Origin: Podarcis vaucheri
Lineage: Eukaryota
Length of the DNA stretch: 64,000 bases
Assembly: GCA_965113315.1 (NCBI GenBank)
Contig: OZ220363.1
Strand: one strand, 5' to 3'
This document shows, in pieces, positions 1 through 64,000 of this stretch. A program made the position numbers and the translations under genes. The notes beneath the pieces were generated by a model. It ran no database searches and was not told the DNA's origin. It saw only the letters and a program-made list of their open reading frames with translations. Every line of letters begins with the position of its first letter. Positions within the stretch are counted from its first letter, which is position 1.

Positions 1-125
1 ATATGAACAGATTGCTGATGGCCGGAAGAGAATTTTGGTCATCCACAATGCTAGTCTTGACGATGCAGCAGCATACACCTGCAAACTTCCTAGCAGTCAG
101 ACAACTGGCAAGCTGAAGGTTCATG
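1..125 (+). CDS. TTN: TTN exon ~245 (5' truncated), Ig ~I99
   Basis: [30 protein letters not shown]; donor G|GTAAGA. Confidence 0.93.
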
Positions 126-3100
126 GTAAGAAAACTACTTTGGAATTTTTAACAAGTGTTGCCAGGTGACATGTAGGGCTGGGCACTATATTGATATATC
201 ACCCCAAACCGGTTTCTAGACATCGTGATAACCATTTCAAAATAAATGACCCAGCAATGTATCACAACTTGTGTGTGTGTGCTATGCAAAAATTCACAAT
301 ACAGTCATACCTTGGAAGTTGAACGGAATCCGTTCTGGAAGTCCCTTTGACTTCCAAAATGTTTGGAAACCAAAGTGTGGCTTCTGATTGGCTGCAGAAG
401 CCCCGGCGGACGTTCAACTTCCAAAAATAGTTTGCAAACTGGAACACTCACTTCTGGGTTTGCGGCGTTCGGAAGCCAAAACGTTTTAGAACTAAGCTGT
501 TCAAAATCCAAGGTATGACTATATTTGAAAAACCAGAAAGTCAGCTGGTGCTTCTGTGTCTCCTTGAGGTGAATGAACAGGCGCTCCTTCCTTCCTTCCT
601 TCCTTCCTTCCTTCCTTCCTTCCTTCCTTCCTTCCTTGTGTTTGTGTGCGCATGTGCACCTCAGCTGAGCAGTTTAAGGAAGCTCACCCCGCATCCACCC
701 CTCCAGCATGAGCTGGAGCAGAATGGGAGCTTGCTCAGTTGTAGGGCTGGACGATACATCTCAGCTGCTGCTTCCTCTTATTTACTCCTCCCTCCTTATT
801 TCAGACGTTGCGATATATCAGCATATTGTGGTATTTAGCTGGTGATACATCACGATGTTGAAAACCACATATCACCCAGCCCTAGTGACATGTGTGCAGC
901 TGAGTAGGGTTTTTGACCCACTTCTTATTGACCGAATATGCATGATTGTGTCATCTGTGCTAGGACACGGCCATGTCAAGTCAGTCTGAGGCGTCTTTTG
1001 CTGACTGGAAATATTTTCGGTTATCAATTAGATGGTGGGGGCGATCTACTTATCCCCATATCAAAAACTAAAAAACAATATGCCCAACGTCTTTTTCAGA
1101 ACTTGCAGCAGAATTTATAACCAGGCCACAGAACATTGAAGTAATTGAAGGAGAAAAAGCAGAATTTGTCTGCTCAGTATCCAAAGAAGCCTTTGACGTA
1201 CAGTGGATAAGGGATGATACTGTTCTTGAAGCCAATGATAAGTATGACATAATTTCCGACGGCAAAAAGAGAGTCCTGGTCATTAAAGAGTCTGTTCTGG
1301 ATGACGATGGAACTTATTCTGTCATGGTCGGTGCAGCCAAAGCAACAGCCCGCTTGACAATGATTGGTAAGCTTTATGGGGCTTTCTCATACATTTGTGG
1401 GCATGCTTTTATTTCCTTTGTGAGGATTTAATTCAAATAATAATATGCAAATTCAAATTGCAGAAAAACTCAGGATTGTCATCCCACTGAAGGACCAACA
1501 AGTAAGAGAGGGAGAAGAACTTGTATTTAACTGTGAGGTTAATACAGAAGGTGCCAAGGCGAAGTGGTACAAAGATGAAGAAGCAATATTTGACAGCGCA
1601 AAATACATCATGGTCCATAAGGATTTAATTTACACTCTAAGAATTAGAGACGCCCATTTGAATGACCAAGCAACCTACAACATAGTCCTGGCAAACAAGA
1701 GAGGGGAACAAGTAAAGAGCTCTGCTACTTTGACTGTGCTTGGTAAGTGTTTTCCCAGGGCTATTATTCTAGAAAAAGAGTTTCCATGAATGCCTCCCTT
1801 GTTCTCTTATAATGGCAATGGTGCCCACTTAAGATATGTACCATTCCAGAGAGGAATGGCAAATTAAGCTGTTGGGCAATGCCGAAATAGCAAAACTGAC
1901 CAGAAAGCTCAGGAACCAAGAAGACCAAAACTTCAATAAACAACGGGGGGAAATTTTATAATTTATTTAGGAGACCACTGTAATCAGATGAAAACATTAG
2001 CAGGACAGCAATAACACTTGTATGGTAGCAAATATTATGGATAAAATATGGACTATGAGATAATATGCAGTTGAAAAGGATAACAATAGGACCAATGGAA
2101 GGGATGGTGGGAGAGAGAGAGAGGTTCTGAAACTGAGTTCTTGCTGGAAAAAGAAAGCCCTGGTGTTTTCTTATTCTAAGTGGAGGAGGAGGAGGAGGAG
2201 GAGGAGGAGGAGTTTGTATTTGATATCCCGCCTTTCACTCCCTTTAAGGAGTCTCAAAGCGGCTAACATTCTCCTGTCCCTCCCTCCCCCACAACAAGCA
2301 CTCTGTGAGGTGAGTGGGGCTGAGAGACTTCAGAGAAGTGTGACTAGCCCAAGGTCACCCAGCAGCTGCATGTGGAGGAGCGGAGACGCGAACCCGGTTT
2401 TCCCAGATTACGAGACTACCGCTCTTAGCCACTACACCACACTGGCTCTGGCACAGGCTTTTACTCTTGCCAAATTACTGTTTGGATGAGGATGTAAATT
2501 AACAACACTTTTCAAACCACTTCTCTCTTAAACAGAGGAAGACCTCAGAATTATTGAGCCTCTTCAAGACATCGAAACCATGGAGAAGAAGTCTGTCACG
2601 TTCTGGTGTAAGGTTAACCGCCTCAACGTAACCCTCCAGTGGACAAAGAATGGTGAAGAAGTCACCTTTGACCGCCGCATTTTGTACAAAGTGGATAAAT
2701 ACAAGCATTCACTTATCATTAAAAACTGTGGATTTATAGATGAAGGGGAGTACGTTGTTACTGCTGGCCAAGACAAGTCGGCTGCAGAGCTTATTATCAC
2801 GGAAGCACCTGCAGATTTCATTGAGCACTTGCAGGACCAGACAGTCACTGAATTTGATGATGCAGTCTTCAGTTGCCAGCTTTCCAAAGAGAAAGCAATG
2901 GTGAAGTGGTACAGAAACGGACGAGAAATTAAAGAGGGCAAAAAGTAGGTGCAGGTGCTTTTAACTGGTTGGTGGTATACTATGGTTGCTGTCTGGATTC
3001 TTGCCTCTGAATTTAACACATAATCCTTTTTTTCCTGTCTGCAATAAAGGTATCAGTTTGAAAAGGATGGAAATTTACACAGGTTAATCATAAAAGACTG

Positions 3101-6100
3101 CAGGCCAGAGGATGAATGCGAGTATTCCTGTGGTGTGGATGACAGGAGATCCAGAGCAAGACTTTTTGTGGAGGGTATGTTTACAATTTCTATTTATCTT
3201 TCACCTTTCAATATTTTTTTGTAAGAAAAAAAAGTATGTCAACGCAATCTAAATTTTATTCTTATTTTGACCAGAAATTCCTGTGGAGATTATCCGACCA
3301 CCACAAGATATTTACGAAGCCCCTGGCTCTGATGTCCTTTTCTTTGCTGAACTGAATAAAGATAAGGTGGAAGTCAAATGGTTGAGAAATAACATGATTA
3401 TAGTCCAGGGAGATAAACACCAAATGATGAGTGAAGGAAAAGTCCATAGGCTGCAAGTCTGTGAGATTAGGCCTCGCGATCAAGGAGAATATAGATTTAT
3501 TGCCAAAGATAAAGAAGCTCGAGCTAAGCTAGAACTGGCAGGTAAGCCTCTGAAATTTTTTAACAATAAAATAATATTTATATGAGTAATGCGACATTTT
3601 ATATACTTTTTCTGGGTGTTAATTTCAGTGATTAACACACTTCTAGTGGTAATTAAAAAGCTCTGTAACTGAGATCCTACAAGCAATGTGTTTCTGTAGC
3701 CGTTATTATGCAGCTTTGTAATGTAGCTTCTGTGCATTTAGAAGTCAGAACGATCTTTACCCAGCACAGATTAATTATCGGTGTGTGTCGGAGGCACCAA
3801 TAGTGCCCCCATTGACCAGAATGGGACAAGATGGTGTCTATACAACATTAGGTAAAGGTAAAGGGACCCCTGACCATTAGGTCCAGTCATGGCCGACTCT
3901 GGGGTTGCGGCGCTTATCTTGCTTTATTGGCCAAGGGAGCCGGCGTACAGCTTCCGGGTCATGTGGCCAGCATGACTAAGCCACTTCTGGAGAACCAGAG
4001 CAGCGCATGGAAACGCCGTTTACCTTCCCGCCGGAGCGGTACCTATTTATCTACTTGCACTTTGATGTGCTTTCGAACTGCTAGGTTGGCAGGAGCAGGG
4101 ACTGAGCAATGGGAGCTCACCCCGTCATGGGGATTCGAACCGCCGACCTTCTGATCAGCAAGTCCTAAGCTCTGTGCCACCCGCGTCCCATCTATACAAC
4201 ATTACTAATGGTTATAATTTTGGTTCTCCCTTCACACAAAAGTTGCTTAAAAATCACAAAACAGCTCACTGCGCTGTTGTTTTCTGTTTCAGATTTTCTG
4301 TAACGTATTTCATTGTTTGTTTCTTTTACTAGCTGCTCCAAGAATAAAGATAGCTGATCAGAACCTTGTGGTAGATGTTGGGCAGCCATTGACTATGGTG
4401 GTTCCATATGATGCCTACCCACGAGCAGAAGCTGAGTGGCTTAAGGGAGAAGAAGCCTTGCCCACTCTTACTGTGGATACAACACCTGAAAGTACCACCT
4501 TCAGAATTCACGAAGCAAAGACGACTGACAGAGGGAGTTACAAAATCATCCTTAAAAATAAACATGGCCAAGCTGAAGCACACATCAATGTTCAAGTTAT
4601 TGGTAAGCTCATCATTTCCTATGGCCAAGGGTTTGTTGCTTTTCTGATGTAGAAGATGAAAGCATTAGTATATAATGATGAGAGAAATAAGAAACTGCAT
4701 CCACGAACCTCACTAAGTTGTTATTGTTTTATGAAACTCAAAGCAAATCCCAAATTCTTTTAAGTAAGCATACTTTCGCTTTATTCCCAGATGTCCCTGG
4801 CCCAGTTAGAAACCTGGAAGTAACTGAGACGTTTGATGGTGAAGTTAGCCTTGCCTGGGAGGAACCAGAAAGCGATGGTGGTAGTAAAATCACTGGGTAT
4901 GTTGTTGAAAGGCGTGATGTCAAACGAAAGACCTGGATTTTGGCAACGGATCGTGCCGACAGTTGTGAATACACAGTGACTGGCCTTCAAAAGGGAGGTG
5001 TAGAGTATCTCTTCCGTGTGAGTGCTAAAAACAGAGTGGGCACTGGTGAGCCAGTCGAAACAGACAGACCTGTGGAAGCCAAGAGTAGATTTGGTAAGAA
5101 AATTGTTATTTGGAGACTATAATTTGTTGAAGTTCTATTGAATAGAAAAATAACGTGTTTTTTTTAAAAAAAAAATCTTATGACCTTGCAGATGTCCCAG
5201 GACCTCCTCTCAATGTACAAGTTGTTGATGTGAACAGATTTGGTGCGTCTCTTACTTGGGAACCCCCAGATTATGATGGAGGCTCTCCGATTACGGGCTA
5301 TATCATTGAATTACGTGACAGAGCTTCGATCAAGTGGGAACCAGCCATGACCACAGGAGCACATGACTTAGCTGGAACCTTAACTGATGTGGTGGAAAAC
5401 AAAGAATACTTTTTCAGAGTCAGAGCTCAAAACCAGGTTGGAATTGGCAAGCCTAGTGCCTCTACACATGCGGTGAAGATAATGGATCCAATTGGTTAGT
5501 ATGCAGGCGATAAGAAAATATTTCTAGATAGTTATAATATCATTTGCTTATAAAATATGAAAACAGGAAAGACTTGAGGTGAATCAGTTGATATATCTCA
5601 AACAAAAGTCCAGTGTTGATTATTCACTTTCATAGAAACCATTATATATGTTGTTTTGGGAAATTAGCAGTGTCAGAAAATGAAAATAATAGAAGCTCCC
5701 CATAAGCTCTAAAGCAAGGACCACTGTTGATGTTCAATTAGGAAGGATTTATGGAAATAATACTGTAATCTATTTAGTAGAAGACTGTGACAAGAATCTA
5801 GCAAGCTACTTTTGGCATACTCTAAGGCTTATATATATGCACGAATGCATGAGTAGGCAAACTAAGGCCCAGGGGCCGGATCTGGCCCAATCATCTTCTA
5901 AATCTGGCCCGCGGATGGTCCGGGAATCAGAGTGTTTTTACATGAGTAGAATGTGCCCTTTTATTTAAAATGCATCTCTGGGTTATTTGCGGGGCATAGG
6001 AATTCGTTCATTTTTTTTCTTCAAACTATAGTCCGTTCCCCCACAAGGTCTGAGGGACAGTGGACCGGCCCCCTGCTGGAAAAGTTTGCTGACCCCTGCA

Positions 6101-9100
6101 CTAATGCCTATTGTTTCTATACACAACATGCCCCTATGTCACATCACATGTACTTCAGACTTTCCTGCTAGTTTCAAAACAGCAGTTTGGCATGGTCTTA
6201 GGATACTGTTGTTTGAGGAACTCAAGAGTAGCCCTTCCAGACTTGTGGGACTAGTTGCATAGTTCTTCTGATTCTGGCCATCTGTTATATTGTGCAAATC
6301 ATTGTGTTTTGCAGAAAAACCAAGTCCTCCCATTAACCTCGATCATTCTGACCAAACTGTGTCATCTGTGAAACTTACATGGGAACCTCCTTTGAAAGAT
6401 GGAGGCAGCCCAGTACTGGGCTACATTATTGAAAGGCGCGAAGAGGACACAGACAACTGGATCCGTTGCAACGCAAAACTTGTGCCTAGTCTTAATTATA
6501 AGGTAGCATATTCCTTTCCGAAGTAAAATGCCTATTAAGGTGTTTTTTTAAAAAAAAAAATAGTGATTATTAATTATGACATTTTCCTCTGTCTTCATAG
6601 GTAACTGGGTTGAAACCTCTAGCCAGGTATTATTACAGAGTATCTGCAGAAAATGCTGCTGGCGTGTCGGATCCTGCTGAAGCTATTGGACCACTGACTG
6701 CTGATGATCCTCACAGTAAGTTGAATTCTCGTTTCTTGCCATAGTCAACAGCTTGAAAGGAAAGGTTGTGTTCATCTGAGACTATCCATGCTTGTTCATA
6801 AAAACAATACTTTAATATTGCTCTCATACGTTGGATACCAAAACCAGCCCCTCTCTCAGCAGTAAAAGTCTAAAACAGGAGTGGGGAGGCCATGTGGCCC
6901 TCTTGATGTTATTGGACCCCAGTTCCAGCCAGTATGGCCAAAGGCCAGGGATTATTAGAGTTGAAGTCAAACAACTTCTAGAGGGCCACAGGGTCTCTAG
7001 GCCTCATCTAAGCCAGTGTTTCCCAACCTTTTTTGGGCAAAGGCACACTTGTTTCATGAAAAAAATCTCGAGGCACACCACCATGCCAGATGGGGAAAGG
7101 TCACTTTTTACTTATGTAAAATAAAAATAAAAAAATAGTAACAGCATAGAAGGTAATGGTTAGGCTAGCATCCCTCTTCCAAATATGCTAGGTTTTTATT
7201 TGCAGGGACTGTTCTACATGGGAAAGCATTCAGCACTGTCATTCTCCCATCTGCCATCTGAATTGGTACTATTCTGGGTCAACTTACTCTGCTGCATGTG
7301 TAGATGAAAATGGCACCAAGTGTGGGGGAGGGGGCAGAACAGGTTTCAGATACAGGATATTAAGCATACACGTACTTCAGATTGAACTGGTTGCTTGCTT
7401 TGCAAGTTTTCATTTCCCAAATGACTGCCTTGGCAAGCGCAATACCTACCAGGCTCAACGCCGGTCTCGCGCTGCCGCTTCCCGCGCTCTCAAGGACCCG
7501 GGAGGAGGAAGGCGTGAAGGGAATCCCGAAGGCGCGAAAACCTCGCGCATGCGCAGGCCTTCCGCCTGCGACAGCCCAGTAGGCCGGCCGAAGCGAGCAG
7601 CATTGGGATGTGGGAGCTCTCTCGCTCGCCGCCCCGCGTGTGCCTATGTGGGGCACATTACAGCCCCATGACGTCAGCGCCACGCAGGCAGCCAGGCAGG
7701 CAGACGGCGAGAGCCCCGCGCTGGGCGGCCTCTCCTCACCTCTCGCCGCCCCGCCTCTCGCCGCCCGACTCGCCCGCCTCCCTCCCACGGCACACCAGGC
7801 AACGTCTCGCGGCACACTAGTGTGCCGCGGAAAACCGGTTGGGAAACACTGATCTAAGCTATACTAAAATGGAGGGAAACCCTTAACATTCACTAGGTAG
7901 CGCTGTTTTACATTTACAATTTGTCCTCTAAGGCTGCATTGCTAAACAAGTCAGAATTTTTTAATTTTTAAAAACTGTATTAAATTGAACATTTAGGTGT
8001 CTTTAAATTGGAGCAAGCTTATATATCGCCTTTCTATATTGCTAATTTCATCAGATTATGAAACAGTTTTATGATGTGTTCTCAATAGATAAAACGCCAC
8101 GTGAAGGCATCTATAATAATGCTTTCCATTCAAACAGATTCCAAAGGCAATTGCCCTTTAATGGTGTTGTGGAGGAAAAAAGAAAGTTTATAACTTTAAT
8201 CGGCATAATTTGTGTTTGTATTTCAGCTGGACCTACAATGGACTTAAGCGGATTTAAAGATGGACTGGAGGTTATTGTTCCAGATCCCGTCAAAATACGT
8301 GTTCCTATTACTGGCTATCCAGTCCCAACTGCCACATGGTCTGTCGGCGACAAAGTTTTAGAACAGGGTGACCGGGTGAAAATTGACACGTCTGCAGCCT
8401 TTGCAGAGCTTGTTATTACCCCAAGTGAACGGCCAGACAAAGGCATCTATACCTTGAAATTAGAAAACCCTGTGTCATCTGTATCAGGAGAAATCAATGT
8501 TAATGTCATTGGTGAGCAATCCAGTATATATTCTGAAGAATTGTATATAACCTGTTTTGTAAATAACCATGTGTGTAAAATCCAAAAGTTTCAACAAGCC
8601 AAATTTGTTATTAATAGCACCATAGGAGCCAACTCCTAGGGCCCAAGGTCTCTTCACCCCCCCCAAAAAAAAAATCTGAGGGGGATGGTCCTTCCCAAAG
8701 TTGATGGACGTGTGTTCGATTGTGTGGGGCAGGGCTTATCTGGGCCTCCCCAATATTTTATTCAAGTTGGCACCCCTGAATAGTACTAAACAACAGCAGC
8801 ATGTTTATTTATTAAATTTATGTACTGCTTTTCCTCCCAAGAGAGCCTAGGTTGGCAACTTCTATTGTACCATTTTGTTATGAAACCCTATAATACAACG
8901 GAGATCATAAACTTAGCTATTAACAGTTAACAGTCTGTCCTAAGAATGCTTACTCAGAAGTAAGAATCCTTCTTTCTTTTTTTAAAAAAAATGAAGCATG
9001 AATTAAAATCTAGTAGGTGTAACCAAACAGCCAAAGTCTTCCATCAAAGAAAGAATAAGTAATATATATATATAATAATTGGTTTATAATATGATGGGTA

Positions 9101-12100
9101 TTTATTTTTAGCTCGCCCAAGTGCACCAAGAGAACTACAAATTGGAGAGATAACTAGGAGCTCAGTCCAATTAAATTGGGAAGCTCCTGAAGATGATGGA
9201 GGAAGCCCATTGACTGGCTATCTTATTGAAAAGCGTGAAGTGAGCCGCAAAACATGGGTCAAGGTACGCAGTTTCTTTAAAAAACCAAAACACCTATATT
9301 TCTAATATGTATTGCTGAAGATGGTATGAAATATTCTGGTGCTTGCTATGGGGGGGAAAAGTTCTGTAATTACTTGGAACCTCTCTTGTTTTTAGGTGAT
9401 CGACAACGTCCTTGACCAAGAGTTCACTGTACCAGATCTGGTTCAAGGAAAAGAATATTTGTTCAGGGTCTCAGCATGTAACAAATGTGGACCAGGAGAG
9501 CCTGCTTACATTGATGAGCCTGTCAACATGTCAGCACCTGCTAGTGAGTTTTCTTAATTAACTATTCCTATTGATTTTGTATATCTGCATTTTACATAGT
9601 AACTTGTGCTATGCAACATAAGTATTGAAAGAAAGCAAGGAGCAGAGTTTGAATCAATAAGGGTTTGGTATGACTTACCTGTTGTATTAGAAAAACTGAG
9701 GCTTGAATCCAAAGATGCATAATTGGAACTATGTGCAAAAAAAATTCCACACACCCCCCCTTCTGCACTGCAGCCCTCAGTACCCACTGAAGAGCTGCTA
9801 CTCAGTATTAAAATAAAAGGTAAAGGGACCCCTGACCATTAGGTCCAGTCGTGACTGTCTCTGGGGTTGTGGCGCTCATCTTGCTTTATTGGCCGAGGGA
9901 GCCGTCGTACAGCTTCTGGGTCATGTGGCCAGCATGACTAAACCACTTCTGGCGAACCAGAGCAGTGCACAGAAATGCCGTTTACCTTCCTGTTGAAGCG
10001 GTACCTATTTATCTACTTGCACTTTGACGTGCTTTTGAACTGCTAGGTTGGCAAGAGCAGGGACCGAGCAACGGGAGCTCACCCCGTCGCGGGGATTCGA
10101 ACCACCAACCTTCTGAACGGCAAGTCCTAGGCTCTGTGGTTTAACCCACAATGCCACCTGCGTCCCTTGCTTAGTATTAGTGGACCCTCAATTGACAGAA
10201 AGCAGGGAGCTACCTTGCACAAATGAGTCTTTCCTGTTGTGCAGGGTACTTGTTGCATACCAACCAATGTGAGAAGAGCACCCCAGAGACAGTAAAGAAT
10301 TAAAAAAACTAAGACACACTATAAGGCACACACTATATGCAAGACAATTATACATGTTCTTTCCTCCCCACCTTGCAGCGGTGCCTGATCCACCAGAGAA
10401 TGTGAAATGGAGGGATCCAACATCTAAGTCCATTTTCCTCACATGGGATCCACCTAAGTACGATGGCGGTTCTCGTATCAAAGGCTACCTGGTTGAAAAA
10501 TGCCAGCGTGGCACTGACAAATGGGAGCCCTGTGGTGAGCCAGTCATTGAGACAAAGTAAGAGCTTGCAGTATGAAGAAAAATGTTTTACAAAATTGGAT
10601 GGTTACATTTAAACATGCAGTGCGCTGAACTTGTTTTCTGATTAACAGAATGGAAGTAACAAAACTTAAGGAAGGAGAATGGTATGCTTATCGCGTGAAG
10701 GCTCTGAACAGGCAAGGGGCAAGTAAACCAAGCAAGCCAACAGATGAAATCCAGGCTATGGATGCAATGGGTAATTTTTGATTTCCCACTCATACTTAAT
10801 CTATACTCTTGAAAACACTGTGAATGTGTTTCTGCTGTTAACGCTTCTGTGCACAGTTGCGTGTTCTTTTTTAACAATATGTCGATTCTTCTCTCAAATC
10901 AGAGGCCCCTGAGATTTTCCTAGATGTGAAACTGCTTGCTGGAATCACTGTCAAAGCTGGAACTAAGATAGAGCTGCCGGCAAGGGTAAATGGAAAGCCC
11001 GAGCCACGGATTAGCTGGACAAAAGCTGAACAGACCCTGAAACCCGATAAAAGAATAACCATTGAATCCAAACCTAACCATTCCACAGTCATAATAACAG
11101 AGAGCAAGAGAAGTGATAGCGGCACCTATATTATTGAAGCCGTAAATGCCAGCGGTCGGGCAACAGCTACAGTTGAAGTTAATGTCCTAGGTATGTTTTG
11201 TTTCCATAGAAATAGCTTTCAATGTTTTCCTAACAAAATATTTGAATAGAAGAGGTTCAAACTACTGTTATGCTTCCACAGATAAGCCTGGCCCACCAGC
11301 TGCATTTGATATCTCCGACATTACAAACGTATCTTGTGCTTTGACTTGGAATCCTCCTAGAGACGACGGCGGCTCCAGAATCACGAACTACGTTCTGGAA
11401 CAAAGAGCTGCAGACAGCGAAGTGTGGCACAAACTATCATCCACTATCAAAGAAACAAAATTCAAAGTAACAAACCTAACACCACTTAAGGAGTACATCT
11501 TCAGAGTCAGCGCAGAAAACATGTACGGAGTTGGAGAACCAGCTCAGTCCGTTCCTATCGTTGCTAAATATCCATTTGGTAAGTCTATTCGCTTGACAGA
11601 AAGGGCTGCTTGTTACAAGATGGCTGCCAAGGGAGCCTGCTAGAAACTATAATGTGGTAGCCACTCCCCATGGCATGGCATTGATAGGTACCACTTCTCC
11701 ATGTGGGTCAGTCCCCACCATAATGTTTGTCTCCACACTATCATTGGTGACATGGAGATAAGCCTGTGGGTAAGGGTCAGTATTTATGGCAAGCTGGTAC
11801 ACATAAACTGCTTGTCATGTGGAACCGGCAGCAGCAACAAAGAGACAGTTTCAAGCAGCCTCTACATGGCAACTGTACGTTTCCGAGCACAATTCAAAGT
11901 GTTGGTGCTGACCTTTAAAGCCTTAAACGGCCTCGGTCCAGTATACCTGAAGGAGCATCTCCACCCCCATCATTCTAACCGGACACTGAGGTCCAGCACC
12001 AAGGGCCTTCTGGCGGTTCCCTCACTGCGAGAAGCCAAGTTACAGGGAACCAGGCAGAGAGCCTTCTCGGTAGTGGCGCCCACCCTGTGGAACGCCCTCC

Positions 12101-14533
12101 CACCAGATGTCAAAGAGAACAACAACTACCAGACTTTTAGAAGACATCTGAAGGCAGCCCCGTTTAGGGAAGCTTTTAGTGTTTGATGTATTGCAGTATT
12201 TTAATATTTTTTTGGAAGCCGCCCAGAGTGGCTGGGGAAGCCCAGCCAGAAGGGCGGGGTATAAATAATAAATTATTATTATTAATTTGATGAAATGGCA
12301 TTTATTGCTACAGGTGCTTCCTATTATATTTGCACACAAGGAATTGCAAGTATGTCAATGTTCCCCTTTCTACTTCTTTGTACAGATCCGCCAGGTCCTC
12401 CGACACGAGTTCAGCCTGTTGAGATCACTAAAGATTCTGTAACCTTGACTTGGGTAGAACCAGATGAAGATGGTGGCAGCCCTATCACTGGTTATTGGGT
12501 TGAACGGTTGGACCCTGATCAAGATAAATGGGTCCGTTGCAATAAAATCCCAGTTAAAGATACGACATTCAAGTAAGATCATTATATGTTTCGTTTTAAA
12601 AAATATATAGCTAGGTAACTGAGAAGATTGCTATTTGTTTTTAGGTAAACAGCTGACTTTTATATACTCTTGAACTTGACTCCTTGTCATGCATTTGAAT
12701 AAAATATTAACTGGTGCTCTGTAATAGCATCGAATAATTGTATTGCTATCTATACTTTGGGTCTACAATAACCATTGAAAATATCCTTACCTAAATCATG
12801 TTCATAACCATCCACCAGTGCCACTGAATGGGACAACTATACTATGGGTGTTATCAGTAGCACCAATTTCTGCTATGGAAACAGTAGTGGGATTGTGACT
12901 TCTGATGTGATTCTACATCACTGCAGCTGCTCATAAGATTTAGCGCTGATATCAGAACTTCTTAGAGATGAATATAGTTTTCTGCTTTTTGAACTCCCAG
13001 TACAGTCGTACCTCGGAAGTCAAACGGAATCCATTCCGGAAGTCTGTTCAACTTCCCAAACTTTCGGAAACCAACGTGCAGCTTCTGATTGGCTTCAGGA
13101 AGCTCCTGCAGCCAATTGGAAGCCACGGAAGCCCTGTCAGACGTTCGGGTTCCAAAAAATGTCCGCAAACCGGAACACTCACTTCCGGGTTTGCGGCGTT
13201 TGGGACCCAAAACATCCGAGTACTAAGGCATTCAAGATCCAAGGTACAACTGTAATATGAATTTCTAATACAAGCTAAGGATATTTATTACACCCAAGCA
13301 TTATTCATCCTTAGAGTTTTAAGTAGTACCAATATATATCATCTACTAATGAATAGTACAGAAATGCAGATTATATTACATCTGACCAGTGTCTGAGACT
13401 TTCTAGTGATACAGTAATAGGAAGGTCCTTCCTCCATGTACACAGGGAGTCTCTGGTTTGGGGTGATAGTATATATTTGCTCTGAACAGTTCCAAGGTAT
13501 TGATTTTTTTAATGCACGAGGTACACTTTAATATTTAATTATAGTGTTAACTAGTAATAAGTATTACAAATTTTACATTTGGAGCATTATCATCATTACT
13601 ATTAGGGTTAAAGGTCTCACGTTCCATAAGAAGTACAAGTTCCGTGTCGTGGCAGAGAATCTTGCTGGGCCAGGAAAGCCAAGCAGAGCAACAGAGCCAG
13701 TCTTAGTGAAGGATCCTATTGGTATGAAAGCATTTTTCTTAGATGAATTTTATAACTTACTCCAAGTCATAATGCTGGGTTTTCTAAACCAAGTTATCAA
13801 TTCATGTCTAGATCCCCCATGGCCACCCGGCAAGCCAATTGTCAAAGACGTTGCCAAGACCTCGTGTTTCTTGAACTGGACGAAGCCAGAACACGACGGC
13901 GGTGCCAAGATTGAATCGTATGTCATTGAATTGTTAAAGACTGGCACAGACGAGTGGGTGAGAGTGGCTGAAGGCATCCCCACACCAGAACACTTCCTCA
14001 AAGGGCTTATGGAGAAACAAGAATATTCCTTCCGAGTCAGAGCTGTGAACAAAGCTGGAGAGAGTGAGCCTAGCGAGCCCAGCGATCCCGTGCTATGCAA
14101 GGAGAGACTGAGTAAGTTGGCCATTGCATTCTGCAGGAGAGCTTCTCCTGAGAGCCAGTGTGGTGTAGTGGTTAAGAGCGGTAGTCTCGTAATCTGGGGA
14201 ACCGGGTTCGCGTCTCCGCTCCTCCACATGCAGCTATTGGGAGGCCTTGGGCTAGTCACACTTCTCTGAAGTTTCTCAGCCCCACTCAACTCACAGAGTG
14301 TTTGTTGTGGGGGAGGAAGGGAAAGGAGAATGTTAGCTGCTTTGAGACTCCTTCGGGTAGTGATAAAGCGGGACATCAAATCCAAACTCTTCTTATTCTT
14401 CAAGTCCCAAAAGTATCAGAAGCCTGCTCCACAGTAACGTGGAGTGGGGCTTTCAGCGGGGCTGCCACTGTCTATACTTGCAAAAGACAATTGAGTATAT
14501 TTTCGTTTCATCCTCAGTTATTCTTTGTATTGT

Positions 14534-14577
<44 letters not shown>

Positions 14578-17500
14578 TTATTTATACCCTGTCCATCTGG
14601 CTAGGTTCCCCAGCCGCTCTGGGTGGCTCCCAACAGAATATTAAAAACATGATAAAACATCAAATATTAAAAAACCTCCCTAAAAGGGCTGCCTACAGAT
14701 GTCTTCTAAAAGTCAGATAGTTGTTTATTTCCTTGACATCTGAAGGGAGGGCGTTCCACAGGGCAGGCGCCGCTACCAAGAATGGCCTCTGCCTGGTTCC
14801 CTGTAACCTCACTTCTTGCAGTGAGGGAACCGCCAGAAGGCCCTCGGCACTGGACCTCAGTGTCCAGGCTGAATGATGGGGGTGGAGATGCTCCTTCAGG
14901 TATACTGTTTTTAGCTGCTTTTGTGATGTGATTGTAAATTGATATGTGACACATGTAAAAGATGATACATCAATTAATACATCATCACTAATTCATTAGC
15001 ACTATGGTTTGTGTTAAGGGGGCAATGGAAACATTAAAACATATTCAAATTAATAATATTTTGCTTTAATATTGTTACAGATCCTCCTTCACCACCTCGA
15101 TGGCTTGAGGTCATTAATATCACTAAAAACACTGCAGACCTTAAATGGACAGTACCAGAACGCGACGGAGGTTCTCCTATTACAAATTACATCGTTGAAA
15201 AGAGAGACGTACGACGGAAAGGCTGGCAGACGGTTGATACTACGGTTAAGGACACCAAATATACAGTGACACCACTAACAGAAGGCTCTCTGTATGTGTT
15301 CCGTGTGGCTGCAGAAAATGCAGTGGGGCAGAGTGACTACTGTGAAATTGAGGACTCTGTTCTTGCAAAGGACACCTTCAGTAAGTTTTCAAGTGCACAC
15401 ACTCAGAATTCAGCTTCAACAAACTATGTCATCGTTTTTAAATTTCTGTTTTCCTAATTATCAATATTATTTAATTTAGCTACCCCTGGAGCACCATATG
15501 CACTTACACCAGTCGAAGTGACAAAGAGACATGTCGACCTAAAATGGGAACCGCCTAAGAATGATGGTGGCAGACCAATTCTACGGTAAAAGAGAATTGT
15601 TTTTATATTTATTTTTTTTGTAAACCACTTAGAGGTTCTGTTTACAATCAAGCAGCATATACATTTTTAGTTAGATAGAAAGAAAGATAGAAAGATAGAT
15701 AGATACAGACAGAATATATTGGGAAAGAGTATAAAATCTGGGGCAGGGAGAGATGATTAATAGAGAAAATTTATTTTTAAAGGTTCCAAAGTTTATTGTG
15801 TTCATTATACACATTTATTATCTATTAGATGAGCAATGTTTCAAATCTAAATGAACGATTCGTTCTTGATTAAATATTTCTACTTGGCCTGATCTTTTAT
15901 TCCCCTTCCTTCCCTCTCCCTCCCCGTTTTATGAAGATTACCCGCTCTGGATCCTGCAGCTAATTCTCCCCTGGTCTCCACACTGGCCCAAATAATTTAG
16001 CCAGCTAGCCCTGATGATCATCTAATGTTTATTGGATGGATTTCCCCCCTAAATTGATTTTTGAATTCTGAATTTATTGATATTCACGTTTTATACTGTA
16101 TTTTATGCTGTTTTTTGTTGCATCAATGAAGTGTTTTAGATTTGTTGTTAGCCACCCTGAGCCCAGTTTTCTGAACTGGGAAGGGCGGGGTATAAATAAA
16201 AAAATATTATTGTTGTTGTTGTTGTTGTTGTTTGAATTGTACAGATTCATGCACCTTATAAACATCTGTTCTTCACACAGATATGTTATTGAAAAGAAAG
16301 AGAAGCTTGGCACGCGCTGGGTGAAAGCTGGCAGAACATCAGGCCCTGACTGCAATTTCAGAGTGACGGATGTGATAGAAGGTACAGAGGTGCAGTTCCA
16401 GGTTCGTGCTGAAAATGAAGCCGGCTGTGGTCACCCTAGCGAACCAACTGACATCTTGGCAATTGAAGATCCAACAAGTGAGTTACGAACATTGGAAATT
16501 ATAATCAATGAAATATGTGTTGTGCCAAATAGAACAGCAGAAAATAACATTACTTATGTATTCCTGCAGGCCCTCCTTCACCTCCTCTGGACTTACACGT
16601 GACAGACGCAGGAAGAAAACACATTTCGATTGCGTGGAAACCCCCAGAGAAAAATGGCGGCAGTCCTATAATCGGATACAATATAGAACTCTGTGAAGCA
16701 GGAACTGAAAAATGGATGAGAATAAATTCTCGACCAGTCAAAGATTTGAAATACAAAGCAGAAGAAGGCGTTGTCCCTGACAAGGAATATATTCTCAGGG
16801 TCAGAGCTGTCAACGCTATAGGGGCTAGTGAGCCATCAGACATATCAGAAAACGTTGTCGCCAAAGATCCAGATTGTAAGCATAGTTGTTTTCGAAACAG
16901 TCATGAAAGAAATTATAAATTGTGAAATTGCTTTGGTACACTAATTGAAATTATTTTTTCTGTGTTTGTTTGTTTTTTAAAAAAACAACAGGTAATCCAA
17001 CTGTTGATATAAAGACTACGGACCTCGTTGTGGTTGAAGGTGAAAAGTTAAGTATCCCTGTGCCCTTCAGAGCTGTTCCAACTCCAACTATTGCTTGGCA
17101 TAAGAGTGGGAAGGAATTGAAAGCCGGTGACCGAACAACAATGAAGAGCGACCACATCTCTGCCTTGCTGGAAGTAACAAATGCAGTCCATGCTGATGCT
17201 GGCGTTTACACTATTACCTTGGAGAATAAATTGGGTTCAACAACTGGTACAATCAATGTCAAAGTAATAGGTAATTTATTTTTCTTATACCGGCAATTAT
17301 GTGAATTAGACTCATAATGGTGAATGGGTGACAAGATGCTCAGCTCTTAGTGTCAAGGACTGTGCTGAGGAGGGCTGCACTGAGGAGAAAGGTTGGGAGC
17401 CTCCCCCTCCGCTTCCCCATCCCCCTCCTCTGCATCCGGATCCTGAATCTTCCTAGGAGCAGGAGGAAAGTATAGATTTGGAACAGTGGTTTGCAGAGGG

Positions 17501-20500
17501 GCACAGTTCAGAAGGCAGAAGCTGGGAAATACTGGATAGGGAACAGCTAGGAGAAGAAACACTGGAAGAGAGAGAGTTAACAGATTCACAGTCGTTGGAC
17601 AGCATTCCCCCACTGCCCTCCCCAAGGTTGAGAAGAGCAGAAAGCTGTAGAACAGAAAGCACACAAAGCACAGAGAGTACAAACTCAGATTACAAGACGT
17701 AGAAGTGACATAGATTAATAGGGACATAAGGGGGTGGGATCCTTAATTGGGAGCACTGCCATTCCTAGGAGATGGGTTCTTTGTTCTATCACTGTGATTA
17801 TTAGTTTCTAACTGGTAAGACAGTTTTCCATTGTTTTGCTTATCTACTGCCAGGGGGAAGAAGCTGATTCCCTGACGCCTGCTTTATTGATACATGTTGA
17901 TACAATATTTTATTGATACATTATTGATACAATAAAGCCTGCTTTAGTGACACATATTGATACTTAGCTGCTTTATTGATACATGTAATGTGAGCCAACG
18001 CTGATATCTCCGTGTGTCTAAATAGGGAGATAGGTCAACCTGAGGAATTGTAAATTATATATATAAATGTTTATAATCCATATGATTAGTGCGCACGAGT
18101 ATATATATTCTTTTAATACAGTTTTCAAACCAATTTACTTTATTAAATGCTACATGTGTACCTATTGTTCTTCAATTAGGTGTGCCTGGACCATGCAATA
18201 GTATTAAGGCAAGTGAAGTAACTAAAAATTCATGTAAAGTGACCTGGGAACCTCCAGAATTTGATGGCAACACTCCAATTTTACATTATGTGCTGGAGCG
18301 AAGAGAAGCTGGTAGGAGAACATACATACCAGTGATGTCTGGTGAGAACAAATTGGCATGGAATGTGAAGGATCTCATACAAAATGGTGAATACTACTTC
18401 CGCGTTAAAGCTGTTAATAAAGTCGGAGGAGGTGAATACATTGAACTGAGGAATCCAGTGATTGCAGAAGATCCAAAGCGTAAGTTTTTTTTATGATCAT
18501 CAAGACTGAAAAAGGCAAATGGTTTCTCTGTGCCTTCTATTTATCCATTTTCTTTTTAATTTTCAATATGCAGAGCGTCCAGATCCACCTATTGACCTTG
18601 AGGTTCACAATCCAACATCGAAGTCAATAACACTCACGTGGAAACCACCATTGTATGATGGAGGAACCAAGATTATGGGCTACATTTTGGAAAAGTTAGT
18701 TAAAGGAGGAGAGAAGTGGGAAAGATGCAATGACTTTTTGGTTCCTCTTTTGACTTCTCCTGTGAAAGGTCTTGAGGAAGGCAAAGAATATCAGTTCCGT
18801 GTCCGTGCAGAGAATGCTGCCGGTGTCAGTGGACCTTCTAATGTCACTCCTCTGGTGAAAGCAGTGGATCCCGTTGGTATGTTTTGCAAACTACCTATTC
18901 ATTTTTAGCAAGTGTTCAAATTCTGCTGTATGCTACAGTATCAAATATGAACAAAACAATATTTTTATGGTTACAGAGGCTCCAAAAGTTTTCCTCGGTG
19001 CTAATCTGCAGGCTGGCCTTGAGGTGAAGCAAGGTTCTGAGATTGCACTTGAAGCACACATTTCAGGGTCACCTTACCCAACTATTGATTGGTTATGGAA
19101 TGATGAAGTTGTTAAGCCAACAGAAATTAAGAAGAGAGTTACCAAGGTTACTAGGAAGAAGAAAGGTGAAGTTGAAGAAGATGAGCCTTTCCACTTGTCC
19201 CTGCCCGAGCGTTTGAGCATTGACAACCACAGACAAGGAGATTCTGTACTGGTCGTTCGGGATTCAATCAGACCAGACCATGGCACATATACTATTCGAG
19301 TTGAAAACGATCACGGGGTTGCAAAAGCTTCATGTGAAGTCAATGTGTTAGGTATGCCCTTATACATAATGGTGTGTGATACATTTTCTTCAAAATGTTT
19401 GAAGTGATATGTGCAAAGTGGTCTCATTATTTTTGTTTTCAAAACAGATACACCTGGACCACCGGTCAACTTTGTTTTTGAGGAGGTTCGTAAAAATAGC
19501 ATCACTTGCAAGTGGGAGCCTCCTCTTGATGATGGCGGAAGTGAAATATTGAACTACGTCCTTGAAAAGAAAGACAACACAAAATCCGACATTGGCTGGG
19601 TTACCGTTACTTCAACACTTAGGCATTGCAAATATAATGTGCCCAAACTTATTGAAGGAAAGGAATACATATTCCGTGTGAAAGCTGAGAACAGAGTAGG
19701 AGCTGGACCTCCATGTCTTTCAAAACCTGTTGTAGCTCAAGATCCATTCAGTAAGTCTTGTACTCTATCTAAATATGTGCTTCATTCATTTTTCCCAAAA
19801 GGCACTGCCATCATCATCATCATTACCTTACACTCATATTGTACTTTAACATTAAAACTTTAATTCTATAATAACCCAGCAGAAAAAACCTTGCAGAAGG
19901 AAATGGCTAAATTACATTTGCTGATTGTTGCATCTGAGTGCAACATCCTAAAAAGAAAAAGAAAAGGCTAAGACAATCCATGCTAGTTGACTGTAAAACT
20001 TGCCATATCAGACTTTTCTATTCTGTTCTCTCCTTGTGTCTTAAAGTGTGTGAAGTGGGTGGTAATTACAAATAATAAATCCTTGAGATATATGGGTACA
20101 CTGAGCTGGTAATATCATCATTGACAAAAGCAAATGCTTAAATAATCCACCAGTAAAATAAATTGCAGATGAATTCGTACATAAAAAACGGAAAAAGAAC
20201 TGTGAAAAACACACATTTTCTTTAAGTCTTTCCATATACACAAAACCCACCCACACTCTCTACAAGTTTCAAGCATGCACATCTACACATTTAGGGTATA
20301 ACACAGAGATAATATTTACATATCATGAAGGCAGTTTCGTTTTATTGGGATGTGGCTTTCCAGGGACCAAGCTAAACTTTACTACTCACAAGGGGTTCTG
20401 AATTCACTTAAAGGCATGCTGGGAGAACCAAGCTAACTGACCCTGCCCCCATTTTTCATCCCAGTTTGCCCCCTTTGTGTAGTAAAGAAAAATACATGTA

Positions 20501-23500
20501 ACAGCTAATTTAGTAGCTCTCAGGCTGCAATCCTAGTCACATTTACCTGGGAGTAAGTACAGCTGAAATCATGGGACTTCATTTCAAGTAACTGTGAACA
20601 AGATCGGGCTGCATATTGCAACTGAAGCCTCCAAGTAAAGATATGGTGGAGGAGAAAATTAGAGGCATTAAACAAATTAAATTTCTGTATGATTTGGTAA
20701 GCTCCACTAACATTTGCATATCCTCTTTTTATAGGTCCTCCTGATGCACCTGATAAACCTCTAGTAGAGGATCCAACTAGCAGTAGTCTGTTGGTTAAGT
20801 GGAATGAGCCTAAAGACAATGGTAGCCCCATTTTGGGATACTGGATTGAAAAGCGTGAAATCAATGGAACCCACTGGGCCCGTGTGAACAAAGAGCGTGT
20901 GAATGCCCTGGAAACTAGAGTTGAAGGACTTTTAGAAGGTCTAACTTACGTTTTTAGAGTTTGTGCTGAAAATGCAGCTGGCCTTGGCAAATTCAGTCCC
21001 CCTTCAGATCCTAAAACTGCACAAGACCCAATATGTAAGTTGTTAGATAGAGAATATTATCCCTTAGTTTGAAAAGGGAAGTTTTCAGTTTATTAATCTC
21101 TCTTTATATGTATTTTTTTCTTTTAGTGCCTCCTGGCCCACCTGTTCCAAGAATTGTTGATACAAGCTCAACATCTATTGACGTTGAATGGGACGCTCCG
21201 CTATACAATGGGGGTAGTGAAATCACTGGCTACCATGTTTACAAGAATTTTGTCGGCTCAAATGAATGGTCTCGCTGCACAGAAAGACCTATTAAGGTTC
21301 GGAGCTATATAGTTAAAGGAATTAGAGAAGGTGCAGATTACAAACTTCGTATTACCGCCCTTAATGTTGCTGGGGAAGGACCTCCTGGAGAAACAGAGCC
21401 TGTAACAGTTGCAGAGCCTCAAGGTACTGTGATTGTGTAATTTAAAATGAAATCTAACGTGAAATAGTTTGTGGGATTGTAAATTAATTAATTCTCTCTC
21501 TTTTTCCTTATACAGAGCCTCCCACTGTTGAATTTGATATTTCTGTCAGGGCAGGAGTTCAGATATTGGCAGGTCAAGCTCTTAAACTCCCTGCTGTTGT
21601 TACTGGACGACCTACCCCTACAATTGTGTGGACTTTAGAGGATGCAGATGTTGACAAAGAGCGAGTTGTGATTGAAAATGTTGGCACTTCATCTGAGCTG
21701 TTTATCAAAAATGCACTCAGAAAAGACCACGGAAGATACGTGATTACTGCCACTAACGAAAGTGGTTCTAAATTTGCTGCAACCAGAGCAGAAATATTTG
21801 GTAAGAAATGCTACATAGAGTGAAACGATGAATATATTAAGTATTTGGCCTTCCTTAATTACATCTCATGTCTCCTTTTCCAGATGTTCCTGGACCGGTT
21901 ACTGACTTGCATCCTGTGGTGGTAAATAGAAAGATGTGTCTACTTAACTGGGATGATCCCAAAGATGACGGAGGAAGTGAGATCATAGGTTTCCTTGTAG
22001 AGAGGAAAGATGCCAAAATGCATACATGGAGACTAGCCGTAGATACAGACAGATCTAAGTGTGATATAACAGGTCTTGTTGAAGGACAAGAATATAAGTT
22101 CCGTGTCTTCGCCAAGAACAAGTTTGGCTGTGGACCACCTGTTGAACTGGGACCTCTCCTTGCTGTTGACCCCAAAGGTAAAACTTCTTGTATTGATAAA
22201 AAAGCATCAGAACACTTGGGAACAGAGGATCCCCCTCCCGTAATTTCAACTTTTTTAACACCATTCAAAATATATATTTATATCCTTTATAATCACAACA
22301 CTCCTTCGTGTGTGTGTGTGTGTGTGCGTGCGTGCGTGCGCATTCTTGCAGTTGAACCCAGAACCTGTCAGTTTCTTGAAAGAGAACTTTTCTAGAGTCA
22401 GGATAACTGAAAACCTAGTGCTGCCCATGTTCATTCCTGTGTGAAAATACTTTTTTTTAAAAAAAGAAAATAATCCTACAAGGGCAAAATGTTGCATGCA
22501 AAGATGCTCTGATGTAAAACTTTTCTGTAGCTGCTCTAGATTTACAAAATCCAATTTCTCCACACACCTCTTTCCCACTTCCAGCAATTCACTGGAGTCG
22601 CACCAATGAATTTTGGAGTTAGTATAACATTGCCCCGTTTAATTTAGTATTTAATGATAGTTTTAAACTGAGGATGGAGAGGTGGGTTTCAGTAAACATC
22701 TGCAGAGCTTCCCTCCTCTTTAAATAGCATGTTGCATGTCCCTAGCCTTGGAGGCAGGGGAATATAAACCGAAATAAATAAAATGATGTATTTTTACCTT
22801 GTTTGCTGGTGAAACTGCTGCACAGTAAACGTGACGTGAAAAAACAAGGGTTTATTTTTCAAATTTAACTTATCATTTTTCATTCTTGCCACAACAGGTC
22901 CTCCAACTGCTCCTGAGAGGTTCATGTACACAGAGAGAACAAAAAACTCTGTTACACTTGACTGGAAGCCTCCCCGTAATGATGGTGGAAGCCCCATCAT
23001 CGGCTACATTGTTGACAAAAGAAGACATGACTCAAATGAATTCGAAAGAGTCAATAAGAGACTCTGTCCAACTACATCCCTTCTTGTGGACAATCTTGCT
23101 GAGCTGCATATGTATGAGTTCCGAGTCAAGGCTGTCAACGAGATTGGAGAAAGTGAACCATCACTGCCCCTCAATGTAGTCGTACAGGATGATGAAGGTG
23201 AGGCTCTTTAATATAAATGTGTACACTTTACCTATAGATGTGAACATTTGGTGTCTGCTAGACGCCTCACTGTATTTTTGAGAATTACATGGTTAATCAC
23301 TTTTGCATTCATTTTCTTTTTTCAGAACCTCCCACAGTGACATTGCGCCTATCTGTTAGAGGAGATACTATCAAAGTTATGGCAGGGCAGCCAGTCAACA
23401 TTCCAGCAGACGTGACAGGTCTTCCAATGCCAAAGATTGAATGGTCTAAAGATGACGTTGTTATTGATAAAACATCAGATGCCCTTAAGATCACCAAAAA

Positions 23501-26500
23501 GGAAACAAGTAGAACAGAGGCGAAAACTGAACTCAGCATGCCTGCAGCTGTTAGGAATGATAAAGGCACTTACACGGTTTCAGCTTCTAATCGTCTTGGC
23601 ACCGCATACCGCAATGTTCACGTTGAAGTATTTGGTATGTATCTAGCTTCTTGCTTAAACGGCCAAAGTTTTCTTACTTTATTTCTACCTGTCAGGGGTA
23701 CAGGGACAGAGGCACAGGGAAGGCAGGAAATGGAGAGCGATGGAGAGGAATCCCAGGAGAGCGAGGAAGAGGATAGAAATGACGCAGGGGATTCCATGAG
23801 TCTCTCCAGCGAATCAGAGGATTCCCAGAAAGGGGCGCCTGTGGTAAGGGCAAGGGGAGCCCCAGGGGGAAAGTGTCAGGAGCGGGGGGCCAGCAGGGGA
23901 CCCCAAAGCGGCAGCTGGGAATCAGGGCCAGCCTCCCCACCAGAGCGCAGCGAGGGAGGGGGAGGTTCCAGTGTGTCAGAGGGAGCAGCTCCGGCGACAG
24001 AGAAAGGGGAGGGATCAGAGCAAGCCGTTCTCCCAGAAGGGGAGGAAGGCAGTGAGGAGAGTAGCATAACTGTCAAAAGGAAGGTCAGAAGTTGGGCGCG
24101 CGCGCCAAGTTCAAATGAGGAGGCGCGTGGGAGAACAGGGAGCCCGGAGGAGGAGGGGCCAGGACCCAAAGCCCGCAGGAGGGGGCAGGAGCAGTCTGGA
24201 GACTCCGCTTCAGGAGAAAGCAGGAGGGGAGGAACCCCGATGGGCAGAAAGACCCTGCGGAAAAGGAAAGAGAGAAAGAGGTGGAGCAGCGTTAGCTTAT
24301 TAAACAGGTGTAGGGGAGGGACCGATTCAGAGGGGACTTCTAATGTCTAGGAGAAAGAGACGCGGGGCTGCACGCCTCGGTTGTGGAACCAATAATGAAC
24401 TGCAATAAACATCCCTGTATATAAGAAGAGCTTGGCGTTGGTCTTTTGTGAGCTGAGACCTGAGGCAGCCCTGACACTACCATAACACAATACTAAATTG
24501 GTTTTATTTAGATCGTCCTTCTCCACCGAGAAATCTCACCGTATCAGATATTAAAGCTGAATCTTGCTGTTTGACTTGGGATGCCCCACTCGATAATGGT
24601 GGCAGTGAGATTACACACTACATTATTGAGAAGCGTGATGCGAGCAAAAAGAAGTCTGACTGGGAGGAAGTATCCAGCACTGTTGTGGATAGACGATTTG
24701 GGGTAATGCTTCAATCTTGATTTCATAGGCGAAAGGAATAGTCTTTAAATGAAAAATGACCATTTATAAAATTGTTGAGCTGAATGTTAACACTGTTCAT
24801 CTTCCAGATTTCCTATTTTTACGTCTGCCTTCCATTTAATGCCAAAATAGGTATTCCTATACTCTGTATTGAATGGTACTTCGCTCCCTTCAGAGTCGGG
24901 TTAGTAGCAGTTGGTGCAGATATGCCAATGATGTATAGAGTTGTTAAGCATCGGAGCAACAAGCAGGTGGTTTTTTCAAGAACTGTTTTAAGATGTCCAT
25001 ATGATGGCATCTAACTGCATGGAAAACATCCAAAATACACTAAAACTAGTTCTGAGAATTGGTTTTACACATATCATAGGATCAAACAGTTGGATGGGTC
25101 CTTTTTGAGTTTGAGGGGTCTGCCTAGTCAAATCCCTTGCTCAGTGCAGGAAAATGAGAACCTGGGCACTCCCAACAGATGACTGTTTAGATTCTGCTTA
25201 AGACCTCCAGTGAAGAAGAACCCAATGTTCATTGACTCCATTGTCAAGCTTTTAAGAAGAAGAAGAAGGTTTCTCCTAATGTTCAACTGAAACGTGCCCT
25301 CCTTTAGCTTATGAGATCTAGATGTTTATGCCCTCTGTATGACATCTCCTCAGGTATTTGTAATATGTTGACATGCCCCCCTTCAGACATCTCCCCACCA
25401 AGTTAAACAAACCCAATTACTTCATCCTTTCTTTTTAAGTCTTGTTTTCCATACCACTGACCTCCTTTGTGAGGTGACCTTTGGCTATTCTTTGTTTAAA
25501 GTCCTGGAAACAACACAGGGAATTGATATGAAACTGATTTTAAAAAATAATAATGTATCATGTTTCTTTTACTTTTCAGGTCTATAAACTGGCAACAAAT
25601 GGACAATATCAATTTAGAGTGAGGGCCGTTAACAGGTTTGGGACAAGTGACGAATGCCTTTCCGAAAAGGTAGTTATTAAGGATCCTTATGGTCTCCCTG
25701 GACCCCCTGGAAAACCAAAGGTTACAGAACACACCAGGTCATCAATGCTGGTAACATGGACACCTCCACTAGACAATGGTGGAACTCCAATTACTGGCTA
25801 TTGGCTGGAAAAGAAAGAAGAAGGAGGTGTCTACTGGTCGCGTGTCAACAGAGCTCCAGTGACAAAACCAGCAGTGAAAGGACTGGAATACAATGTGCTG
25901 CGTTTGATTGAAGGTGTGAAATACCAGTTCCGAGCTATGGCTGTGAATATTGCTGGAATTGGCCCTCCCAGTGAGCCATCAGATCTTTATGAAGCTGCAG
26001 ATCCAATCTGTAAGTAAAAAGACAAGGAAGCAATAAGTAACACAAAATGCCAACTTTGTAATTTTTGTTCAATTTGTCCTGAACCTGATTTGATAGAGGT
26101 TCTGTGATTTCAGTGCAAGAGCTCTGCATTTGAAGTCAAATATTTTTAATGAGTTAGCCTTCATTTTATAAGTGCCTATTATCATGATAAATAGCAAATG
26201 TTCCTAATTTTGTGCAATGAAATACTGTATAGTTGATAGACTTTCCATTCACTTCATTGAAGGGGTGTTGTGCAATGGAACAAGGGAGGCATAGTCCTCA
26301 TGGCAGTACATTTTGCATTTTCTCAATAGATCCTCCTGGAGCACCATCATGCCCAGATGTCAAAGACAGAACCAACTCAACTATATCTCTTGCATGGAAA
26401 CCTCCACAAAAAGATGGTGGCAGTCCTATTAAAGGATATATCGTCGAAATGCAAGAAGAAGGTAGTTTAGATTGGAAGAGTGTGAACGAACCGGACAAGC

Positions 26501-29500
26501 TGTTCCCTACCTGCGATTGTGTTGTACCCAATCTGAAAGAGCTCAGAAAGTACAGATTCAGAGTAAAGGCTGTAAATGCTGCAGGGGAATCTGAGCCAAG
26601 TCTTTGCACTGCAGAAATACCATGCAAGGAAGTTCAAGGTAAGGATTGTTGGAAATAATTCTTTCCACTCGAACGTGTAGACATAGAAAAATCAAAGGAT
26701 TTGAAAACTGAAATGCAGGAATGGCTGTCCATTCCTTGAAACGTTAGAGTTTTCAAGAGTAAAGGAAACTTATTGGGGGGTGTTATGGGTACAAGGGAAA
26801 TCCCAACATCAATCTGATAGCAATAGAAGCTGGAGCTAGATTATTCTGCATACATTTGAGAAGGAACTCTTCTCAAAGTGTCCCTGCCATATGAGTTAAG
26901 GCAGATAGTGATCAAAGAGAGATCCTTCTCAGTGGTGGCACCAATTCATAGAATTCTCACCTCGGAAAGCCCACCTGACACCAACATTGTTATGGATTTG
27001 GGGCCAGCAAGGGTTTTGTTTTTGTTTTTTTTACTAGGGTGTTTCATGCGTTGTTCTAATTTATTATAGTTTGGTGTTATATGTTGTCATGTTTTTGTAA
27101 AGCTCTGCTAAAGGGCAGTATACATTTCAAACAAGTATATATCTTGATATCTTTGTTTATCATCAAGAGAATAATACACAACTGAGGCTTCAAGCCTACC
27201 CATTTACCCGGAAGAAAGATCCATCAATGTCAGCAAGACTTACTACTGAGTCTACTGTACATGCATAAGTTTACCCTATTAGAGAACTTATGTAGATGAC
27301 TTCTGACTATATTATTTATATGATATATTACTTGTATTTTGCAGAGGAGCCAGAAATATTTCTTGATATCGGAGCACAAGACCTACTCTCTTGCCGTACT
27401 GGTACAACAATCAGAATTCCAGCAGTTATTAAGGGACGTCCTGTTCCCAAAGTAACTTGGGAATTTGAAGGAGATGCAAAGAAAGCTGTAAAGGTCAGTG
27501 ACAAAACAAAGTAAACTGTTAAGAACTTCAAGCTAAAGCATTGTGTGTGTGTGTGTGTATTTACTATTTCTTCTTTGTTTAAAGGATGGACATAACATAC
27601 CTGAAGATGCCACGGTAAAAAATAGCTTATATTTGAATTCGCTTATTTTGCTTCTAATATTTGCATTTTTCAAGTCCTTTTTTAATTATTATTGCTAAGT
27701 AAGTTTATTTTGGTTTGTGCAGGTGGAATCAACTGATACCACATCAGTGATTACTATCCCTACATGTAACAGAGGTCATTCTGGAAAATACAGTATTACA
27801 GCAAAGAATAAAGCAGGACAGAAAACTGTAAATGTCAGGGTGAATGTCCTAGGTAAGACTAATCAATCTTAATATTGCACCGTTTCACAAATTTTTGTGA
27901 TACAAAAGTTCATATACTGTAAAACCCCATATAATGATTTTTCCAATCTGTTTTCATGATGAAATAGATGTTCCAGGGCCACCAAAAGACCTGAAAGTAA
28001 GTGACATAACAAGATGCAGCTGTAAACTTTCATGGAAAATGCCAGACAATGATGGTGGAGACAGAATCAGAAACTATATTATTGAGAAAAGAACTGTTGA
28101 AGGAAAAGCATGGACAAAAGTTAATCCCAACTGTGCTGGCACATCATTGGTTATTCCTGATCTCATAGCTGGGCAACAATACTTCTTCAGAGTACGTGCA
28201 GAAAACCGCTTTGGTGTTGGACCCCCAGCAGATACAATCCAAAGGACCACAGCGAGGGATCCAATCCGTAAGTTAAATCAAAATGGGACATTCATTCAGC
28301 CTTTGTTGGCAAAATTTAGACAAGAAAATCATAAAAAAGTAAGAAAACCTTCCATAAAACATTGGCAATCCGGGCATATTAAACACATAAAACATATGAA
28401 AGACTCAGTAGCCACCGTTAAGAAAATTAAAAAGTTTTAAATTTGACTTTTAAAATCTCAACTAAATATCCTGAAACAATCTCAGTGGTTTGGGGAGTAT
28501 CATTCCTCAGCAGATATTGGATTGCAGGTTCTCTGAAAATAAATACTTAAATACTTTAAGGGCGTAGCAAAGTGGGACATTTGTTTTTACTAATGATACT
28601 TTATTGTAGGGCAGTACTTACATTTTACTTTGCTCCTTTTTTAAAAAAAACAACACACAGATCCTCCTGACCCACCTATCAAGCTCAAAATTGGTCTTAT
28701 AACAAAGAACACGGTAAGCTTGACATGGAAACCTCCAAAGAATGACGGCGGTGCTCCCGTAACACATTATACTGTGGAGTGCCTTCGCTGGGACCGTAGT
28801 GGTGAAGGGAAGGAAGCCTGGCGACAGTGCAATAGACGGGATGTGGAAGAAACAAAGTTTACTGTTGAAGACCTTAAAGAAGGTGACGAATATGAATTCA
28901 GAGTGAAAGCAGTGAATGAAGCAGGTCCAAGCAGACCATCAGCTACTGTTGGGCCAGTCGTCGTCAAAGATCAGACATGTAAGTGCTGCAAAGCATTAGT
29001 AATTATTGCACTTCCAATATCCGCTCACTTGGGGCTCCGGGGGAGCAGTGTTTTTGTCACACAGTGCGGCCGTGGGCCAGTCCCAGGGGATCTGCCATCT
29101 TCCCACACAGCCAGGCAAAGGGATGGTCACATGGCAATGCCCTCCTCACATTGGGCTGAAAGCTACATTGAACAGGTACCCCGCTAAAGGGGTCCAGGAG
29201 GAGTGACTGTCTGAGAGCCCACATGATAGGCCAATATGCCTCTTGCAATGATGCCCTGTCGTGGCACCCGGTCCATGTTGGGGGCAACTCCCCAGCACAG
29301 CACAGGGTCATCCTCCATTGGGTCTCTTATCAGCCAGCACGTGCGTTGACTGATGATGGATACATGTCCATTGCCATAGCCAAACCTACTCATATCTGTA
29401 TTGAAGGAAGTTGTGGCCTAATTCAACCCAGTATCAATCTCTTGTGTTCATTTCCACAGTCTGCCCCGCACAGGGCTGCAGACATCATGTGTCTGCAATG

Positions 29501-32500
29501 CAAAGCATTTTGACTTCTGTATTCATAGTGGCTCAATAATTTTTGCTTGCTTTTGTTTGTAGGCCCTCCGTCTATTGAACTCAAAGAATTTATGGAGGCA
29601 GAAGAAGGGACAGATATCAAGATTGTAGCCAAAATAAAGGGCGTCCCCTTCCCGACATTGACTTGGGTCAAAGCTCATCCTAAGAAACCTGATGACAAAT
29701 TGCCAGTGCTATATGACCAACATGTCAACAAGATTGTGGATGAAAATTCCTGTACTTTGCTGATACAGCAATCTCGTAGAAAAGACACAGGCTTGTACAC
29801 TATAACTGCTGTCAATAACTTTGGAACAGATTCAAAGGAGATGAGGCTGAATGTGCTAGGTAAATATCAATGTATTTTGGCATTGGCAACCTAATTTACT
29901 GTTTGTTATATAATGTTCAAAACATGTCTCTCCTGTTATCAGTCTCTGCAGCCACAGCAGGCGCCGTAACTCTCCAATAATTTGACTTCATCCCTGAAGG
30001 CAAACTCTTCCATTTCCTCCCGAGATAGCTGGATGCCAACCACAACAATATAACACTCAACTTTGACAACAATTAATGCTTTATAAAATGTATTTTTCAG
30101 GTCGCCCTGGACCACCAGAAGGACCCATTAAATTTGAATCTATTTCCGCCGATCAGATGACAATTTCTTGGCTTCCTCCTAAAGATGATGGTGGATCTAA
30201 GATAACTAACTATGTTATTGAAAAAAGGGAAGCAAACAGAAGGACCTGGGTCCATGTTACCAATGAACCTAAAGAATGCATCTTCACAGTACCCAAACTA
30301 CTAGAAGGGCATGAATACATCTTCCGCATCATGGCACAGAATAAATATGGCGTTGGGGAACCTCTTGATAGTGAACCTGAAACTGCCAGAAATCTATTCA
30401 GTAAGCATACAGTTCTCTAAAATATCACCTGCGCTTATATTTATTGGCAAAGCAGAACATAAGTAATCTGATTAGATAGTATGAGAGCCCCAAGTTAAAA
30501 TTGTTATTTTTTTAATCTTCTGGATGGCTAAAATGTCTATAATAGTTTTTGAAGGCTTTTCGGAAATAGATCTTTTATGGCTATTTTTTCTGTTTCATCT
30601 TAAAACTATACCTGTTTTAAATGTTAAATATTGAATCTGTACTTATAACATTTTAGATTGTATTTAGCACAGTATAGACCATATCTTTGCCTTTCTTCAC
30701 CATAAAATAATAAAACGTTCAATTATCAGTGTGATCTTGTGCTCTGCTGGACACAATGAAGCACAGTGCTGTGGCAAAGGAACCCTTCATCAGCTCCGCT
30801 ATTCCAAGAAATACAAAATGCTGGCATTTGGTGCAGAGCTACTGTAAAAAGGGCTTTTCAGGGTGAAGATGCTCAGCCATGGCTCTAGCACAGGATTCTA
30901 GGACTTGACAGTTACGTATAACAAAGAAAAAGGAGGACTTTGTATAGCCCTTCCCTACTTACTTCACAAAATAAAAAAATTCCTTCCAGTAGCACCTTAA
31001 AGACCAACTAAGTTAGTTCTTGGTATGAGCTTTCGTGTGCATGCACACTTCTTCAGATAGGTATCTGAAGAAGTGTGCATGCACACGAAAGCTCATACCA
31101 AGAACTAACTTAGTTGGTCTTTAAGGTGCTACTGGAAGGATTTTTTTTATTTTGACTATGGCAGACCAACACGGCTACCTATCTATTACTTCACAAAGGT
31201 TGTCTCTGTAGGGGCTAATGAAAGACTGGGAAAGGAAACTTCAGATGAAGGCTATAGCATAAATACCATATATAAGCGGTCTATGTGGCCCCCGGAGCTT
31301 TGCTTTACTCTTGGTGTACTTTATTCCCTAGCTGTTCCTGGAATTTGTGACAAACCAACGGTCAGCAGTGTCACACATGACTCAATGACCGTCAACTGGG
31401 AGGAGCCAGAATATGATGGAGGCTCCCCTGTGACGGGTTATTGGCTGGAGCGTAAAGAGACCACTGGAAAGAGATGGACACGGGTTAACCGTGATCCTAT
31501 TAAACCTATGACATTGGGAGTTTCTTACAAAGTACCTGGCCTTATTGAAGGTTCAGATTACCAGTTCCGCGTCTATGCTATTAATGCTGCTGGTGTTGGA
31601 CCGCCAAGCATGCCGTCTGATCCAATAACTGCAAGAGACCCAATCTGTAAGTAATCAAGATCTATTTATTTATTTGGTGTGAAAGGGGGAAATATACTAA
31701 AAGATGGTATAGATGGTATATGTTTGAGAAATAATAAATACACAGTCTTGTGACAGAATGATGCAATATTTTTTTTCCCAGCTCCACCTGGTCCTCCATT
31801 TCCAAAAGTTACTGATTGGACAAAATCTTCCGTTGACCTTGAATGGACTCCTCCATTAAAAGATGGTGGTTCTAAAGTCACTGGTTACCTTGTTGAATTT
31901 AAAGAAGAAGGGAAAGAAGAATGGGAAAAGGTAGGTGAAATTCTGCCATTGAAAATTTATTTGAAACATTATGTCGATTCCATAATTGAACATACTGAGG
32001 AACATACCGAATCACTGAAAGGGCTACCAACTCATCTGTGTGGCTATAAGCAGCAAAAACCCATTGTTCCCCTTCCTCGTAGGTGGCTTTTAATGGTATC
32101 ATGAGTGAAAGATAAGGGAGGGAGGTAAGTGATGTGGTGTGGGGAGAGGCATGAAGTAAGGAGGTTCAGGAGGAAGGAATGAAAGGACTCAGGTACACAG
32201 CTGCAAATTAAACGTTTTGTGTTGTAAAGTGCAATATACAAGTGTGACACTAGATGGTGCCAGTGAGCTATGCAAAATCCAATGTATTTTTGGAAACGTT
32301 TTTTTGAAAAAGCATTTCCACAGTATCTTTAACATGTGTGTAGATTCCACCAAAGACACAAATTTTCTTTTTGTTTTCAGGCAAAAGATAAAGAAATAAG
32401 AGGGACCAAGTTTGTTTTGGCAGGATTGAAAGAAGGAGGTTTCTACAGATTTAGAGTCAGAGCAATAAATGCTGCTGGTATTGGAGAGCCTGGAGATGTC

Positions 32501-35500
32501 ACTGAAGTCATTGAAATAAAGGACAGAATAGGTATGTCTTAGGATAAAAACAGCCTCTCTTTGTTCTTGTGTGGGTAAAAGAATAGAAACTAAATATAAA
32601 ATATATTGTTTGTTTCTACAGTTGCTCCTGATCTCATGCTTGATGCTCATGTGAAGGACAGAATCGTTGTCCATGCTGGTGGAGTGATCCGCATTATAGC
32701 TTATGTCTCGGGAAAGCCACCTCCAACAATTACCTGGAACAGGGATGAGAGAGCTCTCCCAGAGGAGGCTAAAATCGAGGAAACTGCAATTAGTTCCTCT
32801 ATGGTCATAAAGAACTGCAAGAGAAGCCATCAGGGCTTATACACTCTTCTCGCTAAAAATGCCGGTGGAGAAAGAAAGAAGACTATTATTGTTGATGTGC
32901 TAGGTAAGCACTGAAAGCTGACTTGCTGATGGCTAGACTGCTGTTGAGGGCAGATGGCTGATGGATGAATGGCAGAAAGTCACACTTTTGTTGATGCATT
33001 TGCACTGGCTACCCATAGGTTACTGGATCAGGATGAAAGTTCATGTACAAAGCCCTGAACAACTTGAGTCCAAGATACCACAAGAAGTGTCTGCTCCCTT
33101 CTGTCCCATTTTGATGACTTAGATCATCTGAAGGAGGGCTGTTAGTTGTTCCCAATGTCTCAGAACCCTTAGTGTGTCATCAGTCCCATACTGCAGAAAA
33201 CTCTTCCAACAGAGAATCAGTGGACATCCTCCCCGTTAACCTTCAGACGTCTCTTGGAAGATGTTCTTATGCAGACAGGCCTATTCAGTTGTTTAATTTC
33301 CTTTATTTAGACGAGCCAGTCATTCTTGTGATTACTTTGTATTCATAGAATCATAGAGTTGGAAGAGACCACAAGGGCCATCGAGTCCAATCGAGTATTG
33401 TTTTATAGTATTTTCTTTTGTGCACTGCCTTGGTATATTATATGAGTGGGTGGGGTTATAGAAAAATATAGATATGTTTTTATAAATATGTTATTGCATC
33501 TATGTTATTATTTGGGTTCCAATTACAGAAATGCTAAATGTTCGTCTTAAAACCATTCTACTGTATTTCTTTCCTTCACAGATGTTCCAGGTCCAGTTGG
33601 CATTCCATTCCTTACTGAGAACCTAACCAACGACTCATGCAAACTTACGTGGTTTTCTCCTGAAGATGATGGTGGCTCAGCTATCACCAACTACGTAATT
33701 GAAAAACGTGAAGCAGACCACAGGGCTTGGACCCCAGTGACATATACGGTCACCAGGCAGAATGCAACAGTTCAGGGGCTGATTGAGGGCAAAGCATACT
33801 TCTTCCGAATTGCACCTGAGAATATTATTGGCATGGGCCCATTTGTGGAGACAACAAAAGAGATTTTAATCAGAGACCCAATAAGTAAGACTTTATTGTC
33901 TATTTTTTTTTCCAGTACTGATGAGGAAAATTTGCCTTGAAAAAAGTACCTAACATGGTGCATGTGTTTATTTCTAGCTGTGCCAGAAAGACCTGAGGAT
34001 CTGGAAGTCAAAGCAGTAACGAAGGATTCTGTTACACTGACCTGGAACCCACCTAAGTACAATGGTGGCTCTGATATAACCATGTATGTTTTGGAAAGCC
34101 GGCTTATTGGGAAAGAGAAATTTACCAGAATTACAAAAGAGAAAATGCTTGACAGAAAATACACAGTTGAAGATTTGAAAGAAGGTGACACTTATGAGTA
34201 TCGCGTGAGCGCTTGCAATATTGTGGGACAAGGCAAACCATCATTTGTTACGAAACCCATCACATGCAAAGATGAAATTGGTAAGTTTCCATTCTGGAGC
34301 AAACCAACCAACCAAATGTGCATTGGGTGATCTGTGAGTTTTTATAGATATCACTGAATCTTCTTTTCTTGAATAATACTTCTAGCTCCTCCACAACTTG
34401 AACTTGATATCCGAGAGAAGCTCACTGTCCGTGTAGGAGAAGCTTTCAGTCTGACTGGCCGTTACTCAGGCAAACCAGCACCAAAGATTACCTGGCTCAA
34501 AGATGAAATTTCTGTGAAAGAAGACAAACGGACAAAGATCCAGACTACGCCAGTTACTCTTTGTTTGGGGATATTGAAATCTGTCCGTGAAGATTCAGGC
34601 AAATATTGTGTCATTGTAGAAAACAGTTCGGGAACAAGAAAAGGTTTCTGTCAAGTTACTGTAGTTGGTAAGTATTGCTATAGTGCTAAAATAAGTTATT
34701 TCCACATGTGGTATGAATTAGAGCTGATCAAATGAGGGTGGGATGGCATATCACATGATAACATTTAACCTAATGCACATTGTGAAGAACTTTTCTGATA
34801 AATATATTTCTTTTACTTTTAAACAGATCGTCCTCAACCACCAGTGGGGCCAGTTATTTTTGATGAAGTTACTAAAGATCATTTTGTTATCTCCTGGAAA
34901 CCTCCCTTGGATGATGGTGGAAGTCCAATTACAAATTACATTATTGAGAAGAGAGATGCAAACAGAGACCTCTGGATGCCAGTCACGTCAGCCAATGTCA
35001 AGACAACGTGCAAAGTCCCTAAATTACTTGAGGGAAGAGATTATGTTGTCCGAATCTACGCTGAGAACTTGTATGGCATGAGTGATCCTTTAATATCTGA
35101 TGAAATGAAGGCCAAGGATCGTTTCAGTATGTAGTTTATTTGCTAATTCGTTTTACTTAAGTCTCCGCCATATATCTACTTCACTTGTATTTTCATATTA
35201 TATTTTTGTATGAAATGGATTTAAAACTTGAAAACGTTATTTCTTCAGGTGTTCCTGCTGCACCAGAGCAACCTATCATTAAAGGCGTCACCAAAAATTC
35301 TGCTTTAGTTACCTGGAAGAAGCCATATGATGGAGGAAAACCAATAACCAATTACATACTTGAAAAGAAGGAAACTATGTCTACTCGATGGGGAAGAGCC
35401 ACCAAAGATCATATTTACCCAGATACTCAGTTCAGGGTAACAGATCTTCTTGAAGGCTGTGAATATGAATTCCGAGTTTCAGCAGAAAATGAAATTGGCG

Positions 35501-38500
35501 TTGGTGATCCTAGCCCACCCTCAAAACCATTCTTCGCTAAGGATCCAATTGGTATATTATAAAACATTTTCTCATGTATTATATTTGTGATATTACTTGG
35601 TACCAATTAATCTCTTTTTCAGATTCATGATTCCAATGTAATGGGGTGTTGTTGTTTTTTCGTTTTTACAGTAAAACCAAGTCCACCAATTAATCCTGAA
35701 GCAGTGGATAAAACTAAAAGTTCAGTGCAATTGTCCTGGCAACCACCACGTCATGATGGAGGAGGCAAGATCATAGGCTATCTCATTGAGTACCAAAAGG
35801 ATGGAGATGAGGAGTGGAAAAAAGCCAACCATACAGCAGATTCTTGCCCTGAGACAAAATACAATGTCACCGGCCTCACTGAGGGTACCAAATATAGATT
35901 CAGAGTCTTTGCAGTCAATGGGGCAGGAGAATCCGAGCCAGCTAATGTTCGTGATCCAGTTGAAGTCAAGGACAGACTTGGTAAGCAGAACATGATGTTT
36001 TAATTGGTTTTAAAGGGCCAAAGTGGATATATTTTCTGAACACGAAGTCCCTTTTTTTTACAGAGGCTCCTGATTTAATCCTGGATGCTAATATGACACG
36101 AGAACAACATGTAAAAGTTGGAGATACATTGAGGCTAAGTGCTGTAATTAAAGGAATTCCATTCCCAAAAGTGACTTGGAAGAAAGAAGATAAGGAAGTT
36201 CCTACAAAGGCAGATATTGAGGTTACAGGAGTTGGCAGTAAGCTTGAAATTCGACACGCAGTCCATGAAGACGGAGGGAATTATTCCCTGACCGTGGAGA
36301 ATCCGGTTGGATCAAAGACTGTTTCAGTAAAAGTTATTGTTCTAGGTAATGAATGAAATGATGTTAACACTTCTACTGGGAGATAAAACATGACAGAGGT
36401 GAATGATAGGAACATACCTATGTACAACAGAAAAGCAGGAATGAAAAATTATATTTTTCATTATCTGTTAGCAACCTTGTTCCCCAACTTTGGAAGGGAA
36501 TTTTCTAAATGTTATGGAGCATTATCAGAATCCTTGCAGTGTTAAAACACACACATACCAAATATGGGTGGGTGCATAGTGGGTGCAAAGCCCATAGTCT
36601 TTGGAAAATATTAATTGTTCTCTGAGGTTCATAGTCACTGAAATTAATAATACTAATAATTTTATTATTTGTACTCTGCCCATCTGACTGGGTTGCCCCA
36701 GCCACAACACAAACATACATACAGCAAAGCTACTGTAAATTTGTTGAAGAAATCGGGGCGAGGGGCGTTGTACACAAACTAGTTTGATTTTACACCCTGT
36801 ACTTTGTGTCAGATTTAATTATCCAGGTTCAGATGAAAAATGTTTAGAAATTAAAAATGGTTAGAGGCTGTCCATCTTCATTTTCTACAAATAAGAAGTA
36901 TACAATCATAAGGAAAAGACTCTTTCTTGCAAATAATATACAGTGGTACCTCGGTTTACGAACTTAATCCATTCTGGAAGTCTATTCTTAAACCGAAACC
37001 GTTCTTAAACCGAGGCACGCTTTCCCTAATGAGACCTCCTGCCGCCGGTGCCCTTCCACCGTTTGGCTTCCATTCGTAGACCAAGGTAAAGTTTGCAAAC
37101 TGGGACACTACTTCCGGTCTTGCGGAGTTCTTAAACCGAATCGTTCGTAAACAGGACTGTTCTTAAACCGAGGTACCACTGTATTTAACACAATATTTTT
37201 ATACATAGACTACATCGAACATTTATTTCCATTTTTTTTCCAGATAAGCCTGGGCCTCCCAGGAATCTACAGGTCAGTGAAGTGAGAAGAGATTCTTGCT
37301 ATCTGACTTGGAAGGAACCTGAGGACAATGGTGGCTCTGTCATTACGAATTACATTGTGGAAAGGAAAGATGTTGCTGCTGCTCAGTGGCTACCAATATC
37401 ATCATCTTCTAAGAAACACAGTCTGTTGGCTAAATACCTCATGGAAGGCACTCAGTATCTCTTCCGTGTTGCTGCTGAGAACCAGTATGGAAGAGGTCCT
37501 TACGTTGAAACCCACAAGCCGATTAAGGCTATAGATCCACTTCGTAAGCACAGTTCACTTACTATTTTGTGTTCTTTTTTTTAAAAAAAAAAGAAAAACC
37601 TTTGTCGACTGTGTTGATCTATACAATGTGTATCAGCATTTGGAAATGTTTGTGTATAAAAATAGAAATGCTAATCCTGTTTTCATCTCGTTTTAAAAGA
37701 TCCTCCTGGTCCACCAAAGAACTTGCACCATGTAGATGTTGACAGGACACAAGTGTCTCTTGTTTGGAATTGGCCTGATCGGGATGGTGGCGCTGAAATA
37801 ACTGGATTTTTGGTGGAGTACCAAGAAGAAGGGAAAGAAGACTGGACAAAATTCAAAACAGTCCCTGTGCCAGAATGTGTTGTTACTGGTCTACAACAAG
37901 GGAAGATTTACAAATTCCGCGTAAAAGCCCAAAATATTGTGGGTCTTAGTCTTCCAGATACAACCATACCAATAGAGTGCCAAGAAAAAATAGGTAACCA
38001 CTGAATTTATATGACTGTTCACAGATTTCATATTCACTGCTGAAATGTAACTCTTGTAATGGGGAAATACCTATAATATAATCTGCGTGTTGTTGTTGTT
38101 TTATTTCAGTGCCACCATCAGTTGATCTAGATGTGAAATTAATAGAAGGCCTTGTTGTTAAAGCTGGCAGCACAGTGCGGTTCCCTGCAATCATGAGAGG
38201 CGTACCTGTTCCCACTGCAAAATGGGTCACTGATAATGTTGAAATCAAATCAGAAGGCAATTACAAGATTGATACTGATAATTACTCTACAGTTCTCACT
38301 ATTCAAAGCTGCACAAGAAAAGACACTGGAGAATATCTGCTCACAGTATCCAATATAGCTGGAAGCAGAACTGTTCCTGTTCATCTAACAGTTTTGGATG
38401 TTCCTGGTCCTCCAACTGGCCCAATTGATATTCTGGAAGTCACTCCCGATCATATGGTTATTGCTTGGCGACCTCCTAAAGATGATGGTGGAAGCGCTGT

Positions 38501-41500
38501 AATTAATTACATTGTTGAGAAACGAGACACAAGGAAAGAAACCTGGGGAGTGGTCTCTTCAGGGACTAATCAAACTAGAATTAAAATTCCACGTCTACAG
38601 AAGGGCTGTGAATATATTTTCCGAGTTTGTGCAGAGAATAAGATAGGCGTTGGTCCACCTCTTGATTCAAAACCAACAGTTGCCAAGGCTCTGCATGATC
38701 CACCATCTCCACCTGGTAAACCAGTAGTTAATGATATTACAGAAAATGGTGCAACTGTATGTTGGACTGTGCCAAAATCTGATGGTGGAAGTCCAATAAC
38801 TGGATACATACTTGAACGCCGTGAAATCTCAGGGAAATGGATACGTGTCAACAAATCTCCAGTGCTTGATCTGAAATTTAGAGCTACAGGCCTCTTTGAG
38901 GGCAGCACATATGAATTCCGTGTTTTTGCAGAAAACAGTGCTGGCATAAGCAAGCCATCTCCACCTTCTGATCCAATCAAAGCATCACGTCCTATGACAC
39001 CTCCTGGACCTCCCATTAATCCAAAACTCAAGGATAAGACCAGGGAAACAGCTGAGCTAGTATGGACTAAGCCACTCAAAGATGGTGGTAGCCCCATCCT
39101 GGGATATGTTGTGGAATGCCAGAAAAGCGGAACTACTCAGTGGAATAGAATTAACAAAGATGAACTCATCAGACATTGTGCCTATACAGTACCTGGGTTA
39201 ATTGAAGGAAATGAATATAGATTCCGCATTAAAGCTGCTAATATTGTAGGAGAGGGAGAACCCAGAGAATTGCCAGAAACAGTTCTTGCCAAAGACATTC
39301 TCATGCCTCCAGAGGTAGAACTGGATGTGACCTGCCGAGATGTAATTACTGTCAGAGTAGGCCAAACAATAAGGATTATAGGCAAAGTGAGGGGCAGACC
39401 AGATCCTGACATAACATGGTCTAGAGATGGCAAAAATATAACGAAAGATAAGCGTACTGACATAATTCATGAATTCCCTCATATAGAGCTGCAAATAAAA
39501 CCTGCTGTAAGAGCAGACCATGGAAAATACCTAATTACAGCTAAGAATAGCAGCGGACACGCCCAAGCATCAGCTATTGTTAATGTGCTTGATAGGCCAG
39601 GACCTTGCCAGAACCTGAAAGTAACCTATGTCACCAAAGATTCTTGCATGGTCTCTTGGGAGAATCCTGAAGATAACGGTGGCTCAGAAATTACAAACTA
39701 TATAGTAGAGTATCGTCAACCAAACCAGAGAGGCTGGTCAATAGTTTCTTCTGATCTTACTAAGAGGATAGTGAAAGCACATCTCGTTGAAAATCACGAA
39801 TACTTCTTCCGTGTTTGTGCAGAGAACAAAGTAGGCCCCGGTCCAGTTGTAGAGACCAAAACTCCAATCCTTGCTATTAACCCTATTGACAGGCCAGGTG
39901 AGCCTGAAAACCTTCACATTGCAGAAACAGGAAAGACATTTGTATATCTGAAATGGAGGAGACCAGACTACGATGGTGGCAGCCCCAACTTAACATACCA
40001 TGTTGAAAGAAAACTGAAGGATTCGGATGAGTGGGAAAGAGTGCACAAAGGTAGCATTAAGGAAACACACTATATGGTTGACAAATGCGTTGAAAATAAA
40101 ATTTATCAGTTCAGAGTTCAGACAAAGAATGAAGGTGGTGAAAGTGACTGGGTGAAGACGAGTGAAGTTGTTGTTAAAGAAGAAATTCAGAAACCTGTAC
40201 TTGATCTGAAGCTGTCTGGAGTACTGACTGTGAAAGCTGGTGAACCAATAAAAATTGTAGCAGGACTTAGAGGCAAGCCCCAACCAGAAGTATCTTGGGC
40301 AAAGGATTCTGCCGATCTATCCCAATCTCCAAGGGCCAAAATTGAAACAACTTCAGACTCATCTAAGTTCCTTCTCTCCAAAGCAAGGCGCACAGATGGT
40401 GGTAAATACGTTATTACTGCCACTAATCCAGCTGGTAGCTTTGTAGCATATGCTACTGTAAATGTTTTGGACAAACCAGGACCTGTCAGAAATTTGAAGG
40501 TGGCTGATGTTTCAAATGACCGATGCACAGTCAGCTGGGATGTACCTGAAGATGATGGTGGTTGTGAAATACAGAACTACATCGTAGAGAAATGTGAAAG
40601 CAGACGAATGGTTTGGACTACGTATTCCTCCTCTGTGCTAATGACCCATACACATGTAACACATCTCATTGAAGGCAATGAATATATATTCAGGGTCCGT
40701 GCAGAGAATAAAATGGGCACTGGTCCCCCAACAGAGACTAAGCCAATTATAGCAAAAACAAAGTATAATAGACCTGGTCGTCCAGATCCTCCAGAAGTCA
40801 CAAAGGTCAGCAAAGAAGAGATGACTGTAGTTTGGAATCCACCAGAATATGATGGTGGTAAATCAATCACAGGATATATATTAGAGAAGAAAGAGAAAAG
40901 GTCATTAAGGTGGGTTCCTGTTACCAAAAGTGCAATTCCAGAGAGACGCAAGAAAGTTACAAATCTCATTCCAGGATATGAATATCAGTTCCGTGTCAGG
41001 GCAGAAAATGAAATTGGAATTGGTGAACCAAGCTACCCATCAAAACCAACAATAGCGAAGGATCCAATAGGTACTGATCTTTCCAATATTTTTTTGTTAG
41101 TAATACTTCAATTTAAATTATCTTTCTCTGATTCACTGATATGCTTACTTCTGTACTTTTCTGTCATCTTACAGAACCACCTGGTCCTCCCATTAATCTT
41201 AAGGTTGTTGATAGCACAAAGACCTCTATCACTCTTGGATGGGGAAAGCCAGTCTATGATGGTGGTGCTCCTATTATTGGCTATGTGGTAGAAATGAGAC
41301 CCAAAACTGAAAAAGCAGGTCCTGATGAAGGATGGAAAAGATGCAATGTTGCTACGCAAGTTATTCATACAGAATTTACAGTGACAAGCTTGGAGGAGAA
41401 AGAACTATATGAGTTCCGGGTTTCTGCCCAAAATCAAGTAGGCATTGGCCGGCCGGCCGATTTGAAAGAAGCTGTTTCTCCCAAAGAAATTCTTGGTAAT

Positions 41501-44500
41501 TTTGCCAACAGGCCATTAAGTTATTTGCTATCTTAAAAATTGCTTTCAAAATATAAACTTTTAATGTTCCTTTTCAGAACCTCCTGAAATTGACTTGGAC
41601 GCAAGCCTGAGAAAGTTAGTCATAGTCAGAGCAGGATGCCCCATAAGACTTTTTGCCATTATTCGAGGGAGACCAGCACCTAAAGTTACCTGGAGGAAGG
41701 TGGGAATTGACAATGTGATCAGAAGAGGCCAGGTTGACCTGGTTGACACAATGGCCTTCTGCGTCATCCCCGATTCTACACGGGATGATTCAGGCAAATA
41801 CACTTTGACAGTTGTTAACCCTGCTGGAGAAAAGGCAGTCTTTGTGAATGTCCGTGTCCTTGGTGAGTTATGTCAATAATTTTAACATCTATTAATTTTT
41901 GTTCTGTGATTTATGAATGTATTATTCATTGCAATTTCTTTTCCATGAGACTCTGCCCACTTACTTTGAATAAAGGTAAAGGTAAAGGTACCCCTGCCCG
42001 TACGGGCCAGTCTTGACAGACTCTAGGGTTGTGCGCCCATCTCACTCAAGAGGCCGGGGGCCAGCGCTGTCCGGAGACACTTCCGGGTCACGTGGCCAGC
42101 GTGACGAAGCTGCTCTGGCGATCCAGAGCCACACACGGAAACGCCGTTTACCTTCCCGCTAGTAAGCGGTCCCTATTTATCTACTTGCACCCGAGAGTGC
42201 TTTCGAACTGCTAGGTTGGCAGGCGCTGGGACCGAACAACGGGAGCGCACCCCGCTGCGGGGATTCGAACCGCCGACCTTTCGATCGGCAAGCCCTAGGC
42301 GCTGAGGCTTTTACCCACAGCGCCACCCGCATCCCTACTTACTTTGAATAATTGTGGCCTAATATTGGTTGTTTTTTGTTTCCTTTCCTCCAATAGATAC
42401 TCCTGGACCTGTAGCAGAGCTCAGTGTCAAGGATGTCACAAAAACATCCTGTCAGGTTTCATGGACTCCACCTGAAAATGACGGCGGTAGTCCTGTAACA
42501 CATTACATCGTGGAAAAACGGGAGGCTGAGAGAAAGACCTGGGCAAAACTTACCGATGATGTAAAGAAGACTAGTTTCAAGGTTTCTAATCTTATGCCAG
42601 GAACTGAGTATTTCTTCAGAGTCATTGCTGTCAATGAATATGGCCCTGGTGTTCCAAGGGACACGCCCAAACCAATCCTGGCATCAGATCCGCTAAGTAA
42701 GTATTTATTGATGTAGCTGTTGTATTATTTCATTCAGGAAATTCAGATTTTGTATGATAGTTCAGATAGTCAAAATCAGTTGTCACTGCGCATAATAATA
42801 AATAATAATAATGGATAAATAAGTTCATGAGATAACTTCTCCTCCCTGCACTTATTTAATTGACTTGTTGTTTGGCAGATCTTCTATTTGCTATATTTCA
42901 AAGAATATAACCTGTCCACAAATACATTGCCAGCTGAGTCTTCTTCCAGGATGTGGAGGCAATGTGTGGATCACAAAAAACAATCAAACCAGAATAGAAG
43001 TACCGTATTGGCCTGAATATAAGCCTCACTTTTTCTCCCAAATTCTAACTGTGAAAAGTTAAAGTGCGGCTTAAATTCGCAACCTTACAAAAATTGGCTT
43101 TTACGATATTGTTGCTAAAACAGATATACGGTAAAAAGAAACGGGTGTGAGTGCCTGTGGAATTTTAAGGGAGCAGTTTATATTCTGGTATTCTTTTTCT
43201 CTTTCCCCCTTAAATTTTAAAGGTGCGGCTTATAGTTGGGTGCGGCTTATATTCGGGCCAATACGGTACTACAAAGGTCAAAGAAACCACTGGTCTCATG
43301 ACTTATGTATTCAAATGAAAAAATAAAATAGTACAATATATTCTGTGTTTCCCCGCCCCCAATAAATCATGAGAAGATGTAATGATCTTAGAAATTATGT
43401 AAACTAAGCATTTGCCTGCCTGTTTTATTTTTAAGGTGAACCTGATCCTCCAAGGAAACTTGAAGTGACTGAAATAACAAAGAACAGTGCTACTTTAGGG
43501 TGGTTGCCACCATTGCGTGACGGTGGTTCCAAAATTGATGGCTACATCATTGCATATCAAGAAGAGGGTCATGCTGAGGATCACTGGACACAGTACTCCG
43601 TTGTCAAAGATCTTCATATTGTTGTTGCTGGCCTAAAGGAAGGAAAGAAATACAAATTTAGAGTGGCTGCAAGGAATGCTGTAGGAGTAAGCCAGCCAAA
43701 ACAAACTGAAGGCATCTATGAAGTTAAAGAGCAACTGAGTAAGTACCTAACTATGACCACTTGTACAACTGAAATATAATTCAATTATTTTGATTTTGTA
43801 TCTAAATTTTGGATGTCACCTCTTAAAGATATTTAAAATTAGGTCCTGTCACGTAATCTGATGTCTTTAGTGACATTCCTTTTTTAATGGGTTTATTGGT
43901 TTTTCCCCAAAACAGCAACATACAAACAAGACATTCAAAAGGGTCTACAAAAAAACTTCACAAATAGGCTCATTGGCTCTGCGACCTTCTATAGCAATGT
44001 ATTAGGTGTTAATTCTGGCCTGAAGAGTACTGAATGTGGGTCCCAGGCCCAGCAGGCAGTTTCTTAATAGTTCGCTTCATTTATGCACAAGTTTGCCTTA
44101 AAATTTTGTGCATCTCCCCATTATAAGATGTTGTGAAGCTTTCTGCATCTGAAGAATAGGACAGCTATACAGTTAATTAAATAAGATAGCACACTGCTCA
44201 GACCTTAGAATAAACCTACAAAAGAAGCTAGGAGGAAATGAATCAGGGATAGTATATTTCAAGGATATTAGGGGGAATACAATTTATCAGGGCTAGTTCC
44301 TTGGTGACTATTTGAAAACAAAGTTTTTGGTTGGTTTGGGGACGTAATATCAGACCTTTTGCCTTACTTCTGCAGAATATAGATCAGAAGTGGCTAGTCT
44401 GGGGCCTAGCCACACCTCCAGACACTGTTGGACTGCAACTCTCATTTGCTGCAGCCAGCATGGCCAGTGGCTATGGGTGTTGGAAGTTGTTGTCCAACAA

Positions 44501-47500
44501 CATTTGGAGAGTTGCAGGCTACCCCCAGTCAAGAGCATGTAAGCTGTCAGGAGACTGACATTTGTTTTCAGGGGGGAAATGCATGGTTGTTTCAAGTAAG
44601 AATGATATCAGCTTAAGATTGTGAGAACTAATTCAAAATACATATACATAAGTTATTAATTTTTGTGTGTGACCTATGTGTCTGTTTCCTATCGTTTGAT
44701 TTTTAATTTCAGTGCCACCTAAGATTCTGATGCCAGATCATGTCAATATAAAGGCTGGGCAGAAACTCAGGATTGAAGCACATGTTTATGGGAAACCCCA
44801 CCCGACATGTAAATGGATGAAAGGAGACAAAGATGTGGCAATATCCAGCCGCCTGGCTGTGCATAAAGCAGACAGCACTTCGGTTCTCATCATTAAAGAT
44901 GTAATTAGGAAAGACAGTGATTATTACAGTCTAACAGCTGAAAACAGCTCGGGAGTAGCTACTCAGAAAATCAAAGTGGTCGTCATGGGTACATTGAATC
45001 TTCTTTTCCATGCTTACTTCTCAACATTCTTAACATGATTCATCAATGAGCATGACCTTATTTATACCTCTATGTTTATCTCTTTCTGTAGATATCCCTG
45101 GTCCACCACAGCCACCATTCGAAATTTCTGACATAGATGCTGATGCTTGCTCTTTGTCATGGCATACTCCTCTTGAAGACGGTGGTAGCAACATCACCAA
45201 CTACGTGGTTGAGAAGTGTGATACCAGTCGAGGAGACTGGATAACAGTGGTAGCTTCTGTTACAAAGACGAATTGCAGAGTTGGAAAACTCACCCCTGGA
45301 GAAGAATACATGTTCCGTGTTCGTGCTGAAAACCGATTTGGAATTTCTGAACCGCTTCCGTCCGATAAGATGATTGCAAGGTTTCCATTTGGTATGTCCA
45401 CCTTAGACAATGGTGCAGTCTTTATTAGAATACTTCTAAGGGTGAAATGATTTTTTTTTTAATTCTCATCTCTTTCTCTACAGATGTTCCTAGTGAACCA
45501 AAGAATGCACGTGTTACCAAGGTGAACAAGGACTGTGTTTTTGTGGCATGGGACAGGCCAGACAGCGATGGAGGCAGCCCAATAACTGGTTATCTCATTG
45601 AACGTAAAGAAAGGAACAGTTTGCTTTGGGTGAAGGCCAATGATACACTTGTGCGATCCACAGAATACCCATGTGCAAATTTAATTGAAGGCCTTGAGTA
45701 CACATTTAGAATCTATGCTCTGAATAAAGCTGGTGCAAGCAAGCCTAGCAAACCAACAGATTTTATTACAGCCAGAACACCAGTTGGTAAGCAAAACATT
45801 TGCATACATTGCATTATGTATAACTATTATTGTTAATACTGAGCTGACTTAAGTACCGTAACATTAGGATAATATGGCCAAAGCTAAACCTTCTTAAACT
45901 GCACTGATTTCAACAAGGAAGGTAAGCATTTGCTTACTGAATTCCAATGAAAAGCCTTGCTTTTGGCTAGATTGTGCCCAAAGTTTAATTTCTCTGGATT
46001 TAAAAAGAAAGAAAGAAATATACCATGGCTGTTCAGTGATATGCATCTTTTGTGTTGTGACATTTTCTATCAAATGCCATAGAATAAACCTGACCTCATT
46101 TGTTTTTAGATCCCCCTGGCAAACCCGAGGTTATTGATGTCACTAAGAGTACTGTGTCTCTTGTCTGGGCAAGACCAAAACATGATGGCGGTAGCAAGAT
46201 ACTTGGCTATTTTGTTGAATCCTGTAAACTGCCTGGAGAAAGATGGGTACGATGCAATACCACTCCCCATCAAATACCCCTGGAAGAGTACACTGCAACT
46301 GGTTTGGAAGAAGGTGCACAGTATCAATTTAGAGCCATAGCAAAAACAGCAGTGAACATTAGCTGGCCTTCTGAACCTTCCGATCCAATAACCGTTCAGT
46401 CAGAAAATGGTAAGGAACGCATTTGAGTACCATTAGAATTGAGCCATACTTTATCCTTCTCATTGTTATGTGCTCATTGGAATGTATTTCCCCCCCTCCC
46501 CTTCTACATTTTTTTTTACACTGCAGTACCACCAAAAATAGAACTCGGTGTAGCTATGAAATCCTTGCTTGTAGTAAAAGCTGGAACCAATGTTTGTCTT
46601 GAGGCCAATGTGTTCGGCAAGCCTATGCCAACTATTAGTTGGAAGAAAGATGGGGAGATCCTGAAGCCAGTTGAAGGAGTCAAGATAACCACCAAGAGAA
46701 ATTTATCTACTGTGGAGCTCTTCAGCGTAAATAGAAAGCAAACAGGAGATTATACTATCACAGCTGAAAATGCAAGTGGTTCCAAATCAGCAACTATTAA
46801 ACTTAAAGTACTAGGTAGGCTAAAAGTTCATTTGAATCAGTGTATTTAAACTTCAGGAAATGTAGCAGTTGTAAGACTTCACTCACCGCCTATTTTTTCT
46901 TTCCCAGACAAGCCTGGTCCTCCAGCTTCAGTTAAGATTGTAAACATGTACACAGACCGAGCAATGCTTTCTTGGGAACCTCCTCTTGAAGATGGGGGCT
47001 CAGACATTACTAATTACATTGTCGACAAACGGGAAACAAGCAGACCCAACTGGGCTCAAGTCACCGCCAATGTCCCCATCACTAGCTGCAGCGTTGAGAA
47101 ACTGATTGAAGGACATGAGTACCAATTCCGCATTTGCGCTGAAAACAAATACGGAGTAGGTGACCCAATTTTGACTGACTCAGCAGTGGCTAAGAATCCA
47201 TATGGTAAGCTTCTCTCACTGGATTTTTCTATCTATTTAGTGTCAATCTATGTTTTAACATTTGCTTAAGAACATTTCAAATTATTATTTATAGATGTGC
47301 CTGGACCATGTGAACCACCTATAATTAGTAACATAACGAAAGATTTCATGTCGGTAAGCTGGAAAGCACCTGCTGATGATGGCGGCTCCCCTGTAACTGG
47401 ATATATTGTTGAAAAACGTGAAACGAGGGCAGTTAACTGGACAAAAGTGAATAGAAAGCCCGTCATTGAAAGAACCATAAAGGCCACTGGACTCCAGGAA

Positions 47501-50500
47501 GGAACAGAATATGAGTATAGGGTAACTGCACTGAATAAAGCTGGACCCGGCAAACCTAGTGGAGTATCTAAAGCAGTATATGCGCGTGATCCTCAGTGTA
47601 AGTTGAACACAAGCACATTTTTCGGTCTTCTGTGACTTTGTGAGTGTGTGCAAATGGGTTTGCCAGATCATAATTGTGTAATTTCTTGGTGCTTTCATTC
47701 TCAGATCCTCCTGGCCCACCAGCGTTCCCAAAAGTGATTGACACCACCCGTAGCTCTATAACCCTGTCTTGGACCAAACCAGCATATGATGGTGGAAGCC
47801 CCATTATTGGCTACCTTGTTGAAGTAAAACGAGCAGATACAGATAACTGGGTCCGGTGCAATTTGCCAAGGAATTTGCCAGATACCCGTTACGTTGTGAC
47901 TGGACTCACGGAGAACACAGAATACCAGTTCCGCATTTATGCTGTCAATAAGGTTGGATATAGTGACCCAAGTGATGTGCCAGACAAGCACATGGCCAAG
48001 GACATTTTAAGTAAGTTGTCCTGAAAAGAAATTGACTTGTTTACTTTCGTGCATATTGTGGGTATCGGTATAGAAGGTTTAGTGGAGGGCCTATGAGAAA
48101 CTAGGGGCTCTGTGCTGAACTGTTTCATGAACTCACATATGTCTAGTCTTTAAACCACTATTCCCTCAGTTGTTAAAAACCACACAATCTAGCCACATGC
48201 TCCTCATTCTGCTCTGTTTCTAAAATTTTCTTGAGAATGGAATCCTCAGCTTTTCTTTCCATTTGCACTATCATTGTTGTACATTTTCCTCTACCCAGAA
48301 ACACACTTGCTCTTTCTCTGTCTTGTGTGAAAGAAAACAATGTCCTCCTTCTGAATAATAATGCAAAGGTATCATGTTTTGAGTGCAAGGCAAGCACACT
48401 TTCCCAATGGGAAGCTCCTAGATAGTTGTAGAAAAGTAGGGACCGCAACTTGACTGAAAGTATAGAGTGGATTCCTCTCAAAACAAAGAGAGAGAGAAGA
48501 ATATGAGAAACCACTGGTGTCTGGCCGGGTGGCATGAAAACTGGCAATTAGGGAAGGAAGGTTAGAGTAACATTTAGAGAGATTTCCTCTCTTTTACTCA
48601 TCCACTTGCTTTTTCTAAAAAAGAAAAAAGAAAGCCTGAGCTTTATTCCCCCTAACATCATTGCTTTGTATTTTCTCTCTCTTTCCTTTCCATTCCCATC
48701 ATGCCTCAGCCACTGACACTGATTTTATTATATTTTAAATTGTTATCATCAGCAATTTATTTGACATCTACTTTTATTTACAATGCAGTTCCACCTGAGG
48801 GAGAGCTTGATGCTGAATTGAGGAAAGTTCTGGTATTACGTGCTGGAGTCACAATGAGGATTTATGTGCCCGTGAGAGGCCGTCCACCTCCCAAGATTTC
48901 TTGGTCTAAAGTGGATGCCAACATAAGAGACAGGCAAGGACTAGATATCAAATCAACTGACTTTGACACTTTCCTGCGCTGTGAAAATGTAAATAAATAC
49001 GATTCTGGAAAATATGTCCTGAGTCTGGAGAACGTCTGTGGCAAAAAAGCATACACAATGGTTGTAAAAGTACTTGGTAAGTGCTACGTGATTGCCTATT
49101 ATTGTCTTAACTATCCATACACGTTTTATTTTATATATTTTAGTCATTAACTGAAATGGTTTATTTGCATCTGTACAGATACTCCTGGGCCACCTATTAA
49201 TCTGATTGTAAAAGAAGCATCTAAAGATTCTGCCTTTATTTCATGGGAACCTCCTATAATTGATGGCGGGAGTCCAGTGAAGAACTATGTGGTTGAAAAA
49301 CGTGATGCAGAGAGAAAGTCGTGGTCTACAGTAGCCACAGAGTGTCCGAAAACAAGTTTCAGGATCTCTAACCTGGAGGAAGGCAAATCTTACTTCTTCA
49401 GGGTTTTTGCTGAAAATGAATATGGCATTGGCGACCCCTGTGAAACTCGTGATGCAGTTAAAGCTTCTGGTGAGAATATTCACATGATTACCCTATCAGG
49501 CTATTGTTAAAAGGCTCTTTAGCTATTTAGCTAGAGAAGGAAGCAGTTTCCGCCTGAAAATCCCTATTCTAACTTTATATTAGAGATTTGTTCATCATTA
49601 TATTCTTTTCTCCCTGCTAGAAACACCTGGACCTGTTGTGGACTTAAAGGCTTTGGCTGTGACAAAGTCATCCTGCAATGTATCGTGGAAAAAGCCCATT
49701 AGCGATGGTGGAAGCCGCATTAATGCATATATCGTTGAACTTATGACTGGTGAAAATCAGTGGCAGGAAGTTATGAGGTCAAAGAATCTCCAGTATTCAA
49801 CAAGAGACTTAACAGAAGGCAAAGAATATACCTTCAGAGTGAGAGCACAAAATGAAGCTGGGTATGGAACACCTAATGAAATTACAGTGCTGGCAAGGGA
49901 CGATATAGGTGAGTAGATTCATACATTTTCTCGTTCACAGAGCACACTGCATATGTCAGTATAGTGAACAATAGAACTACCCCATGAGATAGTCAAGCCA
50001 GTCTAATAAAGCAAAAATAGCAGAGGTGTCACAAAACCTTTCGTTCTTTTACAGAACAGAAGTTACTGAAGTTCACTGCACTGAGCATACAATAATAACA
50101 ATATTATAATAATAATTTATTATTTATACCCCGCCCATCTGGCTGGGTCCCCCCCAGCCACTCTGGGCAGCTTCCAACAAAACACTAAAATACAATAACC
50201 TATTAAACATTAAAAGCTTCCCTAAACAGGGCTGCCTTTAGATGTCTTCTAAAAGTTTGGTAGTTATTTTTGTCTTTGACATCTGGTGGGAGGGCGTTCC
50301 ACAGGGCGGGCGCCACTACCGAGAAGGCCCTCTGCCTGGTTCCCTGTAACTTGGCTTCTCGCAACAAGGGAACCTCCAGAAGGCCCTCGGCGCTGGACCT
50401 CAGTGTCCGGGCTGAACGATGGAGGTGGAGACACTCCTTCAGGTATACTGGACCGAGGCCATTTAGGGCTTTAAAGGTCAGCACCAACACTTTGAATTGT

Positions 50501-53500
50501 GCTCGGAAATGTACATACAATCATTCAATACCTTTTTGTCTTCCAGTGGCACCTGATCTTGATTTAAAAGACCTGCCAGGCTTGTGCTATTTAGCTAGAG
50601 AAGGAAGCAGTTTCCGCCTGAAAATCCCTATTAAAGGCAAACCAGTGCCAACGGTGACATGGAAAAAAGGGGAAGACCTGGCTCTTACTGAGACAGGAAG
50701 AGTTGCATTTGAAGCTACAGCAGTTAACACCTCACTCCTTGTACGTGATTGTCATAAAGATGATGCTGGGAAATATACAATCAAACTGAAGAACATTGCT
50801 GGCAGTAAAGAAGCGACTATTTCTGTGAAGGTTGTTGGCAAACCTGGAATCCCAACAGGACCTGTGAAATTTGATGAAGTCACAGCTGATGCCATGACAT
50901 TAAAATGGGCTCCTCCCAAAGATGATGGTGGTTCAGAAATCACTAACTACATTATTGAGAAGAGAGACAATGTGAATAATAAATGGGTCACATGTGTGTC
51001 TGCTGTGCAGAAAACTACCTACAGAGTCACAAGACTTCATGAAGGCAGTGAATATACTTTCAGAATCAGTGCTGAAAATAAATATGGAGTCGGCGAAGGT
51101 CTTAAATCTGACCCAATAATCGCAAGGCATCCATTTGGTAAGCACAAAAAATATGTTTGTTGTGAAGCATTCTGTCATTTAAGGTTCAGTCTAATTCTCT
51201 CTTACATTTATTATATTTCTAGATGTTCCCGATGCTCCACCACCACCCAAAATTGTTGAGATTAGGCGTGATTCTGCCTATTTAACATGGACAGACCCCA
51301 AAAAGACAGGTGGCTCACCTATCACAGGTATTTCTTTTGACATTTAATTTTGCATAAGATTCCCCAAGGTGTTAAATCTTAGGATCACAAATGACAATCA
51401 TGATGTAACACATGTTCCTACCCTCCACCAGCTTTTGCAATGTCCAGACCCAACTAACGTCAAGGCTCTGGTGTCTGTAAGGCCCGAGGGGGGCATGTTG
51501 AGAAGCAGCTTAGATTCAAAGCTTTCCAGTGCCACAAATCAGGGTGATATTGAGCCACATTTCCAACGGGAGGGGAAAATACAAGTGACAAAAGAGTGCA
51601 GAGTGTTCCTCTGCCCTGCTGGCTTAAGCCTGGCATGGCAATGGATAAGGCAGTGGAGCTATCTTCATATTTCACTACCACCACCTCAGGATTGTACTGC
51701 AAAGCTTGTTAAGTAGCCAGTTGCCTGATGTCCTGCGATGGTGACAGAAACTGCTCAGAGATATCAGACAAAGATGCCTTTGCAAAATAAAAAAGTTGGT
51801 TCCTATCCACCCCCATTTTTGTTTACCTTTTGAAATACTAAGCATGTGCTTCCTGTGCTTGTATGCTTCTGTAGGTTACCACCTTGAATATAAAGAAAGA
51901 AATAGTATTTTGTGGAAGCGAGCAAACAAGACCCCACTAAAGATGAGAGACTTCAGAGTGACAGGGTTAACGGAAGGTTTGGAATATGAATTCAGAGTGA
52001 TGGCAATCAATCTTGCTGGAGTTGGTAAACCAAGTCTGCCTTCTGAGCCAATTGTAGCCCTTGATCCAATTGGTAAGCTTCCCAAAGTAAAGAGATAAGT
52101 CTTCATGTGTTAGAAAACAGTGATATACACTTTTACTACTTCTGTATTCTGCTGTTTTCAGATCCTCCTGGGAAGCCTGAAGTTATCAGTGTGACTAGAA
52201 ACTCAGTGACTCTGATCTGGACAGAACCAAAATATGATGGTGGACATAAATTAATTGGCTACATAGTGGAGAAACGTGATCTACCTTCAAAGACTTGGAT
52301 GAAGGCAAACCATGTGAATGTTCAGGAATGTGCATATACAGTAACTGACCTTTTTGAAGGATCTAAATATGAATTCAGAATTAGAGCTAAGAATACCGCT
52401 GGTGCTATTAGTCCTCCATCAGAATCTACCGGAGCCATTATATGCAAGGATGAGTATGGTACGTATTCCCTGTAAAGGCACACACCAGTTTTTAATATTT
52501 TAGGTATCTTCTTTCCTAACATATTAATTCTCTTTTACAGAGGCACCAACTATTGTTATTGATCCTACTGTCAAAGAAGGCCTGACTGTTAAGGCAGGAG
52601 ACACCATCTCAATGTCTGCTATTAGCATCCGTGGCAAGCCACTTCCAACTTCAGTGTGGTCTAAAGGAGGCAAAGATTTCAAGCTTTCAGAGACTGTTCA
52701 TATTGAATCAACTCCAACTTCTTCAACGCTTTCTGTCAAGTATGCCGCTAGAAAAGATTCTGGTGAATATACGATCACTGCAACCAATCCTTTTGGTACT
52801 AAAGAAGAACACGTACATGTAAAAGTTTTAGATGTACCAGGCCCACCTGGACCAGTTGAAGTGAGCAACGTTTCAGCTGAAAAGGCTACTCTCACATGGA
52901 CACCCCCAACAGAAGATGGCGGGTCACCAATCAAGTCTTATGTACTTGAAAAGAGAGAAACTAGCCGCCTTCTATGGACTCAAGTTGCTGAAGACATTCA
53001 GTCTTGTAGGCATGTTGTGACTAAGCTTATTCAAGGAAATGAGTACCTTTTCCGTGTTTCTGCTGTGAATCAGTATGGCAAAGGAGAACCATCTCAATCA
53101 GAGCCAGTTAAAATGGTGGATAGATTTGGTAAGCAAAACTAGTCAAAAGGTATATGAATTTACTGCTGTAAAAATAGAAAAACGTTTATGTGTTTATCAA
53201 AATCTGTTTTCCTCCTTTTAGGGCCTCCTGGTCCACCTGGTAAACCAGAAGTATCAAATATTACGAAAAACACTGTTACTGTGACCTGGAAAAGGCCAAC
53301 TGATGACGGTGGCAGCGAAATCACAGGCTACCATGTGGAAAGAAGAGAAAGAAAAGGCGTGAGATGGGTCAGAGTTACAAAGAAGCCAGTATCAGACCTT
53401 CGATGCAAAGTGACTGGGCTCCTAGAAGGAAATGAATATGAATTCCGTGTCAGTGCAGAAAACAGGGCAGGAATTGGCCCACCAAGTGATATTTCTCAAC

Positions 53501-56500
53501 CAGTATTAACCAAGGATGCTGCATGTTAGTATGATTTCTATACTTTGGGGGGGGGGATCCCTTTATAGCATGATTATCTATAAGGATTCCAAGCAAATAA
53601 AATGTGTTGCCTTTTTTCATTATTTATAGATCCACCGGGACCTCCTTCCAACCCACGAGTAACTGATACAACAAAGACAACTGCTAGCCTAGCATGGGGT
53701 AAACCTCACTATGATGGCGGACTTGATATAATCGGCTATATTGTGGAGCACCAAAAAGAAGGAGAAGACACATGGGTGAAAGATACCACGGGGACTGCTC
53801 TAAGAATCACAGAATTTGTGGTTGCTAATCTCCAGCCAGGAGCCAAATACAATTTTAGAATTATTGCCCTCAATGCTGCTGGCGCTGGTGAACCAGCAAC
53901 GATAAAAGATGTTGAAATCAGGGAACGTGAAGTAGCTCCTGATTTTGAATTAGACGCCGAGCTGAGGAAAACTCTTGTTGTTAGAGCTGGACTGACCATT
54001 CGGGTATTTGTTCCAATTAAAGGGCGCCCAGTTCCTGAAATCACATGGACCAAGGATGATATTTCACTTAAAGGACGTGCCAGTATTGAAAATACAGACT
54101 CTTTCACACTTCTCATTGTCACAGAATGCAATAGATATGATGCAGGAAAGTATGTCATGACCCTTGAAAATGCTGCTGGCAAGAAGACTGGTTTTGTAAA
54201 TGTAAAAGTCTTGGATACACCAGGGCCACCAATAAATCTCAAGCCCAGAGACATATCTAAAGATACCATCACCCTACAATGGGATATGCCTCTAATTGAT
54301 GGTGGTTCACGCATAACAAATTATATAGTTGAAAAACGTGAGTCAACACGAAAGGCATATTCAACCATCACAACAAAGTGCCCAAAATGTTCACTTAGGA
54401 TTCCTAATTTGGCTGAAGGGTGTGAATATTACTTCAGAGTATTTGCTGAAAACGAATTTGGAATTGGTGAACCTGCCGAAACTGCTGAACCTGTAAGAGC
54501 GTCAGAGGCACCATCACCACCAGAGAGCCTTAATATCATGGATATCACAAGGAAGACAGTCAGCCTTGCTTGGCCAAAGCCCGAACATGATGGTGGTAGC
54601 AAGATTACTGGCTATGTTATTGAAGCCCAGAAAAAAGGTTCAACACAGTGGACACATATCACAACTGTGAAAACATTAGAATGTGTGGTAAAGAATCTGA
54701 CTGAAAATGAAGAATATACTTTCCAGGTTATGGCAGTTAATAGTGCTGGAAGAAGTGATCCAAGAGAAAGCAGACCAGTTGTCGTTAAAGAGCAAATGAT
54801 GCTTCCAGAATTTGATTTGCGTGGCCTTTACCAGAAAACAGTAATTGCCAGAGCTGGTGACAATATCAAAGTTGAAATACCTGTGCTTGGTCGCCCAAGG
54901 CCAACTATTACTTGGAAAAAAGAAGACCAGTTAATTAAACAAACTCAAAGAGTAAACTTTGAACATACTGCTTCTGCAGCCATCTTGACCATTAATGAAT
55001 GCACTAGAAACGATAGCGGCAGATACCCAATCTCAGCTAAAAATATTGTTGGTGAAGTTAGCGATGTTATAACTATACAGGTGCATGACGTTCCTGGACC
55101 TCCCACAGGGCCAATCAAATTTGAAGAAGTTTCATCCGACTATGTCACCTTCTCATGGGAACCTCCACTGAATGATGGAGGGGTACCAATAAGTAACTAT
55201 GTTGTAGAAATGCGTAAAACCGACAGTACTGCATGGGCTGAGTTAGCAACTACTGTTATACGTACTACTTTTAAAGCTGCTCGCCTCACTACTGGGACAG
55301 AGTACCAATTCCGTGTTAAAGCTCAGAACAGATATGGTTCAGGACCATCTATCAGTTCAGAGAATGTAATTGCTAACTATCCTTTTAAAGTTCCTGGTCC
55401 TCCAGGCACTCCTCAAGTGATTGCAGTCACAAAAGATGCAATTAGCATTAGCTGGCATGAGCCTTTGACAGATGGAGGAAGCCCCATTTTGGGATATCAC
55501 ATTGAGCAAAAAGAACGAAATAGCATTCTTTGGCAGACTGTAAGTAAAGCTTTGATATCAGTAAATACCTTCAAATCAAGTGGTCTTACATCTGGCCTTG
55601 CCTATGAATTCCGAGTCATAGCAGAAAATATGGCAGGCAAGAGTAAACCAAGCAAGCCATCTGAGCCAGCATTGGCCCTGGACCCTATTGATCCTCCTGG
55701 GAAGCCAGTTCCTCTCAATATTACAAGACATGCAGTAGCACTTAAGTGGAAAAAACCTGAATATAATGGAGGCTTTAAGATAACTGGCTATACTGTTGAA
55801 AAAAGAGATCTTCCTAATGGCCGGTGGCTAAAGGCTAACTTCGGCAATATACTAGAAACTGAGTTCACTGTTAGTGGTCTCACAGAAGATGCTGCTTATG
55901 AATTCCGTGTGATTGCTAGAAATGCGGCTGGTGCTGTTAGCCACCCATCCGAACCATCAGATGCAATAACGTGCAGAGATGAGATTGAAGCACCAAGGAT
56001 CATGGTTGATGCTAAATACAAAGACACTTTGATATTAAAAGCAGGTGAAATTTTCAAACTTGAAGCTGATGTTTCAGGTCGCCCTCCACCAACTCTGACA
56101 TGGACGAAAGAAGGAAAGGAGCTTGAAGACACGGCAAAATTAGAAATTAAAATAGCTGATTTCTCAACTGTTCTTCATAATAAGGACTCTATAAGAAGAG
56201 ATGGAGGTGCCTACACACTTACAGCCTCCAACCCAGGTGGCTTTGCAAAACATATTTTCAATGTCAAAGTACTAGACAGACCTGGTCCTCCAGAAGGGCC
56301 TTTGGCTGTGTCTGATGTTACCATAGAAAAATGTGTCCTGTCATGGTTGCCACCTTTGGATGATGGAGGCGCAAGTATTGACCATTATGTTGTTGAGAAA
56401 CGTGAGACTAGCAGATTGGCATGGACAACTGTAGCCACAGAAGTTCCAGTAACAAAATTAAAGGTCACAAAGCTATTGAAAGGCAATGAATATATCTTCC

Positions 56501-59500
56501 GCGTTATGGCTGTTAACAAATATGGCCTTGGCGAAGCCCTGGAATCAGAGCCTGTTCTTGCAGTAAATCCTTATGTAGTACCCGATCCACCGAAGACACC
56601 TGAAGTTACAGCTGCAACCAAAGATTCTATGATTGTGTGCTGGGGACACCCTGATTCTGATGGTGGAAGCCCTATAATCAATTATATTGTAGAACGTCGT
56701 GACAGGGCTGGACTACGCTGGGTGAAATGTAACAAGCGGGTTGTCACAGATTTGCGCTATAAAGTATCTGGACTCACAGAAGGTCATGAATATGAATACC
56801 GAGTGAAAGCTGAAAACGCTGCTGGTGTAAGTGAACCAAGTCTAAGCAGTCCATTCTACAAAGCTGCTGATACTGTATTTAAGCCAGGTCCACCAGGTAA
56901 CCCACGTGTATTAGACACAAGCAAGTCCTCAATTACAATTGCTTGGAATAAGCCAATATATGATGGTGGCTCAGAAATCACAGGCTACATGGTTGAAACA
57001 GCGTTACCTGACGAAGATGAGTGGAAAATTGTAACTCCACCAGCAGGGCTGAAGGCGACTTCCTTTACCATCACTAATCTCAAAGAAAACCAGGAATATA
57101 AAATCAGAATATATGCTATGAACTCTGAAGGCATTGGAGAACCTGCTCTTGTTCCTGGGACACCAAAAGCTGAAGAAAGGGTACTGCCTCCTGAGATTGA
57201 ACTTGATGCAGACCTACGTAAAGTTGTGACCCTCAGAGCTTGCTGTACTTTAAGACTCTTCGTCCCAATTAAAGGAAGACCAGCGCCTGAAGTGAAATGG
57301 TCAAGAGAACATGGAGAGTCTTTAGACAAAGCCACTATTGAATCCACAAGCTCTTATACACTACTTACAGTTGGAAATGTGAATAGATTTGACAGTGGCA
57401 AATATATACTGACTGTAGAAAACAGCTCAGGCAGTAAATCAGCATTTGTAATTGTAAGGGTTCTTGATACACCTGGCGCCCCACAGAATCTGAAGATAAA
57501 AGAGGTTACAAAGTCATCTGTGACTCTCACGTGGGAACCTCCCCTCATAGATGGTGGCTCTAAAATTAAAAATTATATTATTGAAAAACGTGAGGCAACA
57601 AGAAAAGCATATTCAACAGTTATGGCCAATTGCCATAAGACCAGCTGGAAAGTGGACAATCTACAGGAAGGTTGCAACTATTATTTCAGAGTTCTAGCTG
57701 AAAATGAATATGGAATAGGGCTTCCTGTTGAAACATCAGACTCTATTAAGGCATCTGAAAGGCCTCTTCCTCCAGGAAAAATAACTATATTAGATGTGAC
57801 ACGAAAGAGTGTATCTTTGTCTTGGGAGAAACCTGAACATGATGGAGGAAGCAGAATTTTGGGCTACATTGTAGAAATGCAAAGCAAAGGCAGTGAGAAA
57901 TGGGCCACATGCACTACCGTAAAAGTTACTGAAGCTGTTATAACTGGACTGATCCAGGGTGAAGAATATTCTTTCCGTGTTTCAGCTCAGAATGAAAAAG
58001 GAATCAGTGATCCTCGACAATTGAGTGTACCAGTTATTGCGAAAGATCTTGTGATACCACCAGCCTTCAAACTGTTATTCACTACCTTCAGTGTACTAGC
58101 AGGTGAAGACTTAAAGGTTGATGTTCCATTTGTTGGTCGACCCAAGCCATCTGTAACGTGGCTCAAAGATGATGTGCCACTAAGACAAACTACTAGAGTA
58201 AACGAAGAAAATACAGACAACAACACTTTGCTAACAATAAAAGAAGCATGTAGAGAAGATGTTGGGCAATATTTAGTAAAACTTTCTAACTCTGCTGGGG
58301 AAGCTACTGAAATTCTTAACATTGTTGTCCTTGACAAGCCAGGACCTCCAACTGGACCAGTGAAGATTGAAGACGTAACTGCAGACAATATTACCATTTC
58401 CTGGGGACCACCCAAATATGATGGTGGCAGTTCTATCAACAATTATATTGTGGAAAAACGAGACACCTCCACTACTGCTTGGCAGATTGTTTCAGCTACC
58501 GTTGCCCGAACAACTCTAAAAGCAGCTAGATTAAAGACTGGAAGTGAATATCAATTCAGAATTGCTGCTGAAAACAGATATGGAAAGAGTACATATCTCA
58601 CATCAGAGTCTGTGGTAGCCCAGTATCCATACAAACTACCTGGGCCTCCTGGAACTCCTTTTGTACCAAAAGTCTCCAGGGATAGTATGGTTGTACACTG
58701 GAATGAACCAGTCAATGATGGTGGCAGCAAGATTATTGGTTATCATTTGGAGCGCAAGGAAAGAAACAGCATACTCTGGGTTAAATTGAACAAAGCGGCA
58801 ATTCCTGACACTAACTTTAAAACAACTGGACTTGAGGAAGGCCTTGAATATGAATTCAGAGTTTATGCAGAAAATATAGTTGGTATCGGAAAAGCAAGTA
58901 AAGGTTCAGAATGCTACAAAGCTTATGATCCTTGTGATCCTCCTGGTCGTCCAGAGCCTATCATCGTCACAAGGAACTCTGTTACTCTTCAGTGGAAGAA
59001 ACCAGCATATGATGGCGGAAGCAAGATCACCGGCTACATAGTTGAGAAGAAGGAGCTACCTGAAGGCCGCTGGATGAAAGCAAGCTTTACGAATGTTATT
59101 GAGACCCAGTTTGCAGTAACTGGCCTAGTTGAAGATCAAAGGTATGAGTTCCGTGTCATTGCGCGCAACGCTGCAGGCGTTTTCAGTGAGCCATCTGAAA
59201 GCTCGGGGGCAGTCACAGCAAGAGATGAAGTAGAGCCGCCTCGCATAAGTATGGACCCCAAATTTAAAGAAACCCTTGTACTGCACGCTGGCGAATCGTT
59301 CAAGATTGACGCAGACGTTCACGGTAAGCCGCTGCCTTCTATTCAGTGGCTAAAAGGCGACAAGGAACTTGTGAATACTGCACGCTTGGATATAAAAACC
59401 ACAGACTTTGCCACAAGCCTAAGCGTCAAAGAAGCCATTCGCGTTGACAGTGGGCATTATGTATTGCTGGCCAAGAATGCTGCAGGTGAAAAGACAGCTT

Positions 59501-62500
59501 CCGTTCACGTTAAGGTTCTTGACAAACCTGGCCCACCTGAAGGTCCGGTTGTTGTAACAGGAGTTACTGCTGAAAAGTGTTACCTGGCATGGAAACCCCC
59601 ATTGCAAGATGGTGGTAGTGACATTTCACATTATGTAATTGAAAGAAGAGAAACAAGCCGCTTAGTCTGGACTTTAGTTGATGGCAATGTACAAACCCTT
59701 AGTTACAAAGTTACTAAGCTTTTGGAAGGCAACGAATATATCTTCCGCATCATGGCTGTAAACAAATATGGGGTTGGGGAGCCTCTTGAATCTGAGCCTG
59801 TAATGGCTAAAAATCCATTTGTAGTGCCACTTCCACCCAAAGCCCCAGAGGTCTCGGCTGTTACCAAGGATTCTATGATTGTCGTATGGGAAAGACCACC
59901 CTCTGATGGCGGCAGTGAAATTTTGGGTTATGTGCTAGAAAAACGTGATAAAGAAGGCATTCGGTGGACAAGATGTAACAAGCGTTTGATAAGTGAACTT
60001 CGATACAGAGTTACTGGACTTATAGAAAATCATAATTATGAATACAGAGTCTCGGCTGAAAATGCAGCTGGCCTTAGTGAGCCAAGTCTACCTTCTGTTT
60101 ATCATAAGGCTTGTGACCCTATATACAAACCAGGCCCTCCCAACAACCCTAAAGCAATAGATGTTACAAGATCTTCGGTTTTTCTCTCCTGGAGTAAGCC
60201 AATCTATGATGGTGGCTCAGAAATCCAAGGATACATTGTTGAAAAATGTGATGTGAGTGTTGGGGACTGGGCAATTTGTACACCACCAACTGGAATTAAG
60301 AAAACAAATATGGAAGTAGAAAAATTGCAGGAGAAGCATGAATATAAATTCCGCATCTGTGCTGTTAACAAAGCAGGAGTAGGAGAGCATGCCGATGTTC
60401 CTGGAACTATTGTGGTTGAAGAAAAGCTGGAAGCTCCAGACCTTGATCTTGACTTGGAACTGAGGAAGGTTATCAATGTAAGAGCTGGTGGCTCCTTAAG
60501 ATTATTTGTTCCAATCAGAGGACGCCCAACACCCGAAGTAAAATGGAGCAAGGTGGATGGTGACATCAGAGAGGCAGCTGTTATTGACAGCACTAGCAGC
60601 TTTACCTCGCTGGTTCTCGACAACGTTAACAGATTTGATTCTGGAAAATACACTCTTACTTTAGAAAACAGTGGTGGAACTAAGTCTGCCTTCGTCAGTG
60701 TAAGAGTCCTAGATACCCCAGGCCCCCCAGTGAACCTGAAAATTAAGGAAATCACCAAAGACTCAGTATCACTTGCCTGGGAGCCTCCTTCGATAGACGG
60801 TGGAGCTAAAATTAAAAATTATATAATAGAAAAACGTGAAGCCACAAGGAAAGCCTATGCTGCTGTTGTAACAAACTGCCACAAGACATCATGGAAAGTG
60901 GCTCAACTTCAGGAGGGCTGCTATTATTACTTCAGAGTTTGTGCAGAGAATGAATTTGGAATTGGCCTGCCTGCAGAAACAAGTGACCCAGTTAAAGTTG
61001 CTGAAGTTCCTCAACCTCCAGGAAAGATAACAGTGGACGATGTGACAAGAAACAGCGTTTCATTAAGCTGGGCTAAGCCTGAACATGATGGCGGAAGCAA
61101 AATTTTGCAATACATAGTGGAAATGCAAGTTAAGGGCAGCGAAAAATGGTCAGAATGTACGCGTGTGAAAGTTCTTGAAGCACTTGTTACTAACTTATCT
61201 CAAGGACAAGATTATCTCTTCAGGGTAATGGCTGTAAATGAAAAGGGTAGGAGTGATCCACGGTCCCTTGCTGTTCCAATAACAGCCAAAGATTTAGTTA
61301 TTGAACCAGATGTACGACCAGCATTCCACAGTTACAGTATACAAGTGGGACAAGACCTAAAGGTGGAAATACCAATATCTGGTCGACCTACACCTACTAT
61401 TACTTGGACCAAAGATGGCATGCCATTAAAACAGACAACTAGAGTTAATGTCATCGATTCACCTAAACTTACTGTGCTGAGTATTAAAGAGGTCACCAAA
61501 GAAGACAGTGGGGCGTATGAAATTGCAGTTGCTAATGTTGTTGGACAGAAATCTGCAGCTGTTGAAATTATAACACTAGACAAGCCTGATCCTCCAAAAG
61601 GTCCTGTTAAATATGATGAAATTAGTGCTGAAAGTATTACATTATCATGGAACCCTCCAGTATACACAGGTGGCTGCCAAATCACTAACTACATTGTTCA
61701 TAAGAGAGATACAACCACCACCGTATGGGAAACAGTTTCAGCCACCGTTGCAAGAACCACTCTCAAGGTGATGAAGCTCAAAACTGGATCAGAATATCAG
61801 TTTAGAATATTTGCTGAAAATAGATATGGGCAGAGCTTTGCCCTGGAGTCTGACACAGTTGTTGCTCAGTATCCCTATAAAGAACCAGGTCCTCCTGGCA
61901 CACCATTTGTGACAACCGTTACAAAGGACTCTATGGTTGTGCAATGGCATGAACCAGTAAATGATGGTGGAAGTAAAATTTTAGGTTATCATCTTGAAAG
62001 AAAGGAAAGAAACAGCATTTTGTGGACAAAGGTAAACAAGACAGTTATTCAAGACACACATTACAAAACATCTAACCTTGAAGAAGGCATTGAATATGAA
62101 TTTAGAGTAGCTGCAGAAAATATTGTTGGTGTTGGCAAAGCAAGCAAAGCTTCTGAGTGTTACGTAGCGCGTGACCCTTGTGATCCTCCAGGATGCCCTG
62201 AAGCTATTATTGTTAAAAGAAGTTCAATTACTCTGCAATGGACAAAGCCAGAATATGATGGTGGCAGCAAAATTACAGGCTACGTAGTAGAGAAACGTGA
62301 TTTGCCTGAAGGTCGTTGGATGAAAGCAAGTTTCACCAATATAACTGAAACTCAGTTTACCGTAACAGGCCTTACTGAAGACCAACGATATGAATTTAGA
62401 GTCATTGCAAGGAACGCCGCTGGAGCAGTAAGCAAGCCATCTGATAGTACAGGACCGATAACAGCAAAAGATGAAGTTGAGCTTCCAAGAATATCCATGG

Positions 62501-64000
62501 ATCCCAAATACAAAGATGCAATTGTTGTAAACGCTGGAGAAACATTCAAACTTGAGGCTGATGTCCATGGGAAGCCAATTCCCACTATTCTGTGGTTGAA
62601 AGGAGATAAAGTACTTGAAGATACTGCCCGATGTGAAGTAAGGAATACAGACTTTAAGGCCTTGATAACTGTTAAAGATGCCATACGTGTTGATGGTGGG
62701 CAATATATTTTGCAGGCCTCTAATGTTGCAGGAACAAAATCAGTACCAATAACAGTAAAAGTACTGGACAGACCAGGACCTCCAGAGAGTATTCAAGTTT
62801 CTGGAGTTACTGCTGACAAGTGTTCCTTAACATGGGCGCAACCGATCCATGATGGTGGCAGCGACATTTCTCACTACATAATTGAGAAGAGAGAAACAAG
62901 TCGCCTTGCATGGACAATTGTTGCTTCAGATGCTGTAGCCACAATGCTGAAAGTAACAAAACTTCTGGAAGGAAATGAGTATATCTTCCGCATAATGGCA
63001 GTTAATAAATATGGAGTTGGGGAGCCTCTGGAGTCTGCACCAGTATTAATGAAAAATCCATTTGTTGTTCCTGGTCCACCAAAATCCATTGAAGTAACCA
63101 ACGTTACAAAGGATTCCATGACCGTCTGCTGGCATCGTCCAGATAGTGATGGTGGCAGTGAAATAGTTAACTACATTGTCGAAAAAAGGGACAGAGCTGG
63201 TATCAGATGGGTGAAATGTAACAAACGCCGAATTACAGACCTGCGATTAAGAGTCACAGGATTAGCAGAAGATCATGAGTATGAATTTAGAGTATCCGCT
63301 GAAAATGCAGCTGGAGTTGGAGAGCCAAGCCAAATCACTCCCTTTTGGAAAGCATGTGACCCTATGTTCAAACCTGGCCCACCCACTAATGCCCATGCTG
63401 TGGATACTACCAAGAATTCAATTACAGTAGCATGGGGTAAGCCTATTTATGATGGCGGTAGTGAAATCCTGGGATATATTGTAGAAATCTGCAAAGCGGA
63501 TGAAGAAGAATGGACAATAGTTACCCCACAGACTGGTCTGAGAGTCAATCGCTTTGAGATCAAGAAACTCATTGAACATCAAGAATACAAACTTAGAGTT
63601 TGTGCTCTTAACAAAATTGGAGTAGGTGAAGCTGCAGCAGTTCCTGGCACAGTTAAACCAGAAGATAAACTTGAGCCACCTGAACTTGATATTGACTCAG
63701 AATTAAGGAAGGGAATTGTGGTTAGAGCTGGTGGATCTGTCAGGATAAACATACCTTTCAAAGGACGCCCAACTCCTGAAATCATGTGGTCTCGAGAAGA
63801 AGGAGAATTTACAGATAAGGTTCAAATTGAAAAGGGCCTGAATTACACACAGTTATCCATTGATTACTGTGATAGAAATGATGCCGGAAAATATATCCTT
63901 AAACTGGAGAACAGCAGTGGCTCTAAGTCTGCATTTGTCACAGTTAAGGTACTTGACACACCGGGACCACCGCAAAATTTAGTAGTCAAAGAAATAAGGA
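1..64000 (+). CDS. TTN: Titin, partial gene: 82 exons (about human exons 245-326), domains about I99 to the start of C-zone super-repeat C6
   Basis: Exon translations give titin Ig/Fn3 domains, e.g. [21 protein letters not shown] and [26 protein letters not shown]. Junction phases are compatible and all introns are GT-AG. Confidence 0.99.
302..521. mobile_element. Tc1/mariner (Tigger-like) MITE nested in the hAT element
   Basis: TA|CAGTCATACCTTGGA ... TCCAAGGTATGACTA|TA; homologous to 13003-13252. Confidence 0.8.
586..637. repeat. (CCTT)n microsatellite
   Basis: Directly visible. Confidence 0.95.
1100..1366 (+). CDS. TTN: TTN exon ~246, Ig ~I100
   Basis: [24 protein letters not shown]; AG/GT, 267 nt. 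Confidence 0.93.
1464..1742 (+). CDS. TTN: TTN exon ~247, Ig ~I101
   Basis: [13 protein letters not shown]; AG/GT, 279 nt. Confidence 0.93.
1845..2150 (+). mobile_element. Degraded L1-like LINE 3' fragment
   Basis: Purine-rich; translates to [31 protein letters not shown], which resembles squamate L1 ORF2 C-termini from memory; ends approximate. Confidence 0.45.
2182..2448 (-). mobile_element. tRNA-derived SINE (lacertid Squam3/POM-like) with (TCC)n tail
   Basis: Reverse complement of 14151-14400; A-box-like TGGTGTAGTGG and B-box-like GGTTCGCGTCT; family name from memory. Confidence 0.8.
2536..2944 (+). CDS. TTN: TTN exon ~248, Ig ~I102 and first half of I103
   Basis: [23 protein letters not shown]; 409 nt, phase-2 end. 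Confidence 0.93.
3050..3174 (+). CDS. TTN: TTN exon ~249, second half of Ig ~I103
   Basis: [17 protein letters not shown]; 125 nt. Confidence 0.93.
3275..3541 (+). CDS. TTN: TTN exon ~250, Ig ~I104
   Basis: [17 protein letters not shown]; 267 nt. Confidence 0.93.
3851..4190 (-). mobile_element. Sauria SINE
   Basis: (ACCTTT)n tail on minus strand, B-box GGTTCGAATCC, 14-bp TSD TCTATACAACATTA (3837-3850, 4191-4204). Confidence 0.92.
4333..4602 (+). CDS. TTN: TTN exon ~251, Ig ~I105
   Basis: [16 protein letters not shown]; 270 nt. Confidence 0.93.
4791..5093 (+). CDS. TTN: TTN exon ~252, first Fn3 (~I106)
   Basis: [18 protein letters not shown]; 303 nt. Confidence 0.93.
5192..5494 (+). CDS. 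TTN: TTN exon ~253, Fn3 ~I107
   Basis: [17 protein letters not shown]; 303 nt. Confidence 0.93.
5848..6098. mobile_element. hAT (Charlie-like) MITE
   Basis: Imperfect TIRs CATGAGTAGGCAAACT / AGTTTGCTGACCCCTG; 8-bp TSD CACGAATG / CACTAATG. Confidence 0.75.
6315..6502 (+). CDS. TTN: TTN exon ~254, Fn3 ~I108 part 1
   Basis: [14 protein letters not shown]; 188 nt. Confidence 0.93.
6601..6715 (+). CDS. TTN: TTN exon ~255, Fn3 ~I108 part 2
   Basis: [18 protein letters not shown]; 115 nt. Confidence 0.93.
6877..7005. mobile_element. Old degenerate hAT MITE (URR1-like)
   Basis: Inverted TGTGGCCCTCT ... AGAGGGCCACA subterminal motifs; similar relic near 44400-44526. Confidence 0.45.
7014..7851. 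mobile_element. Young non-autonomous hAT transposon with CpG-rich cargo
   Basis: Perfect 15-bp TIRs CAGTGTTTCCCAACC / GGTTGGGAAACACTG; perfect 8-bp TSD ATCTAAGC; repeated GGCACAC subterminal motifs; 22-bp palindrome at 7808-7829. Confidence 0.92.
7444..7760 (-). promoter_or_regulatory. CpG-island-like segment with CRE, NRF1 and E2F motifs followed by a minus-strand splice donor
   Basis: TGACGTCA 7669-7676; CGCGCATGCGCA 7544-7555; TTTCGCGCC (minus) 7531-7539; CTG|GTAGGT (minus) at 7450/7449. Confidence 0.55.
8227..8511 (+). CDS. TTN: TTN exon ~256, Ig ~I109
   Basis: [18 protein letters not shown]; 285 nt. Confidence 0.93.
8621..8778. mobile_element. hAT-type MITE
   Basis: TIRs CATAGGAGCCAACT / AGTTGGCACCCCTG; 8-bp TSD AATAGCAC / AATAGTAC. 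Confidence 0.7.
9112..9263 (+). CDS. TTN: TTN exon ~257, Fn3 ~I110 part 1
   Basis: [14 protein letters not shown]; 152 nt. Confidence 0.93.
9396..9543 (+). CDS. TTN: TTN exon ~258, Fn3 ~I110 part 2
   Basis: [18 protein letters not shown]; 148 nt. Confidence 0.93.
9811..10167 (-). mobile_element. Sauria SINE
   Basis: Homologous to 3851-4190; imperfect TSD CTCAGTATTA / CTTAGTATTA. Confidence 0.9.
10379..10556 (+). CDS. TTN: TTN exon ~259, Fn3 ~I111 part 1
   Basis: [14 protein letters not shown]; 178 nt. Confidence 0.93.
10649..10770 (+). CDS. TTN: TTN exon ~260, Fn3 ~I111 part 2
   Basis: [19 protein letters not shown]; 122 nt. Confidence 0.93.
10903..11190 (+). CDS. TTN: TTN exon ~261, Ig ~I112
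   Basis: [19 protein letters not shown]; 288 nt. Confidence 0.93.
11282..11578 (+). CDS. TTN: TTN exon ~262, Fn3 ~I113
   Basis: [14 protein letters not shown]; 297 nt. Confidence 0.93.
11875..12283 (+). mobile_element. L2-clade LINE 3' fragment
   Basis: Encodes [23 protein letters not shown]...RTLRS...[15 protein letters not shown] (L2 ORF2 C-terminus), then 3' UTR and (ATT)n tail. Confidence 0.88.
12386..12572 (+). CDS. TTN: TTN exon ~263, Fn3 ~I114 part 1
   Basis: [16 protein letters not shown]; 187 nt. Confidence 0.93.
13003..13252. mobile_element. Tc1/mariner (Tigger-like) MITE
   Basis: TA|CAGTCGTACCTCGGA ... TCCAAGGTACAACTG|TA. Confidence 0.85.
13606..13721 (+). CDS. TTN: TTN exon ~264, Fn3 ~I114 part 2
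   Basis: [18 protein letters not shown]; 116 nt. Confidence 0.93.
13812..14111 (+). CDS. TTN: TTN exon ~265, Fn3 ~I115
   Basis: [16 protein letters not shown]; 300 nt. Confidence 0.93.
14151..14400 (+). mobile_element. tRNA-derived SINE (Squam3/POM-like) with (CTT)n-like tail
   Basis: Same family as 2182-2448, opposite orientation. Confidence 0.8.
14536..14905 (-). mobile_element. L2 LINE 3' fragment with (AAT)n tail
   Basis: Reverse complement of the 11875-12283 family. Confidence 0.88.
15081..15380 (+). CDS. TTN: TTN exon ~266, Fn3 ~I116
   Basis: [22 protein letters not shown]; 300 nt. Confidence 0.93.
15480..15585 (+). CDS. TTN: TTN exon ~267, Fn3 ~I117 part 1
   Basis: [22 protein letters not shown]; 106 nt. 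Confidence 0.93.
15880..16232 (+). mobile_element. L2-type 3' UTR fragment of a different subfamily with (TTG)n tail
   Basis: Ends GAAGGGCGGGGTATAAATAAA like the other L2 copies; 5' end approximate. Confidence 0.6.
16281..16477 (+). CDS. TTN: TTN exon ~268, Fn3 ~I117 part 2
   Basis: [17 protein letters not shown]; 197 nt. Confidence 0.93.
16570..16875 (+). CDS. TTN: TTN exon ~269, Fn3 ~I118
   Basis: [17 protein letters not shown]; 306 nt. Confidence 0.93.
16992..17270 (+). CDS. TTN: TTN exon ~270, Ig A1 (start of D-zone)
   Basis: [19 protein letters not shown]; 279 nt. Confidence 0.93.
17351..17877 (+). mobile_element. Older solo-LTR-like element
   Basis: TGTCAAGGA ... TCCCTGACG termini; purine-rich like 23690-24476; left flank CTTAG recurs at 17963-17967. 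Confidence 0.55.
17879..17985. repeat. Patchwork of short TTGATAC / CTGCTTTATTGATACATG repeats
   Basis: 18-mer at 17879-17896 and 17968-17985; TTGATAC occurs six times. Confidence 0.85.
18180..18479 (+). CDS. TTN: TTN exon ~271, Fn3 A2
   Basis: [15 protein letters not shown]; 300 nt. Confidence 0.93.
18574..18876 (+). CDS. TTN: TTN exon ~272, Fn3 A3
   Basis: [14 protein letters not shown]; 303 nt. Confidence 0.93.
18977..19351 (+). CDS. TTN: TTN exon ~273, Ig A4 with long charged insert
   Basis: [19 protein letters not shown]; 375 nt. Confidence 0.93.
19448..19750 (+). CDS. TTN: TTN exon ~274, Fn3 A5
   Basis: [16 protein letters not shown]; 303 nt. Confidence 0.93.
20522..20612. mobile_element. 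Short degenerate palindromic MITE relic
   Basis: GCTGCAATCCT ... AAGATCGGGCTGC with internal TTACCTGGGAGTAAG; resembles a common squamate repeat from memory. Confidence 0.35.
20735..21034 (+). CDS. TTN: TTN exon ~275, Fn3 A6
   Basis: [14 protein letters not shown]; 300 nt. Confidence 0.93.
21127..21423 (+). CDS. TTN: TTN exon ~276, Fn3 A7
   Basis: [15 protein letters not shown]; 297 nt. Confidence 0.93.
21516..21800 (+). CDS. TTN: TTN exon ~277, Ig A8
   Basis: [19 protein letters not shown]; 285 nt. Confidence 0.93.
21884..22177 (+). CDS. TTN: TTN exon ~278, Fn3 A9
   Basis: [18 protein letters not shown]; 294 nt. Confidence 0.93.
22308..22340. repeat. (TG)n / (TGCG)n microsatellite
   Basis: Directly visible. 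Confidence 0.9.
22898..23197 (+). CDS. TTN: TTN exon ~279, Fn3 A10
   Basis: [16 protein letters not shown]; 300 nt. Confidence 0.93.
23326..23634 (+). CDS. TTN: TTN exon ~280, Ig A11
   Basis: [17 protein letters not shown]; 309 nt. Confidence 0.93.
23690..24476 (+). mobile_element. Young solo LTR, 787 bp
   Basis: TG...CA ends with 8-bp inverted termini TGTCAGGG / CCCTGACA; perfect 5-bp TSD CTACC; AATAAA at 24404-24409. Confidence 0.88.
24512..24702 (+). CDS. TTN: TTN exon ~281, Fn3 A12 part 1
   Basis: [18 protein letters not shown]; 191 nt. Confidence 0.93.
25073..25470 (-). mobile_element. Degraded CR1 LINE 3' fragment
   Basis: ATCATAGGATC...GTTGGATGGGTCC start resembles the reverse-complemented CR1 3' tail; right end approximate. 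Confidence 0.6.
25580..26009 (+). CDS. TTN: TTN exon ~282, Fn3 A12 part 2 and A13
   Basis: [18 protein letters not shown]; 430 nt. Confidence 0.93.
26330..26638 (+). CDS. TTN: TTN exon ~283, Fn3 A14
   Basis: [14 protein letters not shown]; 309 nt. Confidence 0.93.
26850..27130 (+). mobile_element. Highly degraded L2 3' fragment
   Basis: ERSFSVVAP matches the QRAFSVVAP motif of the younger copies. Confidence 0.45.
27345..27493 (+). CDS. TTN: TTN exon ~284, Ig A15 part 1
   Basis: [16 protein letters not shown]; 149 nt. Confidence 0.93.
27585..27614 (+). CDS. TTN: TTN exon ~285, 30-nt microexon inside Ig A15 ([10 protein letters not shown])
   Basis: tttaaAG|GATGGA...GCCACG|GTaaaa; phase 0-0; resembles human DGVHDIPEDAQ. 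Confidence 0.88.
27723..27852 (+). CDS. TTN: TTN exon ~286, Ig A15 part 3
   Basis: [15 protein letters not shown]; 130 nt. Confidence 0.93.
27968..28267 (+). CDS. TTN: TTN exon ~287, Fn3 A16
   Basis: [14 protein letters not shown]; 300 nt. Confidence 0.93.
28661..28978 (+). CDS. TTN: TTN exon ~288, Fn3 A17
   Basis: [16 protein letters not shown]; 318 nt. Confidence 0.93.
28998..29498. mobile_element. Unclassified ~500-bp insertion
   Basis: GC-richer block flanked by 11-bp direct repeat TGCAAAGCATT (28987-28997, 29499-29509). Confidence 0.55.
29563..29859 (+). CDS. TTN: TTN exon ~289, Ig A18
   Basis: [15 protein letters not shown]; 297 nt. Confidence 0.93.
30101..30400 (+). CDS. TTN: TTN exon ~290, Fn3 A19
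   Basis: [17 protein letters not shown]; 300 nt. Confidence 0.93.
30971..31185. mobile_element. Penelope-like element (PLE) pseudo-LTR fragments in inverted arrangement
   Basis: 93-bp inverted arms 30967-31059 / 31062-31154 (1 mismatch); 12-bp TSD TTACTTCACAAA (30959-30970, 31186-31197); family from recalled reptile PLE pLTR sequence. Confidence 0.75.
31060..31099 (+). ncRNA. Minimal type-I hammerhead ribozyme-like motif
   Basis: GGUAU-CUGAAGA-A-GUGUG-CAUG-CACAC-GAAA-GC-UC-AUACC: stem I, core, stem II, GAAA, palindromic AGCU and UH site. Confidence 0.65.
31332..31646 (+). CDS. TTN: TTN exon ~291, Fn3 A20
   Basis: [14 protein letters not shown]; 315 nt. Confidence 0.93.
31782..31930 (+). 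CDS. TTN: TTN exon ~292, Fn3 A21 part 1
   Basis: [16 protein letters not shown]; 149 nt. Confidence 0.93.
32381..32531 (+). CDS. TTN: TTN exon ~293, Fn3 A21 part 2
   Basis: [16 protein letters not shown]; 151 nt. Confidence 0.93.
32622..32903 (+). CDS. TTN: TTN exon ~294, Ig A22
   Basis: [19 protein letters not shown]; 282 nt. Confidence 0.93.
33035..33480 (+). mobile_element. Old L2 3' fragment interrupted by a short CR1 tail
   Basis: [11 protein letters not shown]-like motif near 33045; tail GGGTGGGGTTATAGAAA; ends approximate. Confidence 0.5.
33343..33390 (-). mobile_element. Short CR1 3' end
   Basis: TCATAGAATCATAGAGTTGGAAGAGACC is the reverse complement of the CR1 (ATTCTATG)n-type tail. 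Confidence 0.65.
33582..33884 (+). CDS. TTN: TTN exon ~295, Fn3 A23
   Basis: [19 protein letters not shown]; 303 nt. Confidence 0.93.
33978..34280 (+). CDS. TTN: TTN exon ~296, Fn3 A24
   Basis: [16 protein letters not shown]; 303 nt. Confidence 0.93.
34386..34667 (+). CDS. TTN: TTN exon ~297, Ig A25
   Basis: [17 protein letters not shown]; 282 nt. Confidence 0.93.
34827..35126 (+). CDS. TTN: TTN exon ~298, Fn3 A26
   Basis: [17 protein letters not shown]; 300 nt. Confidence 0.93.
35249..35551 (+). CDS. TTN: TTN exon ~299, Fn3 A27
   Basis: [16 protein letters not shown]; 303 nt. Confidence 0.93.
35672..35980 (+). CDS. TTN: TTN exon ~300, Fn3 A28
   Basis: [16 protein letters not shown]; 309 nt. 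Confidence 0.93.
36064..36345 (+). CDS. TTN: TTN exon ~301, Ig A29
   Basis: [19 protein letters not shown]; 282 nt. Confidence 0.93.
36645..36704 (-). mobile_element. Very short L2 3' end
   Basis: GCCCATCTGACTGGGTTGCCCCAGCCAC plus an AAT-rich tail, matching 50133-50161. Confidence 0.6.
36941..37181. mobile_element. Tc1/mariner (Tigger-like) MITE
   Basis: Perfect 18-bp TIR CAGTGGTACCTCGGTTTA; TA TSD. Confidence 0.88.
37244..37543 (+). CDS. TTN: TTN exon ~302, Fn3 A30
   Basis: [18 protein letters not shown]; 300 nt. Confidence 0.93.
37700..37993 (+). CDS. TTN: TTN exon ~303, Fn3 A31
   Basis: [16 protein letters not shown]; 294 nt. Confidence 0.93.
38110..41070 (+). CDS. TTN: TTN large exon ~304, domains A32-A41
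   Basis: 2,961-nt uninterrupted frame (ORF 38109-41291), Ig-Fn3x3-Ig-Fn3x2-Ig-Fn3x2. Confidence 0.96.
41175..41495 (+). CDS. TTN: TTN exon ~305, Fn3 A42 (end of D-zone)
   Basis: [16 protein letters not shown]; 321 nt. Confidence 0.93.
41578..41862 (+). CDS. TTN: TTN exon ~306, Ig A43 (start of C-zone)
   Basis: [19 protein letters not shown]; 285 nt. Confidence 0.93.
41974..42336 (-). mobile_element. Sauria SINE, distinct young subfamily
   Basis: (ACCTTT)n tail, many CpGs retained, 15-bp TSD ACTTACTTTGAATAA. Confidence 0.92.
42397..42696 (+). CDS. TTN: TTN exon ~307, Fn3 A44
   Basis: [16 protein letters not shown]; 300 nt. Confidence 0.93.
43003..43266. mobile_element. Tc1/mariner (Tc2/pogo-like) MITE
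   Basis: TA|CCGTATTGGCCTGAATATAAGCC ... GGCTTATATTCGGGCCAATACGG|TA. Confidence 0.85.
43436..43738 (+). CDS. TTN: TTN exon ~308, Fn3 A45
   Basis: [16 protein letters not shown]; 303 nt. Confidence 0.93.
44713..44988 (+). CDS. TTN: TTN exon ~309, Ig A46
   Basis: [15 protein letters not shown]; 276 nt. Confidence 0.93.
45092..45391 (+). CDS. TTN: TTN exon ~310, Fn3 A47
   Basis: [17 protein letters not shown]; 300 nt. Confidence 0.93.
45484..45786 (+). CDS. TTN: TTN exon ~311, Fn3 A48
   Basis: [16 protein letters not shown]; 303 nt. Confidence 0.93.
46110..46409 (+). CDS. TTN: TTN exon ~312, Fn3 A49
   Basis: [14 protein letters not shown]; 300 nt. Confidence 0.93.
46527..46814 (+). CDS. TTN: TTN exon ~313, Ig A50
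   Basis: [19 protein letters not shown]; 288 nt. Confidence 0.93.
46908..47204 (+). CDS. TTN: TTN exon ~314, Fn3 A51
   Basis: [18 protein letters not shown]; 297 nt. Confidence 0.93.
47295..47597 (+). CDS. TTN: TTN exon ~315, Fn3 A52
   Basis: [16 protein letters not shown]; 303 nt. Confidence 0.93.
47705..48010 (+). CDS. TTN: TTN exon ~316, Fn3 A53
   Basis: [16 protein letters not shown]; 306 nt. Confidence 0.93.
48789..49076 (+). CDS. TTN: TTN exon ~317, Ig A54 (start of C2)
   Basis: [19 protein letters not shown]; 288 nt. Confidence 0.93.
49179..49469 (+). CDS. TTN: TTN exon ~318, Fn3 A55
   Basis: [16 protein letters not shown]; 291 nt. Confidence 0.93.
49522..49568 (+). repeat. 47-bp exact intronic copy of exonic 50586-50632
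   Basis: GCTATTTAGCTAGAGAAGGAAGCAGTTTCCGCCTGAAAATCCCTATT at both sites. Confidence 0.95.
49621..49908 (+). CDS. TTN: TTN exon ~319, Fn3 A56
   Basis: [16 protein letters not shown]; 288 nt. Confidence 0.93.
50094..50513 (-). mobile_element. L2 LINE 3' fragment
   Basis: ORF 50203-50520 nearly identical to the 11875 copy; 8-bp flanking repeat CATACAAT. Confidence 0.88.
50547..51137 (+). CDS. TTN: TTN exon ~320, Ig A57 and Fn3 A58
   Basis: [19 protein letters not shown]; 591 nt. Confidence 0.93.
51223..51327 (+). CDS. TTN: TTN exon ~321, Fn3 A59 part 1
   Basis: [17 protein letters not shown]; 105 nt. Confidence 0.93.
51875..52072 (+). CDS. TTN: TTN exon ~322, Fn3 A59 part 2
   Basis: [17 protein letters not shown]; 198 nt. 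Confidence 0.93.
52162..52458 (+). CDS. TTN: TTN exon ~323, Fn3 A60
   Basis: [14 protein letters not shown]; 297 nt. Confidence 0.93.
52541..53128 (+). CDS. TTN: TTN exon ~324, Ig A61 and Fn3 A62
   Basis: [19 protein letters not shown]; 588 nt. Confidence 0.93.
53222..53524 (+). CDS. TTN: TTN exon ~325, Fn3 A63
   Basis: [16 protein letters not shown]; 303 nt. Confidence 0.93.
53630..64000 (+). CDS. TTN: TTN giant exon ~326 (3' truncated): A64, C-zone repeats C3-C5 and start of C6
   Basis: Acceptor tttatAG|ATCCACCG, then Ig/Fn3 coding to the window end in one frame at every point checked. Presumably absent from the ORF track because no stop codon is reached. Confidence 0.96.

Follow-up and report, generated by a model that had tools for sequence, protein, structure and literature searches.

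A palindromic, hammerhead-bearing stump of a putative Penelope-like element in a titin intron of Podarcis vaucheri: a likely young insertion with a likely silent ribozyme

An intron of the titin gene in the lizard Podarcis vaucheri (NCBI GenBank assembly GCA_965113315.1, contig OZ220363.1) contains a short palindromic insert. With a probability of roughly three in four, we read it as the end, including the hammerhead, of a reptile Penelope-like element (PLE) present in many copies: an insertion that is likely young, that enzymes of the element itself, its endonuclease and reverse transcriptase (RT), likely produced, and whose ribozyme is likely a silent passenger. Judged from its anatomy and a turtle homolog, the insert is very probably a PLE stump. 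The window analyzed, meaning the whole stretch of 64,000 nt, covers a portion of the titin gene on the plus strand, and the host intron occupies 30401-31331 (931 nt; 704 nt without the insert), the insert being separated by 570 nt from its 5' splice site and by 134 nt from its 3' splice site. The following exon (31332-31646), the one exon that was compared, encodes a titin Fn3 domain whose best PDB matches were all titin, and this bears out the host gene named in the preliminary description of this DNA.

Self-comparison revealed two inverted arms of 93 nt each, 30967-31059 on the minus strand and 31062-31154 on the plus strand, which are identical at 92 of 93 positions (the mismatch is 30980 vs. 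31141), are separated by the spacer GG (31060-31061) and show no further extension beyond 93 nt. The left arm corresponds to an inverted pseudo-LTR end without its tail. The right arm, which was also recovered by contig alignment, is a direct copy of the same end and continues for 31 nt that have no partner in the left arm, forming an AC-rich tail at 31155-31185 of the type regarded as a PLE signature (Arkhipova et al. 2013, PMC3846280; Craig 2021, PMC8557442; Frangieh et al. 2024, PMC11167929). Identical 12-mers flank the insert at 30959-30970 and 31186-31197, and because the start of the left arm (30967-30970) coincides with the last 4 nt of the left 12-mer, a microhomology with element positions 31151-31154, the newly inserted sequence amounts to 215 nt. 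The arms, single mismatch, spacer and 12-nt target-site duplication (TSD) had all been described previously and were reproduced here; the unpaired tail is an addition to that description. At the head-to-head junction, 31061 is element sequence and 31060 is not. No second copy of the element was found within the 64-kb window, and the insert contains no ORF. In addition, the junction segment 31055-31063 is exactly complementary (9/9) to the tail end at 31176-31184 and could be the trace of a short template jump. Loop II of the hammerhead contains an ATG that opens a frame (31079-31184) reaching the tail and interrupted by one stop at 31106-31108, where the family varies in about half of its signal; this frame echoes PLE ORFs that begin inside the hammerhead. 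An intron-like GT...AG stretch of 39 nt is also present at 31126-31164, and no RNA joint for it was listed in the contig and read alignments.

A minimal-hammerhead descriptor gave two matches in the 64 kb, both of them in the insert, compared with a mean of 0.01 in 100 Markov controls. The plus-strand match (31060-31099), which lies in titin sense and is backed by the descriptor, folding, the consensus and the turtle motif, is a minimal type I hammerhead in which stem I is formed by 31060-31064 and 31095-31099 (5 bp in this copy), the core occupies 31065-31071 and is followed by an unpaired A at 31072, stem II (5 bp) is formed by 31073-31077 and 31082-31086, G12-A15.1 fall at 31087-31090, and stem III is reduced to a palindromic 4 nt without a loop (31090-31093), with the predicted cut after C31094. 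The consensus elements CUGANGA-H, a stem II closed by G-C, GAAA, a palindromic 15.2-16.2 and NUH are all present. The minus-strand copy (31024-31059), which is antisense to titin, has a stem I of 3 bp and a predicted cut after 31027. The preliminary description had proposed a minimal hammerhead cleaving after 31094 and a minus-strand copy with a 3-bp stem I; the descriptor agrees on both, as does the turtle homolog on the identity of the former. The 5-bp stem I that it also reported is indeed present in this copy, but its fifth pair is a chance product of the junction: family copies show T rather than G at the place of 31060, so that G31060 was made by the junction and the family stem I has 4 pairs. 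A covariance-model search, a check named in the same description, found no hammerhead in Rfam: there were 0 matches at gathering level in the 64 kb, the 32 sub-threshold matches on 30900-31260 (E up to 10) were generic hairpins, and the right arm alone gave one chance match. With respect to covariation, the lizard and turtle motifs differ by one two-sided change in stem I and one in stem II (by eye, n=2 sequences), and within the lizard family no compensatory stem changes were seen at ≥3%, the main changes being CpG decay at 31086/31087. No family member turned up when viral, metagenome and prokaryote collections were searched by pattern; degenerate hammerhead patterns gave 0 matches in viral contigs and 0 in prokaryote genomes, and two metagenome-contig matches were rejected by eye as microbial-looking DNA with no stem I and no flank similarity.

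The layout of the insert is that of known PLE insertions, which have been described as inverted, 5'-truncated copies with a tail of 30-40 nt, including a 'characteristic 31-bp extension' and head-to-head palindromes (Arkhipova et al. 2013; Craig 2021). Like those insertions, the lizard insert is an inverted, 5'-truncated copy placed head to head with its partner, has a 31-nt tail on one arm and thus at one end, carries a hammerhead in the pseudo-LTR, and is flanked by a short TSD of 12 nt at an AT-rich target, which was confirmed by the empty site described below. Unlike the PLEs of those accounts, it has no ORF and no second direct pseudo-LTR, the whole insert being 215 nt, and its TSD is longer than the 8-10 bp of the rotifer cases (PMC3846280). 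The ribozyme finds its counterpart among the minimal hammerheads of metazoan PLEs, above all in the motif of the turtle Chrysemys picta (Cervera and de la Pena 2014, PMC4209133, Fig. S3), with which it shares the core and the layout: an extra unpaired base before stem II, G10.1-C11.1, a 4-bp stem I, a 5-bp stem II, a palindromic 15.2-16.2 without loop 3, and U-rich 5' and AU-rich 3' flanks that appear near-homologous by eye. The two differ in stem I (GCAU/AUGC in the turtle vs. GUAU/AUAC in the lizard) and in stem II (GUGGG/CCCAC vs. GUGUG/CACAC). The lizard motif is absent from the 56 rows of that figure, where the turtle row is not marked as ORF-linked, and its 4-nt loop II turns stem II plus loop (31073-31086) into a perfect 14-nt palindrome. 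The tail, the head-to-head inversion, the TSD and the turtle homolog together uphold the Penelope-like origin suggested earlier.

The insert can also be compared with the anole element Poseidon of Anolis carolinensis (PAc), whose protein cuts and extends both target strands and is predicted to be a dimer; its RT has two RNA start sites, which delimit the tail and are located 111-118 nt past an ORF start coinciding with stem II (Frangieh et al. 2024). Here the right end of the insert is 113 nt past the point where stem II begins, and the likeness to PAc extends to the hammerhead at the border of pseudo-LTR and ORF, the AC-rich end about 113 nt past stem II, the tail and the lack of RNA ends at the cut. 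The cut site differs, falling 22 nt after the start of stem II in the lizard and 26 nt after the start codon in PAc. Animal non-LTR retrozymes (Li, Clavereau and Pollet 2026, 10.64898/2026.07.22.740005) are likewise non-coding, hammerhead-bearing and PLE-derived, but they form head-to-tail tandem arrays, whereas this insert is a single head-to-head pair that allows no dimer in cis. With one such pair and no other copy in the window, membership in that class was rejected.

To place the insert within its family, three DNA runs (X1, X8 and X11) and one RNA run (X23), four of the 24 listed runs, were compared over the 286 nt at 31040-31325. X1 may be the source sample, X8 has the same species label and is another sample, and X11 is another species. 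The family is very large, with thousands of copies: the 286-nt stretch drew 9801, 9606 and 6933 contigs in the three DNA runs, nearly all of them on 31060-31190, and family homology ended near 31181-31190. The ratio of summed contig depth to flank depth was 76,000-88,000, or about 2,500-2,800 after division by 31, neither of which is a copy number. Most copies extend upstream of 31061 as pyrimidine-rich, non-palindromic sequence ending in T, and their loose ends fall before 31061; those at 31154 are blurred by length variants of a T-run. The family also has a small inverted repeat, with arms of 5 bp enclosing a loop of 5 nt, formed by the loose-end consensus before 31061 and 31065-31069.

In X1, which contains 0.98 of the sampled words of 29500-33500, a contig running from element position 31161 into the right flank matches with zero differences and is unbroken at 31186. 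In X8, a 3536-nt contig matches from exactly 31186, with 3 differences in 140 nt, and carries other sequence before that point; in X11, a 1271-nt contig likewise matches from exactly 31186 and carries other sequence before it. We infer that the sequence preceding 31186 in both contigs is the left flank, that is, the empty site. Because the empty-site contigs of both other DNA runs begin at 31186, the duplication is fixed at 12 nt and the insertion is real. The CpG at 31086/31087, which is decayed in 10-18% of the family signal, is intact in this copy. The identical duplications, the near-identical arms and the intact CpG point to a recent, lineage-specific event, and the insertion is therefore likely to be young and confined to its lineage. 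Since it is missing from both of the other genomes, there is no sign of selection on it.

How the mirror half was acquired can be explained in two main ways, and the mechanism of inverted PLE copies has been described as unsolved (Craig 2021). In the first, the element protein would cleave the two strands of an AT-rich site at a stagger of 12 nt, and each cut end would prime reverse transcription of the element's RNA, with one start at the tail end (31185) and the other 31 nt further in (31154), where a 4-nt match would help; both copies would stop at the 5' edge of the hammerhead and be joined head to head with one extra base. We regard this two-ended priming as an even bet, and favor it over fold-back on account of the two-strand extension and two start sites of PAc and of the arm mismatch, which falls at a family-variable site. 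At that site both letters are common in the family (A in 71-74%), as two different templates would give. A literature search on twin-priming found no PLE paper.

In the second, a single cDNA would have halted at the hammerhead's 5' edge, folded back and served as its own template up to the 4-nt match to the left target end, an explanation to which we give somewhat less than even odds. Arkhipova et al. (2013) interpreted head-to-head palindromes as self-priming, and the small inverted repeat of the family lies at just this spot, but the center of this copy is not the loop of that repeat. The complementarity of the center to the tail end is also in its favor, as a short template jump could supply the extra base. 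The arms themselves can be read both ways. Their 92/93 identity extends to four other family-variable sites at which they agree (31094, 31102, 31106 and 31121), and the mismatch sits at the edge of an A/T-run, where slippage could recreate it; however, this single mismatch reproduces a common family variant, and the unpaired part is exactly tail-sized (31 nt), matching the two RT start sites of the anole element (PMC11167929). Fold-back at other centers was observed as well: centers at 31058 (4 letters fewer, or 4 more) occurred in all three DNA runs, in a stretch that detects only centers near 31060, and sequence across the center made up 0.58%, 0.10% and 0.32% of the summed family depth, values that are lower bounds because copies with different spacers may escape alignment and hairpins are hard to amplify.

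The preliminary description had further claimed that the arms sequester the motif in a long hairpin as the transcript is made, and ViennaRNA folding predicts as much. The whole-insert hairpin reached -165.7 kcal/mol, compared with -105.3 kcal/mol when the hammerhead stems were forced; stems I and II had a probability of 0.0 both in the complete insert and in shorter transcripts terminating at 31086 or 31100; on removal of the left arm it rose to 0.98 for stem II and 0.76-0.88 for stem I. In titin pre-mRNA, the arms would therefore be expected to zip into a 92-pair hairpin that would abolish the hammerhead fold, would likely be edited by ADAR and would be discarded with the intron. With a single sense motif in the insert, no dimer in cis is possible, and in calculations that ignore core contacts a dimer through intermolecular stem III (-17.7 kcal/mol) is no more stable than two monomers (2 × -9.3), the predicted pairing of two copies being a duplex through stem II (-37.2). 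In the work of Cervera and de la Pena (2014), minimal hammerheads did not cleave as single units and cleaved at a low level as dimers, hammerhead dimer cleavage was also reported by Lunse et al. 2017 (via the review PMC6765202), and the anole motif was described as cleaving only with the protein of its element, as dispensable for insertion in vitro, and as having no RNA-seq read ending at its cut site (PMC11167929). In light of these findings, the motif is very probably silent at this locus.

RNA from the family was available in X23, which stems from a related species lacking the insertion; about 12% of the run was covered, giving 1370 reads, none of them from the titin flank, with DNA and RNA coming from different individuals and strandedness deduced from the pattern. 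The family was read in both orientations at similar depth. The sense depth so assigned climbed gradually over the motif, from 324 to 457, without a step at 31094/31095, and no pile of read ends was found anywhere in the stretch at a threshold of a fifth of the depth. RNA with the natural upstream sequence dominated (380 loose-end reads vs. a depth of <5 across the center).

These data bear on the claim that the hairpin is a built-in off switch, in which the left arm would spare titin pre-mRNA from cleavage and palindromic copies would for that reason be favored in sense introns. The loss of the hammerhead stems in the full-insert fold and their return without the left arm are what such a switch would show; the core is intact, including the CpG that is decayed elsewhere in the family, and Xenopus retrozymes are reported to be depleted from introns. 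However, lone motifs of this class are inactive or protein-dependent (PMC4209133, PMC11167929, PMC6765202), so that there is little to switch off; fold-back at this center accounts for 0.1-0.6% of family depth, itself a lower bound; the RNA is mostly of the natural-upstream kind, comes from both strands alike and shows no ends piled at 31094/31095; and the insertion is absent from both other genomes. As a function, the off switch is consequently improbable, and the burial of the ribozyme is best read as a by-product of the mode of PLE insertion, not as a device.

A further concern is that the left arm could be an assembly or library fold-back artefact on a plain insertion of 124 nt. Hairpins are a known source of chimeric reads. 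Among the contigs displayed, none spanned the exact center or the left junction of this copy, and the left arm therefore rests on the assembly. Nevertheless, that arm ends cleanly in a TSD which the empty site confirms, the arms differ by a variant common in the family, the asymmetry between them is tail-sized, other centers occur in all three DNA runs, and X1, possibly the source sample, contains nearly all sampled words of the region; together these make an artefact very unlikely. A MITE or microRNA hairpin is the least credible explanation of all: the insert is palindromic, TSD-flanked and non-coding and has sub-threshold Rfam microRNA matches, but its arms stop short of one end by the length of the tail, most family copies are non-palindromic upstream, all scores are far below gathering, as for any long hairpin, and the hammerhead consensus is intact.

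The X23 reads were in addition used to look at A-to-I editing, for which 37 rows within the element were listed (three flank rows were dropped, two more were not shown, and the X8 columns were unused). Among these, 21 stood at <1% in the DNA of both X1 and X11, and 17 of the 21 were A>G or T>C, the remaining four being G>A (2), T>A and A>C. All 17 leaned to the strand expected for A-to-I editing, 16 of them with p<0.001. At the level of the family, this strand-specific pattern in the RNA of a related species sustains the earlier suggestion that the hairpin is an ADAR substrate. In the catalytic core, G replaced A in 7.2, 10.1 and 14.4% of the sense reads at 31088, 31089 and 31090 (A13, A14 and A15.1, respectively), compared with <1% in DNA. 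Changes of A to G or I at these three positions are expected to impair hammerhead cleavage, and the result suggests that editing of core adenosines is one reason for the missing cleavage ends in the RNA data; a literature search found no support concerning inosine at position 15.1. Massive A-to-I editing of lizard Penelope repeats has already been published (Porath et al. 2017, PMC5625713), and our observations resemble the edited transcripts of those repeats and of palindromic frog Harbinger repeats, where self-folding palindromes are ADAR targets. That study, in the part of its text considered here, makes no mention of a hammerhead, whereas the editing here is placed on A13, A14 and A15.1. 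No paper on editing of PLE hammerheads was found by title or start of abstract, with most subscription literature outside the scope of the search, and within the literature searched the placing of editing on the catalytic adenosines goes slightly beyond what is in print.

The remainder of the window holds several other repeats. Part of a downstream titin exon (50586-50632) recurs as an exact copy of 47 nt at 49522-49568, within the short intron 49471-49620 and about 1.06 kb upstream of the source sequence; the copy looks like a templated insertion. The titin introns contain SINE-like repeat families, squamate in appearance, at 11874-12282, 14548-14907 and 50091-50515, at 2207-2449 and 14151-14392, and at 3854-4176, 9816-10167 and 41974-42336; some of these form inverted pairs 2.3-38 kb apart that are 83-94% alike, a further possible source of double-stranded RNA. 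Three small MITE-like elements with terminal inverted repeats of 26-31 nt lie at 298-525, 36938-37184 and 42999-43270, and 55093-63978 shows self-similarity with a period of about 3.25 kb (63-67%), as is expected from titin super-repeats in long exons.

Taken alone, the locus is of little consequence: a lineage-specific intronic insertion of a very abundant repeat that shows no sign of function. It is useful as a clean specimen, since its 215 nt combine a proven empty site with arms that are offset by the length of a tail and differ at a family-variable site, and it indicates which genome-wide count would tell two-ended priming apart from fold-back. Within the literature searched, drawing on arm differences as a test of how inversions originate goes slightly beyond what is in print. 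A broader and rather doubtful proposal is that palindromic stumps are the two-ended, two-template products of a dimeric PLE enzyme, with a separate RNA behind each arm, starts that are a tail length apart and a stop at the 5' edge of the hammerhead, and that ADAR editing of A13, A14 and A15.1 brakes thousands of ribozymes genome-wide. If this were true, the thousands of young copies in lizard genomes, some of them lineage-specific, would let the inversion step of PLEs be read from arm-to-arm differences.
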